Source: a virus (Duplodnaviria; Heunggongvirae; Uroviricota; Caudoviricetes). Taken from it: a DNA stretch of 37,564 nucleotides. The notes under the pieces are model-generated. The model saw only the letters and a list, made by a program, of their open reading frames with translations. It ran no database searches and was not told the DNA's origin. Shown here piece by piece: positions 1 through 37,564 of this stretch (positions within the stretch are counted from its first letter, which is position 1; each line of letters begins with the position of its first letter). The stretch lies in IMG/VR virus record IMGVR_UViG_2695420705_000025. One strand, 5' to 3'. Both the position numbers and the translations under genes were made by a program.

Positions 1-228
1 ATGTGTTCCAACGAAAAGGCCCGTGATTGGCATCGTGCGGATGTGATTGCGGGACTTAAGAAAAGAAAGCTCTCTTTATCAGCTCTTTCCCGGCAGTTTG
101 GTTATGCGCCAACTACATTAGCTAATGCGCTAGAACGACACTGGCCAAAGGGTGAGCAGATTATTGCTAACGCCTTAGAAACTAAACCGGAAGTAATCTG
201 GCCTAGCCGATATCAAGCAGGTGAGTAA
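1..228 (+). CDS. ner: Ner DNA-binding transcriptional regulator (negative regulator of early transcription)
   Basis: 75-aa [51 protein letters not shown]..., recognised as Mu Ner; sits immediately upstream of the transposase gene. Confidence 0.95.
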
Positions 229-229
229 C

Positions 230-2221
230 ATGGAACTTTGGGTATCACCGAAAGAGTGTGCGAATCTTCCTGGTTTGCCGAAAACATCGGCTGGTGTGAT
301 TTATGTTGCTAAAAAGCAAGGATGGCAAAACCGCACTAGAGCAGGTGTCAAAGGTGGTAAAGCAATTGAATACAATGCGAACTCTTTACCTGTTGAAGCG
401 AAAGCGGCGTTATTGCTGAGACAAGGAGAGATTGAAACAAGCCTGGGGTATTTTGAAATCGCCCGCCCCACGCTGGAAGCCCATGATTATGATCGTGAGG
501 CACTGTGGAGCAAATGGGATAACGCCAGCGATTCCCAGCGCAGACTTGCTGAAAAATGGTTGCCTGCGGTTCAGGCTGCAGACGAAATGCTGAACCAGGG
601 GATTTCAACGAAAACGGCTTTTGCGACCGTTGCAGGGCATTACCAGGTCAGCGCATCCACTTTGCGGGACAAGTATTACCAGGTACAGAAGTTTGCGAAG
701 CCTGACTGGGCGGCTGCACTTGTTGATGGACGTGGAGCATCCCGTCGCAATGTTCACAAAAGTGAATTTGACGAGGATGCCTGGCAGTTTCTGATTGCAG
801 ATTATCTGCGACCGGAAAAACCCGCTTTCCGCAAATGTTATGAGCGTCTGGAACTGGCAGCCCGCGAGCATGGCTGGAGTATTCCCTCCCGTGCCACGGC
901 CTTTCGCCGGATTCAGCAACTGGACGAGGCAATGGTTGTTGCCTGTCGTGAAGGTGAACATGCACTGATGCATCTGATACCGGCACAGCAGCGAACTGTG
1001 GAACACCTGGACGCCATGCAGTGGATCAACGGCGACGGTTATCTGCATAACGTCTTTGTACGCTGGTTTAACGGTGATGTGATCCGTCCGAAAACATGGT
1101 TCTGGCAGGATGTGAAAACCCGAAAAATTCTGGGCTGGCGCTGCGATGTGAGCGAGAACATTGATTCAATTCGCCTCTCGTTCATGGATGTTGTGACTCG
1201 CTACGGTATCCCGGAGGATTTTCACATCACCATTGATAACACCCGTGGTGCTGCGAATAAATGGCTGACGGGAGGCGCGCCCAATCGCTACCGCTTTAAG
1301 GTAAAAGAGGACGATCCAAAAGGGCTGTTTTTACTGATGGGTGCGAAAATGCACTGGACAAGCGTTGTTGCTGGTAAAGGCTGGGGCCAGGCAAAACCTG
1401 TTGAACGTGCTTTCGGTGTTGGTGGGCTTGAGGAATACGTTGATAAGCATCCGGCACTGGCTGGCGCATATACGGGGCCTAATCCGCAGGCAAAACCTGA
1501 TAACTATGGCGACCGCGCTGTTGATGCAGAGCTGTTTCTGAAAACCCTTGCCGAAGGTGTGGCGATGTTCAATGCCAGAACAGGCCGTGAAACAGAAATG
1601 TGCGGAGGCAAACTTTCGTTTGATGACGTTTTTGAGCGTGAATACGCCAGAACGATTGTGCGTAAGCCTACCGAAGAGCAAAAACGGATGCTGTTACTGC
1701 CTGCCGAGGCGGTGAACGTTTCACGCAAAGGCGAGTTTACGCTTAAAGTTGGCGGCTCCCTTAAAGGCGCGAAAAACGTTTATTACAACATGGCGTTAAT
1801 GAATGCCGGAGTGAAAAAAGTTGTGGTCAGATTTGATCCACAGCAGTTACACAGCACGGTTTATTGCTACACCCTGGACGGTCGGTTTATCTGTGAAGCG
1901 GAATGTCTGGCACCTGTTGCGTTTAATGATGCTGCGGCAGGTCGTGAATATCGCCGCCGCCAGAAACAACTGAAATCTGCGACGAAAGCAGCGATTAAGG
2001 CACAGAAACAAATGGATGCACTGGAAGTGGCAGAGCTGCTGCCGCAGATAGCCGAACCTGAAGCACCAGAATCACGAATTGTCGGCATTTTCCGGCCTTC
2101 CGGTAATACGGAACGAGTGAAGAATCAGGAGCGTGATGATGAATACGAAACTGAGCGTGATGAATATCTGAATCATTCGCTGGATATTCTGGAACAGAAC
2201 AGACGTAAAAAAGCCATTTAA
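230..2221 (+). CDS. A: MuA DDE transposase
   Basis: 663 aa from the ATG at 230 ([32 protein letters not shown]...), 2 nt after the ner stop. The track ORF from 221 adds three residues (MSN) that I consider an upstream extension. Matches MuA by sequence memory. Confidence 0.95.
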
Positions 2222-2259
2222 TTAACGTTTAAACAAAATTTAATTACGAGGTTATTCAG

Positions 2260-3198
2260 ATGAATATTTCCGATATTCGCGCAGGACTGCGCACGCTTGT
2301 AGAAAATGAAGAAACCACCTTTAAACAAATTGCTCTTGAGAGCGGACTTTCTACCGGAACTATCAGTAGTTTTATCAATGATAAGTACAACGGGGATAAC
2401 GAGCGTGTTTCACAAATGCTGCAACGCTGGCTGGAAAAATATCATGCAGTTGCAGAACTACCTGAACCGCCCCGCTTTGTGGAAACGCAGACGGTAAAAC
2501 AAATCTGGACAAGTATGCGTTTTGCCAGCCTGACTGAAAGTATTGCTGTTGTATGTGGCAATCCTGGTGTGGGCAAAACCGAAGCGGCCCGTGAATATCG
2601 CCGCACCAATAACAATGTCTGGATGATCACCATTACGCCATCCTGTGCCAGCGTTCTGGAATGTCTTACTGAACTGGCGTTTGAGCTGGGAATGAATGAC
2701 GCACCACGCCGTAAAGGGCCGCTCTCCCGCGCCCTGCGACGTCGCCTTGAAGGTACACAGGGGCTGGTTATCATCGACGAAGCTGATCATCTTGGTGCCG
2801 AAGTTCTGGAAGAACTCCGCCTGTTACAGGAATCAACCCGTATTGGCCTTGTGCTGATGGGAAATCACCGGGTTTATTCAAATATGACGGGGGGTAACAG
2901 AACGGTTGAATTTGCCCGTCTGTTTTCCCGTATTGCAAAGCGCACTGCAATTAATAAAACCAAAAAAGCCGATGTAAAAGCTATTGCGGATGCCTGGCAG
3001 ATTAACGGCGAAAAAGAACTGGAGTTATTACAGCAGATTGCGCAGAAACCAGGTGCGCTTCGCATTCTGAATCATTCACTTCGCCTTGCAGCCATGACGG
3101 CTCACGGTAAAGGTGAGCGTGTTAACGAAGATTATCTGCGTCAGGCTTTCCGTGAATTAGACCTGGACGTTGATATTTCAACGCTGCTGCGTAATTAA
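2260..3198 (+). CDS. B: MuB ATP-dependent target DNA activator
   Basis: 312 aa with Walker A motif GNPGVGKTE and Walker B-like VIIDEADHL; recognised as MuB; position directly after A. Confidence 0.95.
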   Translation: MNISDIRAGLRTLVENEETTFKQIALESGLSTGTISSFINDKYNGDNERVSQMLQRWLEKYHAVAELPEPPRFVETQTVKQIWTSMRFASLTESIAVVCGNPGVGKTEAAREYRRTNNNVWMITITPSCASVLECLTELAFELGMNDAPRRKGPLSRALRRRLEGTQGLVIIDEADHLGAEVLEELRLLQESTRIGLVLMGNHRVYSNMTGGNRTVEFARLFSRIAKRTAINKTKKADVKAIADAWQINGEKELELLQQIAQKPGALRILNHSLRLAAMTAHGKGERVNEDYLRQAFRELDLDVDISTLLRN

Positions 3199-3213
3199 GA
3201 AGGAGAAGAAATT

Positions 3214-3441
3214 ATGATGGCCCGAAATATAAAAATGGCAACGGATGCGCAGAACTGGTTACAGGCGCGCGGGAGTCATGTAAATGAATCATATCTCGGC
3301 GTGGCGCGTCCGATTCTTGAAATCACTTACCCACCGGTGGAACTGGTAAAAAACGCGGTCAGAATTATGGAGCATAAATCCGGAGTTGCCCGTTCTGTAT
3401 GGACGGCCCGTCTTAATGGTTGCCAGATTATCTGGAGATAA
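3214..3441 (+). CDS. kil: Kil host-killing protein (small early protein)
   Basis: 75-aa ORF immediately downstream of B, the position of Mu kil; GAAGGAGAAG Shine-Dalgarno upstream. Confidence 0.7.
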
Positions 3442-3443
3442 CG

Positions 3444-3674
3444 ATGTGTATTAAAGCTGAAAAATATATTGAATGGGTTAAACACTGTCAGTGCCACGGG
3501 GTGCCGCTGACGACATATAAATGCCCCGGATGTGGTGAACAGATTATGACGCAATGCTCACCCGAAAAGGAAATTCGGGATTCCATGACATGTTGTCCGT
3601 GGTGCAGCGCAGTTTTCTTTAAACAGGTAAAAGGCGCGAAGGTAAAAGCCAGCGCGGTTATTCAGAATCAATAA
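3444..3674 (+). CDS. Small Cys-rich Zn-ribbon protein, early accessory region, function unknown
   Basis: Start chosen at the ATG at 3444 with a GGAGAT SD 5-6 nt upstream (the track ORF starts at 3420 and overlaps kil). Contains HCQCH, CPGC and CCPWC cysteine clusters. Confidence 0.6.
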   Translation: MCIKAEKYIEWVKHCQCHGVPLTTYKCPGCGEQIMTQCSPEKEIRDSMTCCPWCSAVFFKQVKGAKVKASAVIQNQ

Positions 3675-3685
3675 GGTGAAACAAA

Positions 3686-3949
3686 ATGGCAAAAGTAATT
3701 ATTGAAATTAAAAATACAGTATCTGGAATTAAAGGACGGAATTTGCGCACCAGCATTGCGGTGGACGGTAGTGCGGAACTGGACGGTGATGAGGGTACAC
3801 TTGCTGGCATGGTGGCGTTACTGGTGCTTAATAAAAGCCAGAAAGTAATTAATGAGTCAGCCCATGAAGCTATTGAGATTTTGAAAAACGATGGTGTCAT
3901 CACCGGTGGCCGTGTCACTGAAATGGCTGTTGAAAAAACATGCCACTGA
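3686..3949 (+). CDS. Hypothetical early protein (87 aa)
   Basis: ORF with AAGGTGA SD; colinear with the early operon. Confidence 0.55.
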   Translation: MAKVIIEIKNTVSGIKGRNLRTSIAVDGSAELDGDEGTLAGMVALLVLNKSQKVINESAHEAIEILKNDGVITGGRVTEMAVEKTCH

Positions 3950-3963
3950 AAGGAACGCTGACA

Positions 3964-4383
3964 ATGAACGTCAAAATCCGAAATGAAATTCAGGCATTAA
4001 TCCGAATTCAGGAACGCAATAACAACGGTGGTGAATTACGCGAGTTTATTTGCGCCCGGAAAGTTGATGGTTATGGTGAAAAGACTTACCTAATTACTTT
4101 CGACCATTACAGCATCTGTGCGCGTTATTGTGGCGAAAGCATATCCCGCGCCATTGCGTCTGGCGATGCGTTTAACGTGGATTTATGGGAGTACGTCATG
4201 GACCGTGAATACATCTGTGTATCAGACCCGAAAGCCCGTGATATGTGGCAGCGTATCTGGCGCGATTACCGGTTAATGGCAAAAGGCTGGGCGCGCTGCT
4301 GTTATTCCTCGCTTGCCCTGAAAGCAGTTCAGTTATCGCTGCGGCATATTCCGGCATCACTGCGCGAGCCTCTGTTGTACTGA
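3964..4383 (+). CDS. Hypothetical early protein (about 139 aa)
   Basis: Track ORF 3940-4383; internal ATG at 3964 is preceded by an AAAGGAA SD and is preferred as start. Confidence 0.55.
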   Translation: MNVKIRNEIQALIRIQERNNNGGELREFICARKVDGYGEKTYLITFDHYSICARYCGESISRAIASGDAFNVDLWEYVMDREYICVSDPKARDMWQRIWRDYRLMAKGWARCCYSSLALKAVQLSLRHIPASLREPLLY

Positions 4384-4683
4384 ATGGTGGCTGACATGAA
4401 GTGTAATCGTAAGCGCTGGTCACGCGAAGACCGGGAATTTATCGAAGCCAACGTCGGGAAAATGACCGTTGAAGAAATGGCGGAAAAACTGAAAGTCGCC
4501 ACAACCGCCCTCCGGGCACATGCCAGAAGGCACGGAATATCATTGTGTATATACCGAATCAGTGAGCACGACAAATATTTGTGTCGTGAACTTTATAAAG
4601 AAGGGCTGGATATTCATGTCATTGCCCGAAAGATGGAATTAAGCAATCGTGCTGTATCCAGCATTGTATACAGCGGATATTAA
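4384..4683 (+). CDS. Hypothetical early protein with two helix-turn-helix-like segments
   Basis: 99-aa ORF (alternative start at 4399, MKCNRKRW). Predicted helical DNA-binding-like segments by eye; not verified. Confidence 0.5.
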   Translation: MVADMKCNRKRWSREDREFIEANVGKMTVEEMAEKLKVATTALRAHARRHGISLCIYRISEHDKYLCRELYKEGLDIHVIARKMELSNRAVSSIVYSGY

Positions 4684-4702
4684 TTAACAGGAGCTTTAAT
4701 TT

Positions 4703-5227
4703 ATGGCTAAACCAGCAAAACGCATCAAAAGTGCCGCAGCGGCTTATGTGCCACAAAACCGCGATGCGGTGATTACCGATATTAAACGCATCGGGGATTT
4801 ACAGCGCGAAGCATCACGTCTGGAAACGGAAATGAATGATGCCATCGCGGAAATTACGGAGAAATTTGCGGCCCGGATTGCACCGATTAAAACCGATATT
4901 GAAACCCTTTCAAAAGGCGTTCAGGGATGGTGTGAAGCGAACCGCGACGAACTGACGAACGGCGGCAAAGTGAAGACGGCAAATCTTGTCACCGGCGATG
5001 TGTCATGGCGTCAACGCCCGCCATCAGTGAGTATTCGCGGCGTGGATGCCGTAATGGAAACGCTGGAGCGTCTTGGCCTGCAACGCTTTATTCGCACGAA
5101 GCAGGAAATCAACAAGGAGGCGATTTTACTGGAACCAAAAGCCGTCGCAGGTGTTGCCGGAATTACGGTTAAATCGGGAATTGAAGATTTTTCCATTATT
5201 CCGTTTGAACAGGAAGCAGGTATTTAA
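4703..5227 (+). CDS. gam: Gam host-nuclease inhibitor, Ku-like DNA-end binding protein
   Basis: 174 aa, MAKPAKRIKSAAAAYVPQNRDAVITDIKRIGDLQREASRLETEMNDAIAEI..., recognised as Mu Gam; AGGAG SD upstream. Confidence 0.92.
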   Translation: MAKPAKRIKSAAAAYVPQNRDAVITDIKRIGDLQREASRLETEMNDAIAEITEKFAARIAPIKTDIETLSKGVQGWCEANRDELTNGGKVKTANLVTGDVSWRQRPPSVSIRGVDAVMETLERLGLQRFIRTKQEINKEAILLEPKAVAGVAGITVKSGIEDFSIIPFEQEAGI

Positions 5228-5325
5228 TACCACCATTAATATTTAATTAATTCACATTCTTTTAATTATGGCGCGATGCGTCAGGGGATTGCTCGCGCCT
5301 GAAACAGATTACTGAGGAATAAAAC

Positions 5326-5856
5326 ATGGTTGATGCAAAAATTCTGAATGGTGTCAGCACATTATTACGGGCTTACGGACGCCTGACCTGCGGGGTTCTG
5401 GCTGAAAAAATGCAGATGCCATCCTCCGCAATGGTGTACTTCCTGCGTGATGCGGTTGATGCCGGAATGCTGACTGAACTTAATGGTTTTTACGACGTAC
5501 CGCGTCCCCGTACAGAGCAGCCTGTAAGACGAAACGCAACTGAGCAGTCTGCTGTTGATGATGCCGCGTGGTGTTCCTTCCGCCGCCCATTGCCCTGGCT
5601 GGAAGGCAATGCCATTCCGGCACTGGCAAAAGAATTTGCAACAGGCGTGCTGACCTGTGAATCCGTTCACATCGTTGCAGAAGTGGACAACAGAATGTGC
5701 GAACAGGGAATGCCCCGTTTTGTGATGGCTTATATCGATATCCGGCTGGGGCGTTTTATTTGCAGTTCCAGCGCCTGGAATATCACCGACCATGTACTGC
5801 GTTATCTCATTCTTGATTGTTCTCCGGCTCCCGCAGCGGTGCAGGAGGTGGCGTGA
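5326..5856 (+). CDS. Hypothetical early protein (176 aa)
   Basis: ORF with GAGGAA SD; lies in the gam-to-gemA semi-essential block. Confidence 0.6.
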   Translation: MVDAKILNGVSTLLRAYGRLTCGVLAEKMQMPSSAMVYFLRDAVDAGMLTELNGFYDVPRPRTEQPVRRNATEQSAVDDAAWCSFRRPLPWLEGNAIPALAKEFATGVLTCESVHIVAEVDNRMCEQGMPRFVMAYIDIRLGRFICSSSAWNITDHVLRYLILDCSPAPAAVQEVA

Positions 5857-6386
5857 TGTTTTTTAAAACGTCAAATCCCACAGCACTGCTGGCATGGGAC
5901 CAGTTTATGGCGGACTGCCTGAAACTACGCGAAGAAGCCCGCCATCTTGATAAGGTTCTGGACTGTGGTTGCCGGTCAGTATTCAGTACAGGTATTGGTG
6001 GGCGTCATTTTCATGGTGTGAATTTTCCGGGGAATGAGCGCCCCTTCTCGCGGGAGCTGTGGACCGTACAACGGCCCGCATCAGGTAACAGTTGCAGGCC
6101 CAGAACTTCGTGGATACCTGCTCATCTCAGGGGGCAGGCAAGAGAGCTGGCGAAAATATGGCAGGAGAATATTCCGGTCACTTACGCCCGCACAGACGCT
6201 CTTTTACCCGCACTGGGACTGGATTTCAGCGCAACAATATTCGGGCCGCTCCAGTGGTTCCGTGTTGGTGATGTGATTTACGTCATGACGGGGATGACAC
6301 CCGCGCAAGGCCGCATGACTGAAATCCTTTCTGACGAATTTATCCGGGCGCAAAAACAGGCGGAGGTAACTAATGGAAAACAGTGA
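5856..6386 (+). CDS. Hypothetical early protein (about 176 aa)
   Basis: Start taken at the ATG at 5856 (MFFKTSNPTALLAW...), overlapping the upstream stop as GTGATG and preceded by an AGGAGG SD; the track ORF begins at 5817. Confidence 0.55.
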   Translation: MFFKTSNPTALLAWDQFMADCLKLREEARHLDKVLDCGCRSVFSTGIGGRHFHGVNFPGNERPFSRELWTVQRPASGNSCRPRTSWIPAHLRGQARELAKIWQENIPVTYARTDALLPALGLDFSATIFGPLQWFRVGDVIYVMTGMTPAQGRMTEILSDEFIRAQKQAEVTNGKQ

Positions 6387-6555
6387 AACATCGTATTCGT
6401 GGCTGGGGAAATTTACCACGGTGAAACAGGAATGCCCGACCTGCGGTAATGAATCCCCTGAATATCTGAAAGAGTGCCCTCATTGTGGCGGGCAGAAATG
6501 CAACCACTGTGATATGGGCGATGACACGGCGTGCATGAATTGTGAAGGTGAGTGA
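6373..6555 (+). CDS. Small Zn-ribbon protein (four CxxC motifs)
   Basis: 60 aa with CPTC, CPHC, CNHC and CMNC; GGAGGT SD upstream. Confidence 0.6.
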   Translation: MENSETSYSWLGKFTTVKQECPTCGNESPEYLKECPHCGGQKCNHCDMGDDTACMNCEGE

Positions 6556-6556
6556 T

Positions 6557-6865
6557 ATGAATAATGGTGTATTTTCAAAATCAGAAGAGCTTGCCGCCCT
6601 GCTGATTGCCGGTGGTTTGCCGAAAAAAGAAGTGCATGACTTTGTGAATTTTGTATATGAGACGTCTCATGAAAAAGCTATTGATGAGGTCATGGCGTAC
6701 CGGTTTGGCATTATTGCTGAGTCACTGAGTCCTCACTGGATTATTGAAAATCTCCGCGCTATTGCTGATGGCAACGATAAATCAGCAGCCGTTGCTGCAC
6801 TGGATGTGTTACGGCAAATGAGTCTGAAATTTTATCCTGAATTTATTCTGAGGGCCGCAAAATGA
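6557..6865 (+). CDS. Hypothetical early protein (about 102 aa)
   Basis: ATG at 6557 preceded by a GAAGGTGAG SD; the track ORF starts at 6542. Confidence 0.55.
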   Translation: MNNGVFSKSEELAALLIAGGLPKKEVHDFVNFVYETSHEKAIDEVMAYRFGIIAESLSPHWIIENLRAIADGNDKSAAVAALDVLRQMSLKFYPEFILRAAK

Positions 6866-7164
6866 ACAATGAAGATAAATTTACTCCCCTTAATATTGAT
6901 AACGTCATGGCTGAAAAAGGGATGCTGGAACGTGTTCGCGCTATCGTTGAATATGGTATTAAGCATAATCTCACCGCCAGAGAAGTCCGTGACATTATCA
7001 ACCGCGAAATGAATCGTCTGGAAACAGTAGTGGCACTGCAAAATGAAACAGCCCGCGAGGAGTACATCCGCCGCAGGCTGGGGTTATCAGACCAGGATAT
7101 TGTTACTGACGCTCATGTGTTTGAGGCTTTTGAGATCCGTCAGCATCTGGGTCTAACGAACTGA
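6862..7164 (+). CDS. Hypothetical early protein (100 aa)
   Basis: ORF overlapping the upstream stop (ATGA); last + strand ORF before the gemA upstream gap. Confidence 0.5.
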   Translation: MNNEDKFTPLNIDNVMAEKGMLERVRAIVEYGIKHNLTAREVRDIINREMNRLETVVALQNETAREEYIRRRLGLSDQDIVTDAHVFEAFEIRQHLGLTN

Positions 7165-7369
7165 TAATGTCTTCCATGATCTTTGACAGTTGCATGTTTT
7201 CGCGGCGGCTTGTTCTTATTGCAGGCGCATCTTTTAAAATCTCTGCTGAAGAGCTGAAAATGGCCTGGCCCTCTTCTGCGGTGATGATCGCCTTCTTCAC
7301 CAGAAGGCGCACCAGTGCTGATGCAATCGCATAACCTGCAACATCATAAGGTTGTACATTATTTTCCAT
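7103..7369 (-). CDS. Candidate minus-strand small protein (88 aa), function unknown
   Basis: The only sizeable minus-strand ORF in the otherwise unidirectional early region. It covers most of a 274-bp stretch (7165-7438) with no + strand ORF of 60 aa or more, and has a GAGAGGA SD 4 nt upstream of its ATG. Its 3' end overlaps the 6862-7164 ORF by 62 nt. Confidence 0.35.
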   Translation of the reverse strand: MENNVQPYDVAGYAIASALVRLLVKKAIITAEEGQAIFSSSAEILKDAPAIRTSRRENMQLSKIMEDIISSLDPDADGSQKPQTHERQ

Positions 7370-7399
7370 AAAATCCTCTCTGATTGATGTGTAAATTCA

Positions 7400-7426
7400 G
7401 GCGGTGTTGCAGCACCGCCTCTTTCC
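7400..7426 (+). promoter_or_regulatory. GC hairpin just upstream of the gemA RBS (possible attenuator)
   Basis: GGCGGTG-TTGCAG-CACCGCC stem-loop followed by TCTTTCC, directly 5' of the GGAGG SD of gemA. Confidence 0.3.
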
Positions 7427-7438
7427 GGAGGTACGATC

Positions 7439-7990
7439 ATGAATCGCACATCCCTGATTAAATTAATCCATGTCGCCCGTCGGGAGCTACAACTCGACGA
7501 CGACACTTACCGAGCTTTTCTGATGCAGAAAACGGGCAAAATCAGTTGCCGCGAGCTGACGGTTACGCAACTGGAACAGGTGCTCGATGCCATGAAAGAA
7601 CGCGGCTTTAAGAAGCTGAATAAACATCCACGTCGCCGCTTTAAGGGGCATGTCACGCCCCGCGAGAAGGTATACAAAGTCTGGCAGCAGATGGCAGAAG
7701 ACGGTTTTATTACCGATGGCGGTGATGTGGCGCTGGATAAATATGTTCAGCGCCTGACGGCGAAACGTAATGGCGGACAGGGTGTTTCCACGCTGGCGTG
7801 GTGTCATGGCGACACCCTGTTGATTGTTCTCGAAACTCTCAAGCAGTGGCATATCCGCTGTATTCGTGAAGCCTTTTCCCGTCACGGGCTTCCGTTGCCA
7901 GTCAGTCCGTCCGGGCGTGAACTGCGCGGCTATGATGCCATGACGGCGGCTTATGCCCATGCCAGAAAGACACGGAGGATGGCACAATGA
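7439..7990 (+). CDS. gemA: GemA (host gene expression modulation protein)
   Basis: 183 aa, MNRTSLIKLIHVARRELQLDDDTYRAFLMQKTGK..., recognised as Mu GemA; immediately precedes mor. Confidence 0.85.
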   Translation: MNRTSLIKLIHVARRELQLDDDTYRAFLMQKTGKISCRELTVTQLEQVLDAMKERGFKKLNKHPRRRFKGHVTPREKVYKVWQQMAEDGFITDGGDVALDKYVQRLTAKRNGGQGVSTLAWCHGDTLLIVLETLKQWHIRCIREAFSRHGLPLPVSPSGRELRGYDAMTAAYAHARKTRRMAQ

Positions 7991-8376
7991 CGGAAGATTT
8001 ATTTGGTGATTTGCAGGATGACACCATCCTGGCACATCTTGACAATCCCGCAGAGGATACGTCACGCTTTCCGGCACTGCTGGCGGAGCTGAACGATTTA
8101 CTGCGCGGGGAATTGTCCCGGCTGGGTGTTGATCCTGCCCATTCACTGGAGATTGTTGTGGCTATCTGTAAGCATCTGGGCGGCGGTCAGGTCTACATTC
8201 CACGCGGTCAGGTTCTGGACTCGCTGATTCGGGATTTGCGTATCTGGAATGATTTTAACGGTCGCAACGTCAGCGAACTGACCACCCGTTATGGTGTCAC
8301 TTTCAATACGGTTTACAAGGCCATTCGCCGGATGCGACGGCTGAAATACCGCCAGTACCAGCCCTCACTTCTGTAA
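7987..8376 (+). CDS. mor: Mor, middle operon regulator (activator of Pm)
   Basis: 129 aa recognised as Mu Mor; clearly paralogous to the C protein ORF downstream (shared IPRGQ/IPCGD and RQ-R-L motifs). Confidence 0.9.
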   Translation: MTEDLFGDLQDDTILAHLDNPAEDTSRFPALLAELNDLLRGELSRLGVDPAHSLEIVVAICKHLGGGQVYIPRGQVLDSLIRDLRIWNDFNGRNVSELTTRYGVTFNTVYKAIRRMRRLKYRQYQPSLL

Positions 8377-8383
8377 ACAGTAA

Positions 8384-8407
8384 AGCCGGTTAATCCGGCT
8401 TTTTTTA
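8384..8407 (+). terminator. Rho-independent terminator after mor (end of early transcript)
   Basis: AGCCGG-TTAAT-CCGGCT hairpin followed by TTTTTTT, 8 nt after the mor stop. Confidence 0.8.
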
Positions 8408-8453
8408 CGTCCTCAATATCCTGTGATGAATAACCGTACCGGGGGAAATCATC

Positions 8454-8672
8454 ATGGGTAAAGGCTGGAATGCATCCTTTCATCTTGGCAGACGTGAGCG
8501 GCTGCGTCAGGAGGTTTTGCACCGTGTCGCCGGTGGGCCACGGCCTGCGCCCCGCGACTATACCGGTCATGATGGCACCCACGGCAGTTATTACATGAAA
8601 GGCTGGCAGTCAGTTGATATGCCGGAAATTCTTCATCATTGCCTGCTTTACAGGGAGAAACATTATGTCTGA
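8454..8672 (+). CDS. Hypothetical middle-region protein (72 aa)
   Basis: ORF with GGGGGA SD, first ORF after the early terminator. Confidence 0.5.
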   Translation: MGKGWNASFHLGRRERLRQEVLHRVAGGPRPAPRDYTGHDGTHGSYYMKGWQSVDMPEILHHCLLYREKHYV

Positions 8673-9027
8673 GCGTTCTGCTCGTCAGTGGCCTGATTTT
8701 TTATCGGTGGTATTACTGGCGCTGTTATTGTGGATAAGTCTGTTTTGTGGCTGGCGCGCGCTGATGTTTTGCTGTGCCTCGGTTTTCAGTGTTGCTTTAT
8801 GTGTTGCCGCTGATTGTCTGGATGCGCTGATAATGAGCTGCCGGGTGCCTGAACATTTTGCCCGGTTCGTCTGGCCTCTGACCTGGCTGGGGAGTCTGTC
8901 CGGGCTGGGATTAGCCGTGATGGCAACGTCTCAACTGAAAACGGGTCCTGAGCATGTCATCTGGGCGCTGGCCGGATTGCTGACGTTCTGGCTCTCCTTT
9001 CGTTTTCGCGCTCGTCTGTTCGGGTAA
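8665..9027 (+). CDS. Small multi-pass membrane protein (about 120 aa), candidate holin-like lysis factor
   Basis: Start taken at the ATG at 8665 (GGGAGA SD); the track ORF begins at 8614. Sequence has several long hydrophobic stretches (LSVVLLALLLWISLFCGW, VFSVALCVAADCL, GLGLAVMATS, VIWALAGLLTFWLSF). Lies upstream of C and lys where Mu membrane-protein genes sit. Confidence 0.55.
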   Translation: MSERSARQWPDFLSVVLLALLLWISLFCGWRALMFCCASVFSVALCVAADCLDALIMSCRVPEHFARFVWPLTWLGSLSGLGLAVMATSQLKTGPEHVIWALAGLLTFWLSFRFRARLFG

Positions 9028-9036
9028 AGGGGCACC

Positions 9037-9156
9037 ATGTACAGAAAATTCAGTGATGAATGTTTCGGGCCGTCCACGCTGATGAGTGCGATAAAAGTGA
9101 TTGCCCTTGTGGTTCTGATAACCATCAGTGCCGTGGTGTATCTTTCTGTCTGTTAA
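9037..9156 (+). CDS. Very small membrane protein (39 aa)
   Basis: ATG with AAAGGGG SD; single hydrophobic helix (VIALVVLITISAVVYL). Below the length cut-off of the ORF track, so weakly supported. Confidence 0.35.
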   Translation: MYRKFSDECFGPSTLMSAIKVIALVVLITISAVVYLSVC

Positions 9157-9168
9157 CCGGGGGAAAAT

Positions 9169-9591
9169 ATGCAGCATGATTTATTTGAACACGATCCGGC
9201 AATTCGCCAGTTAATCGGACATATTGATAACATCCCGGCCCCGGAACTGGAATCACGCTGGCCCCGTTCGGTGGTTGATCTGATTGATGTTCTGGAAAAC
9301 GAACTGAAACGCCAGAACGTCAGCAATCCCCGTGAGCTTGCCCGTAAACAGGCCGTTGCCCTGTCCTGTTTTCTGGGCGGGCGGCAGTTTTACATCCCCT
9401 GCGGCGATACGATCCTGACCGCGTTACGCGACGATTTGCTTTACTGCCAGTTCAATGGTTGTAACATGGAAGAACTGCGTCGCCAGTATCGCCTGTCCCA
9501 GCCGCAGATCTACCAGATTATTGCCCGCCAGAGAAAGCTGCATACACGACGTCATCAGCCTGATCTGTTCTCACCTGAAAGCCAGAAATAA
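9169..9591 (+). CDS. C: C protein, late transcription activator
   Basis: 140 aa, MQHDLFEHDPAIRQLIGHIDNIPAPELESRW..., recognised as Mu C; paralog of Mor; GGGGGAAAA SD. Confidence 0.92.
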   Translation: MQHDLFEHDPAIRQLIGHIDNIPAPELESRWPRSVVDLIDVLENELKRQNVSNPRELARKQAVALSCFLGGRQFYIPCGDTILTALRDDLLYCQFNGCNMEELRRQYRLSQPQIYQIIARQRKLHTRRHQPDLFSPESQK

Positions 9592-9614
9592 CCGGCATCC
9601 TGCCGGTTATTTCC
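9590..9614 (+). terminator. Rho-independent terminator after C
   Basis: CCGGCA-TCC-TGCCGG hairpin followed by TTATTTCC, overlapping the C stop codon. Confidence 0.75.
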
Positions 9615-9682
9615 TGTCACCATAATCCCGCACCTGCCATCTGATTTTTTAGACTGCCATCAGAGCATTTTTTCAGGGAAGC

Positions 9683-10201
9683 ATGATGGCGGGGATACCC
9701 AAAAAACTGAAAGCCGCACTGCTGGCGGCAACGATTGCCGGTGGCGGTGTGGGTGGTTATCAGGAAATGACCCGTCAGTCTCTGATCCATCTGGAAAATA
9801 TCGCTTATATGCCTTACCGCGATATTGCCGGTGTGCTTACGGTCTGTGTGGGACATACCGGGCCGGATATCGAAATGCGCCGTTACAGCCATGCGGAGTG
9901 TATGGCTCTTCTCGACGGTGATTTAAAACCGGTTTATGCGGCAATCGATCGTCTTGTCAGGGTGCCGCTGACGCCATATCAGAAAACGGCGCTGGCAACG
10001 TTTATTTTCAACACCGGTGTTACCGCATTCAGTAAATCAACGCTGCTGAAAAAACTCAATGCCGGTGATTACGCCGGAGCGCGTGACCAGATGGCCCGCT
10101 GGGTGTTTGCCGCAGGCCATAAATGGAAAGGACTGATGAACCGTCGCGAAGTGGAAATGGCTATCTGGAATATCAGGGGGGCGGATGACCTTCGCCAGTA
10201 A
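9683..10201 (+). CDS. lys: Endolysin, lysozyme-like, with N-terminal signal-anchor-release (SAR) domain
   Basis: 172 aa. The N-terminus KKLKAALLAATIAGGGVGGY is a weakly hydrophobic Gly/Ala-rich segment typical of SAR domains; recognised as Mu Lys. Confidence 0.9.
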   Translation: MMAGIPKKLKAALLAATIAGGGVGGYQEMTRQSLIHLENIAYMPYRDIAGVLTVCVGHTGPDIEMRRYSHAECMALLDGDLKPVYAAIDRLVRVPLTPYQKTALATFIFNTGVTAFSKSTLLKKLNAGDYAGARDQMARWVFAAGHKWKGLMNRREVEMAIWNIRGADDLRQ

Positions 10202-10571
10202 AAGTTTACTGCTGGCAGCCGTGTTTGCCGCCGTTCTGTCCGGGGTGTTGTGGCACAGGCTGGACAGCACCCGCCACGATAACCAGACGCTGCGCCGTGA
10301 ATTACAGACGGAGCAACAGGCCCGCAACACGGCTGAATGGTTGTTACACGGTCAGGAACAGACGATGCAGGTATTTTCCACTATCCGTGCCGCAAATCGT
10401 GCCGCGCGGCTGGCAGACGAGACAGAACATCATGATGCAAAACAAAAAATTACAACCGCCATTACCGGTGACAATTGCAGCACTCGTCCTGTGCCTGCCG
10501 TTGCTGCTGACAGGTTGCGGGAACTCGAAAAACGCACCCGTGCCATCGGTGGTGATCCTGCCCGAAACTGA
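10185..10571 (+). CDS. i-spanin (Rz-like inner-membrane spanin subunit)
   Basis: 128 aa with an N-terminal transmembrane helix (SLLLAAVFAAVLSGVLW) followed by a charged helical periplasmic domain; overlaps the lys 3' end by 17 nt. Confidence 0.75.
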   Translation: MTFASKSLLLAAVFAAVLSGVLWHRLDSTRHDNQTLRRELQTEQQARNTAEWLLHGQEQTMQVFSTIRAANRAARLADETEHHDAKQKITTAITGDNCSTRPVPAVAADRLRELEKRTRAIGGDPARN

Positions 10572-10773
10572 TGCAGAACTGACGGAAGCAACGCCCGTTC
10601 CGCCCATGCCACAGCCCCTGACGTGGGGAGCATCCCTTCTCTGGAATGCTGACCTGTTGATGGCGCTCGGGCAGTGCAACCGCGACAAGGCATCAGTCCG
10701 GGAACAGGAGACCCGAAGGAAAGAAATTTATGAACGAAGACCAGAACCGGGCGGTGGCGCTGCTGCTCGCTGA
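10432..10773 (+). CDS. o-spanin (Rz1-like outer-membrane lipoprotein), overlapping the i-spanin gene in another frame
   Basis: Starts MMQNKKLQPPLPVTIAALVLCLPLLLTGCGNS: signal peptide plus LLLTGC lipobox. Begins inside the i-spanin gene and extends 202 nt beyond its stop. Confidence 0.7.
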   Translation: MMQNKKLQPPLPVTIAALVLCLPLLLTGCGNSKNAPVPSVVILPETDAELTEATPVPPMPQPLTWGASLLWNADLLMALGQCNRDKASVREQETRRKEIYERRPEPGGGAAAR

Positions 10774-10924
10774 ACTCTGGCAGGGGGATACCCGTGATAT
10801 TCCCCGCCCGGCGGCGTATGACCCGCCTGTATTGTGTGCCGGTTGCGGTCGTGAGCTGCGGCCTGATGTGCTGAGACAGCAGCCGATGGCGAACTACTGC
10901 CACTGGTGCCGTGGAGCAGAATAA
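10730..10924 (+). CDS. Small hypothetical protein with CxxC pairs (64 aa)
   Basis: ORF overlapping the o-spanin 3' end; contains CAGC and CHWC. Confidence 0.5.
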   Translation: MNEDQNRAVALLLAELWQGDTRDIPRPAAYDPPVLCAGCGRELRPDVLRQQPMANYCHWCRGAE

Positions 10925-11223
10925 TGGATTTGATTTCAGTTTTAGCGTTATGGCCTTACCTGTTGCCTGTTGTGGCCGGTGGGGCCGTCTGGGCAATGCG
11001 TCGTAGTTTTGCCAGCACTGAGCGTGTGGAGCGTCTTGAAAACCGGATGACCGAAATGGAAACCCGCTACGCCAGCATCCCTGGCACAGAAGATGTACAC
11101 GAAATGCGCCTGCGAATTGCAGAGCTGTCCGGCGATATCCGGGTGCTGTCCCAGCGGGTGCAGTCATTTTCCCATCAACTGGAGCTGCTGCTTGAAAACG
11201 CAGTAAACCGGAGTAATTCATGA
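10924..11223 (+). CDS. Small membrane-anchored coiled-coil protein (99 aa), candidate endolysin-release or lysis-timing factor
   Basis: ATG at 10924 overlaps the upstream stop (TAATG). N-terminal transmembrane helix (LISVLALWPYLLPVVAGGAVWAM) followed by a helical segment. Position matches the Mu gene 25 region as I recall it. Confidence 0.55.
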   Translation: MDLISVLALWPYLLPVVAGGAVWAMRRSFASTERVERLENRMTEMETRYASIPGTEDVHEMRLRIAELSGDIRVLSQRVQSFSHQLELLLENAVNRSNS

Positions 11224-11510
11224 TTAACGATATTCTGACCGAAGACCGTCGTCTGGTCATCCTGCGTTCCCTGATGGACTGCAATAACGAAGCAAACGAA
11301 TCCATTCTTCAGGACTGTCTGGATGCATACGGACACAACGTTTCCCGCGATGTGGTTCGCGGCCAGATTGACTGGCTGGCAGAGCAGCAACTGGTCACCG
11401 TGGAAAACCTGCGCGGCTTTTATGTCGTAACGCTGACCTCCCGAGGTCAGGATGTGGCAGAAGGTCGTGCCCGCGTTGCCGGTGTCAAGCGTCCTCGTCC
11501 CCGTGCATGA
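11220..11510 (+). CDS. Small late protein (96 aa), likely DNA-binding or packaging-associated
   Basis: ORF with ATGA overlap to the upstream gene; directly precedes the terminase module. Confidence 0.55.
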   Translation: MINDILTEDRRLVILRSLMDCNNEANESILQDCLDAYGHNVSRDVVRGQIDWLAEQQLVTVENLRGFYVVTLTSRGQDVAEGRARVAGVKRPRPRA

Positions 11511-11521
11511 CAGGAGGCGTG

Positions 11522-12097
11522 ATGGACAGGAAAACACGGGGCCGGGCTTCAAAAGTGGATTTATTGCCGGAAAACGTACGTAAAACGCTGCATGAAATGC
11601 TGCGTGATAAAGCGATCCCACAGGCCCGCATTCTGGAAGAAATTAACGCACTGATTGAAGACGCTGGCCTGCCGGATGAGATGAAACTCTCCCGTTCCGG
11701 TCTGAACCGTTACGCGACGAACGTCGAGCAGGTAGGCCATAACCTGCGACAGATGCGTGAAATGACGTCAGCACTGACCGCAGAACTTGGCGACAAGCCA
11801 ATGGGAGAAACCACAAAGCTGATTCTGGAAATGGCCCGCAGCCAGCTTTTTAAGGCCATGATGCGGCAAATCGAAAACCCGGAATCTGACGTGGATATTG
11901 ACCTGCTGAAAAATGCCATGCTGGCGGCACAGCGTCTGGAATCCACGGCAATGTCCAGCCACCGGCGCGAGAAAGAAATCCGCCAGGCATTCGCAGAAGA
12001 AGCGGCAAACGCCGTCAGTGAAGAACTGCGCGGGCAGGATGGCATCAGCGAAGAGCTGGAGCAGCGTATCCGTGATGTGCTGCTGGGTAAGGCATGA
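11522..12097 (+). CDS. Putative terminase small subunit / DNA-binding packaging protein
   Basis: ATG at 11522 preceded by an AGGAGG SD (track ORF from 11507). Lies immediately upstream of the large terminase, the usual small-subunit position. Confidence 0.6.
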   Translation: MDRKTRGRASKVDLLPENVRKTLHEMLRDKAIPQARILEEINALIEDAGLPDEMKLSRSGLNRYATNVEQVGHNLRQMREMTSALTAELGDKPMGETTKLILEMARSQLFKAMMRQIENPESDVDIDLLKNAMLAAQRLESTAMSSHRREKEIRQAFAEEAANAVSEELRGQDGISEELEQRIRDVLLGKA

Positions 12098-12104
12098 GAG
12101 GGTT

Positions 12105-13760
12105 ATGAACACCAGAGAAAACAACCTTAAAGCCCTTCATGCGCCCCGCAAAATCAACCTGCGTGAGGAAGCCGAACTGCTCGGCGTGAATATCGTGACC
12201 GATATCGGTGAAGCACAGCCCCGCAATGAACCGGTTTTCCTGGGTTATCAGCGCCGCTGGTTTGAGGATGAAAGCCAGATTTGCATCGCTGAAAAATCCC
12301 GTCGTACCGGTCTGACATGGGCCGAAGCGGGCCGCAATGTCATGACGGCAGCAAAGCCGCGCCGCCGTGGCGGTCGCAACGTCTTTTATGTGGGTTCCCG
12401 TCAGGAAATGGCGCTGGAATATATCGCCGCCTGTGCCCTGTTTGCCCGCGCCTTTAACCAGCTGGCAAAGGCTGATGTCTGGGAGCAGACCTTCTGGGAC
12501 AGCGACAAAAAAGAAGAAATCCTCACTTATATGATCCGTTTCCCTAACAGCGGATTTAAGGTGCAGGCGCTGTCAAGCCGTCCGTCTAACCTGCGTGGTT
12601 TGCAGGGGGACGTGGTGATTGATGAGGCGGCATTTCATGAAGCCCTGGACGAACTCCTGAAAGCGGCTTTTGCTCTCACCATGTGGGGTGCCAACGTGCG
12701 GATCATATCGACACATAACGGCGTCGATAACCTGTTTAACCAGTACATTCAGGATGCGCGCGAGGGGCGCAAGGATTACAGCGTTCACCGCATCACGCTG
12801 GATGATGCCATCGCTGACGGGTTGTACCGACGTATCTGTTACGTCACGAATCAGCCGTGGTCGCCGGAAGCGGAAAAAGCCTGGCGTGATGGCCTGTACC
12901 GGAATGCGCCGAATAAAGAGAGTGCCGACGAGGAATACGGCTGCATTCCTAAAAAATCCGGGGGCGCTTATCTGTCACGCGTGCTGATTGAAGCCGCCAT
13001 GACGCCAGCGCGGGATATCCCGATTCTGCGTTTTGAAGCCCCGGACGATTTTGAATCGCTGACACCACAAATGCGCCACGGCATCGTTCAGGACTGGTGT
13101 GAACAGGAGCTGCTCCCGTTGCTCGATGCGCTGTCGCCGCTCAATAAACACGTACTGGGCGAAGACTTTGCACGCCGTGGCGACCTGTCGGTGTTTGTGC
13201 CGCTTGCCATCACTCCTGACTTACGCAAACGCGAATGTTTCCGCGTGGAGCTGCGTAATGTGACCTATGACCAGCAGCGACAAATCCTTTTATTCATTCT
13301 GTCCCGTTTGCCCCGTTTTACCGGCGCTGCATTTGATGCCACCGGTAACGGCGGTTATCTGGCAGAAGCCGCCCGTCTGATTTATGGCCCGGAGATGATC
13401 GACTGTGTGAATCTGACCGCATCCTGGTATCAGGAGTGGATGCCAAAACTGAAAGGCGAGTTTGAAGCGCAGAACATCACGATTGCCCGGCACCAGACCA
13501 CACTTGATGACCTGCTCCACATCAAGGTGGACAAAGGTATTCCGCAGATTGATAAGGGGCGCACAAAAGATGAAGGCGGTAAAGGCCGACGACATGGCGA
13601 CTTTGCCGTGGCGCTCTGTATGGCTGTCAGGGCGTCTTATATGAATGGTTTTGTTATCGACGAGGACAGCATACAGGCGCTGCCACCACGCCACCGTGGT
13701 GATGATGTTGATAACGATGATTTTGATGATTATCACCAGTTTGAACGAGGGGGCTGGTAA
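12105..13760 (+). CDS. Terminase large subunit
   Basis: About 551 aa from the ATG at 12105 (GAGAGGG SD); the track ORF from 11913 includes a spurious upstream extension. Lies immediately upstream of the portal gene, the usual large-subunit position; no search run. Confidence 0.85.
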   Translation: MNTRENNLKALHAPRKINLREEAELLGVNIVTDIGEAQPRNEPVFLGYQRRWFEDESQICIAEKSRRTGLTWAEAGRNVMTAAKPRRRGGRNVFYVGSRQEMALEYIAACALFARAFNQLAKADVWEQTFWDSDKKEEILTYMIRFPNSGFKVQALSSRPSNLRGLQGDVVIDEAAFHEALDELLKAAFALTMWGANVRIISTHNGVDNLFNQYIQDAREGRKDYSVHRITLDDAIADGLYRRICYVTNQPWSPEAEKAWRDGLYRNAPNKESADEEYGCIPKKSGGAYLSRVLIEAAMTPARDIPILRFEAPDDFESLTPQMRHGIVQDWCEQELLPLLDALSPLNKHVLGEDFARRGDLSVFVPLAITPDLRKRECFRVELRNVTYDQQRQILLFILSRLPRFTGAAFDATGNGGYLAEAARLIYGPEMIDCVNLTASWYQEWMPKLKGEFEAQNITIARHQTTLDDLLHIKVDKGIPQIDKGRTKDEGGKGRRHGDFAVALCMAVRASYMNGFVIDEDSIQALPPRHRGDDVDNDDFDDYHQFERGGW

Positions 13761-15298
13761 TGGGCCGTATTCTGGATATTTCCGGGCAGCCGTTTGATTT
13801 TGACGATGAAATGCAGACCCGCAGCGATGAGCTGGCAATGGTCATGAAGCGCACGCAGGAGCATCCTTCCAGTGGTGTGACGCCAAACCGGGCCGCGCAG
13901 ATGCTGCGTGATGCCGAACGCGGTGATCTGACAGCACAGGCTGACCTGGCCTTTGATATGGAAGAAAAGGACACCCACCTTTTTTCCGAACTGAGCAAAC
14001 GCCGCCTTGCCATTCAGGCGCTGGAATGGCGCATCGCTCCGGCACGTGATGCCAGCGCACAGGAGAAAAAAGACGCTGACATGCTGAATGAATATCTGCA
14101 TGATGCGGCGTGGTTTGAAGATGCCCTGTTTGATGCCGGTGATGCCATTCTCAAGGGTTATTCCATGCAGGAGATTGAATGGGGCTGGCTGGGAAAAATG
14201 CGCGTGCCGGTGGCGCTGCATCATCGCGATCCGGCGCTGTTCTGCGCGAACCCCGATAATCTGAACGAATTACGTTTGCGTGATACGTCTTATCACGGGC
14301 TGGAGCTGCAACCATTCGGCTGGTTTATGCACCGGGCCAAATCCCGCACCGGGTACGTTGGCACCAATGGCCTTGTGCGCACGCTTATCTGGCCTTTTAT
14401 TTTTAAAAACTATTCCGTGCGTGATTTTGCGGAGTTCCTGGAAATTTACGGACTCCCCATGCGCGTCGGTAAATATCCGACCGGCTCCACAAACCGCGAA
14501 AAAGCCACGCTGATGCAGGCCGTGATGGATATCGGGCGACGTGCCGGTGGCATTATTCCGATGGGGATGACGCTGGATTTTCAGAGCGCCGCAGATGGTC
14601 AGTCTGATCCCTTTATGGCGATGATTGGCTGGGCAGAAAAAGCGATTTCAAAAGCCATTCTGGGCGGCACCCTGACCACAGAGGCTGGCGATAAAGGTGC
14701 ACGGTCGCTGGGTGAAGTGCATGATGAGGTTCGCCGGGAAATCCGTAACGCGGATGTGGGCCAGCTTGCCCGCAGTATTAACCGTGACCTGATTTATCCC
14801 CTGCTGGCACTGAACAGTGACAGCACCATTGATATTAACCGCCTGCCGGGCATTGTATTTGATACCAGTGAAGCGGGTGATATTACGGCACTGTCTGACG
14901 CCATTCCGAAACTGGCGGCGGGAATGCGTATTCCGGTCTCCTGGATACAGGAAAAACTTCATATTCCACAGCCGGTCGGTGATGAAGCCGTGTTTACTGC
15001 TCAACCGGTCGTCATGGATAACGGTCCGCAGAAAGAGGCCGCATTATCCGCTGAAGATATCCCGCAGGAGGATGATATCGACCGGATGGGCGTCTCACCG
15101 GAAGACTGGCAGCGTTCGGTTGATCCCCTGCTGAAACCCGTCATTTTTTCTGTGCTGAAAGATGGCCCGGAAGCCGCCATGAACAAAGCTGCTTCATTAT
15201 ATCCGCAGATGGATGATGCAGAACTTATCGACATGCTGACCCGTGCCATTTTTGTTGCCGATATATGGGGGCGTCTGGATGCCGCAGCAGACCATTGA
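13760..15298 (+). CDS. H: Portal protein
   Basis: 512 aa; start overlaps the terminase stop (TAATG); position between terminase and the F head protein. Recognised as the Mu portal. Confidence 0.85.
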   Translation: MGRILDISGQPFDFDDEMQTRSDELAMVMKRTQEHPSSGVTPNRAAQMLRDAERGDLTAQADLAFDMEEKDTHLFSELSKRRLAIQALEWRIAPARDASAQEKKDADMLNEYLHDAAWFEDALFDAGDAILKGYSMQEIEWGWLGKMRVPVALHHRDPALFCANPDNLNELRLRDTSYHGLELQPFGWFMHRAKSRTGYVGTNGLVRTLIWPFIFKNYSVRDFAEFLEIYGLPMRVGKYPTGSTNREKATLMQAVMDIGRRAGGIIPMGMTLDFQSAADGQSDPFMAMIGWAEKAISKAILGGTLTTEAGDKGARSLGEVHDEVRREIRNADVGQLARSINRDLIYPLLALNSDSTIDINRLPGIVFDTSEAGDITALSDAIPKLAAGMRIPVSWIQEKLHIPQPVGDEAVFTAQPVVMDNGPQKEAALSAEDIPQEDDIDRMGVSPEDWQRSVDPLLKPVIFSVLKDGPEAAMNKAASLYPQMDDAELIDMLTRAIFVADIWGRLDAAADH

Positions 15299-16598
15299 TC
15301 TGGCGTATGCCGCACGCCTCCCGCCAAAGGAGGCTGTCGCGTATTTCCGCGCCAAAGGCTACAATATCACCTGGAACTGGTACGAACAACTGGCAGACGC
15401 GCACGCACGCGCCTTTACCGTTGCCAAAGCCACCCGGATGGATGTACTGACCACAATCCGTGAGGAAGTGGAGCGGGCTGTCAGTGAAGGCATCACCCGT
15501 GAGGAATTTACCCGCACACTGGCCCCCCGGCTGCAAAAACTCGGATGGTGGGGAAAACAAATCATCGTGGATGCAGACGGAAACGCAAAGGTAATCGAGC
15601 TGGGCAGTCCGCGTCGTCTGGCAACCATTTATAACGTCAATACCCGTACGGCGTATGGGGCAGGACGTTATGCGCAGATGATGAATACCGCCGATTTGTA
15701 CCCGTACTGGCAGTACATTGCCGTTATGGATGGCAGAACACGCCCGGAACATGCGCGGCTGCACAATATGGTTTTCCGGTATGACGACATTTTCTGGCAG
15801 ACGCATTACCCGCCCAATGGCTGGAACTGCCGCTGTCGCGTCCGGGCGCTGTCTGCGGCCCGCATGAAAGAACTGGGGTTACAGGTCAGTTATGGTGCGT
15901 CATTCATGAATACCCGCGAAGTGGATGCCGGTACGGATGAAAGCACCGGCGAGATTTTCCGCACATCGTCAACCACGTTTGACAACGGTCGGGTAAAAAT
16001 GACGCCGGATGTGGGCTGGTCATATAACCCCGGTTCGGCGGCATTTGGTACGGATCAGGCACTGATTCGAAAACTGGTGGAAATTCGCGACGCGCAGTTG
16101 CGTGAGCAGGTTGTTCAGACGCTGAATAACAGCCGGGAGCGTCAGCTTGCTTTTTCCCTCTGGCTTAAACGCCTGGCAGGATTACGTCAGACCGGTCATG
16201 AAATCCGGGCACTGGGTTTTATGACGGAATCGGTAGCTGAAGCCGTACATCAGCGCACCGGGAATATGCCAGCCCGTCTGCTTGTGATGAACGGGAAAAG
16301 TCTGGCGACCACTGCTGATGCCGCCCTGAAACCGGAAGATTTACAGCGTCTGCCGTCGCTGATGGCAAAACCACAGGCGGTATTGTGGGACAGGGAGAAC
16401 CACCAGTTGCTGTATGTTGTGGCAACCCGTGACGGCATGGCCCGGATTGTGGTCAGAACATCACAGACAGTCGGCAGGCAGAATGACCGTGCGGATGTGC
16501 TGGTCAGTATCAGCCGCGTATCTGCACAGTCGCTTGAAGCCGCGATTGCTGACGGGATGATTGACGTACTGGAGGGGCATGTGGAGGTGAATAAGTGA
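15279..16598 (+). CDS. F: F protein, MuF-like minor head / head morphogenesis protein
   Basis: About 440 aa from the ATG at 15279 (MPQQTIDLAYAARL...), overlapping the portal 3' end. Confidence 0.8.
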   Translation: MPQQTIDLAYAARLPPKEAVAYFRAKGYNITWNWYEQLADAHARAFTVAKATRMDVLTTIREEVERAVSEGITREEFTRTLAPRLQKLGWWGKQIIVDADGNAKVIELGSPRRLATIYNVNTRTAYGAGRYAQMMNTADLYPYWQYIAVMDGRTRPEHARLHNMVFRYDDIFWQTHYPPNGWNCRCRVRALSAARMKELGLQVSYGASFMNTREVDAGTDESTGEIFRTSSTTFDNGRVKMTPDVGWSYNPGSAAFGTDQALIRKLVEIRDAQLREQVVQTLNNSRERQLAFSLWLKRLAGLRQTGHEIRALGFMTESVAEAVHQRTGNMPARLLVMNGKSLATTADAALKPEDLQRLPSLMAKPQAVLWDRENHQLLYVVATRDGMARIVVRTSQTVGRQNDRADVLVSISRVSAQSLEAAIADGMIDVLEGHVEVNK

Positions 16599-17065
16599 GT
16601 CTTGATATGAACGTTGCCGTGGATGTGCGACGTATTCAGCTTGCACTGGATGAACTGGGAACCGTTACACGTGACCGCGCCATTCCCCGTGTGATGGCTG
16701 CGGCGCTGCTGTCATCCACGGAACAGGCATTTGAACGGCAGGCAGACCCGGATACAGGGAAAGGCTGGGAAGCGTGGAGCGATTCGTGGCTGGCATGGCG
16801 TCAGGATCATGGTTTTGTTCCGGGCAGTATCCTTACCCTGCATGGCGATCTGGCACGCAGCATTACCACCGATTATGGACAGGATTATGCCCTGATTGGT
16901 TCGCCAAAAATTTATGCTGCCATTCATCAGTGGGGCGGTACACCCGATATGGCACCCCGCCCGGCAGGCGTTCCTGCTCGTCCTTATATGGGGCTGGATA
17001 AGACCGGGGAACAGGAAATTTTTGATGCCATCAGAAAACGCGTCAGCGTCGCTCTGAGGCAATAA
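16595..17065 (+). CDS. G: G protein, virion morphogenesis protein
   Basis: 156 aa, MSLDMNVAVDVRRIQLALDELGTV...; recognised as Mu G. Confidence 0.8.
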   Translation: MSLDMNVAVDVRRIQLALDELGTVTRDRAIPRVMAAALLSSTEQAFERQADPDTGKGWEAWSDSWLAWRQDHGFVPGSILTLHGDLARSITTDYGQDYALIGSPKIYAAIHQWGGTPDMAPRPAGVPARPYMGLDKTGEQEIFDAIRKRVSVALRQ

Positions 17066-17261
17066 ACAGAATCAGGCATAAAATCAGCCGCACAGATTTT
17101 TTAAAACGCGCCACGGGATTTTTAAACCGGTATTTAACGGTGTATGAATCCCGTTTTATCTTCCTTCCACTTTCTTTCTCCATTACTCAAATAGCATAAC
17201 CCCAGATTTTCCCGCACCTCCCGCAAACTGACTGCTCACAAACCATGATGAGCAGCAGGAC
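17066..17261. promoter_or_regulatory. G-I intergenic region: expected location of the Mu central strong gyrase site and the C-dependent late promoter for I
   Basis: 196-bp AT-rich non-coding gap in an otherwise tightly packed late region, near the genome centre. Site identity is assigned by position and established Mu biology, not by a recognised motif. Confidence 0.45.
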
Positions 17262-18347
17262 ATGAAAAAACACGCGATTGGCATTGCCGCATTGAGTGCG
17301 CTGTCCATTGACGATGACGGCTGGTGCCAGCTATTGCCTGCCGGTCATTTCAGTGCCCGTGATGGTCGTCCGTTTGATGTGACAGGTGGTCAGGGGTGGT
17401 TCATCGACGGTGAGATTGCCGGGCGTCTGGTTGAAGGCGTTCGCGCGCTCAACCAGGACGTGCTGATTGATTACGAGCATAACCAGCTACGTAAGGACAA
17501 AGGATTACCCCCGGAACAACTCGTCGCGGCTGGCTGGTTTAACGCCGATGAAATGCAGTGGCGTGAAGGTGAAGGATTATTTATCCACCCACGCTGGACG
17601 GCGGCGGCACAGCAGCGCATCGATGACGGTGAATTTGGTTATCTCTCTGCGGTTTTTCCGTATGACACCGCCACCGGTGCGGTGCTGCAAATCCGCCTTG
17701 CTGCGCTGACCAATGACCCCGGTGCCACCGGCATGAAAAAGCTGACCGCACTGGCGGCAGACCTTCCCGACATCCTTCAACAGGAGAACAAACCCATGAA
17801 TGAAACGCTGCGCAAGCTGCTTGCGCGTCTTGGGGTGACGGTCCCCGAAAATGCAGACATCACCGATGAACAGGCCAGCGCGGCCCTGAGTGCGCTTGAT
17901 GCGCTCGAAACAGATGCCGGAAAAGTGGCGTCGTTATCCGCCGAACTGGAAAAGGCACAGAAAGCCGCCGTTGACCTGACGAAATACGTCCCGGTGGAAA
18001 GCTACAACGCCCTGCGTGATGAACTGGCACAGGCGACTGCACAAAGCGCCACAGCCAGCCTGAGCGCCGTTCTGGACAAGGCGGAACAGGAAGGCCGCAT
18101 TTTCAAAAGCGAACGTGCCTATCTGGAACAGCTTGGCGGTCAGATTGGCGTGGCGGCACTGTCGGCACAGCTTGAGAAAAAACAGCCCATCGCTGCGTTA
18201 TCTGCCATGCAGACCACCACAGCGAAAATCCCGTCGCAGGAAAAAACGGCTGTGGCGGTGCTGTCTGCTGATGAACAGGCAGCAGTGAAGGCGCTCGGCA
18301 TTACAGAGGCTGAGTATCTGAAAATGAAACAGGAACAAGAAAAATGA
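17262..18347 (+). CDS. I: I protein, prohead protease with C-terminal scaffold domain
   Basis: 361 aa; N-terminal part recognised as the Mu I protease, C-terminal half Ala/Gln-rich and helical, consistent with the nested scaffold (Z). Confidence 0.85.
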   Translation: MKKHAIGIAALSALSIDDDGWCQLLPAGHFSARDGRPFDVTGGQGWFIDGEIAGRLVEGVRALNQDVLIDYEHNQLRKDKGLPPEQLVAAGWFNADEMQWREGEGLFIHPRWTAAAQQRIDDGEFGYLSAVFPYDTATGAVLQIRLAALTNDPGATGMKKLTALAADLPDILQQENKPMNETLRKLLARLGVTVPENADITDEQASAALSALDALETDAGKVASLSAELEKAQKAAVDLTKYVPVESYNALRDELAQATAQSATASLSAVLDKAEQEGRIFKSERAYLEQLGGQIGVAALSAQLEKKQPIAALSAMQTTTAKIPSQEKTAVAVLSADEQAAVKALGITEAEYLKMKQEQEK

Positions 18348-19261
18348 TTGTCACCCCGGCATCCATTAAAGCCCTGATGACCTCCTGGCGTAAGGATTTT
18401 CAGGGCGGTCTTGAAGACGCCCCGTCGCAGTACAGCAAAATTGCAATGGTGGTGAACTCTTCCACCCGCAGTAATACCTATGGCTGGCTGGGTAAATTCC
18501 CGACCCTGAAAGAATGGGTGGGTAAGCGAACCATTCAGCAAATGGAAGCGCATGGCTACTCCATCGCCAATAAAACGTTTGAAGGCACCGTGGGTATTTC
18601 CCGTGATGACTTCGAGGATGACAATCTGGGTATTTATGCGCCGATTTTTCAGGAGATGGGCCGTTCTGCGGCAGTTCAGCCGGATGAGCTGATTTTTAAA
18701 CTTCTGAAAGATGGCTTTACCCAGCCCTGCTATGACGGTCAGAACTTCTTCGACAAGGAGCATCCGGTATATCCGAATGTGGACGGCACGGGCAGCGCGG
18801 TTAATACCTCCAACATCGTTGAGCAGGACAGCTTCAGCGGTCTGCCATTCTATCTGCTGGACTGCTCCCGCGCAGTCAAACCGCTGATTTTCCAGGAGCG
18901 CCGCAAACCGGAACTGGTCGCACGTACCCGTATCGATGACGACCACGTTTTTATGGATAACGAGTTCCTGTTTGGTGCCAGCGCCCGCCGTGCTGCCGGT
19001 TACGGCTTCTGGCAGATGGCTGTCGCGGTAAAAGGCGATCTGACGCTGGATAACCTCTGGAAGGGCTGGCAACTGATGCGATCTTTTGAAGGTGATGGCG
19101 GTAAGAAGCTGGGCCTGAAGCCGACGCATATCGTTGTACCGGTCGGGCTGGAAAAAGCCGCAGAGCAACTGCTTAACCGTGAACTGTTCGCGGATGGCAA
19201 TACCACCGTCTCCAACGAGATGAAGGGCAAGCTGCAACTGGTTGTCGCTGACTACCTGTAA
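18344..19261 (+). CDS. T: Major capsid protein
   Basis: 305 aa, MIVTPASIKALMTSWRKDFQGGLEDAPSQYSKIAMVVN...; recognised as Mu T. Confidence 0.9.
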   Translation: MIVTPASIKALMTSWRKDFQGGLEDAPSQYSKIAMVVNSSTRSNTYGWLGKFPTLKEWVGKRTIQQMEAHGYSIANKTFEGTVGISRDDFEDDNLGIYAPIFQEMGRSAAVQPDELIFKLLKDGFTQPCYDGQNFFDKEHPVYPNVDGTGSAVNTSNIVEQDSFSGLPFYLLDCSRAVKPLIFQERRKPELVARTRIDDDHVFMDNEFLFGASARRAAGYGFWQMAVAVKGDLTLDNLWKGWQLMRSFEGDGGKKLGLKPTHIVVPVGLEKAAEQLLNRELFADGNTTVSNEMKGKLQLVVADYL

Positions 19262-19267
19262 CCGTCA

Positions 19268-19295
19268 TTAAAAGGCGGTTCAGACCGCCTTTTAA
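19268..19295 (+). terminator. Rho-independent terminator after the capsid gene
   Basis: AAAGGCGGT-TCAGA-ACCGCCTTT hairpin followed by TAACC, directly after the T stop. Confidence 0.7.
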
Positions 19296-19327
19296 CCTGA
19301 TTTAAAGGAAAAGGAGGAGCATGTGTT

Positions 19328-19738
19328 ATGTCAGGCACTTCGCTTAATTCACAATGGCTGGACACTTCTCGCATCACTTGCACGGCGATTATTAAATGCC
19401 TTCGTCCGGTCTACCGCCGCGCCGGAATCGCCTTTACACGTGGCGAAAACACCGTGGAAGTCACCGAAGAACAACTGGCGATCATTCGTGCCGACAGCGT
19501 GCTGTCTGTGGTATCTGCATCGTCAGCAGAAACGCTCGCTGAGGCTGGGGGGCTGGACGTTCTGGGTGTGGGCGATCTGAACGCCCGTATCCGTGCGACC
19601 GTTGCCGGTCTGGATAAGGCAAACCCGGAACACTTTACCGCAGGAGGAGAACCCAAAGTGAAAGCCCTCAGTGCGGCGCTGGGGGAACCGGTAAGCAGCG
19701 CGCAAATCAAAGCGGCGCTGGCTGAGGCGGATGCATGA
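19328..19738 (+). CDS. Head-associated small protein (136 aa)
   Basis: ORF with AAGGAGGAG SD downstream of the capsid terminator. Confidence 0.6.
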   Translation: MSGTSLNSQWLDTSRITCTAIIKCLRPVYRRAGIAFTRGENTVEVTEEQLAIIRADSVLSVVSASSAETLAEAGGLDVLGVGDLNARIRATVAGLDKANPEHFTAGGEPKVKALSAALGEPVSSAQIKAALAEADA

Positions 19739-20160
19739 ATTACGCGACGGTAAATGACCTGTGCGCCCGCTATACACGTACGCGGCTGGATATTCTCACC
19801 CGCCCTAAAACAGCGGACGGGCAGCCGGATGATGCCGTGGCAGAACAGGCACTGGCAGATGCTTCGGCCTTTATTGATGGCTATCTCGCCGCGCGCTTTG
19901 TTCTGCCGCTTACCGTCGTCCCCTCACTGCTGAAACGGCAGTGTTGCGTGGTGGCCTGGTTTTATCTGAATGAATCACAACCCACCGAGCAGATCACCGC
20001 TGCCTACAGGGACACAGTGCGCTGGCTGGAACAGGTGCGCGATGGCAAAACAGATCCCGGCGTGGAAAGCAGGACGGCAGCCTCGCCGGATGGTGAAAAC
20101 CTTGTGCAGGTGCAGTCTGACGCGCCGGTCTTCTCACGAAAACAGAAGGGGTTTATCTGA
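19735..20160 (+). CDS. Head completion / head-tail connector protein (141 aa)
   Basis: ORF overlapping its upstream neighbour (ATGA); position in the neck module. The Mu letter name (J) is uncertain. Confidence 0.6.
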   Translation: MNYATVNDLCARYTRTRLDILTRPKTADGQPDDAVAEQALADASAFIDGYLAARFVLPLTVVPSLLKRQCCVVAWFYLNESQPTEQITAAYRDTVRWLEQVRDGKTDPGVESRTAASPDGENLVQVQSDAPVFSRKQKGFI

Positions 20161-20708
20161 TGCTGGAAGAAACCGAAGCCGCACTGCTGGCGCGCGTTCG
20201 TGAGTTGTTTGGGGCAACCCTGCGGCAGGTGGAACCCCTTACCGGCACATGGACTAACGAGGATGTGCACCGTCTCTTTCTGGCCCCTCCATCGGTATTT
20301 CTGGCATGGATGGGCTGTGGTGAGGGGCGTACGCGTCGGGAAGTTGAAAGTCGCTGGGCATTTTTTGTCGTGGCGGAGTTGCTGAACGGGGAACCGGTAA
20401 ACCGGCCCGGTATTTATCAGATTGTGGAGCGACTGATTGCCGGTGTTAACGGTCAGACGTTTGGCCCGACCACCGGGATGAGACTGACGCAGGTCAGAAA
20501 TCTTTGTGACGACAACCGTATTAATGCCGGTGTGGTGCTTTACGGCGTTCTGTTCAGTGGCACTACCCCGCTGCCGTCCGTGGTGGACATGGATTCGCTG
20601 GATGATTACGAGCGTCACTGGCAGACCTGGAAATTCCCGGACGAAACCCCGGAATTTGCCGCACATATCAATGTGAATCAGGAAAAGGATCATGATGCTG
20701 AAAATTAA
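20160..20708 (+). CDS. Neck / tail completion protein (182 aa)
   Basis: ORF with start overlapping the upstream stop; position between head and sheath genes. The Mu letter name (K) is uncertain. Confidence 0.6.
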   Translation: MLEETEAALLARVRELFGATLRQVEPLTGTWTNEDVHRLFLAPPSVFLAWMGCGEGRTRREVESRWAFFVVAELLNGEPVNRPGIYQIVERLIAGVNGQTFGPTTGMRLTQVRNLCDDNRINAGVVLYGVLFSGTTPLPSVVDMDSLDDYERHWQTWKFPDETPEFAAHINVNQEKDHDAEN

Positions 20709-20898
20709 ACCCGCAGCGGGAAAAGCCATCCGTGACCCGCTCACGATGAAATTACTGGCTCCGGAGGGAGAAGAAAAGCCCCGTAACAGTTTCTGGATAC
20801 GTCGCCTTGCAGCCGGTGATGTGGTTGAAGTCGGGAGCACCGAAAACACGGCGGATGATACCGACGCTGCGCCGAAAAAACGGAGTAAATCGAAATGA
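20692..20898 (+). CDS. Small hypothetical late protein (68 aa)
   Basis: Short ORF overlapping both neighbours, immediately upstream of the sheath gene. Confidence 0.45.
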
Positions 20899-22382
20899 GC
20901 GATATTTCATTTAACGCGATCCCGTCAGATGTTCGCGTTCCTCTGACGTATATCGAATTTGATAACAGCAATGCCGTCAGCGGAACACCGGCTCCCCGCC
21001 AGCGCGTGCTGATGTTCGGGCAAAGCGGAAGTAAAGCCAGTGCCGCACCGAACGTGCCTGTCCGTATCCGTTCCGGCTCACAGGCCAGTGCGGCGTTTGG
21101 TCAGGGTTCCATGCTGGCACTGATGGCAGATGCATTCCTGAACGCTAACCGCGTGGCGGAGCTGTGGTGTATCCCGCAGGGAAACGGCACCGGTAATGCT
21201 GCTGTCGGTGAAATCTCACTGTCAGGAACGGCAGGCGAAAACGGCTCGCTTGTGACCTATATTGCCGGTCAGCGACTGGCGGTATCCGTCGCAGCAGGTA
21301 CAAAAGGGGCTGCGCTGGCTGACCTGCTGGTTGCCCGAATCAAAGGCCAGCCGGATTTACCGGTGACGGCAGAAGTTCGCGCAGACAGCGGAGATGATGA
21401 CACCTATGCAGATGTGGTTCTGAGTGCAAAATTTACGGGTGCATTATCTGCCGTGGATGTGCGCTGGAACTATTACGCGGGTGAAACCACCCCTTACGGG
21501 ATTATCACGGCATTCAAAGCCGCCTCCGGTAAAAATGGCAACCCGGATATCAGCGCAAGTATCGCGGGAATGGGCGATCTGCAATACAAATATATTGTGA
21601 TGCCCTATACCGATGAACCGAACCTGAATCTGTTACGCACTGAATTGCAGGAACGCTGGGGACCGGTCAATCAGGCTGATGGCTTTGCTGTGACAGTGCT
21701 GTCCGGCACGTATGGGGATATTTCCACGTTTGGTGTCAGTCGTAATGATCATCTGATCTCCTGTATGGGGATTGCCGGTGCACCGGAACCGTCATATCTG
21801 TACGCCGCCACACTGTGTGCCGTTGCCAGCCAGGCGCTTTCCATCGACCCGGCGCGTCCTCTCCAGACGCTGACGTTGCCCGGAAGAATGCCGCCTGCGG
21901 TGGGGGATCGTTTCACCTGGTCAGAACGTAATGCGCTGCTGTTTGACGGCATCTCCACGTTTAACGTGAATGATGGTGGTGAAATGCAGATTGAACGCAT
22001 GATCACGATGTACCGCACAAACAAGTACGGTGACAGTGATCCGTCTTATCTGAACGTGAATACCATCGCCACGCTGAGTTATCTGCGTTATTCACTGCGA
22101 ACCCGCATCACGCAGAAATTCCCGAACTACAAGCTGGCAAGTGATGGCACCCGCTTTGCCACCGGTCAGGCCGTGGTGACGCCATCCGTGATCAAAACGG
22201 AGCTGCTGGCACTGTTTGAAGAATGGGAAAACGCCGGACTGGTCGAGGATTTCGACACGTTCAAAGAGGAGCTGTATGTGGCACGTAACAAGGACGACAA
22301 AGACCGTCTTGATGTGCTTTGCGGCCCGAATCTGATTAACCAGTTCCGCATTTTCGCGGCACAAGTTCAGTTCATTCTGTAA
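20895..22382 (+). CDS. L: Contractile tail sheath protein
   Basis: 495 aa, [26 protein letters not shown]...; recognised as Mu L. Confidence 0.88.
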
Positions 22383-22391
22383 GGAGCATTT

Positions 22392-22748
22392 ATGGCTGGA
22401 AATCAGCGTCAGGGGGTGGCGTTCATCCGTGTCAATGGCATGGAGCTTGAAACGATGGAAGGTGCCTCCTTCACGCCTTCCGGTATCACCCGTGAAGAAG
22501 TGACCGGCTCGCGGGTTTATGGCTGGAAAGGTAAACCACGTGCCGCAAAGCTGGAATGCAAAATTCCGGGCGGTGGTGATATCGGTCTGGATGAAATCAT
22601 CGGCTGGGAAAACATCACGGCAGAGTTTCAGGCAGACACCGGTGAAACCTGGATGATGGCGAATGCCTGGCAGGCAGATGAACCGAAAAACGACGGCGGC
22701 GAAATTTCGCTGGTACTGATGGCAAAACAAAGCAAACGCATTGCATAA
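22392..22748 (+). CDS. M: Tail tube protein
   Basis: 118 aa immediately after the sheath gene with an AAGGAG SD; canonical sheath-tube order. Confidence 0.8.
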   Translation: MAGNQRQGVAFIRVNGMELETMEGASFTPSGITREEVTGSRVYGWKGKPRAAKLECKIPGGGDIGLDEIIGWENITAEFQADTGETWMMANAWQADEPKNDGGEISLVLMAKQSKRIA

Positions 22749-22757
22749 GGGGAAACA

Positions 22758-23192
22758 ATGGACGAAATGAATTTAGGTCCTGAAGCACAGGAACTGCATG
22801 ACAGCATTGTGGCAGAAATTCAGTCCGGCGTGCTGAAACTGAAAGACGGCCTGCCGTTCGGCACCGGTGACGAGACTGAAATGCAGTATGACGTGACGCT
22901 GCGTGAACTGACCGCAGGCGATCTGATTGATGCCCAGGCGGCTGCTGAAAAGCTGGTAATGAGCAAGGAAGGCCCGGTGCTGGTCAGTTCCCCGTCCCGG
23001 ATGGGACTGGAAATGCTGCGCCGACAGATTGCCAGCGTGGGTTGCATCAAAGGCCCGTTATCGCTGGCGCTGATGCGCAAGCTGTCTGTTGATGACTTCC
23101 AGCGTCTGTCGCTGGCTACAGAAATGTACGACATGGCTGTGGCGGCATCGCTGACACAAGAACGGGGGCGAGTGGCTGCGGTGCCGGAATGA
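22758..23192 (+). CDS. Tail assembly chaperone-like protein (gp41 position)
   Basis: 144 aa between the tube and tape measure genes, the usual chaperone position in myoviruses. Confidence 0.6.
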   Translation: MDEMNLGPEAQELHDSIVAEIQSGVLKLKDGLPFGTGDETEMQYDVTLRELTAGDLIDAQAAAEKLVMSKEGPVLVSSPSRMGLEMLRRQIASVGCIKGPLSLALMRKLSVDDFQRLSLATEMYDMAVAASLTQERGRVAAVPE

Positions 23193-23336
23193 TATTGAGA
23201 AAGCGGCGACAGCGATTGGCGTTATTCTGAAAAGTGGCCCGGAATGGGCCTTATCCCTCCCGCTGTCCCGCTTTTTCCGGCACTGCCAGCAGGCTAAAAC
23301 CCTCTCTCAATATCACCGTTAAATCAGGAAATCTCT

Positions 23337-25412
23337 ATGACCGGGAAACGCTTAAAGGCGTCTGTCATTATTGATCTTAATGGCAATCTTTCCCGGCGTT
23401 CCCGCCAGTATTCGAACCAGATAAACGCCCTGTCCCGTAGCGGACAAAGTTCCCTTCGTGCCCTGCGTATGGAGGTTGTGCGCGTTTCTGGTGCCATTGA
23501 CAGAATGGGTTCACTGTCAACCCGTACATTCCGAATGCTGTCAGCCGGGGCGCTGGGTATCGCTGGTGTGGGTTACACCGCCAATAAACTGTTTATTGGT
23601 GCAGCCGCCCAGCGTGAGCAGCAAATTATCGCCATGAACTCGCTGTATCACGGCGATAAGGTCAGAGCGCAGGCCATGATGGCCTGGGCAAAGCAGAACG
23701 CGAAGGACACCACGTGGGGGCTGAGTGGTGTTCTGGATGAGATCCGTTCGTCGAAAGGCTTCGGCATGACGGATGAACAGACGAAACAGTTCATCACCAT
23801 GTTGCAGGATCAGGGGGCCATGCACGGCTGGGATTTACCCACTGCACAGGGTGCCTCACTGCAACTGAAACAGATGTTTGCCCGCCAGCAAATCACGGCG
23901 GCGGATGCCAACCTGCTGACCGGTTACGGTATTAACGTTTACCAGACGCTGGCGGATGCACTGGGTAAAGAAGACGTTAAGGATATCCGCAAACAAGGTG
24001 AAAAAGGCAAGCTGGGTCTGAAATCCATTCTGACGGTATTCAGAACGCTGTCAGAACAGTCAAAAGGTGCACAGGCCAGTGCGATGAACTCCTGGGACGG
24101 GATGTTCGCCCAGATGGAAGCTAACCTGCTTGAATTTCGCATAAAGGTGGCAAACAGCGGCCCCTTTGAAGAAATCAAGAACGAGATGCGCCGGGTGCTT
24201 AACTGGCACGACATGGCGGATAAATCCGGGGAACTTGACGCACTGGCAGAAAACATTGGTCAGAAATTTCTGACCACGTTCAGAACGGTAAAAATCGCGG
24301 CGCAGGAATTATGGCGCTGGCTGAAACCGGGTAAAGATGCGCTGGCATGGGTTGACCAGAATATTGTCAGCCTGAAAAAACTGGCTGCTGTTCTGGTGTC
24401 TGTCTGGCTTGCCAATAAAGCCCTGAGAGCAGGCTGGGCCGTGGCAAAACCCTCATGGCAGGTTGCCAGTTATCCGTTTAAAACCGGGCGTCGTATGTGG
24501 CGCTGGATGCGAAACCGCAAACGTGGGCAGGCAGGTCTGCCGGTCCCGGATGCCATGACGTCTGAGACGCTGTTGCAGGGTATCGGCATTCAGCGTGTGT
24601 TTGTCATCAACTGGCCCCGTGGATTTGGTGGCTACGGGAGTGGCGGCGGTCGTCGCGGACGGAGCGGCGGAAGAATGGCCCCGCTGTTACCCCGCCAGCC
24701 GTTATTGCTGTCCGGGCCACAGCCGCTGGCATTACCTGCACCACGCCCTGTACTGGCATTACCCCCACCCGGCGTACCGGTAACAGCACGGCCTGCACCA
24801 TTACCTTTACCCGGTAAATCCGGTCTTCTGAGCAGGCTTGCAGGCAGTGCTGCCGGGCAACTGGTTACGGGAACGGTCGGAAAGCTGGCTGATGCCGGGC
24901 GTGCTGTTGGCGGGTGGTTTTCCGGTATCGGAAACAAACTTGCAGGCAGTGCGATCGGTCGGGTTGTGACAAAAGGTGCCGGGGCGCTGGGCTGGATGGG
25001 GAAAGGTGCCGGTCGTGTGTTGTCACGTCTGGGTGGCCCAGTAATGGGGGCACTCCAGCTTGCCCCCGTCCTGATGGATGAGCAGGCGTCAACCCATGAA
25101 AAAGCAGGCGCAATTGGCAGTACAGCCGGTGCATGGCTCGGCGGTGCCGTTGGCAGCCTTGCCGGACCGCTGGGTACGGTTGCCGGTGCCACGCTGGGCA
25201 GTGTCGCCGGGGAGTATCTGGGCGGTTTTGTAACCGACCTGTATCAGAAATGGACGGCCCCGGATAAGGAACCGCAGGAACAAAAAGTGAATGCGGAAGC
25301 CTCGCTGCGCGTCGAACTTGCCGAGGGGTTACGTCTGACCAGTTCCCGCGTCACCGAGGACGGTATGGGGCTGAATATTTACGCGGGCGATAACTACATT
25401 ACAGGCTGGTAA
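23337..25412 (+). CDS. Tail tape measure protein
   Basis: 691 aa, the largest tail ORF, with a Gly/Arg/Pro-rich low-complexity core and a Gly-rich C-terminal segment ([13 protein letters not shown]..., [20 protein letters not shown]). Confidence 0.8.
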
Positions 25413-25416
25413 AACC

Positions 25417-26904
25417 ATGTTTGAAGATGCTTTAAATGCCGTTAATGCTGTCCGGGATAAAATCAGCGGTGGTAAGAAAACAACCGGCAAAGGCACGTTT
25501 CGTAACGTGCCGTTTCTCGTCATCGAGGAGCAAAAACAGGCTGGCGGACGTCGCCTGGTTAAACGCGAGTACCCGTTACGTGATACCGGCGGCGTCAATG
25601 ACCTGGGGAAAAAGCTTCGCTCCCGTACATTCAGCGCCTGCATTCTGAACAGCAACGCAGAAACAGCCAGAGATGAAGCGGGTGCGCTGATGGATGCTCT
25701 TGATGCTCCGGGTAGCGGTGAGCTGGTACATCCTGATTTCGGCACTGTGGACGTCATGGTGGATTCATGGGAATGCCGCACTAAAGCGGATGAACTGAAT
25801 TATTACGCGTTCACCGTTACCGTTTATCCGTCGTTGCAGGATACTGCCCCGGACTCAGAGACAGACACCAGTGCAGCCGTACCGGCACAGGCCGTTGCTG
25901 TAACCGGTTCTCTGGGAGATACGCTGTCCTCTGTCTGGCAGACCGTAAAAGATGGCACTGCGGCGGCAACCGCCGTGATGGAAGCTGTAACCGGTGTCAT
26001 CGATGATATCAGTGATGCGGTGGACAATCTGGGGGTTACGCAGACTGTCAGCGGTCTGATGGGATCGCTTTCTGCGATGAAAGGCTCTGTGACCAGCCTG
26101 ATTAACCAGCCTGCCATGCTGGCCTCCTCGCTGATGGGGGCGCTGTCCGGCGTTTCATCGTTATGCGATACCCGGACAGCATTTTCCACATGGAACCGTC
26201 TGGCGCAGCGATTCGAACGTCGCCATGCCGCCACCGCAGGCAGACAGGGGACAATCACAACCTCGTACAACAGTCCGGTTGCAGAAAAAAATATTGCCAC
26301 ACTGAACTACGTCATGCTGGCAGCAGCACAGACATACCGGGCGGAGGCAGCAAGCCAGGCACTGACTGCGGCACTGGATTTCAGTCGCCGGATGGATAAT
26401 GCCGCCCGTGCACCTGTACTGGATGCCCCGTCCACCACAACCGGCACAGCCAGCGGGGCCAGCAGCACATCCGCTACCGTCACACAGGGACAGTTACAGT
26501 TAACTGCCATAACCCCGGACGGCGGCTTTTCACAGGTATCCTTTTCAGACAGTGGTACAGCCACGCCCCCGGTATTTGAAAGTGTGTCCGATATCGGAAA
26601 AACAGCCGCCATGCTGGGGGCAGCGCTGGATACCGTCATTCTGACGGCATCTGAGCAGGGCTTTTCGACAGACAGCGTTCAGCTTACGCAACTGCGTCTG
26701 CTGGTTGTTGCCGACCTGGAAAAACGCGGGCTGCAACTGGCAGGCAGTGAAACGCACCGCCTGCCGGAGACGATGCCTGCAATGGTGGCTCTGTACCGTT
26801 ACACAGGAAACAGCCGGAACTGGCAACGGCTGGCCCGCAGGAACGGTATCAGCAACCCGTTGTTTGTTCCCGGTGGTGTCAGTATTGAGGTGATTAATGA
26901 GTAA
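25417..26904 (+). CDS. N: N protein, DNA circularization protein
   Basis: 495 aa in the Mu N position downstream of the tape measure. Confidence 0.75.
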
Positions 26905-28036
26905 TACCGTCACGCTGCGAACGGATGGCAGGCTTTTTACCGGCTGGACGTCAGTCTCTGTCACCCGCTCCATTGAATCCGTAGCCGGATATTTTGAGCT
27001 GGGGGTGAATGTGCCACCGGGTACAGATTTATCCGGGCTGGCACCGGGGAAGGCGTTCACGCTGGAAATCGACGGGCAGATTGTCTGCACCGGTTATATC
27101 GATTCGCGGCGACGCCAGATGACCGCTGACAGCATGAAAATCACTATCGCCGGACGTGACAAAACGGCTGACCTGATTGACTGTGCTGCCGTTTACAGTG
27201 GCGGACAGTGGAAAAACCGCACACTGGAGCAGATTGCGCGTGACCTGTGCGCTCCTTATGGCGTTACCGTTCGCTGGGAGCTTTCCGATAAGGAAAGTTC
27301 GGCAGCTTTTCCCGGCTTCACGCTGGACCATTCAGAAACCGTTTATGAGGCGCTGGTGCGTGCCTCCCGCGCACGCGGTGTACTGATGACCAGCAATGCC
27401 GCAGGAGAGCTGGTATTCAGCCGGGCTGCCAGCACAGCCACTGATGAGCTGGTTCTCGGAGAAAATCTGCTGACACTGGATTTTGAGGAAGACTTCCGCG
27501 ACCGGTTCAGCGAATACACCGTCAAGGGGTATGCCCGCGCAAACGGTGCTGAGGGTGATGATATTGATGCGAAAAGTATCGTCTCCCGGAAAGGGACCGC
27601 CACTGACAGTGATGTAACCCGTTACAGACCGATGATCATCATTGCTGACAGCAAAATTACGGCGAAGGATGCACAGGCCCGCGCCCTGCGTGAGCAACGC
27701 CGCAGACTGGCAAAATCCATCACCTTTGAGGCTGAAATTGACGGATGGACTCGCAAGGACGGGCAACTCTGGATGCCGAACCTGCTGGTCACTATTGATG
27801 CCTCGAAATATGCCATCAAAACCACGGAATTACTGGTCAGCAAAGTCACCCTGATACTGAATGACCAGGACGGGCTGAAAACCCGCGTCAGCCTTGCACC
27901 ACGCGAAGGCTTTCTGGTGCCGGTTGAAAGCGACCGTAAAAACAGGAAAGGCGGCGACAGTAACGGCGGTATTGATGCGCTGGTTGAAGATTATTATCGC
28001 AGACACCCGGAGAAAACGCCGCCGTGGAAAGAGTAA
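26897..28036 (+). CDS. P: Baseplate hub / tail protein P
   Basis: 379 aa; position and size match Mu P. Confidence 0.75.
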
Positions 28037-28617
28037 ATGATTTCGCCCTGAACCGCCTGCTGACGCCGCTGATGCGTCGTGTGCGCCTGATGCTTGCGCG
28101 CGCTGTTGTTAACGTGATTAACGACGGGCGAAAGGTTCAGAACCTGCAGGTCGGCCTGCTGGATGATGAGGAATCTGATGAAGTGGAGCGCCTGCAAAAT
28201 TACGGGCATTTCAGCGTTCCCCTGCCGGGAGCAGAGGCGCTGATTGCCTGTGTAGGCGCACAACGTGATCAGGGGATTGCCGTTGTGGTGGAAGACCGCC
28301 GCTACCGCCCGACAAATCTTGAACCGGGTGATGCAGGCATTTACCACCACGAGGGGCATCGTATCAGGCTGACAAAGGACGGACGCTGCATCATTACCTG
28401 TAAAACGGTTGAGGTTTACGCTGATGAAAGTATGACCGTTGACACACCCAGAACCACGTTTACCGGCGACGTTGAGATCCAGAAAGGTCTGGGCGTTAAA
28501 GGTAAAAGCCAGTTCGACAGCAATATTACTGCCCCGGATGCCATCATCAATGGCAAATCGACGGATAAGCATATCCACCGTGGCGACAGCGGCGGAACCA
28601 CGGGGCCAATGCAATGA
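28024..28617 (+). CDS. Baseplate central spike protein (gp45-like)
   Basis: 197 aa from a GTG start at 28024 overlapping the P 3' end; position and size match Mu gp45. Confidence 0.7.
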   Translation: MERVNDFALNRLLTPLMRRVRLMLARAVVNVINDGRKVQNLQVGLLDDEESDEVERLQNYGHFSVPLPGAEALIACVGAQRDQGIAVVVEDRRYRPTNLEPGDAGIYHHEGHRIRLTKDGRCIITCKTVEVYADESMTVDTPRTTFTGDVEIQKGLGVKGKSQFDSNITAPDAIINGKSTDKHIHRGDSGGTTGPMQ

Positions 28618-29051
28618 CCGATTTAGCCATTATCTGGACGAACGGACGCGGCGATATTGCACAGGATGGCATTGATATGCTGACCGACGACAGCCTGACA
28701 ACCGATGTGACAATCTCCCTGTTTACAGACCGGCGCGCGCTGGATTCTGACACGCTGCCGGATGGTTCAGATGATCGCCGTGGATGGTGGGGTGACAGTT
28801 ACCGCGACCGCCCCATCGGTTCGCGGTTGTGGCTGTTATCACGTGAAAAAGCCACACCGGATACGCTGGAACGCGCCAGAGGGTATGCCGAAGAGGCGCT
28901 GGAATGGCTGAAAACAGCGGGCCGGGTAAGTGCGATTAACGTCAGAGCGGAACAGTTACATCAGGGCTGGTTATACCTCTACATTGCACTGACATTACCG
29001 GATGGTTCCGTTATTCCTTATGAGTTTAAAGCAGCATTTAACGGGGTTTAA
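28614..29051 (+). CDS. Baseplate wedge protein (gp46-like)
   Basis: 145 aa, ATGA overlap with upstream gene; position in the baseplate module. Confidence 0.7.
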   Translation: MTDLAIIWTNGRGDIAQDGIDMLTDDSLTTDVTISLFTDRRALDSDTLPDGSDDRRGWWGDSYRDRPIGSRLWLLSREKATPDTLERARGYAEEALEWLKTAGRVSAINVRAEQLHQGWLYLYIALTLPDGSVIPYEFKAAFNGV

Positions 29052-30134
29052 ATGGCTTATTCACCACCGACATTATCATCGCTGATTGCCCGTACAGAAC
29101 AGAATATTGAACAGCGCCTGCCGGGTAGCTGGCCTCAGGCCCGTGAAAAAACGCTGAGTGCCATTGCTTATGCTCAGGCGGGCCTTGCTGCCGGTTGTCA
29201 CGAGCATATTTCATGGGTTGGACGGCAGATTATCCCGTCGACAGCAGATGAAGATGAGTTGCTGGAGCACTGCCGGTTCTGGGGCGTGCGCCGCAAACAG
29301 GCGACAGCCGCCAGCGGCCCGCTGACTGTCACCACATCGGCAGCGACCACCATTCCTGCCGGTACACGCTGGCAGCGTGCTGATGGTGTGGTTTACAGCC
29401 TGGCTGATGCCATTGTGATTGACCGTGCAGGAACGACGGAAATTACCGTTACCGCACTGGCTGCCGGTGAAGCAGGAAATACCGGTGAGAATACCCTTTT
29501 AACGTTGATCACCCCGGTTGCCTGTGTTGTTTCCGATGCCATCACTGTAAAAGGGTTTTCCGGTGGGGCTGATATTGAGAGTGCAGCGGAGCTGCTGTCA
29601 CGGCTGGAATATCGTGTCCAGTATCCTCCGTTCGGCGGTAATCAGTTTGATTATGTTCGCTGGGCGCGTGAAGTCAGCGGCGTTACCCGTGCCTGGTGTT
29701 TTCCGACATGGAAAGGCGGTGGCACAGTCGGGGTGACGTTTGTTATGGATAACCGGAGCAATATTTTTCCACAACCGGCAGACGTGGAACGCGTGGCGGA
29801 TTATATCGCCGGTCATACTGACCCGATCACCGGTCTGATTGTCGGACAGCCTGACGGTGTAAATGTCACTGTATTTGCGCCAAAGGCAAAGCCGGTAAAT
29901 CCACGGATTTATATATCACCGAAGACAGCCGAACTGAAACAGGCTATTACCCACGCCATTAATACCATGTTTTTTAATGAGGTGACGCCGGGCGGCGCAC
30001 TTGCCCCCTCCCGTATTATCCGTGCGGTGGCAGGTGTTACCGGTCTGGATGATTTTGAAGTGCGTTTCCCGACAGAGATCCAGCGTTCGGAGAATACGGA
30101 ACTGTTAACACCGGGGACAATTGAATGGCTGTAA
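29052..30134 (+). CDS. Baseplate J-like protein (gp47-like)
   Basis: 360 aa; position and size match the baseplate J family member of Mu. Confidence 0.75.
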   Translation: MAYSPPTLSSLIARTEQNIEQRLPGSWPQAREKTLSAIAYAQAGLAAGCHEHISWVGRQIIPSTADEDELLEHCRFWGVRRKQATAASGPLTVTTSAATTIPAGTRWQRADGVVYSLADAIVIDRAGTTEITVTALAAGEAGNTGENTLLTLITPVACVVSDAITVKGFSGGADIESAAELLSRLEYRVQYPPFGGNQFDYVRWAREVSGVTRAWCFPTWKGGGTVGVTFVMDNRSNIFPQPADVERVADYIAGHTDPITGLIVGQPDGVNVTVFAPKAKPVNPRIYISPKTAELKQAITHAINTMFFNEVTPGGALAPSRIIRAVAGVTGLDDFEVRFPTEIQRSENTELLTPGTIEWL

Positions 30135-30667
30135 CACCCTATCAGACGGCCTTTCTGCAATTACTGCCGTCAGGGCTTGCCTGGAATAAAAGCCCCGACA
30201 GCAAATTATCTGCGCTGGCGCAGGCCATCAGCGACGTGATTGCCACTGCGGCGGATGATGCGCGGCAAATGCTGCGGGAGCGTTTCCCGTCCACATCCCG
30301 CTGGTATCTGGGGGGGTGGGAATCATTTCTGGGGTTGCCGGACTGTACCAGCGAAAACGGCACCCTGTCCGAACGCCAGCGGGCTGCCGCGAATAAAATG
30401 CGTATGACCGGCAATCTGAGTCGGCGCTTTTATGAATGGCTGGCTGCGCAGTACGGTTTTACCGTCAGGCTGACGGATTCCACAGAAGGCCAGTGGGTTA
30501 CGCAGGTCAATATTTACGGTATTAAAAATTATCGCAACGCAACGGTGCTGGATAATGTTCTGACGCCGTTACGTGTTTATGAATCGGGTGCGCTGGAATG
30601 TTTACTGGAGAAATATAAACCCGCGCATCAGATTTATAAATTTGTTTACCATGACGGAGATAACTAA
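30125..30667 (+). CDS. Tail protein gp48-like (baseplate / fibre attachment)
   Basis: 180 aa immediately upstream of the tail fibre gene. Confidence 0.7.
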   Translation: MAVTPYQTAFLQLLPSGLAWNKSPDSKLSALAQAISDVIATAADDARQMLRERFPSTSRWYLGGWESFLGLPDCTSENGTLSERQRAAANKMRMTGNLSRRFYEWLAAQYGFTVRLTDSTEGQWVTQVNIYGIKNYRNATVLDNVLTPLRVYESGALECLLEKYKPAHQIYKFVYHDGDN

Positions 30668-32022
30668 TGTTTTATATTGATAACGACAGCGGCGTAACCG
30701 TCATGCCGCCCGTATCCGCCCAGCGTAGTGCTATCGTTCGCTGGTTTTCAGAAGGTGACGGGAATAATGTTATCACATGGCCCGGCATGGACTGGTTTAA
30801 TATTGTGCAGGCGGAGTTATTAAACACGCTGGAAGAAGCCGGTATTCAACCGGATAAAACAAAATTAAACCAGCTTGCACTATCCATTAAAGCCATTATG
30901 AGCAATAACGCACTGCTGATAAAAAATAACCTCAGCGAAATTAAAACTGCCGGGGCATCAGCACAGCGTACAGCACGTGAAAATCTGGATATTTATGATG
31001 CCAGCCTGAACAAAAAAGGACTCGTTCAGCTAACCAGTGCCACTGACAGCCCCAGTGAAACGCTGGCAGCCACCGCAAAAGCGGTGAAAATTGCGATGGA
31101 TAATGCCAGTGCCCGTCTGGCAAAAGACCGGAACGGAGCAGATATTCCCAATAAGCCGCTGTTTATCCAAAACCTCGGTTTACAGGAAACGGTAAACAAG
31201 GCTGGTAACGCTGTTCAGCGTTCTGGCGATACAATGACCGGAAAACTGAATCTACCACAGACATCTGCATTCGGCGTTGATACCGATAATGCACTGGGTG
31301 GTAATTCCATTACTCTCGGAGATAACGACACTGGTATTAAACAGGGCGGAGACGGTGTCCTTTTATTCTATTCAAATGGACAACTGGCATTTGGGCTTCA
31401 ACCCGCATCTGCTGATTTTTATAAGCGGGTTGCATACATTCCTCAGGGAATAATTCCTGATGGAAGTGGCGCATTTGCAGACCAGTTGAATAATGCCACC
31501 GCGCCTTTTGTTCAGACGCAGTTTGCCTGGAATCCCACTCCTGGTGGTCATTACGTGCCGATAGTTAAGGGCTTGTCCATTCGCAATGGACAGGGCTATC
31601 CCGGCGCGGTCAGCTTTGGTTATTTGCTGACAGAACAGTATGGATTTCCGGTTCCATGTATTCATATGCGTGGCGATGGCGGTAATGATGCTTTATGGCA
31701 GTTTAACCCGAACGATAAATCTTTTATTTCACCGGGTGCTCTTGTTGCGGGTGGCATCATTTATAACACCGATGGAAATATATTTGGCGGGTGTTGGGGT
31801 TCAAATTTAGCTGATTATCTCAATAGCACATATGTAAGAGACATTCGACTTGGTAGCGCAGAATCAATATCAGCATGGCGAGGCCCTGGTTACTGGGATA
31901 CTTCTGGATATGTTCTGACCGCAGCCGGAAACAGCAACACCGATGAATTTATTGATACATTAACCAGAAGGCCTATTCAGAAGTTGATTGGTGGGACATA
32001 TTATAACGTTGTGAGTATTTGA
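30667..32022 (+). CDS. S: Tail fibre protein S (constant Sc part fused to the variable part currently in expressing orientation)
   Basis: 451 aa. The constant N-terminal part runs to the left gix repeat (about 31167); the variable part lies inside the invertible segment. Confidence 0.88.
31167..31203. repeat. gixL, left inverted repeat / Gin recombination site of the G segment
   Basis: CCAAAACCTCGGTTTACAGGAAACGGTAAAC is the near-perfect reverse complement of 34340-34375 (two or three mismatches); lies inside S at the constant/variable junction (encodes LGLQETVN). Confidence 0.85.
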
Positions 32023-32023
32023 C

Positions 32024-32551
32024 ATGATGCATTTAAAAAACATTAAAGCAGGGAACCCCAAAACACCTGAACAATACCAGTTAACCAAAAAAGCTGGAGT
32101 GGTCTGGCTTTATACTGAAGATGGTAAAAACTGGTACGAAGAACAAAAAAACTTTCAACCAGATACTATAAAAATTGCATACGATAAAAATAATGTGATT
32201 GTTACCGTAAGCAAAGATGTTTCAACTATTAACCCGGAAGGTTTAAGTGTTGTTGAAGTATCCGATATTACGGCAAATCGTCGCGCAGACAATAACGGAA
32301 ACTGGATGTTTCTGGATGGTAAAGTAGTAAAGCGGGAATATACAAAACAGGAGCTGCAACAGCAGGCAGAGTTACAAAAAGCCGCTTTGCTTTCCGAAGC
32401 GGAGTCTGTGATTCAACCGCTGGAACGTGCTGTCAGGCTGAATATGGCAACTAATGAGGAACGCGCACGACTGGAGTCATGGGAACGCTACAGTGTTCTG
32501 GTCAGCCGTGTGGATACGGCAAATCCTGAATGGCCACAAAAGCCTGAATAA
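32024..32551 (+). CDS. U: Tail fibre assembly protein U
   Basis: 175 aa directly after S; paralogous to the minus-strand 177-aa ORF (both start [11 protein letters not shown]...). Confidence 0.88.
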
Positions 32552-32556
32552 AAATT

Positions 32557-32576
32557 AAGGCCCGATAGCGGGCCTT
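32557..32576. terminator. Bidirectional hairpin between convergent U and U'
   Basis: AAGGCCCG-ATAG-CGGGCCTT stem-loop in the 28-bp gap between the convergent stop codons. Confidence 0.55.
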
Positions 32577-32579
32577 GTC

Positions 32580-33113
32580 TCATTCTGGTTGTTCCGGGAA
32601 TGTTACAGGAAGAACAGAGGTATCTGTGGCATCAACCTGCTGCATGTATAACATCCAGTTAATGAGTCTTTGCCTGTCTGAATCGCTGATAATTCCCAGC
32701 GCAAGCTGTGTTTGCCAGCACTGCGTTTCCTCTCTGGCCTGTCGCAGCAAAATCTGTTTCTGAATTTCAGCCAGTTGACGTAGTTCTTCATCAGTCCGGG
32801 GGCGTTTCATGACCTTGCCATCCTGAAACACCCAGTCACCGAGAATATCGGCCCGGCGATTCGCTGTCGTGTCGGGTAATTCGACAACGCTCATTCCTTC
32901 CGGGTTAATAGACGACACATCTTTTTCAATATAGCGAATGATACCTCTGTCATCGTAAGCGATTTTTAGTGTGTCTGCCTGAAAGGCTTTTTGTGCCTCA
33001 TACCAGTTCTTACCATCTTCAGCGTAAAGCCAGATAACTCCGTGTTTCTTTGTTAACTCATACTGTTCCAGTGTTTTAGCGTTACCCGCTTTTATGTTCT
33101 TTAAGTGCATCAT
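32580..33113 (-). CDS. U': Tail fibre assembly protein U' (alternative, currently non-expressed orientation)
   Basis: 177 aa on the minus strand, paralogous to U; follows S' on the minus strand. Confidence 0.85.
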   Translation of the reverse strand: MMHLKNIKAGNAKTLEQYELTKKHGVIWLYAEDGKNWYEAQKAFQADTLKIAYDDRGIIRYIEKDVSSINPEGMSVVELPDTTANRRADILGDWVFQDGKVMKRPRTDEELRQLAEIQKQILLRQAREETQCWQTQLALGIISDSDRQRLINWMLYMQQVDATDTSVLPVTFPEQPE

Positions 33114-33114
33114 A

Positions 33115-34362
33115 TTAAACGCTCGCTACATTATACCAGGTGCCATTTATATACTTTTGAACGGGTCTGTAATAAACGCCCGCTATATTATCGGCAGAGT
33201 TGGACCCTGTATCCTGAACATTAATACCAGACAATACATGACCTGACGGGCACTGGAAATTCCATGTTTGCCAGTTGTTCACACCATGATATTGCTGTGA
33301 ACCAAGACGAACATCTTTCACATAGCGGGAATCAAAATTCCCCCAGTTGCTGGGTTGTATCTGACCGTTAACAGCAAATATCACCGAGTTATCTGTATTT
33401 CGCTGACTATAGAAATGCCAGCCTGAATCATCACCAAGCTCTGCAACAGTTGGTCTTGACGAATTTCCCCACAAGCTAAATGATGCATTACGGGCAGCGG
33501 TATTTGCACTTGAAAGTGTGAAGAACTTACTTTCCCCAGCCTGAATACCCTTTAATGATCTTGCTGAACCATTTATAAAGCGGAATACATGCACACCATT
33601 AGCATAAGCATCCAGCACCCCATCACCATTTTGTTTAAACCCGGTATCGTTATCTCCTAAAACTATTGAATTTCCACCCAGGGCATTAGCCGTTCCAATC
33701 CCCAGATTTCCGCTAAAAATGGCATTAATACCGAGTATTGAGTGAGAACAATAAAACCCTCGCCCATTGTTAAAATCCAGAATGGCTTGTGCGTTCGTGC
33801 TTTCTGTCGCGGGATTAGTTGCTCCCCACTTATATGTTGTTTGACCGACAGTATAATCCTGAGTTGGAACAATAACCGTTAGCCCTTCTTCAGCAGAAAC
33901 CCGCACAGGAAAAGCCCTGCCTTCAACGTAAAAAACGCTGCATACATCATCTTCTTTAAGGCTTGTTACAATGGAATGGATTGCGCGCTCATTAGTCTGA
34001 TACGTCGAAAAATAACCTGCCGCATATGAACCACGATCAGTCCAGCCACCAGGCATTACCATTCCATTGAATTCGCAGTTATTCATTGCGTAATCACTAC
34101 TGGCACATGTGGTCGTTATAATCACTCTGGAAGCCAGCTCGCCAGTGCCGCCTGTGGAACGCCGGAAAATAACTGGATACCACTTTCCACCAATTGCATT
34201 AGACGGCGCATTAAATGCGTACTGCCGCATTCCTTTTTTCTTATCCACCTCGCCTTTGCTGTAAACATTAATGTTACTCAGGAAGCGATCCTTATCAGGA
34301 ATATCCGCGCCGTTCTGGTTTTTCTGTAATGCGCCAGAAGCCTGATTTACCGTTTCCTGCAA
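33115..34362 (-). CDS. S': Sv', alternative variable tail fibre domain; startless ORF that opens at gixR
   Basis: Minus-strand ORF whose first codons (LQETVN) are encoded by the gix repeat; the in-frame codon upstream is TAA and the apparent start is TTG. So it has no start of its own and is expressed only after inversion fuses it to Sc. Shares the motif [22 protein letters not shown] with S. Confidence 0.85.
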   Translation of the reverse strand: MQETVNQASGALQKNQNGADIPDKDRFLSNINVYSKGEVDKKKGMRQYAFNAPSNAIGGKWYPVIFRRSTGGTGELASRVIITTTCASSDYAMNNCEFNGMVMPGGWTDRGSYAAGYFSTYQTNERAIHSIVTSLKEDDVCSVFYVEGRAFPVRVSAEEGLTVIVPTQDYTVGQTTYKWGATNPATESTNAQAILDFNNGRGFYCSHSILGINAIFSGNLGIGTANALGGNSIVLGDNDTGFKQNGDGVLDAYANGVHVFRFINGSARSLKGIQAGESKFFTLSSANTAARNASFSLWGNSSRPTVAELGDDSGWHFYSQRNTDNSVIFAVNGQIQPSNWGNFDSRYVKDVRLGSQQYHGVNNWQTWNFQCPSGHVLSGINVQDTGSNSADNIAGVYYRPVQKYINGTWYNVASV

Positions 34363-34375
34363 ACCGAGGTTTTAG
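34340..34375. repeat. gixR, right inverted repeat / Gin recombination site of the G segment
   Basis: Reverse complement matches gixL; located 59 bp upstream of the gin start. Confidence 0.85.
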
Positions 34376-34433
34376 ATAATGGCTGTTTCCGGCCTGCATG
34401 GCATGATTTGCGCTTTTAAACGGGAGATCCAGA

Positions 34434-35027
34434 GTGCTGATTGGCTATGTAAGGGTATCAACAAATGACCAGAATACAGACCTGCAACGAAACGCTCTTG
34501 TTTGTGCAGGATGTGAACAAATATTTGAAGATAAATTAAGCGGAACAAGGACAGACAGACCTGGATTAAAACGCGCTTTAAAGCGCCTTCAAAAAGGTGA
34601 CACACTTGTTGTCTGGAAACTGGATCGCCTCGGGCGAAGCATGAAACATTTGATTTCTCTCGTAGGGGAATTACGAGAGCGAGGGATTAATTTTCGCAGT
34701 CTTACTGACAGTATTGATACGTCATCTCCAATGGGGCGTTTTTTCTTCCACGTTATGGGTGCCCTGGCTGAGATGGAACGAGAACTAATCATCGAGCGAA
34801 CGATGGCTGGACTTGCTGCCGCCAGAAATAAAGGCCGTATTGGTGGGCGACCACCTAAACTAACCAAAGCGGAATGGGAGCAGGCCGGGCGTTTATTAGC
34901 ACAAGGAATCCCCCGCAAGCAGGTTGCATTGATCTACGATGTGGCCCTGTCAACTCTGTATAAAAAACACCCCGCGAAACGAACGCATATAGAAAACGAC
35001 GATCGAATCAATCAAATCGATCGGTAA
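34434..35027 (+). CDS. gin: Gin serine recombinase (DNA invertase), copy 1
   Basis: 197 aa from a GTG start, MLIGYVRVSTNDQNTDLQRNALVCAGCEQIF... with catalytic serine in VRVST; recognised as Mu Gin. Confidence 0.92.
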   Translation: MLIGYVRVSTNDQNTDLQRNALVCAGCEQIFEDKLSGTRTDRPGLKRALKRLQKGDTLVVWKLDRLGRSMKHLISLVGELRERGINFRSLTDSIDTSSPMGRFFFHVMGALAEMERELIIERTMAGLAAARNKGRIGGRPPKLTKAEWEQAGRLLAQGIPRKQVALIYDVALSTLYKKHPAKRTHIENDDRINQIDR

Positions 35028-35035
35028 TACAGATC
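35001..35035. promoter_or_regulatory. Cluster of three GATC (Dam) sites, mom upstream regulatory region, copy 1
   Basis: GATC at 35001, 35019 and 35032, overlapping the gin 3' end and upstream of com. Mu mom is known to be controlled by Dam methylation and OxyR binding at three upstream GATC sites. Confidence 0.6.
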
Positions 35036-35109
35036 GATTATGTCTCAATAACCACACTCAACCCATGATGTTTTTTAAGATAGTGGCGAATTGATGCAAA
35101 GGAGGTGAG

Positions 35110-35280
35110 ATGAAATCAATTCGCTGTAAAAACTGCAACAAACTGTTATTTAAGGCGGATTCCTTTGATCACATTGAAATCAGGTGTCCGCGTTGCAAAC
35201 GTCACATCATAATGCTGAATGCCTGCGAGCATCCCATGGAGAAACATTGTGGGAAAAGAGAAAAAATCACGATCTCCTAA
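35110..35280 (+). CDS. com: Com-like translational activator, C-terminally altered copy created by the duplication junction (56 aa)
   Basis: Identical to com through codon 54 (zinc-finger cysteines intact), then reads IS-stop across the junction at 35271/35272 instead of HSDETVRY-stop. No mom gene follows this copy. Confidence 0.6.
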   Translation: MKSIRCKNCNKLLFKADSFDHIEIRCPRCKRHIIMLNACEHPMEKHCGKREKITIS

Positions 35281-35982
35281 AACTATTGAATTTCCACCCA
35301 GGGCATTAGCCGTTCCAATCCCCAGATTTCCGCTAAAAATGGCATTAATACCGAGTATTGAGTGAGAACAATAAAACCCTCGCCCATTGTTAAAATCCAG
35401 AATGGCTTGTGCGTTCGTGCTTTCTGTCGCGGGATTAGTTGCTCCCCACTTATATGTTGTTTGACCGACAGTATAATCCTGAGTTGGAACAATAACCGTT
35501 AGCCCTTCTTCAGCAGAAACCCGCACAGGAAAAGCCCTGCCTTCAACGTAAAAAACGCTGCATACATCATCTTCTTTAAGGCTTGTTACAATGGAATGGA
35601 TTGCGCGCTCATTAGTCTGATACGTCGAAAAATAACCTGCCGCATATGAACCACGATCAGTCCAGCCACCAGGCATTACCATTCCATTGAATTCGCAGTT
35701 ATTCATTGCGTAATCACTACTGGCACATGTGGTCGTTATAATCACTCTGGAAGCCAGCTCGCCAGTGCCGCCTGTGGAACGCCGGAAAATAACTGGATAC
35801 CACTTTCCACCAATTGCATTAGACGGCGCATTAAATGCGTACTGCCGCATTCCTTTTTTCTTATCCACCTCGCCTTTGCTGTAAACATTAATGTTACTCA
35901 GGAAGCGATCCTTATCAGGAATATCCGCGCCGTTCTGGTTTTTCTGTAATGCGCCAGAAGCCTGATTTACCGTTTCCTGCAA
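35272..35982 (-). pseudogene. Truncated second copy of the Sv' 5' region (N-terminal 237 codons)
   Basis: Exact copy of 33652-34362; the reading frame continues into junction-derived sequence (track ORF 35146-35982). Confidence 0.8.
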
Positions 35983-35995
35983 ACCGAGGTTTTAG
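35960..35995. repeat. Third gix site (duplicate of gixR), in direct orientation to gixR and inverted relative to gixL
   Basis: Identical to 34340-34375 at an offset of 1620 bp. Confidence 0.85.
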
Positions 35996-36053
35996 ATAAT
36001 GGCTGTTTCCGGCCTGCATGGCATGATTTGCGCTTTTAAACGGGAGATCCAGA

Positions 36054-36647
36054 GTGCTGATTGGCTATGTAAGGGTATCAACAAATGACCAGAATACAGA
36101 CCTGCAACGAAACGCTCTTGTTTGTGCAGGATGTGAACAAATATTTGAAGATAAATTAAGCGGAACAAGGACAGACAGACCTGGATTAAAACGCGCTTTA
36201 AAGCGCCTTCAAAAAGGTGACACACTTGTTGTCTGGAAACTGGATCGCCTCGGGCGAAGCATGAAACATTTGATTTCTCTCGTAGGGGAATTACGAGAGC
36301 GAGGGATTAATTTTCGCAGTCTTACTGACAGTATTGATACGTCATCTCCAATGGGGCGTTTTTTCTTCCACGTTATGGGTGCCCTGGCTGAGATGGAACG
36401 AGAACTAATCATCGAGCGAACGATGGCTGGACTTGCTGCCGCCAGAAATAAAGGCCGTATTGGTGGGCGACCACCTAAACTAACCAAAGCGGAATGGGAG
36501 CAGGCCGGGCGTTTATTAGCACAAGGAATCCCCCGCAAGCAGGTTGCATTGATCTACGATGTGGCCCTGTCAACTCTGTATAAAAAACACCCCGCGAAAC
36601 GAACGCATATAGAAAACGACGATCGAATCAATCAAATCGATCGGTAA
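36054..36647 (+). CDS. gin: Gin serine recombinase (DNA invertase), copy 2
   Basis: Identical to the 34434-35027 copy. Confidence 0.92.
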   Translation: MLIGYVRVSTNDQNTDLQRNALVCAGCEQIFEDKLSGTRTDRPGLKRALKRLQKGDTLVVWKLDRLGRSMKHLISLVGELRERGINFRSLTDSIDTSSPMGRFFFHVMGALAEMERELIIERTMAGLAAARNKGRIGGRPPKLTKAEWEQAGRLLAQGIPRKQVALIYDVALSTLYKKHPAKRTHIENDDRINQIDR

Positions 36648-36655
36648 TACAGATC
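36621..36655. promoter_or_regulatory. Cluster of three GATC (Dam) sites, mom upstream regulatory region, copy 2 (the one actually upstream of com-mom)
   Basis: Same sequence as 35001-35035 at an offset of 1620 bp. Confidence 0.6.
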
Positions 36656-36729
36656 GATTATGTCTCAATAACCACACTCAACCCATGATGTTTTTTAAGA
36701 TAGTGGCGAATTGATGCAAAGGAGGTGAG

Positions 36730-36918
36730 ATGAAATCAATTCGCTGTAAAAACTGCAACAAACTGTTATTTAAGGCGGATTCCTTTGATCACATTGAAAT
36801 CAGGTGTCCGCGTTGCAAACGTCACATCATAATGCTGAATGCCTGCGAGCATCCCATGGAGAAACATTGTGGGAAAAGAGAAAAAATCACGCATTCTGAC
36901 GAAACCGTGCGTTATTGA
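36730..36918 (+). CDS. com: Com, zinc-finger translational activator of mom
   Basis: 62 aa, [62 protein letters not shown], with CxxC...CxxC zinc finger; overlaps the mom start. Confidence 0.9.
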
Positions 36919-37564
36919 GTATGAAGGCCAGATTGTTGGCTATGGTTCAAAGGAGCTGCGCGTTGAAACCATATCTTGCTGGCTGGCCCGCACAATTATT
37001 CAGACAAAGCACTATTCCCGCCGTTTTGTGAATAACTCTTACCTCCACCTGGGAGTATTCAGCGGACGCGATCTGGTTGGCGTTCTCCAGTGGGGATATG
37101 CCCTTAACCCCAACTCAGGTCGTCGTGTCGTGCTTGAAACGGATAACCGGGGCTATATGGAGTTGAACCGCATGTGGCTACACGACGACATGCCCCGCAA
37201 CTCTGAATCACGGGCCATCAGTTATGCACTGAAAACCATAAGGTTACTGTATCCGTCAGTGGAGTGGGTTCAGTCTTTTGCAGACGAACGCTGCGGACGT
37301 GCTGGCGTTGTGTATCAGGCGTCAAATTTTGATTTTATTGGCAGCCATGAAAGCACGTTCTACGAGCTGGATGGTGAGTGGTATCACGAGATAACGATGA
37401 ACGCGATTAAACGCGGTGGACAACGAGGCGTGTATTTACGGGCTAATAAAGAGCGTGCCGTGGTGCACAAATTTAATCAGTATCGCTACATCAGGTTCCT
37501 GAACAAGCGAGCAAGGAAGCGACTAAATACCAAGCTATTCAAGGTTCAGCCATACCCTAAGTGA
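36839..37564 (+). CDS. mom: Mom DNA modification enzyme (adenine carbamoylmethylation, anti-restriction)
   Basis: 241-aa ORF starting inside com and ending at the last base of the window; recognised as Mu Mom. The exact start codon may be downstream of 36839. Confidence 0.88.

Follow-up and report, generated by a model that had tools for sequence, protein, structure and literature searches.

A dense run of small open reading frames lies between B and gemA, at positions 3214–7164 of the 37,564-nucleotide stretch of viral DNA analysed here (the window), and it raises the question of what this block is and what its proteins do for the phage. An earlier note on the sequence had assigned it to the semi-essential (SE) region known from Mu-like phages, and comparison with Mu and its relatives bears this out. 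Nucleotide identity to Mu was 96.1% across 93% of the region, and SfMu spans 100% of it at 92.6% identity. By tblastn and annotation comparison Mup05–Mup14 were matched gene for gene in the same order, and for 10 of the 11 ORFs protein identity to Mu was 90–100% (tblastn). The ORF map and the Mu, SfMu and D108 annotations place the block on the plus strand between B (2260–3198) and gemA (7439–7990), on the same strand as ner-A-B; kil and gam orthologues are both present, Gam recognised by Pfam and Kil by PHROG. Moreover, the published extent of the delta-SE deletion in Mu, nt 4319–7954 (Jang et al. 2012, PMC3325207), corresponds to the block. SE has been described as lying within the long early transcript and encoding host-lethal functions, and deleting nt 4319–7954, in Mu only, made hosts infected with MuBam viable again (PMC3325207). 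That the block is toxic and dispensable is taken from this literature; its identity and synteny, like the coding status, mosaicism, cysteine conservation and predicted folds described below, were established in the present analysis. We conclude with high confidence that 3214–7164 is the SE early region of a Muvirus transposable prophage, built as an early block of two layers, one always present and one exchangeable. It is an SE block already known from Mu, a familiar region and no new kind of system. Its features are the following.

3214–3441, plus strand: kil (Mu gp5, also cim), a basic 75-aa host-killing and cell-morphology protein.
3444–3674, plus strand: gp6 (Mu E5), a basic 76-aa predicted zinc-ribbon protein; variable cassette.
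3686–3949, plus strand: gp7 (Mu E6/Mup07), equal to Gnarl2, an accessory protein that alters O-antigen; variable cassette whose two alleles have diverged deeply.
3964–4383, plus strand: gp8 (Mu E7), a 139-aa orphan present in most relatives.
4384–4683, plus strand: gp9 (Mu E8), a putative tandem helix-turn-helix DNA-binding protein, in every relative compared.
4703–5227, plus strand: gam (Mu gp10), a Ku-like DNA-end-binding host-nuclease inhibitor.
5228–5312, plus strand: conserved non-coding element, an AT-rich tract, a hairpin GGCGCGA...TCGCGCC, then TGAA.
5326–5856, plus strand: gp11 (Mu E10-12), 176 aa with a Gp11_C domain, in every relative compared.
5856–6386, plus strand: gp12 (Mu E13), a 176-aa alpha+beta protein (predicted); variable cassette.
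6373–6555, plus strand: gp13 (Mu E14), an acidic 60-aa protein with four CxxC; shuffled module.
6557–6865, plus strand: orfX (equals SfMu gp14), 102 aa; variable cassette.
6862–7164, plus strand: gp14 (Mu E15), an acidic 100-aa protein; variable cassette.
7103–7369, minus strand: gp15, an antisense ORF of 88 aa that overlaps the 3' end of gp14.

The earlier note had counted about eleven small ORFs between B and gemA, and the ORF map confirmed 11, all tightly packed on the plus strand. Across all of them dN/dS was 0.09–0.49 (Nei-Gojobori, against the most diverged orthologue), and because of these values we regard them as real coding genes rather than chance ORFs; all 11 are under purifying selection. 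A Shine-Dalgarno (SD) sequence precedes each ORF, each has a dedicated PHROG family (E 1e-29 to 1e-102), and the intergenic junctions measure −14 to +19 nt with the single exception of a 98-nt gap. No promoter-like site was found on the plus strand inside the block, and the sole strong terminator lies after mor, at 8382–8402. We propose that the block is the distal part of a long early operon, transcribed through ner, A and B from an early promoter that would lie upstream of the window, and that the 11 genes would be translated from one polycistronic mRNA as SD-led cistrons that are tightly spaced or overlap.

Presence and absence were scored across 12 annotated loci. We found kil, gp9, gam and gp11 in every relative, and every E. 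coli Mu-like lineage, compared (12/12 loci for kil, gp9 and gp11) and gp8 in most. Seven genes behave as swappable cassettes, which even close relatives exchange, replace or lose: gp6, gp7, gp12, gp13, orfX, gp14 and the antisense gp15. There are 16 distinct block architectures, 3475–4797 bp long; in distant E. coli Mu-like prophages DNA similarity is limited to gp8/gp9-gam-gp11, and gp6, gp8, gp12 and gp13 are narrowly distributed. OrfX and the right-hand cassettes found here are shared with SfMu, with the Yersinia vB_YpM phages and with Mu-like prophages of E. coli, but SfMu, YpM3 and LR882057 differ in having a DUF5420-type gene inserted between gam and gp11 and in missing an intact gp12. 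Some prophages have an unrelated 70-aa ORF in place of gp6, or an alternative gp7 allele, and a second E. coli lineage has only kil, the alternative gp7 allele, (gp8), gp9, gam and gp11 together with two other small genes. On the reading that we prefer, the always-present layer (kil, gp9, gam, gp11 and mostly gp8) probably serves early takeover, DNA-end protection, regulation or replication, and the products of the cassette layer are most likely small proteins that bind host proteins. The roles that we propose for gp6, gp8, gp9, gp11, gp12, gp13, orfX and gp14 are those that we infer here.

In the always-present layer, the kil protein is 100% identical to Mu Kil, with dN/dS 0.09, and matched phrog_2743 (E 2.8e-43), labelled 'Kil protein for bacterial septation inhibition'; in AF083977 the gene is annotated 'also known as cim'. 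Gam is 99% identical to Mu Gam (dN/dS 0.09) and matched both phrog_491 (E 9.5e-75) and, as a full-length match over profile positions 2–148 of 149, Pfam Phage_Mu_Gam PF07352 (E 2.2e-42), which identifies it as the Ku-like RecBCD/end-protection protein. Kil would act in host killing and morphology and Gam in end binding and RecBCD protection, functions that, like that of gp7, are taken from the literature. Gp8 is 97% identical to Mu gp8 (phrog_3690, dN/dS 0.18), and its 12 representatives among 1.84 billion proteins included none that was informative. Gp9, whose start is ambiguous (alternative start 4396), matched phrog_323 'transcriptional regulator, D5-like' (E 4e-29) and gave sub-threshold matches to HTH/sigma-70 region 4 families over residues 9–45 and 64–98 (Pfam, NCBIfam). 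Gp11, 100% identical to D108 gp11, matched phrog_1949 and, over residues 90–167, Pfam PF25754 Gp11_C (E 1.3e-39); its N-terminus looks like a winged helix, a reading of the sequence and not a tool result. Of the always-present proteins, at least gp9, with its tandem HTH, and gp11, with its Gp11_C region, would fit a role in DNA binding or regulation better than one as inhibitors.

This conserved part of the block also holds an element that is not a gene. The 85 nt at 5228–5312, directly after gam, are 94–98% identical between lineages, as compared with 71–73% at gam third-codon positions (binomial P 1e-7 to 4e-10), and they stay conserved where the downstream gene differs. The element is unannotated in 16/16 phage records, has no Rfam match, and contains neither a T-run nor a promoter match. 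Conservation so far above that of the genes on either side is a small new point.

These features bear on the possibility that the block mainly serves phage replication, transposition and regulation as in the classical 'arm', 'cim' and 'lig'-type phenotypes, its proteins being DNA-binding and accessory factors that raise the level of replicative transposition and adjust gene expression from early to middle. In the older Mu literature SE genes stimulate Mu replication ('arm'). Gp9 and gp11 flank gam in every lineage compared, the cim annotation of kil denotes control of immunity, the regulators gemA and mor lie immediately downstream, and the 85-nt element sits within the conserved part. However, the rapid turnover of gp6, gp7, gp12, gp13, orfX and gp14 and the O-antigen phenotype of gp7 are left unexplained, and the SE-deleted phage of Jang et al. 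remained usable for infection experiments (PMC3325207). We therefore consider this account, taken for the block as a whole, a serious possibility, though one that probably does not hold.

Among the cassettes, gp7 is the one with an experimentally shown activity. The earlier note had allowed known roles to kil and gam only, which is outdated, as gp7, along its full length of 87 aa, has 98% identity to NP_050611.1 (Mu E6/Mup07), the protein identified as orf63/gnarl2 by accession and coordinates in the supplement of Silas et al. (Nat Commun 2025). Gnarl2 came out of a counter-defence screen; in wild E. coli it alters both the O-antigen and the sensitivity to phages, its expression causing a downshift of the O-antigen band and sensitisation to T5 by 10^5–10^6-fold in ECOR1 and ECOR22, phenotypes measured with the Mu protein and not with the gp7 allele found here (Silas et al., Nat Commun 2025). 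According to the same authors it acts on the surface barrier and cannot aid its own phage's cell entry, and Mup07 is the only Mu protein among the hits listed in the accessible part of the screen supplements (Silas et al., Nat Commun 2025). The gp7 dN/dS is 0.20, and the alternative allele (89 aa, phrog_2230) shares the same MAKVI N-terminus. In the proposed scheme gp7/Gnarl2 would be the one demonstrated case within the cassette layer.

The earlier note had also singled out gp6 and gp13 as cysteine-rich Zn-ribbon proteins. Both are real, with the motifs where it had placed them, and the four CxxC of gp13 are kept, but the HCQCH of gp6 is no conserved metal site. In gp6 the cysteines are C15/C17 (HCQCH), C27/C30 (CPGC) and C50/C51/C54 (CCPWC); HCQCH is replaced by RVQNNN in SfMu-type alleles, only C27, C50, C51 and C54 never vary; C30, retained in 7/8 sequences, is Tyr in one Salmonella cluster. 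In the structural model C27/C30 lie between strands 22–26 and 33–37 and C51/C54 between strands 44–50 and 57–63, which places two CxxC knuckles, conserved across homologues, in beta-hairpin turns, as in a zinc ribbon. Although the model had no informative solved-structure relative, it may resemble the small zinc ribbons LysW, MasE, the sarcosine oxidase delta subunit, ZitP and the NrdR N-terminal ribbon, and 47/53 LysW residues superposed at 2.4 A. Gp6 models as a basic single zinc ribbon; its dN/dS, 0.36, is the second highest after orfX.

Gp13 carries its four CxxC motifs within 37 residues, at 21–24, 35–38, 43–46 and 54–57, in a conserved core spanning residues ~20–60, and has a net charge of −7. 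Six cysteines and the CDMGDD motif do not vary, and only one variant lacks the first CxxC. It occurs in 14 Escherichia/Salmonella clusters, from 47-aa minimal versions to an in-frame fusion with a 129-aa family (phrog_6418), and it is coupled to at least five different upstream genes, coupled or fused to six; this shuffling is a second small new point. The density of CxxC motifs recalls three families, all of which stayed below their thresholds: the DnaJ-type CXXCXGXG domain (PF00684, 19.2 bits against a gathering threshold of 32.7), the double zinc ribbon (PF12773, 16.2 against 27.3) and the Lar family restriction alleviation protein (TIGR03655, 14.9 against 39.6, no stretch passing). We consider gp13 most likely to be an acidic module of ~40 residues whose eight cysteines are predicted to bind two zinc ions. 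It would behave as a self-contained cassette, its translation in every case following from the end of the gene before it, and would therefore more likely bind proteins, as an adaptor or inhibitor, than nucleic acids.

A confident AF2 model of gp12 has an alpha+beta fold with no close or informative solved-structure relative, and its BFVD fold match (TM 0.74) is a 182-aa protein without a name; profile-profile comparison gave no sign of homology to DUF5420 (hhalign probability 4.2%). OrfX (phrog_1988, E 2.4e-49) occurs in SfMu, Yersinia Mu-like phages and E. coli prophages. Identity is 98–100% to the copies in SfMu, in YpM5 and in the E. coli prophages and 42–44% to those of the second lineage, and with dN/dS 0.49 orfX is the fastest evolving of the 11. 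Gp14 (phrog_6075, dN/dS 0.17, net charge −4) is 99% identical to Mu gp14 and 36% to D108 gp14. The antisense gp15 matched phrog_8747 (E 1.3e-60), and both it and an unannotated minus-strand ORF in the same D108 slot belong to phrog_32893; its dN/dS is uninformative. It has its own SD, GAGAGGA, and past its stop a terminator-like hairpin with a T-rich run (7080–7040, minus strand), the hairpin being the terminator predicted in Mu at 7839–7873, while the rival plus-strand ORF Mu_54 (7167–7334) had no family match in Pfam or PHROG.

The earlier note had placed host takeover and anti-defence functions in this region, and this expectation holds in part, with Gam, gp7/Gnarl2 and the host-lethal functions removed by delta-SE. 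That the block is chiefly an anti-defence island, in which most small proteins and the zinc pair above all inhibit restriction, abortive infection, nucleases or other host immunity, we consider unlikely. Gam counters RecBCD, the cassettes show the presence/absence pattern and allelic turnover typical of arms-race genes, the highest dN/dS values fall on gp6 and orfX, gp7/Gnarl2 came up in a counter-defence screen, and gp13 is small, acidic and modular with a weak resemblance to Lar. On the other hand, no ORF matched a known defence or anti-defence family, the Lar and DnaJ-type scores included, and PADLOC returned only spurious hits for the ten unknown ORFs (E 0.0097 or weaker) and thus no match; all dN/dS values lie below 0.5, with no positive selection detected; the surface activity of Gnarl2 does not help entry of the phage that encodes it, and only Mup07 represents Mu among the listed screen hits; and gp9 and gp11 resemble DNA-binding proteins. 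An anti-defence role for gp6 and gp13 is conjecture, and it is quite improbable that two things hold jointly, namely that the cassettes, gp13 and gp6 above all, are previously unrecognised metal-stabilised inhibitors of host immunity or repair proteins and that the 85-nt element is an RNA processing or attenuation site setting the expression ratio of always-present to accessory genes. Finally, the idea that the small ORFs include some that are no genes, either open frames that arose by chance or remnants in decay, is very improbable and largely refuted for the 11 plus-strand ORFs: although several are shorter than 90 aa and without function, the gp15/Mu_54 annotation conflict shows that calls here have been revised before, and SfMu has a gp12 homologue that is both truncated and without annotation, these points are outweighed by the constraint against diverged orthologues, the SD sequence and dedicated family of each ORF, and the confident AF2 models of gp6 and gp12.

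We thus retain the two-layer SE block as our reading. Mu is a model phage, and most SE genes have been listed as "hypothetical proteins" since the 1980s; the earlier note was right that most SE proteins are still uncharacterised. The value of the present work lies in tidying up, in that the block is real and coding and a role for gp7/Gnarl2 is already published, and sorting always-present from swappable genes indicates which should have priority in assays for host interaction or anti-defence. For the narrowly distributed gp6, gp13, gp8 and gp12, for which no informative relatives were found, function will come only through experiments, and the view of early gene expression in Mu may gain in detail from the 85-nt element and the antisense gp15 unit.

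Early-transcribed small dispensable genes, partly host-toxic and including a Gam nuclease inhibitor and a Kil killing gene, also make up the accessory block of the lambda pL operon, with gam, kil, ral and the ea genes, and the early regions of Mu-like phages from Pseudomonas. Beyond the shared names there is no sequence relationship: the Ku-like Mu Gam is unrelated to lambda Gam, and no lambda-type family matched within 3214–7164 except through the PHROG label of kil. The likeness to the Mu SE region itself (NC_000929/AF083977, nt 4312–7957; Mup05–Mup14, formerly kil, E5–E15 and gam) extends to location between B and gemA, strand and gene order. The block here differs from Mu and D108, both of which lack orfX, by this one extra gene (6557–6865), and it is itself a mosaic, in which gp11 is 100% D108-type, orfX, gp14 and gp15 are of SfMu/prophage type, and gp6 and gp7 are Mu-type.

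The window begins with Mu-like genes for Ner, transposase A and the AAA+ protein B, and ends with the G segment, gin and mom, near the right end; ner is its first gene, and the repressor, operator and left end lie outside it. We compared the stretch lying between B and gemA (3214-7164) with known phages and found that it matches Escherichia phage Mu at 96.1% identity across 93% of the stretch and Shigella phage SfMu at 92.6% identity across 100% of it; D108 and the Yersinia vB_YpM phages cover 79-94%. A related stretch was found in about 90 of 5,426 complete E. coli genomes. Elsewhere, at 30000-37564 (tail-fibre, G-segment, gin and mom), any known Mu-like phage covers just 55-77% at the megablast level, so that the host-range region is unlike that of Mu, D108 and SfMu. 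One viral contig, IMGVR_UViG_2690316161_000025 (44,064 bp), carries gp6 with 100% identity at the same coordinates, and the window probably corresponds to its positions 1-37564.

The earlier note had counted about eleven small ORFs between B and gemA, and eleven plus-strand ORFs are indeed there, matching Mup05-Mup14 of Mu gene for gene with the exception of orfX (6557-6865), an extra ORF that occurs in SfMu, the YpM phages and many E. coli prophages and is not found in Mu or D108. Each of the eleven is preceded by a Shine-Dalgarno sequence, and the spacing between them ranges from -14 to +19 nt, the sole exception being a 98-nt gap 3' of gam. Pairwise Nei-Gojobori comparison of each ORF with the most diverged orthologue available gave dN/dS values of 0.09 for kil and gam, 0.11 for gp12, 0.14 for gp11, 0.17 for gp13 and gp14, 0.18 for gp8, 0.20 for gp7, 0.24 for gp9, 0.36 for gp6 and 0.49 for orfX. 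Taken together, the range of dN/dS (0.09-0.49), the Shine-Dalgarno sequences and the tight spacing indicate that all eleven are real protein-coding genes under purifying selection. Two annotated starts differ between records: gp9 begins at 4384 in RefSeq Mu (99 aa) and at 4396 in the revised GenBank record (95 aa); for kil, starts at 3214 and 3217 give annotated lengths of 75 and 74 aa.

The block corresponds to the semi-essential (SE) region of Mu, which Jang, Sandler and Harshey place on the long early transcript together with A and B (PMC3325207). Our scan of the plus strand inside the block detected no promoter-like site, and the only strong plus-strand terminator was located at 8382-8402, just 3' of mor; both observations fit a single early transcript. 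We also noted a near-perfect palindrome, AGGCGGTGTTG/CAGCACCGCCT, at 7399-7420, directly 5' of the gemA ribosome-binding site and within the stretch equivalent to the annotated semi-early promoter of Mu, which is kept in D108 despite a different gene upstream there.

When presence or absence was scored in twelve annotated Mu-like loci, kil, gp9, gam and gp11, along with gemA and mor downstream, were found in 12 of 12 and gp8 usually, whereas gp6, gp7, gp12, gp13, orfX, gp14 and gp15 were present, replaced or absent depending on the relative. In distant E. coli Mu-like prophages, DNA similarity is limited to gp8/gp9-gam-gp11, and in D108 gp14/gp15 are replaced. The window itself is a mosaic, with a gp11 that is 100% D108-type, gp6 and gp7 of Mu type, and orfX, gp14 and gp15 of SfMu/prophage type. 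Among spanning viral contigs we distinguished 16 B-to-gemA architectures with spans of 3,475-4,797 bp; since these loci were chosen for carrying gp6 or gp13, selection biases how constant the two genes look in this set. An intact gp12 is missing from SfMu, YpM3 and one E. coli prophage, all of which have an inserted DUF5420-type gene (182-192 aa) before gp11, directly after a conserved non-coding element located 3' of gam.

L002:3605-4159, DUF5420-type insert of SfMu
L006:3612-4160, DUF5420-type insert of YpM3
L014:5402-5980, DUF5420-type insert of an E. coli prophage

The structural model of gp12 matched a 182-aa viral protein without a name (TM 0.74); homology of gp12 to the DUF5420-type proteins was unsupported by profile comparison (4%).

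The two cysteine-rich proteins which the earlier note had singled out as Zn-ribbon proteins belong to the variable set.

3444-3674, plus strand, gp6 (Mu E5), 76 aa, net charge +4
6373-6555, plus strand, gp13 (Mu E14), 60 aa, net charge -7, four CxxC motifs

All the cysteine motifs listed for gp6 are present, but HCQCH is not conserved, being RVQNNN in SfMu-type alleles. Across seven homologue clusters, all of them from Escherichia or Salmonella, invariance is restricted to C27, C50, C51 and C54, and one Salmonella cluster has Tyr in place of C30. From the homologue alignment, AlphaFold2 gave a confident model (pLDDT 89.8, pTM 0.72) in which five strands follow an N-terminal helix, CPGC lying in the turn between strands 1 and 2 and CCPWC in that between strands 3 and 4. 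This predicted placement is the layout of a zinc ribbon, and gp6 is probably a basic protein built as one zinc ribbon. Comparison with the ECs_2282 and FmdB families in the Pfam, NCBIfam and PADLOC scans remained below the cut-offs. In two E. coli prophages the gp6 slot is occupied by an unrelated 70-aa ORF with one Cys (phrog_3375).

The four CxxC motifs of gp13 proved to be kept: six Cys and CDMGDD do not vary, and a single variant lacks the first CxxC. Its homologues form 14 clusters, again all from Escherichia or Salmonella and without an annotated domain, and they include minimal forms of 46-52 aa, which imply that the N-terminal ~19 residues are dispensable. Matches of gp13 to Pfam DnaJ_CXXCXGXG, the double zinc ribbon and NCBIfam Lar were all well below cut-offs. 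Weak matches in viral contigs of 80-150 kb were not relatives; they correspond to the C-terminal zinc ribbon of anaerobic ribonucleotide reductase. In 43 viral loci (L015-L057) the gp13 core was found directly 3' of at least five unrelated genes, namely gp12 (Mu E13), gp11 and three other families, with its start overlapping or abutting the upstream stop (-14, -11, -8, -4 or 0 nt), and in four loci (L030-L032 and L034) it forms an in-frame C-terminal extension of a sixth family, a 129-aa-family protein; this fusion corresponds to PHROG 6418, of 231 positions. Because of the unrelated upstream genes and the in-frame fusion, gp13 is no dedicated partner of gp12, and its gene is an autonomous, shuffled cassette whose translation is coupled to whichever gene precedes it. 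Given its acidity, its modular nature and its eight Cys, we infer that gp13 is probably a two-zinc protein-binding module. Both gp6 and gp13 are real, conserved and lineage-restricted genes.

To the other proteins, homology searches could assign less. When the ten proteins without a known role were compared, concatenated, by sequence with PDB chains, nothing was found below E 0.49, and Pfam, NCBIfam and PADLOC scans returned only sub-threshold HTH and Zn-ribbon matches; the PADLOC defence models matched none of the block proteins. For gp9, we obtained a match to phrog_323, 'transcriptional regulator, D5-like' (E 4e-29), and several sub-threshold HTH and sigma-70 region 4 matches in two separate stretches, and it is predicted to be a tandem helix-turn-helix protein. 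A Pfam Gp11_C domain (E 1.3e-39) was identified in gp11, whose N-terminal part, read from its sequence alone, resembles a winged helix. For gp9 and gp11, a role in replication or regulation fits better than anti-defence. Twelve representatives of gp8 were found among 1.84 billion proteins, none of them informative; two long multi-stretch matches were repeat proteins and spurious. PHROG families with function unknown were matched by orfX, gp14 and gp15.

The classical assigned genes of the block are kil, whose product is 100% identical to Mu Kil and which is equated with cim in the curated Mu record, and gam (Pfam PF07352, E 2e-42). Jang et al. deleted Mu nt 4,319-7,954 (PMC3325207), the equivalent of window 3214-7164, and the deletion raised host viability and lysogen recovery to 100% after MuBam infection, from which it follows that the SE region encodes host-lethal functions (PMC3325207). 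The earlier claim that kil and gam alone have known roles no longer holds, since gp7 is the published Gnarl2. When 196 accessory genes from phages were screened in wild E. coli, orf63, which is NP_050611.1 (NC_000929.1 4784..5047, Mu E6/Mup07), received the name gnarl2 (Silas et al., Nat Commun 2025; PMC12373910; preprint 10.1101/2023.04.06.535777), and expression of Mu Gnarl2 downshifted the O-antigen bands of ECOR1 and ECOR22 and sensitised both strains to T5 by 10^5-10^6-fold (PMC12373910). Among the supplements examined, no Mu gene besides Mup07 is listed (PMC12373910). The gp7 of the window (3686-3949) is 98% identical to Mu Gnarl2. Two alleles that have diverged deeply, phrog_10252 and phrog_2230, occur in the gp7 slot; they resemble each other only in length and in the MAKVI N-terminus. 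The slot lies at the following positions.

3686-3949, window, plus strand, gp7
L004:2973-3242, gp7 slot of D108
L005:1973-2242, gp7 slot of a compared locus
L013:4191-4460, gp7 slot of a compared locus

Against Pfam RraB the alternative allele scored weakly, below the cut-off (E 0.0098), and the window allele had no RraB match.

The only sizeable plus-strand gap of the block (5228-5325) contains the conserved element mentioned in connection with the DUF5420-type gene.

5228-5312, plus strand, conserved non-coding element, 85 nt

It consists of an AT-rich tract followed by a hairpin, GGCGCGA...TCGCGCC, and TGAA. Across lineages it is 94-98% identical, whereas the third-codon positions of gam there are just 71-73% identical (binomial P 1e-7 to 4e-10), and its conservation ends directly after the hairpin, including where the downstream gene differs. 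It is without annotation in 16 of the 16 phage records containing it. Rfam gave no family in the whole window, nor around the element under permissive search; a T-run and a promoter consensus were looked for in it and neither was found, and its folding energy was weakly better than that of shuffled sequences (z -1.9). A processing or attenuation site and a protein-binding site are the candidates for this putative signal.

At the 3' end of the block, within 7040-7438, two overlapping ORFs on opposite strands compete for the same DNA.

7103-7369, minus strand, gp15, from the RefSeq Mu annotation
7167-7334, plus strand, Mu_54-like ORF, 55 aa, replacing gp15 in the revised GenBank Mu record

Mu_54 matched no protein family, whereas phrog_32893 is matched both by gp15 and by an unannotated minus-strand ORF of D108 in the same slot (L004:6094-6453), even though BLASTP between these two was not significant. 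In addition, gp15 has a good Shine-Dalgarno sequence and, just past its stop, a minus-strand hairpin with a T-rich run (7080-7040), the counterpart of a terminator predicted in Mu. Synonymous and nonsynonymous substitutions numbered 1 and 5 for gp15 and 2 and 3 for Mu_54, too few for dN/dS to decide. On balance, these sequence features favour gp15 as a real, independent antisense unit, possibly one expressed in the lysogen.

In summary, the evidence best fits a typical SE early block from a Muvirus prophage, in which translationally coupled small genes are carried on an early transcript and fast-swapping accessory cassettes surround kil, gp9, gam and gp11, and in most relatives gp8. Among these cassettes, gp7/Gnarl2 is the sole one with a host-surface effect shown by experiment. 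Anti-defence functions are a plausible expectation for the cassette layer, with direct support limited to Gam and Gnarl2. Small new points are the shuffling of gp13, the element after gam and the antisense gp15; every gene family in the block had been catalogued before in Mu, SfMu, PHROGs or Pfam.

Follow-up and report, generated by a model that had tools for sequence, protein, structure and literature searches.

Introduction

Most of the semi-essential early region of bacteriophage Mu, a reference phage, has yet to be explained. Mor is the activator of the middle genes, and together gemA and mor start the middle and late programme. Earlier records place a gene directly in front of this pair and on the opposite strand. 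The RefSeq record of Mu (NC_000929) places Mup15 (gp15, NP_050619.1) on the minus strand at 7896..8162, SfMu (NC_027382) carries gp16 (YP_009152202.1) at the same position and on the same strand between gp14 and gemA, and a record from 1991, M64097, already had a putative minus-strand ORF, 'F-134', at the site. The current GenBank record of Mu, AF083977.1, has dropped gp15 and shows a 55-aa plus-strand ORF, Mu_54, in its place; PMC9239132 acknowledges the curated re-annotation that has Mu_54.

A gene of this kind invites comparison with morons. A moron, in the sense of Juhala and Hendrix, is an extra gene in a phage operon which has its own promoter and its own Rho-independent terminator, and which is expressed from the prophage.

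Here we analysed a stretch of viral DNA of 37,564 nucleotides, called the window below. The window is a Mu-type phage, with 99.8-99.9% identity to SfMu and vB_YpM_5/6 and 97.8% identity to Mu. A sequence-only reading had drawn attention to the gap before gemA, where it noticed a minus-strand ORF of 88 aa with a GAGAGGA ribosome-binding site and a GC hairpin, and suggested that the ORF may be unannotated in Mu, or else spurious. The ORF and its ribosome-binding site (7374-7380) are there as claimed. The ORF is not unannotated: at 7103..7369 it is Mu gp15 (PHROG 8747), which as Mup15 in RefSeq was therefore annotated before this analysis, and SfMu gp16 and the 'F-134' of M64097 stand at the same place. 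On the evidence below, gp15 is probably a real gene in a compact leftward unit, head-to-head with gemA, and the hairpin is probably a separate element which belongs to gemA.

The locus

The features of the locus are collected in Table 1. The gp14-like gene is Mup14 in the Mu annotation, and the last 20 codons of gp15 overlap its 3' end by 62 nt. On the other side gp15 and gemA diverge, with 69 nt between their start codons in the window. In the early region of these phages, no opposite-strand unit other than the gp15 cassette was found. It was correctly noted before that no plus-strand ORF of 60 aa or more lies in 7165-7438; the longest one (7167..7334) has 55 aa.

Table 1. Features at the gp14-gemA boundary of the window, with the strand and basis of each assignment
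Feature	Position	Strand	Basis
gp14-like early gene, 100 aa, convergent on gp15	6862..7164	+	PHROG 6075, E 2.7e-54
Predicted gp15 Rho-independent terminator	7039..7080	-	fold, covariation
gp15-family CDS, 88 aa, ATG start, TAA at 7105-7103	7103..7369	-	ORF list, homology, conservation
55-aa ORF, Mu_54 equivalent, judged an antisense shadow of gp15	7167..7334	+	frame comparison
gp15 Shine-Dalgarno GAGAGGA, 4 nt ahead of the ATG	7374..7380	-	sequence reading
GC hairpin of 7+6+7 nt (7400-7419) plus T-rich TCTTTCC (7420-7426)	7400..7426	+	fold, covariation
gemA Shine-Dalgarno GGAGG (7427-7431) and CDS (7439-7990)	7427..7990	+	Pfam GemA, E 2.5e-30

Coding potential of the two strands

Comparison among relatives favours the 88-aa minus-strand ORF, over the plus frame, as a genuine protein-coding gene. 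By tblastn the window protein shares 95.5% identity with Mu gp15 and 100% with SfMu gp16, and the phrog_8747 profile covers residues 1-88 of its 88 (E 1.3e-60). Conservation of the frame across Mu-like prophages had been proposed as a check, and in a clade of E. coli prophages whose nucleotide identity is only 73% the frame is kept and gp15 is still 88 aa long. Substitutions in the minus frame are fewest at codon position 2 (17/66), more frequent at position 1 (24/67) and most frequent at position 3 (38/66). Omega by the NG86 method is 0.25-0.33 in the minus frame, 0.35-0.46 in the plus frame and at least 0.84 in the remaining four; the minus and plus frames have their third codon positions in common, so this contrast in dN/dS is modest when taken alone. 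Codon usage gives gp15 a sense-versus-shadow score of +0.39 bits per codon, which is in the range of real genes and above every shadow window. Within the 62-nt overlap, gp14 governs the constraint because the substitutions fall on its third codon positions (7/21 vs 3/20 and 2/21). A purine-rich Shine-Dalgarno sequence precedes the gp15-type start in the roughly ten variants whose upstream sequence was read, despite their differing flanks. The length of the ORF is by itself unremarkable because antisense ORFs abound in the window, including one of 219 aa within gemA, and the significance of gp15 comes from its conservation. The earlier suggestion that the ORF might be spurious is thus not borne out by the conserved frame, the low omega and the gene-like codon usage.

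Two other accounts of the interval have to be weighed against these data. One takes the plus-strand ORF, Mu_54, as the real gene, with its translation coupled to that of gp14 and the minus ORF merely its antisense shadow. It was the choice of the curated re-annotation AF083977, it begins 3 nt past the gp14 stop as other tightly packed early genes do, and as a gene it would leave the early region unidirectional; a plus ORF is also open in the 73% clade, and the plus-frame omega of 0.35-0.46 is below 1. We nevertheless consider this very unlikely, since the plus frame does worse than the minus frame in identity (19/54 vs 24-25/55), in BLOSUM score (64-76 vs 123) and in omega, and its codon-usage score of -0.12 bits per codon is so low that just 1% of real-gene windows match it. 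The start of the plus ORF moves from clade to clade, and at the D108, Salmonella, Klebsiella-type and other loci the ORF is absent or altered in frame, length or start while the minus gene is conserved. It also leaves the minus-strand terminator described below and the conserved minus-strand Shine-Dalgarno sequence unexplained, and it has no significant match in PHROG or Pfam. Mu_54 does not show coding-type conservation in relatives and is judged to be an antisense shadow of gp15, not a gene. The other account is that neither ORF is coding, and that the interval is a non-coding spacer or regulatory region before gemA in which ORFs arose by chance. Antisense ORFs of similar size are indeed frequent in the window, the gp15 family is narrow (Mu-like prophages of Enterobacteriaceae) and has no known domain, and the interval is deleted in some phages with no obvious harm. 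This account is hardly credible next to the three-base periodicity of substitutions, an omega well below 1 solely in two linked frames, a reading frame kept at 73% nucleotide identity, a protein homology which outlasts DNA similarity, and the conservation of both the Shine-Dalgarno sequence and the terminator. RefSeq and GenBank conflict over Mu at this locus, and the comparison favours gp15 and disfavours Mu_54.

The gp15 family and its distribution

A homology search with the 88-aa sequence, which had also been suggested, found PHROG 8747, Mu gp15, SfMu gp16 and diverged prophage homologues. Opposite-strand genes between gp14 and gemA also occur in prophages of E. coli, Salmonella and Klebsiella. 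The DNA of D108 is unrelated to the window here, yet D108 has an unannotated minus-strand ORF of 119 aa at the same spot. The gp15, D108-type and other reverse proteins all match phrog_32893 across the same ~45 residues, and hhalign relates the two subfamilies with a probability of 91.6% (E 8e-7). The diverged homologues, in D108 and in Mu-like prophages of Salmonella, Klebsiella and Citrobacter, show 13-50% identity and hold the same position; in some ten to twelve variants from E. coli, Salmonella, Klebsiella and Citrobacter, the start of the reverse gene lies 63-73 nt from the gemA ATG. The gp15 family evolves fast. An exhaustive HMMER search of 1.84 billion representative proteins returned four real clusters and no more. 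A further match, P0005, was discarded as spurious: it is an Asp-rich tandem-repeat protein of 1438 aa whose score was summed across 12 repeats.

The gene is cleanly deleted in vB_YpM_3/23 and in the loci L011/L047, and is dispensable because these relatives lack it. In vB_YpM_3/23 and L050 the hairpin and gemA follow gp14 directly, with no gene between, and many Mu-like prophages have no reverse gene at all in the gp14-gemA slot. The idea that the slot is a mere hotspot of variable cargo was rejected as the main explanation, since the majority of its occupants come from a single diverged superfamily. Other Mu-like prophages carry a different reverse gene (DUF2513/phrog_585) in the slot, so some cargo exchange does happen.

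The product of gp15 is small and soluble, has three helices, and shows neither a known domain nor a DNA-binding signature. In AlphaFold models, helices 7-25 and 31-45 form a helix-turn-helix hairpin which carries the conserved motif of the family, L-L-x-x-L-V-x-K-G-[VI]-I-[TD]-x-x-E. The protein has neither a helix-turn-helix motif of the DNA-binding type nor a basic character. No significant lead on function came from Pfam, PHROGs, NCBIfam, PADLOC or a PDB sequence profile, and the PHROG families that the protein hits are of unknown function only. The motif resembles the consensus of the SHOCT and SHOCT-like domains (PF20612, PF22746), and the gp15-family copy of the motif region is N-terminal. 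Two of ten members matched PF22746 (best E 0.0014) and 2/10 matched SHOCT_2, PF20612 (E 0.14-0.16), while the window protein itself matches no Pfam family. Membership in SHOCT was rejected because these matches are below threshold, and the resemblance is kept as a lead.

A leftward terminator inside gp14

On the minus strand, a stem-loop runs from 7080 to 7049 (CAGCCUGCGG...UCGCGGGCUG) and is followed by UUUCAUUUUG at 7048-7039. This predicted terminator is embedded in the gp14-like coding sequence about 22 nt beyond the gp15 stop, and the minus strand folds there with -26.4 kcal/mol (z -2.65). An equivalent terminator of different sequence follows the reverse gene in D108, in Salmonella and Klebsiella-type loci and in others. 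Nine variants had their downstream region folded at full length, and the terminator is present in 9/9, as is a U-tract after the stem on the minus strand. Across the nine, the 12 pairs of the stem are 92.6% paired and five show compensatory changes, a level reached in 0/500 shuffles. Counted cell by cell, pairing holds in 100/108 for the minus-strand RNA, including 17 G.U pairs which can form on that strand alone, and in 84/108 for the plus-strand RNA. At the corresponding site of Mu (7839..7873), the GenBank record has a terminator called independently by TransTermHP. The conserved minus-strand terminator after gp15 argues for a leftward transcription unit.

The sequence-only reading had treated the ORF and the GC hairpin as one feature. 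They are better separated, with the hairpin going with gemA, and the terminator which goes with gp15 (7039-7080) lies outside the interval that had been singled out.

The GC hairpin before gemA

The hairpin was confirmed as GGCGGTG-TTGCAG-CACCGCC at 7400-7419, followed by TCTTTCC, GGAGG and the gemA ATG at 7439. As plus-strand RNA it folds in context with -20.9 kcal/mol (z -2.75), and 0/200 shuffles were as good. It occurs once in the window, and its stem of 7 bp reaches 8-9 bp with G.U or A-U extensions. Among seven distinct variants it is 100% paired, and 3/7 pairs show compensatory double changes; 7/500 shuffles scored as high. The hairpin is kept at loci that have no reverse gene (L006/L050, L011/L047, L012/L071 and L013, the last as a compensated variant). 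In every variant the plus strand runs on from the stem into a T-rich tract, ranging from the weak CCCTTTCC of Mu to the strong TTTTTTTT of L021, with the also strong TTTTTAAAGG in L013; the TCTTTCC of the window has 4 T of 7 and misses the scan criterion of 5 T in 8. GenBank AF083977 annotates a 'semi-early promoter' (Mu 8151..8217) within which the hairpin lies. A search of Rfam matched no family.

The hairpin at 7400-7419 is most likely a separate element linked to gemA, either a leaky rightward terminator or attenuator, or a stem in the 5'-UTR of gemA-mor. Its conservation, its compensatory changes, the T-rich tract and its persistence beside gemA at loci that lack the reverse gene make it plausible that it attenuates read-through into gemA-mor, as had been suggested. 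Mor must come from the early transcript, so any termination at the hairpin must be partial.

Promoter and expression

No promoter for the leftward unit emerged from a scan of 6800-7800 with the sigma-70 consensus. The best positionally conserved candidate from a PWM, TTAATC-17-GATCGT at 7461-7433 on the minus strand, overlaps the gemA ribosome-binding site and ATG; its score is weak at 3.2 bits in the window (top 0.5%, not top 0.1%) and 6.8 bits in the L007 clade. For neither strand did the searchable literature yield RNA-seq or 5' mapping of the region, and literature searches on the gem operon promoter, gp15, Mu RNA-seq and prophage expression returned nothing usable.

Proposed model and alternatives

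In the model that we favour, the leftward unit would consist of the Shine-Dalgarno sequence, the 267-nt CDS and the terminator on the antisense strand of the gp14 CDS. Its RNA would be ~350-400 nt long, would oppose the direction of the early operon, and would end before running antisense through the remaining early genes. Transcription of gp15 may start from a weak promoter overlapping the gemA start, and the gene would be expressed chiefly in the prophage, where the early promoter Pe is repressed, much like a moron or other accessory gene. The product may work by binding another protein. The hairpin, in the plus-strand RNA, would govern the amount of rightward transcription or translation that gets as far as gemA and Mor.

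Two rivals concern the level at which these elements would act. The inverted repeat at 7400-7419 could be a DNA operator, a palindromic protein site for divergent gp15 and gemA promoters, with no RNA hairpin at all. It sits centrally in the 69-bp divergent control region, the GenBank 'semi-early promoter' is placed over it, and its stem and loop are unusually conserved even where GemA is just 45-50% identical; a dimeric binding protein would also yield symmetric half-site changes, and the flipped loop of some variants (TTGCAG vs CTGCAA) would be tolerable in a DNA site. An operator would have no use, however, for the plus-strand T-rich tract found in every variant or for the plus-strand G.U closing pair of one variant. 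An uninterrupted GC-rich stem of 7 bp that closes a loop of 6 nt is what RNA hairpins typically have, no DNA-binding protein has been assigned to the site, and gp15 lacks the motif and the charge for the role, so that we regard an operator as unlikely. The second rival is that the cassette acts mainly at the RNA level, with leftward transcription, or an RNA of ~380 nt antisense to the early transcript directly ahead of gemA, gating gemA-mor by transcriptional interference or pairing, and with the protein secondary; leaky early transcription would in this way be kept from Mor in lysogens. The unit does converge on Pe-driven transcription directly ahead of the two genes which switch on middle and late transcription, and it has a leftward terminator on one side and a rightward terminator-like hairpin on the other. 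Its position 63-73 nt from gemA is fixed while its sequence turns over, and the DUF2513/phrog_585 genes of other Mu-like prophages are reverse genes in the same slot. Against this, the protein is under clear purifying selection and its domain is conserved superfamily-wide, neither of which a purely RNA role needs; many Mu-like prophages have no reverse gene here, and no promoter was identified for the leftward unit. A mainly RNA-level role therefore seems to us quite improbable.

The gp15 cassette and the gemA-proximal hairpin might together form a conserved insulator or gate before the lytic switch genes gemA-mor, which we put forward as a long shot. Leftward transcription, terminated in gp14, would collide and pair with leaky early transcripts, the hairpin would trim the remaining read-through, and no Mor would be made until Pe was fully derepressed. 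In the lysogen the fast-evolving three-helix protein would serve as an extra effector, aimed for instance at a host factor or at superinfecting phages. If such a gate existed, a textbook phage would control lysogeny through a layer that has so far gone unrecognised, and the present reference annotation of Mu would be shown to have removed a real gene. If there is no regulatory effect, gp15 is an ordinary accessory gene with no assigned function.

Comparison with known systems

The earlier proposal of a moron-like gene with its own promoter holds in part: the gene is genuine, with a conserved Shine-Dalgarno sequence and its own terminator, while no convincing sigma-70 promoter came with it. Like a moron, gp15 is a small accessory gene between two genes, gp14 and gemA, which adjoin in vB_YpM_3. 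It has its own predicted factor-independent terminator directly downstream, its orientation is independent of the surrounding operon, and it is dispensable. Unlike a moron, it showed no convincing promoter of its own in the consensus and PWM scans, and its GC content of 0.46 differs little from that of gp14 (0.455) and the upstream semi-essential early (SE) region (0.487). The composition of gp15 is like that of gp14 and gives no hint of a foreign insert; GC is higher solely in gemA and mor (0.53-0.54). Nor is gp15 sporadic: it has long occupied precisely this slot in Mu-like prophages from several genera, and both its terminator and its 3' end are intertwined with the coding sequence of gp14.

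The hairpin resembles intra-operon Rho-independent attenuators and the stabilising stem-loops at mRNA 5' ends in its GC-rich 7-bp stem and 6-nt loop followed by a pyrimidine- and T-rich tract, in its position 7 nt ahead of the gemA Shine-Dalgarno sequence and in its compensatory changes. It differs in that the U-tract is weak in the window and in Mu, and no alternative antiterminator structure was found for it.

The closest counterparts of the window gene are Mu gp15 and SfMu gp16, which have no published function; they are the same gene, with nothing different in kind. What is new is the unannotated homologue in D108, and an apparent leftward unit whose terminator is hidden in the gp14 CDS, right before gemA-mor.

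The interval between gp14 and gemA

By megablast, positions 6800-7600 are those of a Mu-type phage. Identity is 99.9% with the Yersinia phages vB_YpM_5/6, 99.8% with Shigella phage SfMu and 97.8% with Mu. The sequence-only reading described a minus-strand ORF with a GAGAGGA ribosome-binding site, no plus-strand ORF of 60 aa or more within 7165-7438, and a GC hairpin followed by TCTTTCC ahead of gemA, and all three were found where it had placed them. Its suspicion that the ORF was unannotated proved wrong: the ORF, here called gp15, is Mup15 in RefSeq Mu (7896..8162, minus strand) and gp16 in SfMu, is called by PGAP in E. coli prophages, and appears in a longer version as the putative "F-134" in the 1991 left-end record. 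It belongs to Mu gp15/PHROG 8747 and, as an ORF, is not new. In the current Mu record, GenBank AF083977.1 (an update acknowledged in PMC9239132), gp15 is replaced by a 55-aa plus-strand CDS, Mu_54. Two further features of that record are a "semi-early promoter" (Mu 8151..8217, corresponding to about 7358-7424 of the window) and a terminator called by TransTermHP (Mu 7839..7873, corresponding to about 7046-7080).

Features of the interval and of its D108 counterpart (window positions unless a record is named)
Feature	Position	Strand	Detail
gp14-like early gene	6862-7164		left flank; PHROG 6075
gemA	7439-7990		right flank; Pfam GemA E 2.5e-30; ATG at 7439
Minus ORF (gp15)	7103..7369	-	88 aa
gp15 Shine-Dalgarno GAGAGGA	reverse complement of 7374-7380	-	4 nt before ATG
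Longest plus ORF within 7165-7438	7167-7334	+	55 aa
Hairpin GGCGGTG-TTGCAG-CACCGCC	7400-7419		then TCTTTCC, gemA Shine-Dalgarno and gemA ATG
gp15 terminator stem-loop	7080-7049	-	10+3 bp, GC-rich
Tract after terminator, UUUCAUUUUG	7048-7039	-	
Candidate gp15 promoter TTAATC-17-GATCGT	7461-7433	-	weak
D108 reverse ORF	L005 (NC_013594) locus 1111-1470 = record 7856-8212	-	119 aa

Which strand codes

The length of the gp15 ORF has little meaning alone, because antisense ORFs of up to 219 aa occur nearby. The 219-aa ORF (7487-8146, minus strand) covers gemA almost completely and mor in part; it is taken to be an antisense shadow, and a similar ORF was entered in M64097 as the putative "D-196". Simple periodicity is unable to tell the minus ORF from the plus ORF since their third codon positions coincide.

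The sequence-only reading had named frame conservation among Mu-like prophages and a homology search of the 88-aa sequence as checks, and both came out in favor of the ORF. It is kept without gaps in E. coli prophages that are only about 73% identical to the window over 7050-7500. Over the stretch shared by the two ORFs, Nei-Gojobori omega was lowest in the minus frame, at 0.25-0.33; the plus frame gave 0.35-0.46 and the four remaining frames 0.84-2.5. Between the window and this 73% clade, amino-acid identity was 24-25/55 in the minus frame and 19/54 in the plus frame, with BLOSUM62 sums of 123 and 64-76. Substitutions by site class were 17/66, 24/67 and 38/66, and only the minus frame puts them in the usual order (position 2 < 1 < 3). 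On a sense-versus-shadow log-odds score of codon usage, trained on 17 window genes, the minus ORF scored +0.39 bits per codon, a level reached by 0 shadow windows (mean for real genes 0.48 +/- 0.18), while the plus ORF scored -0.12, a value that low in only 1% of real-gene windows.

The decisive comparative line comes from remote homologues. Left of the hairpin, D108 has no detectable DNA similarity to the window, and its gap between gp14 and gemA is filled by a 119-aa minus ORF, absent from the annotation of both D108 records, with its own Shine-Dalgarno and a strong terminator. This ORF matches phrog_38610 (E 8e-83) and is homologous to Mu gp15. The same ~45 residues of gp15, the 73% clade, a Salmonella-type protein (P0008), the D108 type and an E. 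coli 112-aa gene (L014) match phrog_32893 (E 2e-4 to 2e-10), and the two subfamilies align in a profile-profile comparison (probability 91.6%, E 8e-7). A scan of ~150 gemA loci, drawn from collections of phages, viral contigs and genomes, yielded some ten to twelve distinct variants of the superfamily. Common to them are the motif [YF]-D-x-A-[AG]-[YF]-x-[ILV]-A-x-x-L-[LIM]-x-x-L-V-x-K-G-[VI]-I, a purine-rich Shine-Dalgarno wherever the upstream sequence was read, and an ATG 63-73 nt from that of gemA. A profile search added Klebsiella/Raoultella, Citrobacter and Salmonella clusters, all "hypothetical" and in the same synteny. Superfamily identity of 13-50% indicates fast evolution. In a Salmonella Aberdeen contig (L021, locus 3236-4444), an IS256-family transposase (Transposase_mut) has inserted into the gp15-family gene at its 3' end, which explains the aberrant C-terminus of the protein P0007.

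The plus ORF is not conserved: the longest plus ORFs of remote relatives vary in frame, length and start codon. From the divergent relatives, codon usage, remote homologues and this lack of conservation, it was concluded that gp15 is in all probability the real gene and Mu_54 its antisense shadow. The option of a spurious ORF is contradicted by omega, codon usage and the remote homologues. Mu is a model phage, and this result corrects its reference annotation.

A leftward terminator inside gp14

Outside the interval originally reported, ~22 nt beyond the gp15 stop, lies a minus-strand stem-loop (fold -26.4 kcal/mol, z -2.65), at the place where the Mu record has its TransTermHP terminator. D108, Salmonella, Klebsiella-type and other variants carry a like element after the reverse gene, within the gp14 coding sequence, often with a better U-tract than the window's. 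Nine variants were compared (the slice of a further locus, L149, ended short of the element). Their consensus has 12 pairs with 92.6% of cells paired, 5 pairs showing compensatory changes, and a covariation value reached by 0/500 shuffles. As minus-strand RNA 100/108 cells pair (17 G.U), versus 84/108 as plus-strand RNA, and 9/9 variants have the U-tract on the minus strand. This strand-specific pairing and the U-tract show what appears to be selection for a leftward terminator, implying a leftward transcription unit. In the 62-nt gp14/gp15 overlap, substitutions fall on gp14 third positions.

The hairpin before gemA

The hairpin occurs once in the window and folds better than shuffled sequence (z -2.75). 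It precedes gemA in most enterobacterial Mu-like loci, with the stem, and often the loop too, kept even where GemA identity is only 45-50%. Seven distinct variants are 100% paired, and 3/7 pairs have compensatory double changes, as in AGCGGTG...CACCGCT (L013) and GGCGGCT...AGCCGCC (L014); this covariation was equalled by only 7/500 shuffles. The hairpin accompanies every gp15-superfamily gene seen and is also retained without one: in two deletion types (L006/L050 and L011/L047), where a plus-strand gene abuts it (L012/L071), and, with its stem compensated, in L013. Being kept where gp15 is absent, it would be functionally tied to gemA or the rightward RNA, not to gp15.

Every variant has a T-rich tract 3' of the hairpin on the plus strand, weak in the window (TCTTTCC) and Mu (CCCTTTCC) and canonical in L021 (TTTTTTTT) and L013 (TTTTTAAAGG). 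A leaky plus-strand terminator or attenuator ranks first among the readings, although only tentatively. It is rather unlikely that the hairpin is instead the 5'-terminal stem of a gemA-mor message started from the annotated semi-early promoter, a reading that fits a weak -10-like A/T element which several families have on the plus strand just 5' of the hairpin. A DNA operator seems less probable still.

The gp15 protein

The protein is predicted to be small, soluble and helical, with AlphaFold helices at 7-25, 31-45 and 61-72 (mean pLDDT 65-70) and a tail in the gp14 overlap predicted to be disordered (pLDDT below 50). Counting charged residues in the translation gives a net charge of about -3; by inspection, the D108-type protein looks strongly acidic. 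A membrane span is disfavored because the conserved helix is broken by charged R21, K25 and K26. Library scans matched neither a helix-turn-helix nor any known domain, and no defence, NCBIfam or PDB entry matched. Fold searches returned generic bundles only. A SHOCT-like resemblance fell below threshold. Because the gene is deleted in both deletion types and frameshifted in one family copy (P0004), gp15 is apparently dispensable.

Other insertions and a tandem repeat

In 12 E. coli Mu-like prophage loci (L016 type), the site ahead of gemA is occupied by another reverse-strand gene, DUF2513-like (phrog_585) and 134-138 aa long. Its ATG is 30 nt from that of gemA, and a small inverted repeat, TCTCAT-N8-ATGAGA, stands in place of the GC hairpin. 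A Salmonella Mu-like prophage (L017/L018, locus 1860-2387) has two genes, of 111 and 63 aa, inserted between gemA and mor; the 111-aa gene opposes both in strand, making it a second reverse-strand insertion near these regulatory genes.

Elsewhere in the window, the 1620-bp segment 33652-35271 is followed directly by an exact second copy at 35272-36891. Both copies contain an ORF for a gin-like invertase of 197 aa (34434..35027, 36054..36647) and the invertible G segment's right inverted repeat (34324-34379, 35944-35999). Either the duplication is genuine or it arose in assembly.

Proposed role and comparison with morons

Comparison establishes a probable coding gene that faces gemA head-to-head at a fixed position and has a Shine-Dalgarno and a leftward terminator and, separately, a conserved hairpin seemingly tied to gemA. 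To our knowledge, there is no earlier description of gp15, the ORF of D108 and the further variants as one superfamily, of a terminator within gp14 or of covariation in the hairpin before gemA. We infer that gp15 would be transcribed leftward from a weak promoter that overlaps the start of gemA (best candidate in the table), chiefly in the repressed prophage, and may have an accessory role through protein binding, and that the hairpin would limit rightward flow into gemA-mor. The gem gene is reported in the literature to be active even in lysogens. The most likely outcome is that gp15 is an ordinary accessory gene, and the cassette is a defined, testable unit beside lytic switch genes.

The closest kind of element is the moron, and a "moron-like antisense gene" was one of the two options offered by the sequence-only reading. 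The likeness is partial: gp15 lacks the distinct base composition of a moron, and the search for a promoter of its own gave the weak candidate in the table, but its own terminator and its presence-or-absence pattern agree with the definition.

Follow-up and report, generated by a model that had tools for sequence, protein, structure and literature searches.

The lysis region of the window analyzed here (the whole stretch of DNA, 37,564 nucleotides) very probably represents a phage Mu-type holin-less lysis system in a Mu/D108-like genome, in which gp25 is the releasin and probably acts non-enzymatically. The system is already known. The window carries a near-identical copy of the Mu lysis genes, whose genetics were worked out in 2022 and which are annotated in GenBank; the experimental dissection of Mu lysis described a phage without a holin (Chamblee et al. 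2022, mBio 13:e00813-22; PMC9239132). The identification follows from DNA identity, gene collinearity, the retention of key gp22 residues, conserved Pm and Plys control regions, domain matches, and the labels of the Mu record AF083977 (SAR endolysin, i-spanin, o-spanin, and releasin). The domain matches within the cassette were to Phage_lysozyme, LysC/Rz1-like, Rz-like spanin PHROGs, and DUF2730.

The whole window is a Mu-like phage genome. Its DNA is 98.8% identical to that of D108 and, across 25 kb, 97.8% identical to that of Mu. Across the lysis stretch, D108 (NC_013594) was the nearest deposited phage, at 99.0% DNA identity. The stretch from gene 18 to gene 26 comprises ten genes, all collinear with their Mu counterparts; gp18, gp19, gp24, gp25, and gp26 are 100% identical to the Mu proteins. 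Genes, gene order, overlaps, and the Pm and Plys control regions are the same as in the Mu lysis system (AF083977), and the two differ by point substitutions only (two each in gp22 and gp20, three in C, and five each in gp23 and gp23.1). Most substitutions in the lysis region are common to D108, and none affects a residue of known function. The D108 gp25 is identical to that of the window; the D108 record carries neither an o-spanin annotation nor the name releasin, which is a difference in annotation and not in biology. The o-spanin gp23.1 has been left out of several related records, including those of D108, SfMu, and the Yersinia phages. Feature coordinates are given in Table 1.

Table 1. 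Genes and control regions of the lysis region, in window coordinates
Feature	Position	Strand	Description	Basis
mor-gene 18 intergenic region	8369..8453	+	Mor-activated middle promoter Pm and terminator hairpin (stem 8382-8402)	Hairpin scan; Mu annotation
Gene 18	8454..8672	+	72 aa, soluble, first middle-operon gene	100% identical to Mu gp18; PHROG 2121
Gene 19	8665..9027	+	120 aa, 4-TM inner-membrane protein, middle gene	100% identical to Mu gp19
Gene 20	9037..9156	+	39 aa, single C-terminal TM, middle gene	Near-identical to Mu gp20
C	9169..9591	+	Mor family late-gene transcription activator, switches on Plys	Pfam Mor PF08765, 5.7e-33
C-lys intergenic region	9589..9685	+	Terminator hairpin, C-dependent late promoter Plys, lys ribosome-binding site	Alignment with Mu/D108; Mu annotation
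lys (gp22)	9686..10201	+	SAR endolysin, GH24 muramidase with N-terminal signal-anchor-release segment	PF00959; Mu identity
gp23	10185..10571	+	i-spanin (N-terminal TM, helical periplasmic domain, Cys98)	PHROG 214 Rz-like spanin, 6.4e-35
gp23.1	10432..10773	+	o-spanin, outer-membrane lipoprotein	Pfam LysC/Rz1-like PF23793, 7.7e-15
gp24	10730..10924	+	64-aa CxxC...CxxC protein, between spanins and gp25	100% identical to Mu gp24
gp25	10924..11223	+	Releasin, DUF2730, 99 aa, single TM	100% identical to Mu/D108 gp25; PF10805

The control regions of middle and of late transcription are both conserved. The Pm region, for which the Mu annotation places the promoter at 9163-9233 and the terminator at 9179-9200 (window offset, -794), differed from Mu at one position and from D108 at none in the 111 nt compared. 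The C protein is 97.9% identical to Mu C, with the changes R98C, T138S, and P139Q. The C-lys intergenic region showed a mean column identity of 98% with Mu and D108, and it begins with the C terminator hairpin AACCGGCATCCTGCCGGTT at 9590-9608. This hairpin was missed by the simple terminator scan owing to its T-run criterion and was established by alignment with Mu, where the C terminator and Plys are annotated at 10383-10406 and 10403-10469, respectively.

The endolysin gene lys has the features of a SAR endolysin, as the first-pass annotation had recognized from a Gly/Ala-rich N-terminal segment and as the published account of Mu lysis reports (PMC9239132). The open reading frame opens at 9683 (MMAG...), and the curated Mu start at 9686 gives a protein of 171 aa. 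The N terminus, MAGIPKKLK, is followed by the uncharged segment AALLAATIAGGGVGGY (5 Gly and 5 Ala; Gly, Ala, and Thr make up 11 of 16 residues). The best 19-aa Kyte-Doolittle (KD) window of this region scored 1.05, compared with 1.8 to 2.8 for true TM segments nearby, so that the segment is predicted to be weakly hydrophobic, which is expected of a SAR segment and not of a stable TM helix. A charge-free, weakly hydrophobic stretch rich in Gly, Ala, Ser, and Thr and preceded by basic residues is what defines such segments. The Phage_lysozyme domain (PF00959, 2.3e-37) covers residues 36 to 157, and the catalytic residues E37, D46, and T52 are retained in the E-x8-D-x5-T arrangement of the GH24 triad by which SAR endolysin membership was judged, along with K6, K7, and K9. 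Overall, gp22 is 98.8% identical to Mu gp22 (V15A, common to D108, and S78G) and differs from the D108 protein by S78G only. Its closest solved relatives are 4zpu (RrrD) and 3hde/3hdf; the 4zpu and 3hde matches (~1e-37) begin at gp22 residue 5, inside the N-terminal extension. The S21-68/R21 system of phage 21 and P1 Lyz have endolysins of the same class, GH24 muramidases that carry a SAR segment at the N terminus. SAR behavior of Mu gp22 was shown experimentally, with release by the S21-68 pinholin or by chloroform (PMC9239132), and by analogy gp22 of the window would likewise be membrane tethered while inactive and freed upon release.

Downstream of lys, the i-spanin and o-spanin genes overlap in different frames, in line with the first-pass annotation. 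The first 17 nt of gp23 lie within the end of lys, and the TM segment that marks gp23 as an i-spanin comprises residues 4 to 22. The o-spanin gp23.1 has a lipobox (LLLTGC, residues 24 to 29) with lipid-modified Cys29, followed by a mature part of 85 aa containing 10 Pro residues. The proteins are 96.1% (gp23) and 95.6% (gp23.1) identical to those of Mu, with five substitutions each. As in lambda Rz/Rz1, an inner-membrane TM subunit with a helical periplasmic domain is combined with an out-of-frame outer-membrane lipoprotein. However, whereas lambda Rz1 is fully embedded, gp23.1 starts inside gp23, overlaps it by 140 nt, and extends 202 nt past its end ("overlapped" architecture). Lambda RzRz1 was tested beside a Mu 23.1 amber construct in Fig. 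2A of PMC9239132.

Three membrane proteins had been put forward in the first-pass annotation as candidate partners of the endolysin, namely gp19, gp20, and gp25, and membrane segments were indeed found in all three. In gp19, four uncharged hydrophobic stretches were present (residues 12-30, 32-49, 68-89, and 98-112), gp20 has one strong TM segment (residues 21-39; KD, 2.77), and gp25 has a single TM segment. The Mu and window versions of gp20 differ at 2 of 39 residues (I16M and N17S). No hydrophobic segment was found in gp18. Searches of NCBIfam, Pfam, and PADLOC with gp18, gp19, and gp20 returned no matches, and PHROGs returned only families of unknown function. A further TM-bearing, gene-consistent open reading frame was not found anywhere in the window, including the non-Mu insert at 6542-6865; therefore, the earlier statement that no classical holin lies beside lys holds at the sequence level.

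On topology alone, gp19 and gp20 were proposed to be a holin/antiholin pair that controls SAR endolysin release (Samanta et al. 2021). Both are small membrane proteins encoded near lys, and the N-in/C-in multi-pass topology of gp19 and the single TM segment of gp20 do resemble some holin classes. Nevertheless, this proposal is extremely improbable and is contradicted by published data. Both genes belong to the Mor-dependent middle operon, where they are flanked by Pm and C; they precede the C terminator and Plys and are thus outside the late lysis transcript, within which gp25 does fall. In DNP-triggering tests, gene 19, gene 20, and both together were nonlethal, unlike S105 and S21-68, as was gp25, and DNP delayed Mu lysis rather than triggering it (PMC9239132). 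Furthermore, gp19 and gp20 are dispensable (Mathee & Howe 1993, as cited in PMC9239132), and both are missing in diverged relatives in which the SAR endolysin and DUF2730 are retained. Among deposited phages, Mu, D108, and Mu_3F6 alone were found to carry gene 19. The gene is cleanly excised in SfMu and vB_YpM_5, and tblastn detected no match in PhiR68_1 and four further Yersinia phages. Seven Muvirus phages that form plaques and were isolated as phages thus lack it, namely SfMu, PhiR68_1, and five Mu-like phages of Yersinia. As gp19 and gp20 belong to the Mor-dependent middle operon, are nonlethal with DNP, and are dispensable, and as gene 19 is naturally missing in most Muvirus phages, they are dispensable middle-operon cargo, neither a holin/antiholin pair nor lysis partners. 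Of the three candidates, gp25 is the releasin. The proper annotation is releasin for gp25 and o-spanin for gp23.1, and the holin/antiholin label is wrong for gp19 and gp20.

A holin-independent release factor had been expected in this neighborhood, and, as judged from sequence, it is gp25, which is 100% identical to the Mu gp25 that GenBank AF083977 calls "releasin". The match to DUF2730 (PF10805) scored 50.4 bits (gathering cutoff, 24.9; E = 2.5e-13). Following about 2 to 4 residues, the TM segment (about residues 4 to 25, in an uncharged stretch of residues 3 to 25) is succeeded by RR and a helical cytoplasmic domain of about 73 to 74 aa (residues 26-99); the positive-inside rule predicts a single-TM protein with N-out/C-in topology. 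On the late transcript gp25 is the fourth gene after lys, in keeping with the distance of at most five genes from the endolysin that characterizes releasins of the DUF2730 type I, and neither the terminator scan nor the Mu comparison revealed a terminator or a promoter conserved with Mu between the two. Previous research has shown that Mu gp25 frees the SAR endolysin and that this dependence stems from Lys6 and Lys7 of gp22: a 25::cam prophage did not lyse on time and was rescued by chloroform, coexpression of gp22 and gp25 lysed cells whereas either protein alone did not, and the gp22 substitutions K6A or K7A abolished gp25 dependence (PMC9239132). Since the window has an unchanged gp25 sequence and a gp22 with both K6 and K7, gp25 would, by extension from the Mu genetics, also be required here for release of the K6-K7-locked gp22. 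Candidate matches of gp25 to PbeC (PADLOC; E = 0.0039, over the coiled-coil stretch) and to DUF7310 and DUF7365 (sub-threshold in Pfam) were dismissed as coiled-coil noise. A PDB sequence search with gp25 returned chance matches alone (neuroglobin, E = 0.2).

In the sequence of events established for Mu and expected here, middle-operon transcription (genes 18, 19, 20, and C) would start under Mor, and C would then activate Plys for a transcript encoding lys (gp22), gp23, gp23.1, gp24, and gp25. After export by Sec, gp22 would remain inactive and anchored in the inner membrane through its Gly/Ala-rich, weakly hydrophobic SAR segment, and the K6-K7 dibasic motif on the cytoplasmic side would retain it there, so that gp25 would be needed for release. 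Released gp22 would refold and degrade murein, after which the gp23/gp23.1 spanin complex would disrupt the outer membrane; no holin takes part in Mu-type lysis. The middle/late switch, gp22 tethering, the K6-K7 lock, and the spanin step were shown with the near-identical Mu proteins. This differs from pinholin systems in that the window has no pinholin or holin, and release proceeds via a DUF2730 protein with a cytoplasmic domain and is not triggered by depolarization, as indicated by the DNP-induced delay of Mu lysis.

How gp25 acts was considered in the light of 124 diverse DUF2730 proteins, which were gathered by exhaustive profile search (a word-indexed search reached close relatives only) and aligned. 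The best-conserved positions were P53 (98%), G70 (85%), E46 (84%), and R41 (78%), and hydrophobic positions recurred with a 3.5-residue (heptad) period in both helices. An AF2 model of gp25, of low confidence (pLDDT, 62; pTM, 0.24), was all-helical with a break at residues 50 to 54. No conserved Ser/His/Asp triad was present in the 124 proteins, in which no Ser column exceeded 26% and the best His and Asp columns reached 60% and 46%, respectively. Given the lack of a triad and the heptad-periodic helix, Pro turn, helix pattern, gp25 most likely acts non-enzymatically, as a TM-anchored oligomerizing coiled coil of two helices joined by a Pro turn. The authors of the Mu study left protease, host-factor/TAT, and channel models standing (PMC9239132). 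A membrane-tethered serine-type protease that cuts off the basic N-terminal peptide of gp22 (K6 and K7), freeing the SAR segment, is less likely and in our view very unlikely. The gp25 requirement traces to two basic residues, of a kind that typically determines protease specificity, and the cytoplasmic domain offers 9 Ser, 2 His, and 12 acidic residues. S31, T32, D57, and H84 are invariant in 15 close homologs of the Mu subfamily; an activity specific to this lineage may be compatible with a family that lacks a triad. However, the 73-aa domain is predicted to form two long heptad-periodic helices, which would leave no space for a protease fold, DUF2730 is also present in phages with non-SAR endolysins, and gp25 aids the release of unrelated SAR endolysins, which the authors took to speak against a specific protease (PMC9239132).

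The action on diverse SAR endolysins would also suit a general machine, and the authors raised the idea of a host factor such as TAT (PMC9239132). There is a small chance that gp25 works indirectly in this way, recruiting, e.g., the TAT machinery via its RR junction motif to extract the SAR segment. A pair of basic residues recurs in the DUF2730 family where the TM segment meets the cytoplasm, with K/R at position 27 in 72% and at position 26 in 44% of members. However, the gp25 RR comes after the TM helix, in reversed topology relative to a TAT signal (PMC9239132), and is equally accounted for by the positive-inside rule of an N-out/C-in anchor. Overall, the Pro turn that is invariant across DUF2730, the heptad periodicity, and the lack of a catalytic triad together direct experiments to the oligomeric, non-catalytic model.

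Conservation of the cassette extends beyond the closest phages, among which gp25 is 96 to 100% identical (Mu_3F6, SfMu, the Yersinia phages, PhiR68_1, D108, and Mu). In three diverged loci (L006 to L008; gp25, 63 to 71% identical), the order lys, i-spanin, gp24-like, DUF2730, gp26-like, and gp27 is kept and the endolysins retain a SAR segment with a basic N terminus; unrelated predicted lipoproteins occupy the place of genes 18 to 20. A fourth locus (L009) keeps the order from i-spanin through DUF2730 to gp27-like, has an N-terminally truncated endolysin, and looks like a degraded prophage. The lipobox regular expression detected an o-spanin candidate in one of these four loci (L009), a count that reflects the limit of an ad hoc open reading frame rule and not absence.

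In the window and in the diverged relatives, gp24 (CxxC...CxxC), gp25 (DUF2730), and gp26 (winged helix) are kept together as a block that immediately precedes the small terminase gene. In the window, these genes are translationally coupled by TAATG (gp24-gp25) and ATGA overlaps. Some Mu-like phages with SAR-less endolysins have DUF2730 as well (PMC9239132). It is conceivable, if doubtful, that DUF2730 is not a lysis protein in the first place and that its coiled-coil membrane anchor ancestrally ties a late process to the inner membrane, e.g., packaging or transpososome-linked DNA, with SAR endolysin release in Mu being a secondary or additional role of the same non-enzymatic scaffold. For gp24, which was absent from the first-pass description, matches to NinF, BsaP, and ECs_2282 all fell far below cutoffs and were read as a CxxC zinc-binding flavor at most. 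It is not needed for gp22 release, as gp22 and gp25 suffice for lysis in a two-plasmid assay (PMC9239132). Its Cys pairs are kept in all four diverged loci.

The lysis cassette of this genome is the system described for phage Mu by Chamblee et al. (2022, mBio 13:e00813-22; PMC9239132). The first-pass annotation had proposed a holin-independent release factor near a SAR endolysin, as in Mu; this is correct and already known, and no later paper altering the picture of Mu lysis was found in the literature searched. Over its full length, the lysis neighborhood (8000-12000) is 99.0% identical to Escherichia phage D108 and 98.8% identical to Mu, while the first 25 kb of the window is 98.8% identical to D108 and 97.8% to Mu. 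As position 1 aligns with Mu nt 1099 (start of ner) and position 37564 with Mu nt 36602 (end of mom), the window represents one Mu-like genome without its extreme ends only. Of 5,426 complete E. coli genomes, 40 also had the lysis cluster in Mu-like prophages at a coverage of at least 80% (closest match, 99.9%). Functional assignment of the proteins encoded here is based on the published Mu experiments, performed with identical or near-identical proteins.

Coordinates and features of the lysis genes and of genes 19, 20, and C upstream of them
Gene	Position (nt)	Strand	Length	Features
gp19	8665-9027	+	120 aa	Four uncharged hydrophobic stretches
gp20	9037-9156	+	39 aa	One strong C-terminal TM
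C	9169-9591	+		Mor family
lys (gp22)	9686-10201 from curated Mu start; ORF opens at 9683	+	171 aa from 9686	
gp23	10185-10571	+		N-terminal TM; match to Rz-like spanin PHROGs
gp23.1	10432-10773	+		Frame other than gp23; Pfam LysC/Rz1-like, 7.7e-15
gp24	10730-10924	+	64 aa	CxxC...CxxC; between spanins and gp25
gp25	10924-11223	+		TM at ~residues 4-25, then RR, helical tail

All sequence-testable features of a SAR endolysin are present in gp22. Its Phage_lysozyme domain begins at residue 36 (2.3e-37) and is preceded by MAGIPKKLK and then by the charge-free stretch AALLAATIAGGGVGGY, which is the SAR-type Gly/Ala-rich N-terminal segment originally reported for lys. The top 19-residue Kyte-Doolittle window of this segment scored 1.05, compared to 1.8 to 2.8 for genuine TMs nearby. 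Weak hydrophobicity of this order is expected for SAR segments. The nearest solved structures were RrrD (4zpu) and 3hde/3hdf, and the alignments to 4zpu and 3hde begin at gp22 residue 5, inside the N-terminal extension. The only differences between this gp22 and that of Mu are V15A, which is common to D108, and S78G; K6, K7, K9, E37, D46, and T52 are all retained. The S78G substitution occurs in neither Mu nor D108 and is not at a residue of known function. Mu gp22 has been shown to be a SAR endolysin, to be releasable by the phage 21 pinholin, and to owe its dependence on gp25 to K6 and K7 (PMC9239132).

Likewise, gp23 and gp23.1 display all sequence-testable features of a two-component spanin with overlapped architecture. 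The two genes overlap by 140 nt in different frames, with gp23.1 running 202 nt past gp23, and the predicted o-spanin lipobox LLLTGC was located at residues 24 to 29 of gp23.1, with Cys29 as the lipidated residue; both features had been recognized in the first-pass annotation. In Mu, the two proteins form a two-component spanin (PMC9239132). The first 44 nt of the small gp24 gene, which had gone unmentioned, lie within the 3' end of the o-spanin gene, and translation of gp24 is coupled to that of gp25 by a TAATG. Its Cys pairs (C36/C39 and C57/C60) and gene position are kept in the diverged relatives L006 to L009. The published two-plasmid assay showed gp24 to be dispensable for release of gp22 (PMC9239132).

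Three membrane proteins (gp19, gp20, and gp25) had been put forward as candidate partners of the endolysin, and membrane segments were indeed found in each. Only gp25, the third of these, is the release factor. It is 100% identical to gp25 of both Mu and D108 and has all sequence-testable features of a DUF2730 type I releasin. Release of gp22 requires gp25: a 25::cam prophage failed to lyse in a timely manner and was rescued by chloroform, and lysis resulted from gp22 and gp25 together and from neither singly (PMC9239132). The authors introduced the name "releasin" for gp25, which is now annotated as such in GenBank record AF083977.

The Mor-dependent Pm region and the C terminator/Plys region are conserved, and gp18, gp19, gp24, and gp26 are each 100% identical to their Mu counterparts. 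As both regulatory regions are conserved, genes 18, 19, 20, and C constitute the middle operon, and lys through gp25 the late transcript, as in Mu. The C protein carries two substitutions, R98C and P139Q, which are present in neither Mu nor D108 and are not at residues of known function. On the basis of transcription class and a DNP test, Chamblee et al. ruled out gp19 and gp20 as release partners. After DNP depolarization, gp19, gp20, gp19 plus gp20, and gp25 were all nonlethal, unlike lambda S105 and S21-68, and Mu lysis was delayed rather than triggered by DNP (PMC9239132). Mu has no holin (PMC9239132), and a scan of all ORFs of at least 30 aa in the whole window found no further gene-consistent TM protein, in agreement with the reported lack of a conventional holin beside lys.

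Comparison with relatives points to the same partner. Gene product 25 is 96 to 100% identical across all Muvirus records, and tblastn matches to gp19 came from three distinct deposited phages only (Mu, D108, and Mu_3F6). The alignments to SfMu and Yersinia phage vB_YpM_5 have a gap exactly at window positions 8669-9037; gene 19 is therefore cleanly missing from these phages, which retain gene 20, C, lys, and gp25. At three loci encoding more diverged DUF2730 proteins (L006 to L008; 63 to 71% identical), the order lys, i-spanin, gp24-like, DUF2730, gp26-like, and gp27 is fully conserved, and the endolysins retain a basic N terminus and a Gly/Ala-rich SAR segment (e.g., MPGIPKKLKASLLAITLAGAGGGGY). 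No lookalikes of genes 18 to 20 were found between GemA and the Mor-family activator at these loci. Given this conserved order and the absence of genes 18 to 20, it is the DUF2730 protein that is conserved as the partner of the SAR endolysin, and genes 18 to 20 sit in a variable cargo slot. At a fourth locus (L009), which resembles a degraded prophage, the order is kept starting with the i-spanin gene, and the endolysin is N-terminally truncated.

The slot between GemA and the Mor-family activator is filled in L006 to L008 by ORFs unrelated to genes 18 to 20 (2767-3075 on the minus strand, 2761-3144, and 2828-3220, respectively), which have lipoprotein-like signal peptides (...LVGC..., ...LATCS...) and are predicted lipoproteins. 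At these loci, gene calling yielded a single Mor-family gene upstream of lys. In vB_YpM_5 (MT374853), which itself lacks gene 19, a 186-aa protein (positions 960-1520 of locus L005) with Glyco_hydro_108 (9.3e-25) and PG_binding_3 (6.8e-14) domains is encoded upstream of the gene 18 homolog; its domains indicate a putative second, soluble muramidase from the middle-operon slot.

A gp25 profile built from 15 close homologs was searched exhaustively against 1.84 billion cluster representatives and yielded 288 matches at an E value of ≤1e-3, nearly all of ~100 aa. In an alignment of gp25 and 123 full-length matches (124 sequences), the most conserved positions were P53 (98%), G70 (85%), E46 (84%), R41 (78%), and L61 (78%). 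Ser columns reached at most 26%, and the best His and Asp columns 60% and 46%, respectively. Hydrophobic positions recur at 35, 38, 42, 45, 49, and 52 in the first helix and at 58, 61, 65, 68, 72, 75, 79, 82, and 89 in the second run, with a spectral power maximum at a 3.5-residue period for both. No solved relative was found in a PDB sequence search; a low-confidence AlphaFold2 model (pLDDT 62) is all helix, with one break at 50-54 around the near-invariant Pro. These features are characteristic of a membrane-anchored coiled coil (helix, turn, helix) rather than of an enzyme. In two database homologs (P0004 and P0023), the ends match gp25 and the middle is scrambled (residues ~42-52 and ~42-83, respectively), a pattern that fits compensated frameshifts during prophage decay or sequencing errors.

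The authors proposed that gp25 acts by proteolysis, through a host factor or TAT-like route, or as a transient channel or chaperone, and reported that it also assists unrelated SAR endolysins (PMC9239132). Due to this assistance and to the conservation and helix pattern, we favor a noncatalytic, probably oligomeric, membrane-transit chaperone or transient conduit. As S31, T32, D57, and H84 are invariant among the 15 close homologs, a lineage-specific activity in the Mu subfamily is possible. The lysis sequence shown for Mu may be transferred to this genome by near-identity. Plys would be switched on by C, and exported gp22 would stay inactive, held in the inner membrane through its SAR segment and locked there by K6-K7, a dibasic motif facing the cytoplasm. 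Gene product 25 would open this lock, and the freed gp22 would degrade the murein, followed by disruption of the outer membrane by the spanin complex.

Outside the lysis region, ~290 nt at the gp13/gp14 junction (Mu 7652-7664) has no counterpart in Mu. In place of Mu sequence, it holds an ORF (6542-6865) for a soluble 107-aa protein, which starts MKVSDMNNGVFSKSEELAALL and lacks a hydrophobic segment. At the right end, a perfect 1,620-nt tandem duplication (33652-35271 and 35272-36891; 100% identical) comprises the 3' part of a minus-strand S'-type tail fiber ORF, the right G-segment inverted repeat, gin, and the first part of com/mom. As a result, gin is present in two identical copies (34434-35027 and 36054-36647), and there are two right-hand G inversion sites, both pairing with 31163-31218. 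This duplication was absent from the deposited phages (including Mu and D108) and complete E. coli genomes searched and may be a very recent event or an assembly artifact. The invertible G segment (31241-34282), carrying the S/U and S'/U' tail fiber and chaperone genes, is only ~69 to 73% identical to that of Mu, compared to ~97 to 98% for its flanks, which implies a host range module different from that of Mu.

Follow-up and report, generated by a model that had tools for sequence, protein, structure and literature searches.

The region between genes G and I of the analyzed phage corresponds, with a probability that we put at roughly 95%, to bacteriophage Mu's strong gyrase site (SGS), followed by the late promoter PI. 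The feature itself is already known. The Mu SGS was described in 1990 and was dissected genetically and biochemically up to 2006, and it has later been studied by Topo-Seq in vivo and by cryo-EM. A first-pass annotation of this DNA had placed the Mu SGS in the G–I gap on the basis of position. This placement was supported, with refined coordinates: the left arm of the site lies in G, and only the left ∼107 bp of the gap belong to the SGS.

Judged from its sequence, the window (the whole stretch of DNA that was analyzed, 37,564 nucleotides) is a Mu-family phage (Muvirus), with 97–99% identity to Mu, D108, and SfMu. Megablast searches with positions 16500–18000 and with both halves of the window returned Mu-family phages (Muvirus) only, at 97–99.9% identity; the matches were Mu, D108, SfMu, PhiR68_1, Mu_3F6, and several Mu-like phages of Yersinia pestis. 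Comparison with AF083977 showed that the window opens with the first ner base (Mu 1099) and closes with the mom stop codon (Mu 36602), so that the repressor gene c and both phage ends (the transposon ends attL and attR) fall outside the window, as does the early operator region. It does include the genes for transposase A, for B, and for the late activator C. Over positions 16966–17300, the best match in a complete E. coli genome was 98.5% identical. Position 16978 carries a T that is unique among all ten sequences compared (the others have G), a synonymous third-position change in G (GCT vs. GCG), and because of this base the window differs from every record searched.

Near the right end of the window, positions 33652–35271 and 35272–36891 form an exact 1620-bp tandem duplication, which could be either real or an assembly artefact, and which makes the window ∼1.6 kb longer than expected. 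The duplicated unit takes in the end of the invertible G segment, with the variable part of S′ and the inverted repeat on the right, as well as gin, Pmom, com, and the beginning of mom. Owing to the duplication, gin is present as two identical ORFs (34434–35027 and 36054–36647), and the 56-nt inverted repeat pairing with 31163–31218 occurs twice. In the semi-essential early region, ∼290 bp (6567–6858) had no megablast match to Mu between flanks that were 97–98% identical; here a small early gene has probably been replaced in mosaic fashion. The variable tail-fiber and chaperone part of the invertible segment (31212–34297) was 79% identical to Mu over 32024–32657 and otherwise unmatched, which suggests a host-range module unlike that of Mu.

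The gap is bounded by the G stop codon (TAA, 17063–17065) and the ATG start codon of I at 17262, and covers exactly 17066–17261 (196 bp). The homologous gap of Mu (17860–18055) is likewise 196 bp long and, in the Mu annotation, exceeds every other intergenic gap to the right of ner, the next largest measuring about 94–105 bp; the earlier description of the gap as one of the few sizeable ones in the late region was correct. Its description as AT-rich, with runs of T and A, was borne out as well, the runs being present (Table 1) and the GC content being 43.9% against a window mean of 52.0%. This value falls in the lowest 11% of segments of 196 bp, and that of the left 107 bp of the gap (17066–17172, 40.2% GC) in the lowest 5%. 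The AT-richness of the gap is real but modest, and its composition alone is unremarkable. The gap feature is more than chance because it is nearly identical to an experimentally characterized element, not because of its composition.

The alignment to the characterized Mu SGS, which the first-pass annotation had proposed as a check, was found. The gap was 100% identical to that of SfMu, matched Mu (AF083977, 17860–18055) at 194 of 196 positions, and was at least 96.9% identical to all 13 Muvirus records. Four features are marked in the homologous 196 bp of AF083977: a gyrase cut site, a terminator, PI, and the RBS of I. As an independent anchor, the 133-bp “Mu SGS” fragment that Sutormin et al. 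(PMC6379681, supplementary sheet S2) used for gyrase gel-shift/binding and supercoiling experiments mapped to 17018–17150 of the window with 131 matches out of 133. The mismatch at 17049, in the left arm, reflects true polymorphism. At 17087, the second mismatch, the fragment has C, while the window and AF083977 have G, the wild-type base. The fragment was amplified from pMP1000, a plasmid said to carry a nuB allele of the SGS (PMC6463007), and we infer that the C at 17087 is this allele.

Natural variants were also seen close to the cut. The prophage of E. coli RM8082 (L013, NZ_CP043825.1) has C for G at 17087, one or two bases from the cut, which is the same base as in the pMP1000-derived fragment, the reported gyrase-enhancing nuB allele. 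Position 17089 varies in another of the compared loci (L014), and positions 17090 and 17108 vary in phage Tongde.

The anatomy of the SGS was taken from reviews and later papers; PMC4982056 gives no coordinates for the site. The 150-bp site consists of a dispensable left arm from −65 to −26, the core, also called the gate segment, from −25 to +25, and a right arm from +26 to +85, the first 40 bp of which are essential (PMC6463007). The requirement for the right arm has been reported in PMC10052514, PMC6463007, and PMC11626157. Since the cut lies 20 bp past the G stop codon, a site of ∼150 bp reaches beyond the gap into the 3′ end of G (Table 1). The leftmost ∼107 bp of the gap are taken up by the core and right arm, and the ∼80 bp at its right end by PI and the RBS.

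Table 1. Coordinates of the features in and around the G–I gap, given as positions of the window.
Feature	Position	Strand	Basis and remarks
Gene C	9169–9591		Late activator
Gene G (gp31, virion morphogenesis protein)	16595–17065	+	ORF; annotated as G/gp31 in Mu, SfMu, and D108
Whole SGS (−65 to +85)	17022–17172	.	Mu 17816–17966 maps here, 149/151 identity
SGS left arm	∼17022–17062		In the last ∼40 bp of G; reported dispensable
SGS core (gate segment)	17063–17112	.	Cut in AAAATC^AGCCGC; 100% identical to Mu
A/T run	17078–17084		ATAAAAT
Gyrase cut site	17085^17086		misc_feature in AF083977, Mu 17879^17880
A/T run	17096–17106		ATTTTTTAAAA
SGS right arm	17113–17172	.	First 40 bp (17113–17152) are the essential part
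Terminator-like RNA hairpin	17113–17159	+	ACGGGAUUU...GAAUCCCGU, then UUUUAU; within the SGS right arm
A/T run	17118–17126		ATTTTTAAA
A/T run	17131–17137		TATTTAA
A/T run	17154–17159		TTTTAT
C-dependent late promoter PI	17183–17249	+	Mu 17977–18043 (PMID 2522923 as cited in AF083977), 66/67 identity
Conserved box of PI	17194–17205		GCATAACCCCAG (also given as CATAACCCC)
RBS of gene I	17250–17252	+	Mu annotation, 18044–18046
Gene I (gp32, head maturation protease; internal scaffold gene Z)	17262–18347	+	ORF and annotations

The arm boundaries are good to about ±4 bp, because the figure-legend numbering in PMC6463007 does not readily fit a 4-bp 5′ stagger and the partner cut may lie on either side of 17085^17086. 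The partner cut, 4 bp away, would fall at 17081^17082 or at 17089^17090, and the center of the 133-bp fragment (17084) favors 17081^17082. From −65 to +85, the window differed from Mu at two positions only. At 17049, in the left arm and inside G, it has T where Mu has C (Ala to Val); at 17167 (∼+80), the only difference in the right arm, it has C where Mu has T. The core and 17113–17152 were base-for-base identical to Mu (100% over about 17063–17152). Among nine close relatives, variable positions were found in the core (17068, 17076, 17080, 17087, 17089, 17090, and 17108) and in the distal right arm (17164 and 17167). Extra constraint on 17113–17152 was not significant in these nine relatives, with 0 variable sites against ∼2 expected in 40 bp.

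The A/T blocks of the right arm follow the turn of the helix. T/A junctions at ∼17102.5, 17123.5, and 17135.5 are spaced by 21 and 12 bp, corresponding to two helical turns followed by one. In 48-bp segments starting at 17113, the amplitude of A/T content at 10.75–11 bp, as obtained by Fourier analysis, was in the top 0.1–0.6% of the window, within which such strong periodicity is not unique to the right arm. A search with the I protein, limited to one genome per species, recovered seven divergent loci whose I was 51–71% identical to that of the window: three from Kluyvera, and the others from Erwinia tracheiphila, Edwardsiella anguillarum, Apirhabdus apintestini, and an Enterobacteriaceae isolate. 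A G homolog lay upstream of I in all seven, and the G–I gap measured 207–245 bp in six of them and 691 bp in Edwardsiella. When the divergent loci were aligned, the invariant or nearly invariant non-coding columns were concentrated in TTTTAAA(A)CGC, (A/T)TTT(A/G)AA, and TTT(A/G)A. These TTTAAA-type blocks stand 20–21 and 11–12 bp apart, and conservation decays after about 17172. Since the phased blocks are kept in divergent prophages, the phased signal predates the genus Muvirus.

In the Edwardsiella anguillarum prophage, the long gap (L009, 810–1500, vs. about 200 bp) begins with phased GAAA/TTTGAAA blocks and continues with ∼500 bp of AT-rich sequence (40% GC), which may hold a small gene inserted between the putative gyrase site and I.

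An Rfam search gave no match at E ≤ 1. When the window was scanned against the published 133-bp Topo-Seq consensus, the site ranked about 2,700 of 37,000 by S/W class and about 1,600 by base match, both being crude proxies used rather than the Topo-Seq position weight matrix. The scan was dropped as uninformative because its score follows GC content.

The C-dependent promoter for I, which had also been expected in this gap, was located there as PI (Table 1). Its only difference from Mu is a T instead of G at 17183, the first annotated base at the upstream edge. The PI box is in register with Plys (9609–9675), PP (26496–26562), and Pmom (35035–35101), and these four Mu late promoters have in common, upstream of the start site, a box of the form (C/A)ATAA(C/T)C(C/A)C; their activator C is phage-encoded. 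A promoter scanner called no sigma-70 consensus promoter between 16800 and 17500, as expected for an activator-dependent promoter. Positions 17183–17261 are the C-activated promoter and RBS for the I operon (head genes).

A terminator-like hairpin is embedded in the right arm. The TransTermHP terminator of Mu (17908–17953) corresponds to 17114–17159 of the window and is 100% identical. Positions 17113–17154 fold with −19.8 kcal/mol (z = −2.9) into an interrupted stem with a long loop, followed by UUUUAU. A simple terminator scanner called nothing between 16800 and 17500, which is expected because the hairpin is long-looped. Together with its U-tract, this putative terminator in the right arm would probably end the upstream lys-to-G late transcript.

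The same signals could also be read as those of an ordinary inter-operon region, in which a lys-to-G terminator is followed by PI, the AT-richness stems from these two signals, and gyrase has no role. The hairpin with its U-tract (17113–17159) and PI (17183–17249) are consistent with such a region, and terminator-like hairpins also occur in some of the divergent loci, but there they vary in sequence and position while the phased TTTAAA blocks are conserved. Moreover, the bases in question are identical to a site that is bound and cleaved by gyrase and is required for timely replication of Mu, and the roles are not exclusive, a terminator and a promoter being already contained in the main explanation. 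Since it is these bases that experiments have defined as the gyrase site, terminator and promoter come on top of the SGS and do not take its place, and a gap serving transcription only is very improbable.

The inferred position of the SGS is 46.9% of the phage length, or 48.9% after subtraction of one 1620-bp copy, compared with 48.7% in Mu. For this estimate, the window was extended by the 1098 bp that Mu has to its left and the 115 bp that Mu has to its right; since the phage ends lie outside the window, centrality was assigned by homology with Mu. Both the substitutions and the shift bear on the possibility that the site, though derived from the Mu SGS, has lost its function, either through the changes at 17049 and 17167 or because the duplication has moved it off-center from 48.9 to 46.9%. 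However, the two substitutions relative to Mu lie in parts reported to be dispensable or distal, viable SfMu carries both of them, and D108 shares that at 17167, while neither the core nor the proximal right arm differs from Mu. The ∼2% shift is also small next to the several-kilobase relocations tested in the literature (PMC10052514, PMC3820752). Loss of function is thus even less probable than a gap serving transcription only. The least credible alternative is that the gap encodes a small protein, as in D108 gene 31.5 (42 aa) or the “hypothetical protein” of Mu_3F6, for although the D108 CDS (L003 706–834, “putative phage protein”; window 17071–17199) has a frame that is open in the window too, it begins with ATC, which is not a start codon, the + strand of the gap in the window has no ATG/GTG/TTG ORF of at least 40 aa, nothing is annotated there in Mu, SfMu, or the RefSeq E. 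coli prophages, and across the divergent loci the gap varies in length and does not align as a coding frame. The small-protein reading of gene 31.5 was rejected for its ATC “start” and its lack of a conserved frame, and both D108 31.5 and the Mu_3F6 hypothetical protein look like over-annotations of the SGS.

The SGS identified here agrees with that of Mu (AF083977) in its flanking genes gp31/gp32, the 196-bp gap, the embedded terminator prediction, and PI. It differs from the Mu site at 17049 and 17167 within the SGS and at 17183 at the edge of PI, and none of these differences lies in a part reported to be essential. In SfMu (KP010268), the identical gap is found at 18281–18476 and the site is unannotated. 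The gap of D108 is 97.4% identical, with three substitutions in the core (window 17068, 17076, and 17080); its SGS is likewise unannotated, and the doubtful ORF 31.5 lies over it. The gyrase motif of E. coli, as determined by Topo-Seq, extends over ∼130 bp and has a central cleavage region and arms in which A/T and G/C alternate with a period of ∼10.75 bp (PMC6379681). The right arm in the window shows this ∼10.75-bp periodicity, in common with the genome-wide motif and with the strong gyrase sites of pSC101 and pBR322. Nevertheless, the pSC101 and pBR322 sites were unable to promote Mu replication in place of the Mu SGS (reviewed in PMC10052514), and the Mu site is set apart from them by its right arm and by its central place in a transposable prophage.

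In Mu, the binding of gyrase to the SGS is unusually stable and its supercoiling processive (PMC6463007), and gyrase cleavage has been mapped in vivo at single-nucleotide resolution (PMC6379681). When the SGS is deleted, replication of Mu is held up by ∼100 min and strand transfer at the ends also comes later; the best position for the site is a central one, and its right arm is indispensable (PMC10052514). The proximity of the Mu ends in vivo requires the SGS (PMC3820752), and cryo-EM has revealed one GyrA C-terminal domain with the right arm wound around it, an arrangement that presents the T-segment (PMC11626157). By homology, the present phage would use its SGS as Mu does. Host DNA gyrase would bind the ∼150-bp site, centered about 20 bp past the G stop codon, and cleave at 17085^17086. 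The helix-phased A/T blocks of the right arm (about 17113–17172) would allow tight wrapping on one GyrA C-terminal pinwheel, so that the bound gyrase would supercoil very processively. Because the site would sit in the middle of the prophage, the apex of a growing plectonemic loop would be formed by the SGS and its base by the two Mu ends. In this way MuA would bring the ends into synapsis sooner, leading to faster replicative transposition after induction.

As the window holds an essentially identical copy of the Mu SGS, its discovery value is small. It is of use for annotation: SfMu, D108, the Mu-like phages of Yersinia, and the RefSeq E. coli prophages leave the SGS unmarked or under a doubtful ORF, and the coordinates obtained on the window are transferable to records that lack the annotation. 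The phased TTTAAA blocks of the distant prophages, in turn, provide an easy means of spotting candidate strong gyrase sites elsewhere. More tentatively, the right arm of the SGS may double as the intrinsic terminator of the lys-to-G transcript, and the phased TTTAAA signature may be a family-wide predictive mark of strong gyrase sites in enterobacterial Mu-like prophages well beyond Muvirus (Kluyvera, Erwinia, Edwardsiella, and Apirhabdus), a combination that we regard as possible but rather doubtful. If the right arm does have this second role, a single stretch of 50–60 bp would combine the DNA-wrapping signal read by gyrase with the sequence of an RNA hairpin.

What the first reader, a model, noticed from the sequence alone, without database searches (positions are those of the whole stretch)
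23150..23336. Possible programmed-frameshift extension of the tail chaperone-like gene before the tape measure
The 144-bp gap between gp41 and the tape measure gene is open in the +1 frame for about 60 codons (from 23155 to the TAA at about 23329), so a frameshift near the gp41 3' end would give a C-terminally extended product. Tail assembly chaperones immediately upstream of tape measure genes commonly have such a two-product arrangement. A G-run (CGGGGGC at 23163-23169) lies just upstream of the stop, but I see no canonical slippery heptamer.
Basis: inference. Interest (0 to 1): 0.4.

Follow-up and report, generated by a model that had tools for sequence, protein, structure and literature searches.

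The report
Known Mu-type −2 frameshift, tail chaperone
The open frame after gp41 is real and is the already published programmed −2 ribosomal frameshift of phage Mu's tail assembly chaperone, here in a D108-type copy whose public annotation still lists the extension as a separate small gene.

Summary
The gp41–tape measure gap is 144 bp, the +1 (= −2) frame is open from 23155 to a TAA at 23320-23322 (55 codons, not about 60), and CGGGGGC lies at 23163-23169. The window matches phage D108 at 100% here and Mu at 96.9%. The GenBank Mu record annotates this feature as Mu_56, "verified -2 translational frameshift in PMID 15469818". The published slip site GG_GGG_CGA is at 23164-23171, and the predicted product is 188 aa. 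Comparative evidence gathered here supports it: of 94 related loci (41-100% protein identity), 93 reach the site and all keep GGGGCGA; it is in frame in 90. In 89 of those a 44-50 aa −2-frame ORF runs to about the tape-measure start. dN/dS is 0.07-0.33 in that frame and at least 0.5 in the others. The frame has no ATG/GTG/TTG. Two residual points remain. D108 records mis-annotate the extension as a CTG-started gene "41.5". A long-range RNA helix starting about 3 nt after the slip site shows covariation and recurs across lineages; I could not find it described.

The parts
22758..23192 (+). gp41, zero-frame tail assembly chaperone (144 aa), the lambda gpG analogue
   Evidence: ORF list. Pfam PF23746 Gp41_Mu, E=2e-34, and phrog_508 'tail assembly chaperone', E=4.5e-47. 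Annotated as gene 41 in D108 and as Mu_41 in Mu.
23164..23171 (+). Slip site GG_GGG_CGA (zero-frame codons CGG 23163-65, GGG 23166-68, CGA 23169-71)
   Evidence: Identical to the Mu site. Published as the tandem -2 slip sequence (PMC3458567). It is the only GGGGGCGA on either strand of the window. GGGGCGA is invariant in all 93 related loci that reach the site, although GGG and CGA are only 18% and 8% of Gly and Arg codons in this phage. G137 and R138 are invariant in the protein family alignment.
23170..23322 (+). -2/+1-frame extension, 50 codons plus TAA (EWLRCRNDIEKAATAIGVILKSGPEWALSLPLSRFFRHCQQAKTLSQYHR), the lambda T-domain analogue
   Evidence: Translation. phrog_12783, E=8.6e-29. dN/dS is 0.07-0.33 in this frame against 0.5 or more in the other two. 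No ATG/GTG/TTG in the frame. The AlphaFold model of a natural fused variant shows a helical hairpin, pLDDT about 85.
22758..23322 (+). Frameshift fusion CDS, join(22758..23171, 23170..23322), 188 aa, the D108 equivalent of Mu FS-gp41 / Mu_56
   Evidence: Model built. The same construction on Mu DNA reproduces GenBank UIW09302.1 exactly. The D108 version is not deposited in the 15-billion-protein collection.
23176..23322 (+). 'Gene 41.5' as annotated in D108 records (48 aa, CTG start): a mis-annotation of the frameshift extension
   Evidence: GQ357916.1 and NC_013594.1 feature tables. The start codon is CTG. The deposited protein P0042 begins MRCRNDIEK....
23172..23188 (+). 5' arm of long-range RNA helix 1 (GUGGCUGCGGUGCCGGA); its solid part starts 3 nt after the slip site
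   Evidence: MFE of 23172-23321 is -59.9 kcal/mol, z=-3.7. Helix 1 is 90.8% paired across 21 distinct enterobacterial sequences, with 5 pairs changed on both sides.
23276..23294 (+). 3' arm of helix 1 (UCCGGCACUGCCAGCAGGC), inside the extension ORF
   Evidence: Compensatory examples: GUGCCGG/CCGGCAC (D108), GUGUCGG/CCGACAC (Kluyvera), GUAUCGG/CCGGUAC (Enterobacteriaceae MAG).
23199..23275 (+). Inner helix 2 (23199-23214 with 23261-23275) and apical hairpin (23236-23240 with 23246-23250) of the same RNA domain
   Evidence: Helix 2 is 78% paired with 9 pairs changed on both sides; the apical hairpin is 93% paired.
23337..25412 (+). Tape measure protein gene gp42 (691 aa); RBS AGGA at 23326-23329
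   Evidence: ORF list. Annotations in D108 and Mu, including the Mu RBS feature.
22392..22748 (+). Tail tube gene (gp40/M), upstream context that defines the tube - chaperone - tape measure order
   Evidence: ORF list and annotations.

Best explanation
This is the D108 copy of phage Mu's programmed -2 ribosomal frameshift in the tail assembly chaperone gene. Most ribosomes translate gp41 to its TGA at 23190 and make the 144-aa chaperone. A small fraction, about 2% in vivo as reported for Mu, slip two nucleotides backwards on GG_GGG_CGA (23164-23171) and continue at GAG 23170 in the -2/+1 frame for 50 codons to TAA 23320. This makes a 188-aa fusion that shares residues 1-138 with gp41 and carries an alpha-helical hairpin extension. 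By analogy with lambda gpG/gpGT, the shared part is expected to coat the tape measure protein gp42. The extension is expected to recruit the tail tube protein, and the fixed low ratio of the two products is expected to be needed for correct tail assembly. Shown here: sequence identity to the Mu site, conservation of the slip site and frame, purifying selection on the extension, and the absence of an independent start codon. Taken from literature or annotation: the product is made in Mu and the shift is -2. Inferred: the roles of the two domains, and a modulating role for the conserved RNA helix that starts about 3 nt downstream of the site.
For: The window is 100% identical to D108 and 96.9% to Mu over 22392-23700. 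It differs from Mu at 4 of 246 bases around the site; the two differences inside the extension are synonymous in the -2 frame. AF083977.1 annotates Mu_56 as 'verified -2 translational frameshift in PMID 15469818'. My -2 model on Mu DNA equals UIW09302.1 residue for residue. The literature gives -2 in Mu (PMC5009743), tandem slip on GG GGG CGA with A-site tRNA-Arg ICG (PMC3458567), about 2.2% efficiency (PMC3498833), and 14% for the bare 10-mer in PURExpress (bioRxiv 10.1101/2025.10.02.679949). Comparative: of 94 related loci (19 close and 61 diverged IMG/VR loci plus 14 genome loci; Escherichia, Kluyvera, Erwinia, Edwardsiella, Vibrio, Aeromonas, Aliivibrio, Pluralibacter, Bilophila), 93 reach this part of the gene and all have GGGGCGA. 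It lies in the zero frame in 90. In 89 of those a 44-50 aa -2-frame ORF follows (32 aa in L096), and where the tape-measure start was located (12 representatives) it ends 46 nt inside to 14 nt before that start. The -1 frame closes early in all but one diverged locus (L032). dN/dS is 0.07-0.33 in the extension frame against 0.5 or more in the others. The extension matches phrog_12783 at E=9e-29. There is no canonical start codon in the frame, and no promoter or +-strand terminator in the gap.
Against: No protein-level evidence exists for D108 itself; everything experimental comes from Mu. I could not read Xu et al. 2004, so the experimental details are second-hand. Public models disagree on the junction residue: GenBank has RGR|EW and UniProt P0DJY4 has RGG|EW. 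The exact tRNA event is therefore not settled by what I could access. The roles of the two domains rest on the lambda analogy, with no sequence or fold similarity to back them: no PDB match by sequence or fold.
Confidence: 0.93

Rival explanations
1. Same site and same frame, but a different slip event from the tandem -2 model. One option is P-site-only -2 slippage of tRNA-Gly before the slowly decoded CGA is read (junction ...RGG|EW, as in UniProt P0DJY4). The other is a +1 slip (junction ...RG|EW, 187 aa).
For: UniProt P0DJY4 carries RGGEW whereas GenBank UIW09302.1 carries RGREW. CGA is a rare codon here, 8% of Arg codons, and rests on an I:A wobble (own knowledge), which would favour a shift while the A site is empty. 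Relatives with only four Gs and a normal frame layout (TCG_GGG_CGA in L028/L053, CAG_GGG_CGA in L051/L052, AAG_GGG_CGA in L055) give poorer P-site re-pairing for a -2 shift. The reporter assays I could read cannot tell -2 from +1.
Against: Reviews that cite the primary work state -2 and tandem slippage with tRNA-Arg. The GenBank note says 'verified -2'. CGA is invariant across the family, which suggests the A-site codon identity matters and not only its slowness.
Confidence: 0.12
2. The extension is an independent small gene ('41.5', 48 aa) translated from its own start, as annotated in the D108 GenBank and RefSeq records.
For: It is annotated that way in GQ357916.1 and NC_013594.1. A PHROG family of such short proteins exists (phrog_12783).
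Against: The annotated start is CTG at 23176, inside gp41. The open frame has no ATG, GTG or TTG at all. Across lineages the constant feature is the slip site upstream, not a start codon. The Mu record was re-annotated as a frameshift fusion. The PHROG family is most simply explained by the same mis-annotation repeated in other genomes.
Confidence: 0.02
3. Transcriptional slippage by RNA polymerase on the G5 run produces a minority of mRNAs with an altered G count, and these encode the fusion.
For: A homopolymer run lies at the site. Single-ORF fused copies with one G fewer occur in assemblies (P0001, P0002, P0006, L025, L027), which shows the run is indel-prone at the DNA or sequencing level.
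Against: Five Gs is short for productive transcriptional slippage (own knowledge). Deleting one G would give RGEW and adding two would give RGGEW-type junctions, neither matching the RGREW of the GenBank model. The invariant CGA after the run has no role in a transcriptional model. The bare 10-mer shifts 14% in a purified translation system, although that system transcribes with T7 RNA polymerase.
Confidence: 0.02
4. The open frame is a chance feature of a non-coding spacer between gp41 and the tape measure gene.
For: An open stretch of 55 or more codons occurs in about 9-11% of comparable stretches by chance.
Against: The frame, its length and its end point are conserved in relatives down to 41% gp41 identity. 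dN/dS is well below 1 only in that frame. A protein motif (LP[LIV][SR][RH]L..R) is shared across lineages.
Confidence: 0.01

Closest known systems
Phage Mu gp41 / FS-gp41 (Mu_41 / Mu_56; UniProt P0DJY4), programmed -2 frameshift; Xu, Hendrix & Duda 2004, Mol Cell 16:11 (PMID 15469818)
   Same: It is the same gene, the same slip site GG_GGG_CGA, an identical 50-aa extension, and the same position between the tail tube and tape measure genes. D108 and Mu are placed in one species, Muvirus mu.
   Different: The zero-frame part has a few amino-acid substitutions (L56M, L103M, M106I). The D108 records annotate the extension as a separate ORF 41.5 rather than a frameshift product.
Phage lambda gpG / gpGT, programmed -1 frameshift on G_GGA_AAG (Levin, Hendrix & Casjens 1993; Xu et al. 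2013, 2014)
   Same: The gene position is the same, immediately upstream of the tape measure gene. The logic is the same: an abundant short chaperone plus a rare C-terminally extended fusion made by ribosomal frameshifting near the 3' end. Neither product is expected in virions (PMC5009743).
   Different: The direction is -2 rather than -1. The slip site is not an X_XXY_YYZ heptamer. Pfam finds only Gp41_Mu, so no sequence similarity was detected. The phage has a contractile tail rather than a siphovirus tail.
Phage P2 gpE / gpE+E' (-1 frameshift), Pfam PF10109 Phage_TAC_7 'E, or 41 or 14'
   Same: It is a myovirus tail chaperone pair in the same gene position. There is weak profile similarity (PF10109, E=7e-5).
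   Different: The score of 23.2 bits is below the curated cut-off of 25. P2 uses a -1 shift.
Arterivirus nsp2TF -2 frameshift (G_GUU_UUU) and engineered -2 shifting on U6A with short spacers (Lin et al. 2012, PMC3458567)
   Same: The direction is -2. In the engineered system short spacers to a 3' structure favour -2 over -1, which fits the helix starting about 3 nt after the D108 slip site.
   Different: They are eukaryotic systems with different slip sequences. The arterivirus stimulator is a protein-RNA complex rather than a helix (own knowledge).

Membership tests
Mu-type gp41/FS-gp41 -2 frameshift cassette | The upstream ORF is a Gp41_Mu-family tail assembly chaperone | tested here: met
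   PF23746, E=2e-34, 118 bits against a cut-off of 27. 96.9% DNA identity to Mu.
Mu-type gp41/FS-gp41 -2 frameshift cassette | Slip sequence GG_GGG_CGA in the zero frame a few codons before the gp41 stop | tested here: met
   At 23164-23171, 21 nt before the TGA. Identical to Mu. Sequence as published.
Mu-type gp41/FS-gp41 -2 frameshift cassette | A roughly 50-codon ORF in the -2/+1 frame, without its own start codon, ending just before the tape measure start | tested here: met
   23170-23322, with TAA 14 nt before ATG 23337 and no ATG/GTG/TTG.
Mu-type gp41/FS-gp41 -2 frameshift cassette | The fusion protein is actually produced, with a junction consistent with -2 | not testable with these tools
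   Reported for Mu only (GenBank note; reviews). GenBank and UniProt differ at the junction residue.
Lambda G/GT-type tail assembly chaperone pair (functional class) | Located between the major tail/tube gene and the tape measure gene | tested here: met
   Order is sheath 20895-22382, tube 22392-22748, gp41 22758-23192, tape measure 23337-25412.
Lambda G/GT-type tail assembly chaperone pair (functional class) | Canonical -1 slippery heptamer X_XXY_YYZ with the extension in the -1 frame | tested here: not met
   The -1 frame closes at TGA 23228, no heptamer is present, and the extension is in the -2/+1 frame.
Lambda G/GT-type tail assembly chaperone pair (functional class) | The short product binds the tape measure protein, the extension binds the tube protein, and the product ratio is critical | not testable with these tools
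   Inference from lambda (PMC5009743). No structural homologue was found to support it.
Pfam PF10109 Phage_TAC_7 (P2 E / Mu 41 / 14) | Score at or above the curated gathering threshold | tested here: not met
   23.2 bits against a cut-off of 25, E=7.3e-5. Some homologues carry the precomputed domain.
Independent small protein gene ('41.5') | Own canonical start codon with a ribosome-binding site | tested here: not met
   No ATG/GTG/TTG in the open frame. The annotated start is CTG 23176, inside gp41.
3' stimulatory RNA structure of a frameshift site | A stable helix starting within a few nucleotides 3' of the slip site | tested here: met
   D108 z=-3.7. A helix of 5 bp or more starts within 8 nt in 20 of 21 lineage representatives against 51% of controls. 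Pairing probability of nt 1-18 is 0.73 against 0.55, p=3e-7. Window z is -2.2 against -0.6, p=5e-7.
3' stimulatory RNA structure of a frameshift site | Base pairs supported by covariation | tested here: inconclusive
   Enterobacterial group: 85.7% paired against 40-49% slid, 14 pairs with double changes against 5.5±1.4 shuffled (0/500). There is no common register across the whole family. Synonymous-recoding z is only -1.5 on average.
3' stimulatory RNA structure of a frameshift site | Disrupting the structure changes frameshift efficiency or direction | not testable with these tools
   The bare 10-mer already shifts 14% in vitro without the structure, so the structure is not strictly required.

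The most novel reading that the evidence does not exclude
The slip site is accompanied by a so-far undescribed conserved RNA domain. A long-range helix starts about 3 nt after GG_GGG_CGA, pairs with a segment about 100 nt downstream, and encloses almost the whole extension ORF. It is maintained by compensatory changes in enterobacterial Mu-like phages, and helices of unrelated sequence occupy the same place in Vibrio, Aeromonas, Aliivibrio and Bilophila relatives. Its very short spacer would pull the mRNA and bias slippage to -2 rather than -1, or otherwise tune the ratio of the two chaperone products. Alternatively, it could couple gp41 termination to tape-measure initiation across the 144-nt gap.
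Probability: 0.3. Interest if true: 0.45.

Novelty: already known. Interest (0 to 1): 0.17.

Why it matters
The Mu site is the classical natural example of programmed -2 ribosomal frameshifting, long cited as the only known one, and part of the conserved G/GT-type tail chaperone strategy of tailed phages. Re-finding it from raw sequence shows the scan can recognise genuine recoding signals that lack a canonical heptamer. The practical results are modest. The D108 GenBank and RefSeq records, and probably the many records behind phrog_12783, should annotate a 188-aa frameshift fusion instead of a CTG-started "41.5" gene. GenBank and UniProt disagree on the junction residue of the Mu product. The slip site is shown here to be nucleotide-invariant across a much wider host range than Mu itself. 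If the downstream helix proves to be a real modulator, it would give a natural bacterial test case for the idea that spacer length sets -1 versus -2 direction.

Tried and rejected
(1) The primary paper (PMID 15469818) is not held, so I relied on the GenBank note and three open-access papers that cite it.
(2) The first genome-contig scan with the single protein found nothing. The alignment-based scan worked.
(3) Pfam has no family for the extension. There is no solved structure by sequence or by fold (best Foldseek E=0.17, TM 0.3 or less), so the lambda-like roles of the two domains could not be supported structurally.
(4) RNAalifold found no consensus structure on family-wide alignments of the first 116 nt. 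It also found none on a second, non-enterobacterial group, where per-sequence helices are offset by a few nucleotides. Column-wise covariation is therefore only available within the enterobacterial group.
(5) Local hairpins within 60-90 nt of the site are not better than shuffles (z +0.2 and -0.5), which rejects a simple short stem-loop stimulator.
(6) Rfam 15 has no match in 23000-23450.
(7) There is no promoter or +-strand terminator in the gap, which rejects a separate transcription unit for the extension.
(8) ORF length as evidence in itself is rejected, at about 10% by chance.
(9) Literature searches for a described 3' stimulator of the Mu site found none in the accessible library. That is not proof of absence.

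Full report
**What is in the sequence.**
gp41 occupies 22758-23192 (144 aa) and the 691-aa tape measure gene starts at ATG 23337, which leaves a 144-bp gap. Relative to gp41, the +1 (equivalently -2) frame is open from 23155 to TAA 23320-23322. The -1 frame closes at 23228. CGGGGGC is at 23163-23169 as stated. An open stretch of this size is not rare in itself: 9.3% of shuffles and 11.3% of all stop-to-stop stretches in the window reach it. The case therefore has to rest on other evidence.

**Identity of the locus.**
Window 22392-23700 is 100% identical to Escherichia phage D108 (GQ357916.1, NC_013594.1) and 96.9% identical to phage Mu. The left end of the window is closer to Mu (99.7%) and the right end carries gin/com/mom, so the window is a Mu/D108-type mosaic genome. 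The current Mu record AF083977.1 carries a two-piece CDS, Mu_56, over exactly the homologous span. Its note reads 'verified -2 translational frameshift in PMID 15469818; tail assembly chaperone frameshift product'. The D108 records instead list a separate 48-aa gene '41.5' that starts at CTG 23176. Mu and D108 differ at only 4 of 246 bases around the site. The two differences inside the extension are synonymous in the -2 frame.

**What the literature says.**
- The Atkins et al. 2016 review lists Mu among the users of -2 frameshifting (PMC5009743).
- Lin et al. 2012 give the mechanism as tandem -2 slippage on GG GGG CGA, with the A-site tRNA-Arg (anticodon ICG) re-pairing better in the -2 than in the -1 frame (PMC3458567).
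- Firth et al. 2012 call it the only known natural programmed -2 case, with about 2.2% efficiency (PMC3498833).
- A 2025 preprint measured 14% shifting into the +1 frame for the bare Mu 10-mer in a purified translation system.
- I could not access the primary paper.

**The product.**
Reading the zero frame through CGA (23169-23171) and resuming at 23170 gives a 188-aa protein: 138 residues shared with gp41 plus EWLRCRNDIEKAATAIGVILKSGPEWALSLPLSRFFRHCQQAKTLSQYHR. The same construction on Mu DNA reproduces GenBank UIW09302.1 exactly. The D108 version is not present in the 15-billion-protein collection. UniProt P0DJY4 for Mu has Gly instead of Arg at the junction (RGG|EW against RGR|EW). That corresponds to a P-site-only -2 slip, so the public records disagree on the exact event.

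The N-terminal part matches Pfam Gp41_Mu (E=2e-34) and phrog_508 'tail assembly chaperone'. The extension matches phrog_12783, of unknown function, at E=9e-29 and has no Pfam family. An AlphaFold model of a natural single-ORF fused variant (P0001) is confident, with mean pLDDT 85. It shows the C-terminal helix of gp41 running straight through the junction, a turn at the conserved S/G-G-P, and a second helix. Nothing in the PDB resembles it by sequence or fold.

I collected 19 close and 61 more diverged IMG/VR loci plus 14 loci from bacterial genomes. These are 94 loci in total, at 41-100% gp41 identity. Hosts include Escherichia, Kluyvera, Erwinia, Edwardsiella, Apirhabdus, Pluralibacter, Vibrio, Aliivibrio, Aeromonas and the deltaproteobacterium Bilophila.
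- One locus, the 271-base contig L036, ends before this part of the gene.
- The three exceptions are two sequencings of one degraded Kluyvera copy (L025, L044) and an Erwinia assembly (L027), each with one G fewer so that the two frames are fused.
- Most loci have CGG_GGG_CGA. Variants are G7 (L026) and G4 with a normal frame layout (TCG_, CAG_ and AAG_GGG_CGA).
- In 89 of the 90 a -2/+1 ORF of 44-50 codons follows (32 codons in L096). Where I located the tape-measure start (12 representatives), that ORF ends 46 nt inside to 14 nt before it.
- The -1 frame closes early in all but one diverged locus (Bilophila, L032).
- In a ten-sequence alignment spanning the family, GGGGCGA is the only invariant block.
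- G137 and R138 are invariant in the protein alignment.
- GGG and CGA are only 18% and 8% of Gly and Arg codons in this phage, and GGGGGCGA occurs once in the whole window.
- Extension peptides diverge but keep a common pattern...LP[LIV][SR][RH]L..R....
- In the non-overlapping part, dN/dS against D108 is 0.07-0.33 in the extension frame, and 0 for two near-identical loci. It is 0.5 to above 7 in the other two frames.
- The frame contains no ATG, GTG or TTG, and the gap has no promoter or +-strand terminator.

Chance, an independent gene and a separate transcript are therefore all poor explanations.

**Mechanism and function.**
The best-supported reading has most ribosomes terminating at 23190 to give gp41, while a few percent slip back two nucleotides on GG_GGG_CGA and make the 188-aa fusion. 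The functional part is inference from lambda gpG/gpGT. The shared domain would bind the tape measure protein, the extension would recruit the tube protein, neither would end up in the virion, and the ratio of the two would matter. The locus fails the canonical '-1 heptamer' feature of the lambda class. It works like G/GT but belongs to the Mu gp41 family, not to the lambda family.

**An additional feature: a long-range RNA helix.**
- Folding 23172-23321 gives a long-range domain of -59.9 kcal/mol with z=-3.7. The 5' arm GGCUGCGGUGCCGG starts 3 nt after the slip site and pairs with CCGGCACUGCCAGC about 100 nt downstream. Shorter local folds are no better than shuffles.
- On a gap-free alignment of 23 enterobacterial relatives, 85.7% of pair cells are standard pairs against 40-49% when the partners are slid. 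Fourteen pairs change on both sides against 5.5±1.4 in shuffles (0/500), and the covariation score is 0.213 against 0.097 or less. Examples include non-synonymous changes on both arms that preserve pairing (GUA/UAC for GUG/CAC).
- Across 21 lineage representatives, the 150 nt after the site fold better than control windows from the same loci (mean z -2.2 against -0.6, p=5e-7).
- In 20 of those 21, a helix of 5 bp or more starts within 8 nt of the site, against 51% of controls. It usually pairs to a partner 60-120 nt away.
- Native sequences fold better than synonymous recodings in 19 of 21, with mean z -1.5.
- Caveats: the lineages are not independent, no common register exists outside the enterobacterial group, the 5' arm is doubly coding, and the bare 10-mer already shifts efficiently in vitro.
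- The short spacer fits the reported tendency of short spacers to favour -2 over -1. A role in coupling gp41 termination to tape-measure initiation is equally open.
- Rfam has no family here. I found no description of this element in the accessible literature, but I could not check the primary paper.

**Verdict.**
The feature is the already known and experimentally verified Mu -2 frameshift, present unchanged in D108. Three points are new here:
- an annotation correction for D108;
- a discrepancy between the GenBank and UniProt junction residues for the Mu product;
- evidence for a conserved downstream RNA structure, which would need experiments to mean anything.

Noticed in passing
window 23176-23322: The D108 GenBank and RefSeq records annotate the frameshift extension as a separate 48-aa gene '41.5' with a CTG start (ACV50301.1 / YP_003335790.1). 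The 188-aa D108 fusion is not deposited anywhere in the protein collection. phrog_12783 probably collects the same mis-annotation from other genomes.
   Followed up: yes
Mu homologue of window 23166-23172 (P0041 vs P0045): GenBank UIW09302.1 and UniProt P0DJY4, both 188 aa, give different junction residues for the Mu frameshift product: ...ERGR|EWL... against ...ERGG|EWL.... These imply tandem and P-site-only -2 slippage respectively.
   Followed up: partly
L025/L044 (Kluyvera genomosp. 3), L027 (Erwinia tracheiphila), proteins P0001, P0002, P0006, P0057, P0047: Some assemblies carry single-ORF 'pre-fused' copies (junction RGEW) with one G fewer in the run. P0047 has RGQW, from a deletion outside the run. 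L025 has a further indel in the extension. These could be homopolymer sequencing errors or decayed prophages that make only the long product.
   Followed up: partly
L028/L053, L051/L052, L055, L026: Natural slip-site variants with a normal two-frame layout: TCG_GGG_CGA, CAG_GGG_CGA and AAG_GGG_CGA (four Gs) and CAG_GGG_GGG_CGA (seven Gs). In L055 the zero-frame stop follows CGA immediately (GGG_CGA_TAG), and in L071, L072, L074 and L096 it is two codons later.
   Followed up: partly
window 23172-23294: A long-range RNA helix encloses the extension ORF, with covariation in enterobacterial relatives and analogous helices in distant lineages. It is absent from Rfam.
   Followed up: yes
window 1-1500 and 36000-37564: The window is not colinear with the D108 record throughout. 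Its first 1.5 kb is 99.7% identical to Mu positions 1099-2598 (ner and the transposase A gene), the tail region is 100% D108, and the right end carries gin/com/mom. This suggests a Mu/D108 mosaic, probably a prophage.
   Followed up: partly
L032, L058-L065 (Bilophila wadsworthia and gut metagenome viral contigs): The same gp41-type chaperone is present in Mu-like prophages of a deltaproteobacterium, with an identical CGG_GGG_CGA site and a 49-aa -2-frame extension. This is far outside the enterobacterial hosts where the shift was studied.
   Followed up: partly

Follow-up and report, generated by a model that had tools for sequence, protein, structure and literature searches.

The fibre-switch locus and its sites

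The window, by which we mean the whole 37,564-nucleotide stretch of viral DNA analysed here, ends on its right in a Mu-type locus that contains three gix sites and two gin genes, and the stop codon of mom is the final codon of the window. The features are given below from left to right, where L002 denotes the E. coli Mu-like prophage JHRP01000021.1 (GCA_001265535.1).

30667..32022, + strand: S, tail fibre in the G(+) orientation, 451 aa (ORF; Pfam Phage_fiber_2, E=1e-16)
31163..31188, + strand: gixL core, 26 bp, 0 mismatches, central dinucleotide TC at 31175-31176
32024..32551, + strand: U, tail fibre assembly chaperone for S (Pfam Caudo_TAP, E=7.5e-37)
32580..33113, - strand: U', tail fibre assembly chaperone for S' (Pfam Caudo_TAP, E=2.9e-28)
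33115..34362, - strand: full Sv' cassette, 415-aa ORF (ORF; in-silico inversion)
33652..35271: duplication unit, copy 1 (1,620 bp, repeated exactly by the next 1,620 bp)
34354..34379, - strand: gixR core, 2 mismatches to gixL, inverted relative to gixL
34434..35027, + strand: gin copy 1, 197 aa (ORF; homology to Mu Gin)
35110..35280, + strand: com', a truncated com (ORF; Pfam Zn_ribbon_Com, E=1.8e-9)
35146..35982, - strand: Sv'-delta, a truncated second Sv' (ORF)
35271..35272: novel joint, blunt, at which com codon 54 is followed directly by internal Sv' sequence
35272..36891: duplication unit, copy 2 (exact repeat of copy 1)
35974..35999, - strand: gix3, third gix core, 2 mismatches, identical to gixR
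36054..36647, + strand: gin copy 2, identical to copy 1
36730..36918, + strand: intact com, 62 aa (ORF; Pfam Zn_ribbon_Com)
36839..37564, + strand: mom, 241 aa (ORF; PF25680 Mom on the identical L002 gene)

The order Sc-gixL-Sv-U-U'-Sv'-gixR-gin-com-mom is that of the G segment of phage Mu, whose Gin/gix system is one of the Fis- and enhancer-dependent serine invertases (Gin, Hin, Cin and Pin); the 26-bp gix cores with their TC dinucleotide are also common to the two. Inside the segment two cassettes oppose one another, Sv-U on the + strand and U'-Sv' on the - strand, each with its own Caudo_TAP chaperone gene. As the window is oriented, the constant part Sc (30667-31175) is joined to the variable part Sv (31176-32019), and the same S protein is encoded, among the matches listed, in the natural prophages L001-L003. 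The variable fibre parts differ from those of Mu, S having 451 aa here but 504 aa in the record for Mu (PDB 5yvq chain A). Residues 320-414 of Sv' match the C-terminal tip of the Mu fibre S (PDB 5yvq, E=2.9e-18). Inversion between gixL and gixR, carried out in silico, keeps the reading frame, with products of 451 and 586 aa, and full Sv' is predicted to be expressed only after that inversion, as the 586-aa Sc-Sv' fusion. In a homologous E. coli prophage, CP066032.1, inversion has been confirmed by long reads (PMC9881135).

The Gin protein is that of Mu over residues 1-193 except for A183T, and its structure match is PDB 3uj3 (E=3.5e-125). It is a small serine recombinase with an N-terminal catalytic and a C-terminal HTH part, the Resolvase and HTH_7 domains being found on the identical L002 protein; its N-terminus, MLIGYVRVSTNDQ, has Ser9 present. 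There are no changes in the dimer-interface helix, where hyperactivating mutations lie, and the encoded Gin is, by its sequence, the wild-type form. The first 123 nt of gin are identical to Mu, and a loose Fis consensus has two matches, at gin nt 34-48 and 71-85. From the position of the Mu enhancer, we assume that a Fis-bound enhancer lies in the 5' part of each gin.

A scan for the 26-bp core and the identity of the two gin ORFs bear out the initial annotation in its count of three gix sites and two gin copies. It had also found the right elements in placing gix sites at 34340-34375 and 35960-35995 and the start of the first at 31167, though these intervals are off by 4 nt and miss the outer ATAA of each core. 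Its third site is, as it had said, a direct repeat of gixR: gixR and gix3 have the same orientation, opposite to that of gixL, at a spacing of exactly 1,620 bp. All three cores share an identical asymmetric central dinucleotide (TC/GA). Matches to the core by chance occurred in 0/100 shuffles, and no further gix-like site lies in the window within 9 mismatches of the 26-bp core.

A perfect tandem repeat

Where does the third gix come from? An offset-match script finds an exact head-to-tail duplication of 1,620 bp, 33652-35271 being 100% identical to 35272-36891; the duplication was delimited by this offset matching, as Tandem Repeats Finder, with a longest period of 500, reports none. The unit extends from the interior of Sv' to com codon 54, and so comprises the 5' 711 nt of the Sv' ORF, gixR, gin, the gin-com spacer and com codons 1-54. 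The spacer is, as mapped by the Mu annotation, the mom promoter region in Mu. A further difference from Mu is that the gixR-gin-com' block and a 5' piece of Sv' occur here as two tandem copies. The third gix, the second gin, the second stretch of mom promoter and com', and the Sv' fragment are all by-products of one duplication event.

Both copies are intact and internally coherent, with no Ns. At offset 1,620 the sequence matches itself over exactly 1,620 bp and no further, so that microhomology at the joint is 0 bp; flanking repeats or short homology that would explain its formation were not found. The joint alters two reading frames. The gene com' consists of 54 com codons, 2 foreign codons (IS) and a stop made by the junction, while Sv'-delta has 237 genuine codons (35982-35272) followed by 41 codons antisense to com' (35271-35149). 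The portion missing from Sv'-delta includes the residues that match the Mu fibre tip of known structure, 5yvq.

Two sources for the repeat were considered. One, rejected, is that its breakpoints are secondary gix sites, so that the duplication would be a Gin product; only three gix cores are found within 9/26 mismatches. The other is the copying of FASTA lines, suggested by 1620 = 27 x 60; the repeat starts off a 60-nt boundary in the coordinates of both the window and JHRP01000021.1, and this unproven relation may be coincidence.

In L002 the repeat is missing. That prophage matches window segments 20667-35271 and 35272-37564 at 100.000% identity each, and because the two matching stretches overlap on L002 by exactly one unit, it has one copy: gixR and gin each occur once, and there is no Sv' fragment. 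Apart from the extra unit, then, 20667-37564 matches JHRP01000021.1 without a difference, and the identity covers that part only; the proteins encoded in the left 20 kb are widespread, and other prophages found through them match the window at 94-98.6% identity. Prophage L001, phages Mu, D108 and SfMu, and the complete genomes CP035836 and CP077479 have the order S-U-U'-S'-gin-com-mom with one gin each, and in none of these relatives, nor in L002, are there two gin genes or a third gix. In L003 the gin side is joined to the tape-measure gene; an aberrant Gin product was considered here and rejected, the join being a scaffold join through a single N.

The junction itself was sought in several ways. 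A 30-nt junction sequence is absent from viral, genome and metagenome contigs, the genome collection (genome_contigs) containing one genome per species, and a 200-nt junction sequence is spanned by no phage record and by no complete E. coli genome. By exact-protein look-up, neither the com' junction product nor Sv'-delta in versions of 278, 240 and 234 aa is on record; draft E. coli assemblies are covered through these look-ups only, which depend on the start codon guessed. When the 278-aa junction ORF was compared with 5.8 billion clusters, no protein covered the junction tail, and normal S' proteins alone were found, the best matches having 99% identity and coverage of at most 86%.

Recombination expected at three gix sites

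If the DNA existed in this form, which products would be expected? The enhancer rules suggest that inversion by Gin and Fis would be about as easy at gixL x gix3 as at gixL x gixR, because each right-hand gix is natively placed relative to a gin-borne enhancer. Four inversion isomers would then be reachable, of which two would put Sv'-delta behind Sc. The initial annotation had foreseen that inversion between gixL and gix3 would fuse Sc to a truncated Sv' with no U' gene behind it, and the in-silico product agrees: 4,811 bp are flipped, and the resulting 449-aa Sc-Sv'-delta fibre is without the C-terminal tip and has no U' downstream. Making a tipless fibre, with no chaperone gene following, these two isomers would probably be dead ends for infectivity.

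Deletion between the directly oriented sites is another matter. When the gixR-gix3 interval is removed in silico, exactly 1,620 bp are lost and what remains is the single-copy sequence found in L002. Any deletion between directly oriented gix pairs would be expected to remove just that length and bring back the wild type. It was claimed earlier that Gin would excise one repeat unit in this way. The interval and the restoration of the single copy are correct, but Gin is doubtful as the main agent, since wild-type Gin favours inversion.

How strong is the case for Gin as the main resolver of the duplication, through gixR x gix3 deletion? The geometry is exact, and Gin-mediated deletions were reportedly described by Plasterk et al. 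in 1983 (Virology 127:24). Still, Kanaar (1990), Heichman (1991) and Moskowitz (1991) reportedly found that sites in direct repeat are misaligned within the invertasome at the asymmetric TC/GA core, with knots as the main outcome after two exchanges. The Gin encoded here is moreover of the wild-type form, and wild-type Fis/enhancer-dependent invertases carry out inversion only, between sites on the same molecule, promiscuity being limited to hyperactive mutants (PMC3798978). When several sites coexist, inversion at reverse-oriented sites is favoured over deletion at same-oriented sites (PMC11850598), and it is only the hyperactive Hin-H107Y that treats inversion and deletion alike, which wild-type Hin does not (PMC4817059). 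We consider Gin-mediated excision an unlikely main route back to one copy. With deletion disfavoured by wild-type Gin, the duplication would be expected to collapse mainly through RecA recombination between the identical 1.62-kb copies.

RecA-dependent recombination between the copies, the obvious route of reversion, was absent from the initial annotation. Tandem duplications are lost through RecA recombination (PMC10954465). The repeat resembles the unstable tandem duplications of bacteria in having identical copies arranged head to tail, which RecA can remove without trace (PMC10954465), and differs from them in that short homology, often present at their joints, is missing at the joint in the window.

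Origin of the repeat

What event, in the cell or on the computer, produced the second unit? The base locus, with Sc, gixL, the opposed Sv-U and U'-Sv' cassettes, gixR, gin with its presumed internal Fis enhancer, and com-mom, would serve an E. coli Mu-like prophage as its host-range switch. Such a switch belongs to textbook Mu biology, and in the identical public prophage the arrangement is the normal one. Given that prophage with its single copy, a junction found in no collection, and no two-gin relative among those examined, we favour, with moderate confidence, an ordinary Mu-type G-segment switch to which a one-off duplication of 1,620 bp has been added, most likely as an artefact of assembly or sequence handling and less likely as a recent, unstable duplication. 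The initial annotation took the duplication as biological. That assumption no longer holds the first place: since a 100% identical public prophage lacks the duplication and the junction is absent from all collections searched, an artefact is now the leading possibility, and the duplication most likely lies outside the natural phage genome. One might object that an internal, perfect tandem copy is not classic misassembly, and typical assembler artefacts at invertible segments break at repeats, here gix, rather than at arbitrary intragenic points. It also counts against an artefact, or a one-off event, that the S-protein loci compared were those among the matches listed, so that others could carry the duplication.

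The less likely alternative to an artefact is a very recent, unselected and unstable duplication, that is, a genuine tandem duplication which arose spontaneously by RecA-independent illegitimate recombination, in a strain or re-sequenced clone outside the collections, and is segregating in the population. We regard this as possible, though on balance doubtful. The coherence of the sequence, in which both copies are intact and free of Ns, speaks for it. Mu packages by the headful, about 39 kb for a 36.7-kb genome, and the extra 1.62 kb would probably still fit. The junction could be present in an unseen assembly, given a genome collection with one genome per species and S matches confined to those listed. 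The joint lacks microhomology, which argues against a genuine duplication, although real duplications formed independently of RecA can have joints with 0 bp of shared sequence. Against it, too, are the parent sequence, identical at 100% and with one copy, and the absence of the junction from every collection searched. In addition, a phage with the duplication would be selected against, because half of its inversion isomers give tipless fibres, and RecA would quickly remove the repeat. Were the duplication genuine, the locus would be truly heterogeneous, as the initial annotation had predicted for a population, with four inversion isomers and single-copy revertants.

One would think of a further possibility, since natural multi-site invertase systems are known: an evolved multiple-inversion system in which the third site widens the repertoire of fibre tips. 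Min of plasmid p15B, in which a serine invertase has several crossover sites within genes for tail fibres, and the shufflon of R64 (Rci) are such systems. The window has in common with them more than two crossover sites, one type of invertase, isomers reached by successive inversions, and a preference for inversion, and its three sites have identical central dinucleotides. In Min and the shufflon, however, every site has a distinct and complete 3' cassette next to it, in a conserved arrangement, whereas in the window gix3 adjoins no new cassette but only a truncated Sv' that runs into antisense com, with no chaperone gene and no tip, and leads to isomers with defective fibres. The copies are 100% identical, with zero divergence, and the arrangement is in no relative examined. 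An evolved multiple-inversion system is thus extremely improbable and effectively refuted; the three-site arrangement is most likely neither an evolved design nor a new kind of switch.

As matters stand, the favoured reading, a canonical switch with a one-off duplication, counsels caution, in that one unsupported repeat in one sequence was enough to yield a plausible story of a new recombination network. If the duplication is genuine, the locus would have gained a third crossover site and a doubled gin and enhancer. Such DNA might then be a natural snapshot of a two-site switch becoming a multi-site one by duplication of its gix-invertase module, a suggestion that we make tentatively and think unlikely. 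The state would be self-healing, because of the inversion bias of Gin and because all deletion routes restore the wild type. A real duplication of this kind would be a small natural experiment on site choice and directionality, in which a wild-type invertase that depends on Fis is offered three sites and two enhancers, and would give a hint of the origin of multi-site systems such as Min.

The switch region and its 1,620-bp repeat

The window is a Mu-like prophage. Over its first 25 kb it is 97.8% identical to phage Mu, in an alignment that begins at Mu coordinate 1099. Its first codon is the ner ATG (1-228; Mu coordinate 1099) and its last the mom stop codon (36839-37564), so that the stretch was cut out where genes begin and end; it contains neither the c repressor gene nor either Mu end (attL, attR). 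With ORFs and Pfam domains read against the Mu annotation as a map, the Mu gene order is kept in the switch region up to the first gin. What follows is unexpected: a truncated com, a fragment of the alternative variable fibre part Sv' and a second gin, with com and mom last.

Features of the switch region (window coordinates, strand, feature)
30667-32022, plus, S, tail fibre gene (Phage_fiber_2)
31163-31188, plus, gixL, 26-bp core
32024-32551, plus, U, fibre assembly chaperone (Caudo_TAP)
32580-33113, minus, U', alternative chaperone (Caudo_TAP)
33115-34362, minus, Sv'
34354-34379, minus, gixR, 26-bp core
34434-35027, plus, gin copy 1
35974-35999, minus, third gix (gix3), 26-bp core
36054-36647, plus, gin copy 2
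36730-36918, plus, com
36839-37564, plus, mom

The scan for gix cores and the gin ORFs thus confirm the three gix sites and two gin copies described in the initial annotation, which had picked the right gix elements but placed them 4 nt off. All three cores have TC/GA as the central dinucleotide. By chance no gix core is expected in the window, and besides these three the window contains no gix-like site within 9 mismatches of the core.

A single duplication event accounts for all of the extra parts. Shifted by 1,620 nt, the window is a perfect match to itself over a run of 1,620 nt (33652-35271 = 35272-36891), and since the run equals the period, the joint at 35271/35272, between …AAAAAATCACG and ATCTCCTAAAAC…, is blunt and lacks microhomology. 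The unit begins within Sv', carries gixR and gin together with the spacer between gin and com (where the Mu annotation places the mom promoter region), and ends after com codon 54. Two new reading frames arise at the joint: com', of 56 aa, which consists of 54 com codons followed by the residues IS, and a 278-aa minus-strand ORF in which 237 genuine Sv' codons run on into 41 that are antisense to com'. In the scan of the window the duplication breakpoints show no resemblance to gix, and Gin is rejected as the maker of the duplication. At 27 x 60 nt the unit (both copies, 33652-36891) would fill whole lines of a 60-column FASTA file, but it starts off a 60-nt boundary in both window coordinates (33651 mod 60 = 51) and those of JHRP01000021.1; the length is possibly a coincidence.

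The joint in other sequences

Is the duplication found elsewhere? It is without support in any other sequence searched. Looking up the S protein yielded at least three natural prophage loci. One, on E. coli contig JHRP01000021.1, is 100.000% identical to window 20667-35271 and 100.000% identical to 35272-37564, and the two matching stretches overlap on the contig by exactly one unit; this locus is therefore the same prophage in single-copy form, without further differences over 16.9 kb. The second, L001 (locus 1-21356 of CP024297.1, a 167,764-bp record), is 99.9% identical to the window and single-copy too. The third, L003 (CYCB01000036.1), is 99.9% identical over the part covered; its contig stops just past gixR, where a scaffold gap joins it elsewhere, so that L003 by itself gives no gene order. 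The order S-U-U'-S'-gin-com-mom with one gin is found in Mu, D108 and SfMu and in two complete E. coli genomes that match the window at 99.9% identity from gixR through gin.

Searches for the joint itself agree. A 30-nt joint sequence was not found in viral, genome or metagenome contig collections, and a 200-nt joint was spanned by no phage record and by none of 5,426 complete E. coli genomes. Exact look-ups of the proteins that only the joint would encode (278, 240 and 234 aa, and com' of 56 aa), the one route by which draft E. coli assemblies were covered, returned no record. Homology search with the 278-aa ORF found normal S' proteins only, with the match ending at the joint (99% identity over 86% of the query).

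Two of these loci have peculiarities of their own. In L001, the same prophage, the sheath, DNA-circulation and baseplate-hub genes are split and IS66-family elements follow mom directly; this is apparently a decaying copy, on a replicon that may be plasmid-sized. In the draft contig of L003 a single N links gixR-gin-com-mom to the middle of the tape-measure gene (…AAAACCTCGGTTTnAAATCACGG…), so that 3190-3240 joins window 34361 to window 23890. A large inversion or other recombination product was considered for this join and rejected in favor of a scaffold join at a contig end within gix; at window 23890 nothing gix-like is present.

Three gix sites, Gin and the origin of the repeat

What products would three sites allow? 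The Fis-bound enhancer of Mu lies in the 5' part of gin, and nt 1-123 of the present gin are identical to Mu. The encoded Gin equals Mu Gin over residues 1-193 except for A183T, has four additional C-terminal residues, and matches solved Gin structures with E=3.5e-125. Because the region of Fis-independent hyperactive mutations is unchanged, wild-type behavior is expected of it. Wild-type enhancer-dependent invertases are chemically inactive outside the invertasome and carry out only inversion, between sites on the same molecule, a restriction that hyperactive mutants lose (PMC3798978); Hin-H107Y, unlike wild-type Hin, inverts and deletes at equal rates (PMC4817059). Where several sites are present together, inversion systems favor inversion over deletion (PMC11850598).

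Recombination was simulated by cutting at the gix central dinucleotides, which gives segment a, the invertible G segment between gixL and gixR (3,191 bp), and segment b, from gixR to gix3 (1,620 bp). Inversion between oppositely oriented sites reaches four states.

Simulated states and the product read from the S start codon (Sc, constant fibre part; Sv'-delta, truncated second Sv'; prime, inverted)
a b, as in the window: S, 451 aa
a' b: Sc-Sv', 586 aa
b' a': Sc-Sv'-delta, 449 aa
b' a: Sc-Sv'-delta, 449 aa

The simulation bears out the earlier proposal that inversion between gixL and gix3 yields a truncated fibre with no U' behind it; the inverted stretch is 4,811 bp. The 449-aa product consists of 408 genuine residues and a foreign tail of 41. 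Missing from it are the 178 C-terminal residues of S', among them the match to the solved tip of Mu fibre S at its C terminus (5yvq, E=2.9e-18), and in neither isomer does a chaperone gene lie downstream of it. The two new isomers should therefore give defective fibres, and particles made from them are predicted not to adsorb. With the enhancer placed from Mu background, gix3 is in its native position relative to that of gin copy 2, from which we infer for the gixL x gix3 inversion an efficiency close to that of the normal one. Whatever the state, b is the one segment flanked by directly oriented gix sites, so that any site-specific deletion removes exactly b and restores the wild-type locus with its single copy, always leaving the G segment in place. 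The geometry of the 1,620-bp excision ascribed to Gin in the initial annotation therefore holds; Gin as its agent is disfavored for a wild-type invertase, and in vitro the pair gixR and gix3 is predicted to yield knots without recombination and few 1,620-bp circles. RecA recombination is a documented route to loss of tandem copies (PMC10954465). Between two identical 1.62-kb copies it would be the dominant way back to one copy, making loss RecA-dependent and largely Gin-independent, and its product is the same as that of Gin excision.

How, then, did the repeat arise? The locus is probably a canonical Mu G switch with a one-off, artefactual duplication introduced by assembly or sequence handling. 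The switch itself is textbook, the additional sites are by-products of an unsupported repeat, and the premise that the duplication is biological is likewise unsupported. The artefact is less than proven, because a perfect internal tandem copy with arbitrary breakpoints is atypical of misassembly at an invertible segment. A genuine duplication, very recent and unstable, is a less likely though appreciable possibility; as such it would be of modest interest, a naturally occurring substrate with three sites for a wild-type invertase and perhaps the start of a path to multi-site systems. One might think instead of an evolved multiple-inversion system like Min, with its several sites, but the third site brings no new cassette, the two copies are undiverged and no relative examined shares the arrangement, so that this very improbable reading is effectively excluded.

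Differences from Mu around gin

Apart from the repeat, the variable fibre cassettes (31176-34366) differ from those of Mu, and 59% of 30000-37564 is alignable to Mu by megablast. S has 451 aa in the window versus 504 in Mu, yet over its C-terminal ~95 residues Sv' keeps a match to the solved Mu S tip (5yvq). U and U' are inverted paralogues, ~75% identical (inverted repeats I1 and I2). The gin coding sequence is almost invariant: within 34340-34700 the window differs from Mu at 14 places, of which 11 fall at the gin start or upstream, nine in the 54-nt gixR-gin spacer (34380-34433) and two inside the gixR core. The gin leader and promoter region seems to change more rapidly than gin itself, in which the enhancer is embedded.

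On the plus strand, antisense to Sv' and just upstream of gixR and gix3, is a terminator-like hairpin followed by a T-run (34214-34231 and 35834-35851). It could keep late transcripts that read out of the G segment from entering gin, and in the duplicated state would also stand between the first mom promoter and com' on one side and gin copy 2 on the other.

Follow-up and report, generated by a model that had tools for sequence, protein, structure and literature searches.

The window analysed here, a stretch of 37,564 nucleotides from a Mu-type phage (IMGVR_UViG_2695420705_000025), contains a 1,620-bp block twice in tandem, and on balance this duplication is probably an artefact of assembly or finishing, with the second copy most likely absent from the DNA of the organism. 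Self-comparison and a repeat search showed that repeat copy 1 (33652-35271) and repeat copy 2 (35272-36891), both read on the plus strand, are identical over 1,620 bp with 0 mismatches and are joined head to tail, as the original prediction had held. An exact repeat of this length cannot have a chance origin. The prediction had allowed up to 1 bp of microhomology at the join; base comparison showed that identity stops at both edges of the unit and that the junction at 35271|35272 has 0 bp of microhomology. At this junction, com codon 54 (...AAAATCACG) is joined to the interior of Sv' (ATCTCCTAAAAC...). One breakpoint lies in the com/mom overlap, between com codons 54 and 55 and at codon 8 of the 231-aa form of mom (Mu 35929|35930), and the other lies inside Sv', at codon 237 of its 415-codon ORF, in agreement with the predicted placement in the com-mom overlap and the S' coding region. 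A scan of the whole window found no N characters, and a repeat scan of the whole window found no further long repeats or oddities that would hint at wider misassembly.

The duplicated unit comprises Sv' codons 1-237, gixR, gin, Pmom, com codons 1-54, and the mom start. Before it on the plus strand lie the S tail-fibre gene in the G(+) orientation (Sc+Sv, 30667-32022, 451 aa), whose protein is identical in JHRP01000021.1, CP024297.1, and CYCB01000036.1, and the gene for U, the G(+)-state tail-fibre assembly protein (32024-32551, PF02413). The G(-)-state assembly protein U' (32580-33113, PF02413) and the full 415-codon Sv' segment (33115-34362) are encoded on the minus strand, and G inversion fuses Sv' to Sc, giving the 586-aa S'. 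The segment is flanked by two inverted 26-bp sites that differ at 2 positions, namely gixL (31163-31188, plus strand, TTATCCAAAACCTCGGTTTACAGGAA, core TC at 31175-31176) and the first copy of gixR (34354-34379, minus strand, reverse complement TTATCTAAAACCTCGGTTTGCAGGAA), the latter located by a gix site scan. Only these two sites score well in the single-copy parent described below, where the next best gix-like site has 10 mismatches. The adjacent gin copy 1 (34434-35027, plus strand) encodes a serine DNA invertase of 197 aa with 97.6% DNA identity to Mu; the Resolvase and HTH_7 domains (PF00239 and PF02796) were assigned on the identical gene of the parent. A Fis-dependent enhancer is presumably present in the 5' part of gin by homology with Mu, from which its position is taken as established. 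Simulated inversion produces the 586-aa S' followed by U' and thereby swaps S/U for S'/U', and sister loci in the opposite G orientation indeed encode a 586-aa fibre, with inversion breakpoints that map to the gix sites, including gixL. With the invertase gene beside the invertible segment, the inverted pair of gix sites, and the exchange of fibre part and chaperone on inversion, the region matches a Mu-type Gin/gix module.

On both sides of the junction, the duplicated region holds altered and additional genes. The late promoter Pmom of copy 1 (35035-35101, plus strand) was placed by homology to Mu 35693-35759 through coordinate transfer (offset 658). It is followed by com' (35110-35280, plus strand), a chimeric 56-aa ORF consisting of Com residues 1-54 plus Ile-Ser, as judged from the ORF list and Mu coordinate transfer; within com' are the mom RBS (35238-35241) and GTG start (35249), and then just 7 mom codons. 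On the minus strand, a truncated Sv' fragment (35146-35982; ORF list and simulated inversion) consists of the first 237 codons and 41 antisense-com codons. The second gixR (35974-35999, minus strand) is a direct repeat of the first and is inverted relative to gixL. Next on the plus strand come gin copy 2 (36054-36647), listed as an intact 197-aa ORF, the intact com gene (36730-36918, 62 aa, PF10122), and the sole full copy of mom (36839-37564, PF25680), whose stop codon forms the last bases of the window. The predicted gene content thus stands: two full gin genes, an extra gix site, an altered com, and a single mom after the second copy. A scan of the unit for promoters and terminators gave weak consensus matches only, such as a terminator-like hairpin at 35834-35851 in the interval between com' and gin copy 2.

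An exact single-copy parent of this region is publicly available. JHRP01000021.1, from the E. coli assembly GCA_001265535.1, carries one copy of the block in a prophage that adjoins pqiABC and that is in the G(+) orientation like the window. Compared with the window, it has 0 mismatches in the 14,605 bp that lead up to the junction and in the 2,293 bp beyond, so that the base-for-base identity covers window positions 20667-37564; repeat copy 1 corresponds to positions 12986-14605 of this contig, and window positions 35272-37564 correspond to 12986-15278. The second copy is the sole difference within the 16.9 kb compared. Two further contigs of the same prophage, CYBY01000018.1 and CYCB01000036.1, match the window with 0 mismatches and at 99.9-100%, respectively, and overall at least three assemblies contain the parent in single-copy form. 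A look-up with the tape-measure gene led to a 99.98%-identical G(-) relative other than the exact parent, and the Ner gene is too widespread to point to a parent contig. The single-copy arrangement expected from Mu was confirmed in Mu, D108, SfMu, and every sister prophage examined.

The junction itself has no match elsewhere. A 300-bp probe did not detect it in 5,426 complete E. coli genomes, 50,697 phage records, or 72,556 plasmids, nor did a 30-mer search in IMG/VR, GTDB species representatives, or JGI metagenomes. The four possible chimeric products (56, 278, 240, and 48 aa) gave no exact-sequence match in a gene index. The absence may merely reflect a source outside the indexed collections. 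Nevertheless, the public availability of the exact parent, together with the absence of the junction from all collections searched, argues for an artefact, as do the 100% identity of the copies, the 0 bp of microhomology, and the arbitrary intragenic positions of both breakpoints.

The location of the block provides a further argument because it straddles gixR, which is a proven trouble spot in assemblies of the same prophage. Draft contigs stop near this site: CYCB01000036.1 ends 61 bp past gixR and SOOH01000003.1 163 bp past it, and the end of JICA01000029.1 is also close to gixR. In addition, CYBY01000018.1 (also recorded as IMGVR_UViG_2690316161_000025) and CYCB01000036.1 contain scaffold misjoins, each marked by a single N, that coincide exactly with gixL or gixR, the boundaries of the G segment. 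Through one of these two misjoins, the gin-com-mom region falsely appears as a tandem duplication of 8,120 bp, which is present in IMG/VR too. The sister prophages are found in both G orientations, and therefore the heterogeneity that confuses assemblers exists within this lineage.

A plausible route to the window's junction is suggested by the duplication, its exact parent, a junction unmatched in the collections searched, and the break point at gixR. A 1,620-bp overlap across gixR could have been left unmerged and its two sequence ends simply concatenated, whether these belonged to overlapping contigs or to one circular contig rotated at a later stage. This would probably be triggered by the presence of both G(+) and G(-) molecules in cultures of Mu-type lysogens, since reads in conflict at the gix sites could make an assembly break off or join wrongly. 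With one end continuing into com and the other beginning within Sv', their end-to-end joining would produce an exact tandem repeat with arbitrary breakpoints and a microhomology of 0. Exact identity, arbitrary breakpoints, and a position at a known assembly break point are what is found. This reading is also favoured by a documented class of artefact in which the ends of long-read contigs overlap near-identically: left untrimmed, such ends give identical or near-identical direct repeats whose boundaries are arbitrary and whose junctions bear no biological signature (the Circlator paper, PMC4699355). The overlaps are normally terminal in the contig, whereas the internal position of the window's repeat needs joining or rotation without trimming. 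Moreover, a pure de Bruijn contig cannot hold a junction that reads do not support, and the artefact would thus need an overlap-based, scaffolding, finishing, or rotation step.

Some observations stand against an artefact. Although the two misjoined contigs represent the same prophage as the window, their misjoins arise at the boundary of the G segment, each with a single N located precisely at gixL or gixR, whereas the window's junction is free of N and lies off gix, with gixR located 702 bp from the edge of the unit on the G side and 892 bp from the edge on the gin side. An overlap of 1.6 kb is also short compared to typical contig-end overlaps of long-read assemblies. If the duplication is nevertheless an artefact, the result has practical value in that the record should be corrected, and it adds to the evidence, here from the two N-joined misjoins, that Mu-type invertible segments lead to faulty assemblies and, through these, to inflated gene counts in phage databases.

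The main alternative is a real and very recent tandem duplication private to one isolate, which we regard as a serious possibility, albeit a rather doubtful one. It could have arisen by illegitimate (homology-independent) joining of sister molecules after breaks in the com/mom overlap and in Sv', and a single-colony bottleneck would have fixed it. The single new junction and the head-to-tail arrangement are what a genuine spontaneous tandem duplication should show, the unit is internally coherent with both gin ORFs intact, and exact identity is expected if the event is only a few generations old. The junction is clean and free of N, and the 0 mismatches to an independent assembly over 16.9 kb indicate a high consensus quality; an explicit two-copy record also implies long-range information, which could have truly resolved a duplication. 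Against this stands the lack of an independent sighting of the junction in any collection, compared to a single-copy parent in at least three assemblies. The position across gixR is as an assembly break predicts, whereas by simple arithmetic a 1,620-bp block placed at random in the parent has a chance of only about 9% of including one of the two gix sites. Spontaneous bacterial duplications may have zero microhomology, although typically they do not.

The predicted consequences of a real duplication also count against it, being a non-functional fibre state and a genome at the headful limit. The phage would have two gin genes, and hence two enhancers, and a third gix site. Inversion between gixL and the first gixR would still give the normal 586-aa S' followed by U'. 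When inversion between gixL and the second gixR was simulated, it gave a 449-aa fibre made of 408 aa of S' and 41 junk residues with no chaperone gene downstream, which would be a dead end. According to the work of Kanaar, van de Putte, and Cozzarelli, wild-type Gin reportedly makes no deletion between directly repeated gix sites, and collapse of the duplication would therefore be expected only by RecA recombination between the 1,620-bp repeats. A literature search on Gin with directly repeated gix sites returned structural papers only. The prophage would grow from 37,157 to 38,777 bp, which is about the headful limit of Mu, whose slack is about 1.5-2 kb (PMC5557969, PMC7350765). Together with roughly 50-100 bp of host DNA at the left end, it would reach or exceed the headful, and many virions would then be expected to lack the right end. 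A real duplication would thus probably be deleterious to the phage and short-lived. It would nonetheless offer a convenient natural test of the Mu headful limit, of the failure of Gin to delete at direct gix repeats, and of the choice among three gix sites. The sequence by itself leaves both a very recent event and an artefact standing. The duplication is either an assembly error, which is most likely, or a very recent, harmful one-off event, and it is ordinary in both cases; its biological weight is little, and even a real duplication would not amount to a new type of system.

An edit at the level of the file, in which the block was pasted twice during manual curation, record editing, or construction of the window, appears improbable. 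The length of 1,620 equals 27 × 60, a whole number of 60-column lines, and apart from the duplication the window is base-for-base identical to a public contig over 20667-37564. However, no 60-, 70-, or 80-column boundary coincides with the start of the block, whether in the coordinates of the record counted from the Mu left end or in those of JHRP01000021.1, and neither does a 60-column boundary in window coordinates. About 1 in 60 lengths is divisible by 60 by chance, and this proportion rises if further line widths are considered. Outside the block, the window shows no sign of editing.

It is very unlikely that the duplication is real and represents a natural intermediate between a two-site and a multi-site invertible segment. 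Multi-site inversion systems include Min of plasmid p15B and the R64 shufflon, which resemble the two-copy window in having more than two crossover sites per invertase beside C-terminal cassettes of tail-fibre or pilus genes. In contrast, each of their sites fronts a usable coding segment, whereas the extra site of the window fronts the truncated Sv' that leads to the 449-aa dead end without a chaperone; the window is thus not a multi-site inversion system of the Min or shufflon type. If the intermediate reading were true, one step would have raised the crossover sites to three and doubled both the invertase gene and the enhancer, providing a living example of how Min- or shufflon-type systems could start and a natural substrate for studying how Gin picks between two gixR sites. 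An origin through Gin or a different site-specific recombinase, using quasi-gix sites in an unequal exchange of sister molecules, can be rejected with hardly any doubt as far as the sequence can show, in spite of the presence of gin and gixR in the unit and of quasi-site use in the related Cin system. The 26-mers centred on the breakpoints have 15-23 mismatches to gix, which corresponds to the background distribution (mode about 20). Serine invertases require the two partner sites to have the same 2-bp core, whereas the junction shares 0 bp. The junction is therefore not a Gin product, as had been anticipated from its position away from gix.

Except for the repeated block, the region corresponds closely to that of Mu. 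The G-segment module (gixL, S/U, U'/S', gixR, and gin) followed by com-mom has the same gene order and sites, and the DNA is 97-99% identical in Sc, in gixR-gin-com, and in mom. In Mu and in every relative examined, gixR, gin, and com are each present once, whereas the 1,620-bp block occurs twice in the window. The window also differs from Mu in that its Sv/U is a different allele, with U about 79% identical and Sv giving no megablast match, and in the length of Gin, which is 197 aa in the window and 193 aa in Mu.

The window covers a Mu-like transposable prophage from precisely the ATG of ner (position 1) to the stop codon of mom (37564); among named phages, the closest to it are Mu, D108, SfMu, and several Mu-like phages of Yersinia and Escherichia. 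Features transferred from two Mu records onto the window sequence place S at 30667-32022, gixL at 31163-31188, U at 32024-32551, U′ at 32580-33113 (minus strand), Sv′ at 33115-34362 (minus strand), the first gixR at 34354-34379, the first gin at 34434-35027, Pmom at about 35035-35101, and com′ at 35110-35280. Beyond the junction at 35271/35272, part of Sv′ (35272-35982), gixR (35974-35999), and gin (36054-36647) occur for a second time, followed by an intact com (36730-36918) and mom (36839-37564); this map bears out the gene content that the original prediction assigned to the repeated unit. In its basic layout the module follows the classical Mu arrangement of G inversion, gin, and com-mom, with its testable defining features present. 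Identity to Mu is 97-99% for Sc, gin, com, and mom, whereas the variable parts of Sv and U belong to another allele (U is ~79% identical in DNA, and Sv has no megablast match) and Gin has 197 aa instead of 193, differing at its C-terminal end. The 5′ half of this Sv′ allele (35272-35421) is ~99% identical to tail-fibre genes of non-mobilizable plasmids of ~92-110 kb from E. coli and E. albertii. A multi-site inversion system was rejected because the extra gix site fronts a truncated cassette.

Self-comparison of the window showed that 33652-35271 and 35272-36891 match over 1,620 bp with 0 mismatches, as predicted for two identical head-to-tail copies. The identity does not extend one base further on either side, giving a junction (…GAGAAAAAATCACG joined to ATCTCCTAAAAC…) with zero microhomology. 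A repeat finder returned the same spacing, a repeat search detected no other long repeats or tandem arrays in the 37.5-kb window, and no N occurs in the window. On the right, the break lies at the equivalent of Mu 35929/35930, between com codons 54 and 55 and at codon 8 of mom in its 231-aa form; on the left, it falls at codon 237 of Sv′, an ORF of 415 codons. As a result, Com from the first copy lacks the final 8 residues (residues 1-54 are followed by Ile-Ser), and mom is reduced there to a stub of 7 codons.

When the S and U′ proteins were looked up by exact sequence, this prophage turned up in several NCBI assemblies. JHRP01000021.1 is free of mismatches to window 20667-35271 (14,605 bp) and resumes at its position 12986 for window 35272-37564, again with 0 mismatches, so that the duplication is the sole difference within the 16.9 kb compared. 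CYBY01000018.1 likewise shows 0 mismatches and CYCB01000036.1 is 99.9-100% identical; each of the three has one gixR-gin-com unit, barring an N-joined artefact in CYBY01000018.1. The junction is absent from 5,426 complete E. coli genomes, 50,697 phage records, 72,556 plasmids, IMG/VR, GTDB species representatives, and JGI metagenome contigs, and none of its four gene-caller products (56, 278, 240, and 48 aa) is in the gene index.

Most likely the duplication is not a real feature, and an assembly or finishing artefact has a somewhat better than even chance of being the source of the second copy. Comparison of six loci (L005, L007, L010, L012, L013, and L025) with three others (L003, L008, and L009) showed that sister prophages, 99.1-100% identical, are deposited in both orientations of the invertible G segment with breakpoints at the gix sites (window 31163-34379), which indicates that Gin is active in the lineage and that cultures will be mixed. 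Draft contigs end at the equivalents of window 34440 in CYCB01000036.1 (61 bp past gixR) and 34542 in SOOH01000003.1 (163 bp past gixR), and that of JICA01000029.1 also ends near gixR. In CYBY01000018.1 (7170-20534), host pqiA′-pqiB-pqiC plus mom-com-gin-G seem to be duplicated in tandem over 8,120 bp, but the two copies are joined by a single N at 11946, exactly at gixL, which makes this a scaffolding artefact; the same structure has entered IMG/VR as IMGVR_UViG_2690316161_000025. CYCB01000036.1 provides another scaffold misjoin at gix in this lineage: a single N at 3223 links gixR to the middle of the tape-measure gene, creating a false 520-aa hybrid ORF. In the window, gixR lies within the repeat block, which reaches 702 bp beyond it on the G side and 892 bp on the gin side; a random 1,620-bp block would cover either of the two gix sites with a chance of ~9%. 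The artefact is favoured by this position across a proven assembly break point and by the artefacts that sister assemblies show in this region. Overlap-based assemblies are also documented to leave near-identical overlaps at contig ends (PMC4699355), which points the same way.

A real, recent, and private duplication is the less probable but still substantial alternative. The junction is clean and without N, a de Bruijn contig cannot invent one, and two written-out copies imply long-range data able to resolve a true duplication. Against it, and in favour of an artefact, the junction was never sighted independently while the exact parent, the window minus the second copy, recurs; the absence from the collections counts only weakly against a real event. 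The perfect match of the copies and the lack of microhomology are compatible with either reading. If the duplication were real, simulated inversion between gixL and the first gixR gives a normal 586-aa S′ followed by U′, the fibre length called in G(−) sister loci, and inversion with the second gixR gives 449 aa (408 aa of S′ and 41 residues from antisense com). The latter product lacks the C-terminal 178 residues and a downstream chaperone gene and is presumably non-functional. The two gixR sites are direct repeats; Gin depends on Fis and the enhancer and is inversion-specific, and the wild-type enzyme is not expected to delete between direct gix repeats. The extra copy would then be removable solely through homologous recombination of the two 1,620-bp copies. 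Beyond the window, the prophage continues for 1,098 bp to the left of ner and for 115 bp to the right of mom, which gives 37,157 bp for the parent and 38,777 bp for the duplicated form. Mu packages by headful and takes in host DNA at both ends, roughly 50-100 bp at the left and ~1.5-2 kb at the right (PMC5557969; PMC7350765), and the 36,717-bp Mu genome yields an estimate of ~38.3-38.8 kb per head. The duplicated prophage with its left host DNA would equal or exceed a headful, leaving many particles without the right end; such a duplication, if real, would be tolerable in a resting prophage and harmful to the phage. Neither of these two leading explanations, artefact or real duplication, implies anything new.

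A file-level edit is an improbable third option, suggested by 1,620 being 27 × 60, but the block is out of phase with line boundaries in each coordinate frame tested. Least probable of all, to a vanishing degree, is a recombinase product: strand exchange by serine invertases takes place at an identical 2-bp core, whereas no base is shared at the junction, and, when each 26-mer of the de-duplicated parent was scored against gix, only the two true sites matched (0 and 2 mismatches; next best 10) while the 26-mers centred on both breakpoints had 15-23 mismatches, the background level, so that a Gin origin was rejected, in agreement with the original prediction.

Mu-like regions were also observed in other records. 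CP024297.1 (167,764 bp; L002, L005, and L006) carries two copies of the tail/G/gin/mom region in opposite G orientations, (+) and (−), with IS66-family elements after each, and its several split genes (e.g., gp43 and gp44) suggest frameshift errors or decay. In JBKIAA010000004.1 (L016, 10230-14494), a Mu-like prophage has a large internal deletion, with a truncated transposase A (250 aa) directly followed by a U fragment, U′, a partial Sv′, gin, com, and mom. CP001396.1 (L015, 9241-20228) fuses Mu c-ner-A′ to lambda genes (exo/bet/gam/kil/cIII and rexAB), includes an aminoglycoside phosphotransferase gene, and looks like an engineered Mu-lambda construct of a laboratory strain.

Follow-up and report, generated by a model that had tools for sequence, protein, structure and literature searches.

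Expression of bacteriophage Mu's mom gene is controlled jointly by host and phage factors. Transcription from the mom promoter, Pmom, involves host Dam and OxyR, the phage activator C, and Fis, and translation of mom requires Com (PMC3378877). Specifically, Bolker & Kahmann (1989) and Hattman & Sun (1997), as cited in PMC3378877 and PMC2909390, describe the unmethylated GATC region of Mu mom as OxyR-bound and repressed, with Dam methylation relieving the repression. Com is a 62-aa CCCC zinc-finger protein that binds a hairpin beside a translation-inhibition structure, exposing the mom start (PMC6483171). The product of the final gene, Mom, takes glycine from Gly-tRNA(Gly) and attaches it at N6 of adenine in double-stranded DNA; the product rearranges to 6-NcmdA, and the modified DNA is protected from restriction (PMC13219725).

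Here, we examine a locus of this type in a viral sequence record, IMGVR_UViG_2695420705_000025. We use "the window" for the whole 37,564-nucleotide stretch of DNA that was analyzed. By homology, positions 36621-37564 are a genuine Mu-type com–mom operon, single and ordinary. This identity follows from the alignment to Mu, from the Pfam assignments of Com, Mom, and Gin, from a Mom protein that matches that of Mu at 230 of 231 residues, from the invariance of the GATC sites, and from the Mu literature. An earlier note on this DNA had read the interval as a com–mom module with Dam/OxyR-type control, a reading that is correct and already known. The note had also taken the control cluster to be duplicated. 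We argue below that the duplication very probably arose during assembly of the draft genome from which the window derives.

The window as a whole is, on its gene content, the ner-to-mom body of a Mu-like (SfMu-like) E. coli prophage and an ordinary member of the Mu family. It opens with the ner ATG at position 1 and closes with the mom stop codon at position 37564; neither c, the gene for the repressor, nor either end of Mu is included in it. In the source contig (L012, 6684-6798), the Mu right end, ...CGTGCGCCGCTTCA, is reached 115 nt past the mom stop, and the prophage sits beside host pqiABC. The hallmarks of a Muvirus are present: ner, transposase A/B, the late genes, an invertible G segment with gin, and com–mom at the right end. 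The coordinates of the features discussed here are collected in Table 1.

Table 1. Features of the gin–com–mom end of the window and of the repeat that surrounds it (positions are those of the window)
Feature	Coordinates	Strand	Basis or remark
gixL, partner of gixR	31163-31188	.	inverted repeat
Left contig end in source scaffold; GATC at 35001/35019/35032	33652..35271	.	perfect repeat; same segment as 35272-36891
gixR recombination site	34354..34379, again 35974-35999 in repeat	.	inverted repeats; G-segment boundary in Mu annotation
Right contig start, same 1.6-kb segment written again	35272..36891	.	repeat comparison
Scaffold gap	35272..35272	.	N in CYCC01000018.1, A in window
gin, G-segment DNA invertase, 197 aa	36054..36647	+	PF00239 + PF02796 (Resolvase + HTH_7)
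Upstream control region of Pmom (predicted)	36609..36660	.	GATC (Dam) at 36621-36624, 36639-36642, 36652-36655
Pmom late promoter (C-activator site, T6 spacer run, -10; predicted)	36655..36721	+	alignment to AF083977 promoter feature 35693-35759
com, 62 aa, predicted zinc-ribbon translational activator of mom	36730..36918	+	ORF + PF10122
Com target and translation-inhibition hairpin region, mom mRNA (predicted)	36839..36875	+	one base off Mu
mom, 231 aa from GTG (241 aa from ATG 36839), predicted adenine-modifying GNAT	36869..37564	+	PF25680

Two GATC triplets occur, the first at 35001, 35019, and 35032 and the second at 36621, 36639, and 36652. Each is 35 bp wide, and the next-tightest triplets that share none of these sites span at least 136 bp. 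A com-like ORF begins 75 nt 3' of each triplet, at 35110 and 36730, and thus the observation that three GATC sites lie within 35 bp upstream of each com copy is accurate, down to the positions of both triplets and both com starts. When the three-GATC region is aligned with that of Mu, a single substitution appears, T to C, and it falls outside the GATC sites. In Mu, in SfMu, and in nine further loci from prophages, all three sites are conserved without exception and at the same offsets to the com ATG, although the bases adjacent to them vary. Clustering statistics alone are weak and not significant for the GATC triplet: when the window is de-duplicated and its 71 GATC sites are placed at random, a cluster of three sites in 35 bp arises somewhere in 10.7% of trials (P ~0.11). 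The significance of the cluster therefore derives from its conservation across relatives and from the Mu literature, rather than from clustering statistics.

GATC is rarer in the whole window than dinucleotide composition predicts. There are 81 sites as compared with 134 +/- 10 expected from dinucleotide-preserving shuffles, and 100 of 100 shuffles contained at least 81.

The near-identity of the upstream control region to that of Mu suggests that OxyR and Dam act here as they do there. The match to Dam/OxyR control of mom proposed in the earlier note is thus backed by sequence identity to Mu, by Pfam, and by the published accounts (PMC3378877, PMC2909390), with control itself predicted. Immediately downstream, Pmom from CAATAACC to GGAGGTG is the published tin7 oligonucleotide, apart from the tin7 mutation (PMC4461284). 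From CAATAACC through the T6 run and the -10 element to the com ribosome-binding site (RBS), there is no difference from Mu, and the C site, T6 run, and suboptimal spacing of a weak, C-dependent promoter are predicted here too. Two C-to-T changes relative to Mu lie just upstream of the C-binding core and convert ATGCCCC to ATGTCTC (36663-36667). The same pair of changes occurs in loci L002, L003, and L006 and is absent from Mu, SfMu, and L009.

The com product belongs to PF10122, Zn_ribbon_Com (E=2.3e-9, 37 bits, cut-off 22.9). It carries cysteines at positions C6, C9, C26, and C29, the arrangement of a CCCC zinc ribbon, and it is encoded directly upstream of mom. One residue, T43M (ACG to ATG, 36856-36858), separates it from Mu Com. 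The underlying base change falls in the N3 spacer of the Com-recognized mRNA motif CC-N3-GAG and leaves the motif preserved. In terms of the published target, CC-N2-3-GAG, the motif is retained as CC-AUG-GAG (PMC6483171). The mom RBS, GGAG (36858-36861), and the GTG start both lie within the hairpin region. The GTG is located 139 nt 3' of the com ATG, exactly as in AF083977, and inside the 3' end of com. A predicted hairpin, CCCAUGG...UGUGGG, spans the RBS and the GUG; its fold is no better than those of shuffled sequences (z=-0.85), and the hairpin is consistent with Mu and is not used as evidence here.

Mom is assigned to PF25680 with E=2e-75 and 253 bits. A 2026 structure–function study of Mom highlights nine residues (PMC13219725), and all nine are kept: W48, H58, Y59, R111, S124, D149, R151, Y159, and W181 in the 241-aa numbering. 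Among these, R111 and S124 are essential, and their presence fits a GNAT-fold Mom. The description of Mom as a phage counter-defense enzyme is in line with the anti-restriction DNA modification reported for Mom (PMC13219725), and homology predicts the same activity for the protein encoded here.

If the locus works as its Mu counterpart does, a sequence of events can be proposed. Host Dam would methylate the three GATC sites upstream of Pmom. Were the sites unmethylated, host OxyR would span them, and transcription would be blocked. Once they are methylated, the late activator C could bring RNA polymerase to this weak promoter. Com, the zinc-ribbon protein encoded by the transcript, would then bind the hairpin just upstream of the mom start, opening the structure in which the mom RBS and GTG are hidden. 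Finally, Mom would add glycine, delivered by Gly-tRNA(Gly), to adenine N6 in double-stranded DNA, and the modified DNA would resist many restriction enzymes. OxyR binding, Dam dependence, Com action, and momylation are established for Mu, and we infer them for the present locus from its resemblance to Mu.

The gene preceding the operon, gin, differs from its Mu counterpart at the stop codon. Specifically, the Mu TAA is CAA here (36636-36647, also 35016-35027), which adds four codons and yields a Gin of 197 rather than 193 aa. The 3' end of gin overlaps the first and second GATC sites. The assembly index has 2,538 blocks in which this exact 197-aa protein appears, and the 197-aa Gin is therefore a common natural variant. 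Between the 3' end of gin and the start of mom, four substitutions distinguish the window from Mu (AF083977), and none falls in a GATC site. The CAA in place of the gin stop, the C-to-T pair, and T43M are all differences from Mu that are common to many natural prophages.

The second GATC triplet and the second com start belong to a much larger structure, a perfect direct repeat of 1,620 bp (0 mismatches) that is the sole long repeat in the window. The repeat unit encompasses the 5' 711 nt of the variable tail-fiber gene S'v (minus strand) and gixR, then gin in full together with the control region of mom, and lastly the first 54 codons of com and the GTG of mom with seven codons. Both GATC clusters lie inside this repeat, and thus they are not independent. 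The upstream copy keeps an intact promoter, a com zinc ribbon (PF10122, E=1.8e-9), and the mom start. No bases are shared across either repeat boundary, leaving no microhomology at the join. The earlier note placed a second copy of the control region 1.6 kb upstream, and in the sequence string this is so, by virtue of the perfect repeat. For the organism it is not supported, since the source record has an N at position 35272.

The source record can be traced through S'v. The exact 415-aa S'v product is found in only three draft assemblies, all of one series. One of these, GCA_001285765.1, has a contig, CYCC01000018.1, with the gene order of the window, including two copies of the 197-aa Gin and the 56-aa Com fragment. 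Across window positions 23115-37564, the contig and the window differ by 1 mismatch in 14,450 nt, and that mismatch is at 35272. Moreover, the 1,619 nt that precede the N in the contig are identical to the 1,619 nt that follow it. The junction is therefore a gap character set between identical contig ends, as in a scaffold join, and not the run of called junction bases that a genuine duplication would display. The window itself contains no N. The N of the source at 35272 has been rendered as A, and other gaps are possibly masked in the same manner within positions 1-23114.

The other two assemblies of the series, GCA_001285845.1 and GCA_001283405.1, contain joins of the same kind at different places. 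In CYBY01000018.1 (L013, N at 13195), a single N is flanked by an overlap of 8,119 nt with 0 mismatches over the comparable 8,053 nt. The N lies in the gixL core, and the overlap takes in host pqiA'BC and the prophage right end, which look like an 8.1-kb tandem duplication. In CYCB01000036.1 (L014, 10552), a single N links a point inside the tape-measure gene with the gixR core, and gin is in inverted orientation. The joins at gix cores are probably places where contigs broke at the actively inverting G segment and were then mis-scaffolded. Single-N joins at three different places around the one invertible segment, one in each of these related assemblies, point to the assembly process.

The junction itself was sought elsewhere. 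A 31-nt junction sequence had no hit in IMG/VR, among the GTDB species representatives, or in the JGI metagenomes, nor did a 300-bp query across the junction in 50,697 phage records or in 5,426 complete E. coli genomes. No phage record among the 50,697 spans the repeat. Exact look-ups with the 56-aa Com fragment and with the 278-aa S'v/antisense-com ORF found neither on record; these chimeric products lack an exact match because the source ORFs span the N. The genes gin, com, and mom occur once each in 11 of 11 relatives, namely eight contigs with the identical Gin, Mu, SfMu, and the closest complete genome.

Published descriptions of assembly software show how such a join may arise. GapFiller lengthens the sequence at the two gap edges and declines a closure if the length of the fill disagrees with the estimated gap (PMC3446322). 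A widely used pipeline of Velvet, SSPACE, and GapFiller runs 120 iterations, and its authors warn that these greedy tools can make false joins (PMC5320598). From the single-N pattern, we infer that a pipeline of the SSPACE/GapFiller type made the record. Compared with typical unmerged overlaps, the overlaps here, at 1.6 and 8.1 kb, are longer; the single N between identical ends is alike. The overlap in the sister assembly, at 8 kb, is longer than a simple extension of gap edges would suggest, which leaves the exact route to the artifact uncertain. We conclude that, very probably, two contigs overlapping by 1,619 bp were joined by a single N and left unmerged, so that the duplication is an assembly artifact and the phage has one ordinary mom operon. 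The true sequence is most likely window positions 1-35271 followed directly by 36892-37564.

The principal alternative is that a tandem duplication occurred very recently in the lysogen and that the N is merely one uncalled base. The perfection of the repeat and its register speak for this possibility, as does the intact promoter, com zinc ribbon, and mom start of the upstream copy, and a 1.6-kb insert would be within the tolerance of Mu headful packaging. Several observations weigh against it. The junction base is an N flanked by exact contig-end overlaps, and reads crossing a real junction, if they existed, would normally yield called sequence rather than a gap. The two sister assemblies, with their different single-N joins, implicate the pipeline and not three independent rearrangements. 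The join lacks microhomology and is absent from all collections searched, and a perfect 1.6-kb tandem repeat would be unstable in a recA+ host, where RecA recombination would quickly remove it. Taken together, we regard a real duplication as improbable.

Were the duplication real nonetheless, the prophage would have gin twice, gixR twice in direct repetition together with gixL, and a second complete Dam/OxyR/C-controlled Pmom. From the upstream Pmom, a Com shortened to 56 aa would be expressed, as would a fusion peptide of 38 aa beginning at the mom start, and transcription from it would run antisense through the truncated S'v into the second gin, com, and mom. With three gix sites, a third inversion state would fuse Sc to the truncated S'v. 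A Mu-like phage with an additional promoter responsive to OxyR and C, and with a third gix site, would be no more than a modest curiosity. The suggestion in the earlier note that the upstream copy might serve as an additional sink for OxyR, or as an additional promoter, is not supported. The repeated unit is 1,620 bp and not a control cassette, the junction is a one-N gap between identical contig ends, other single-N joins exist in sister assemblies, and the junction is absent from every collection searched.

The S'v segment raises a second alternative, that another S'v–gin–com copy resides elsewhere in the genome, in a second Mu-like element or remnant, and was mis-scaffolded in tandem. In E. 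coli, gin, com, and the S'v cassette of the window are all widespread: 1,186 of 5,426 genomes match the S'v segment, at up to 9 places per genome, and several complete genomes have two or three places that match the com/S'v junction query. Against such a displaced copy, there is only one N, and on their far sides both contigs run into unique prophage sequence. The ends that they have in common show 100% identity across 1,619 nt, which fits one locus written twice better than two diverged loci. Finally, the overlap in CYBY01000018.1 includes host pqiABC, which is impossible for a second phage copy. We consider this explanation very improbable.

The variable part of S'v, 33472-34340, is unmatched in the closest complete-genome Mu-like prophage (L010). 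The segment has 95-97% identity to invertible tail-fiber cassettes in 45 other E. coli genomes. The pattern at 33472-34340 points to mosaic exchange of host-range cassettes. When a mosaic boundary at the S'v breakpoint was sought among the 5,426 E. coli genomes as a cause of the contig end, only full-length matches were found.

A third alternative invokes Gin itself, which could have made the junction at secondary (quasi-gix) sites, for instance through an unequal exchange of sister chromosomes. In favor of this, both sister assemblies have their single-N joins within gix cores (gixL and gixR), gin adjoins a truncated baseplate J gene in a metagenome scaffold (L004), and a gix-like left half-site can be recognized by eye at 33630-33641 (9/12 matches). 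However, the break at 33651/33652 lies 8 bp off the center of this weak gix-like sequence, and the com-side break bears no resemblance to gix. Serine invertases exchange strands at a 2-bp core shared by both sites, whereas the two sides of the present join share no bases. The gix-core joins of the sister assemblies are, moreover, N gaps too, which would be expected if contigs merely stop at an inverted repeat that is flipping in culture. With the break off the half-site center and no bases in common between the sides, we reject Gin recombination at quasi-gix sites, the faintest of the possibilities considered. Both Gin action and a misplaced second copy are less likely than a real duplication.

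The scaffold L004 deserves a remark of its own. In this ENA metagenome scaffold (HOLS23-1, L004 5394-9966), gin adjoins the truncated baseplate J gene, and the tail-fiber genes are inverted. Either a large inversion extended past the normal G segment, perhaps using a secondary gix site, or the scaffold is another misassembly.

The locus carries little biological weight, being almost identical to a phage regulatory region that ranks among the best studied. Its lesson is one of caution: perfect direct repeats in draft assemblies call for a check of the source record for gap characters before they are taken as biology. In the present case, the conversion of the N at 35272 into an A hid the sole visible sign of the join.

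How, then, does this locus compare with described systems? Shigella phage SfMu (NC_027382) is collinear with the window across nearly its whole length at 95-99% identity and has one gin–com–mom right end. Relative to SfMu and to the Mu-like prophages of E. coli and Shigella, the window differs in its S'v/U' tail-fiber cassette and in the 1,620-bp repeat, which is very probably artifactual. Relative to the Mu mom operon (AF083977 35693-36602), order and spacing are alike, from the gin end through the three GATC sites, the C site, and the T6/-10 elements to com and the overlapping mom. Beyond the Mu family, the agn43 and P22 gtr switches likewise place a GATC cluster in an OxyR-binding region where methylation excludes OxyR (PMC2909390). 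Whether mom expression phase-varies is described as unsettled in PMC2909390, unlike the agn43/gtr setting. Also unlike agn43 and gtr, mom additionally requires C, an activator from the phage, and Com, which activates translation.
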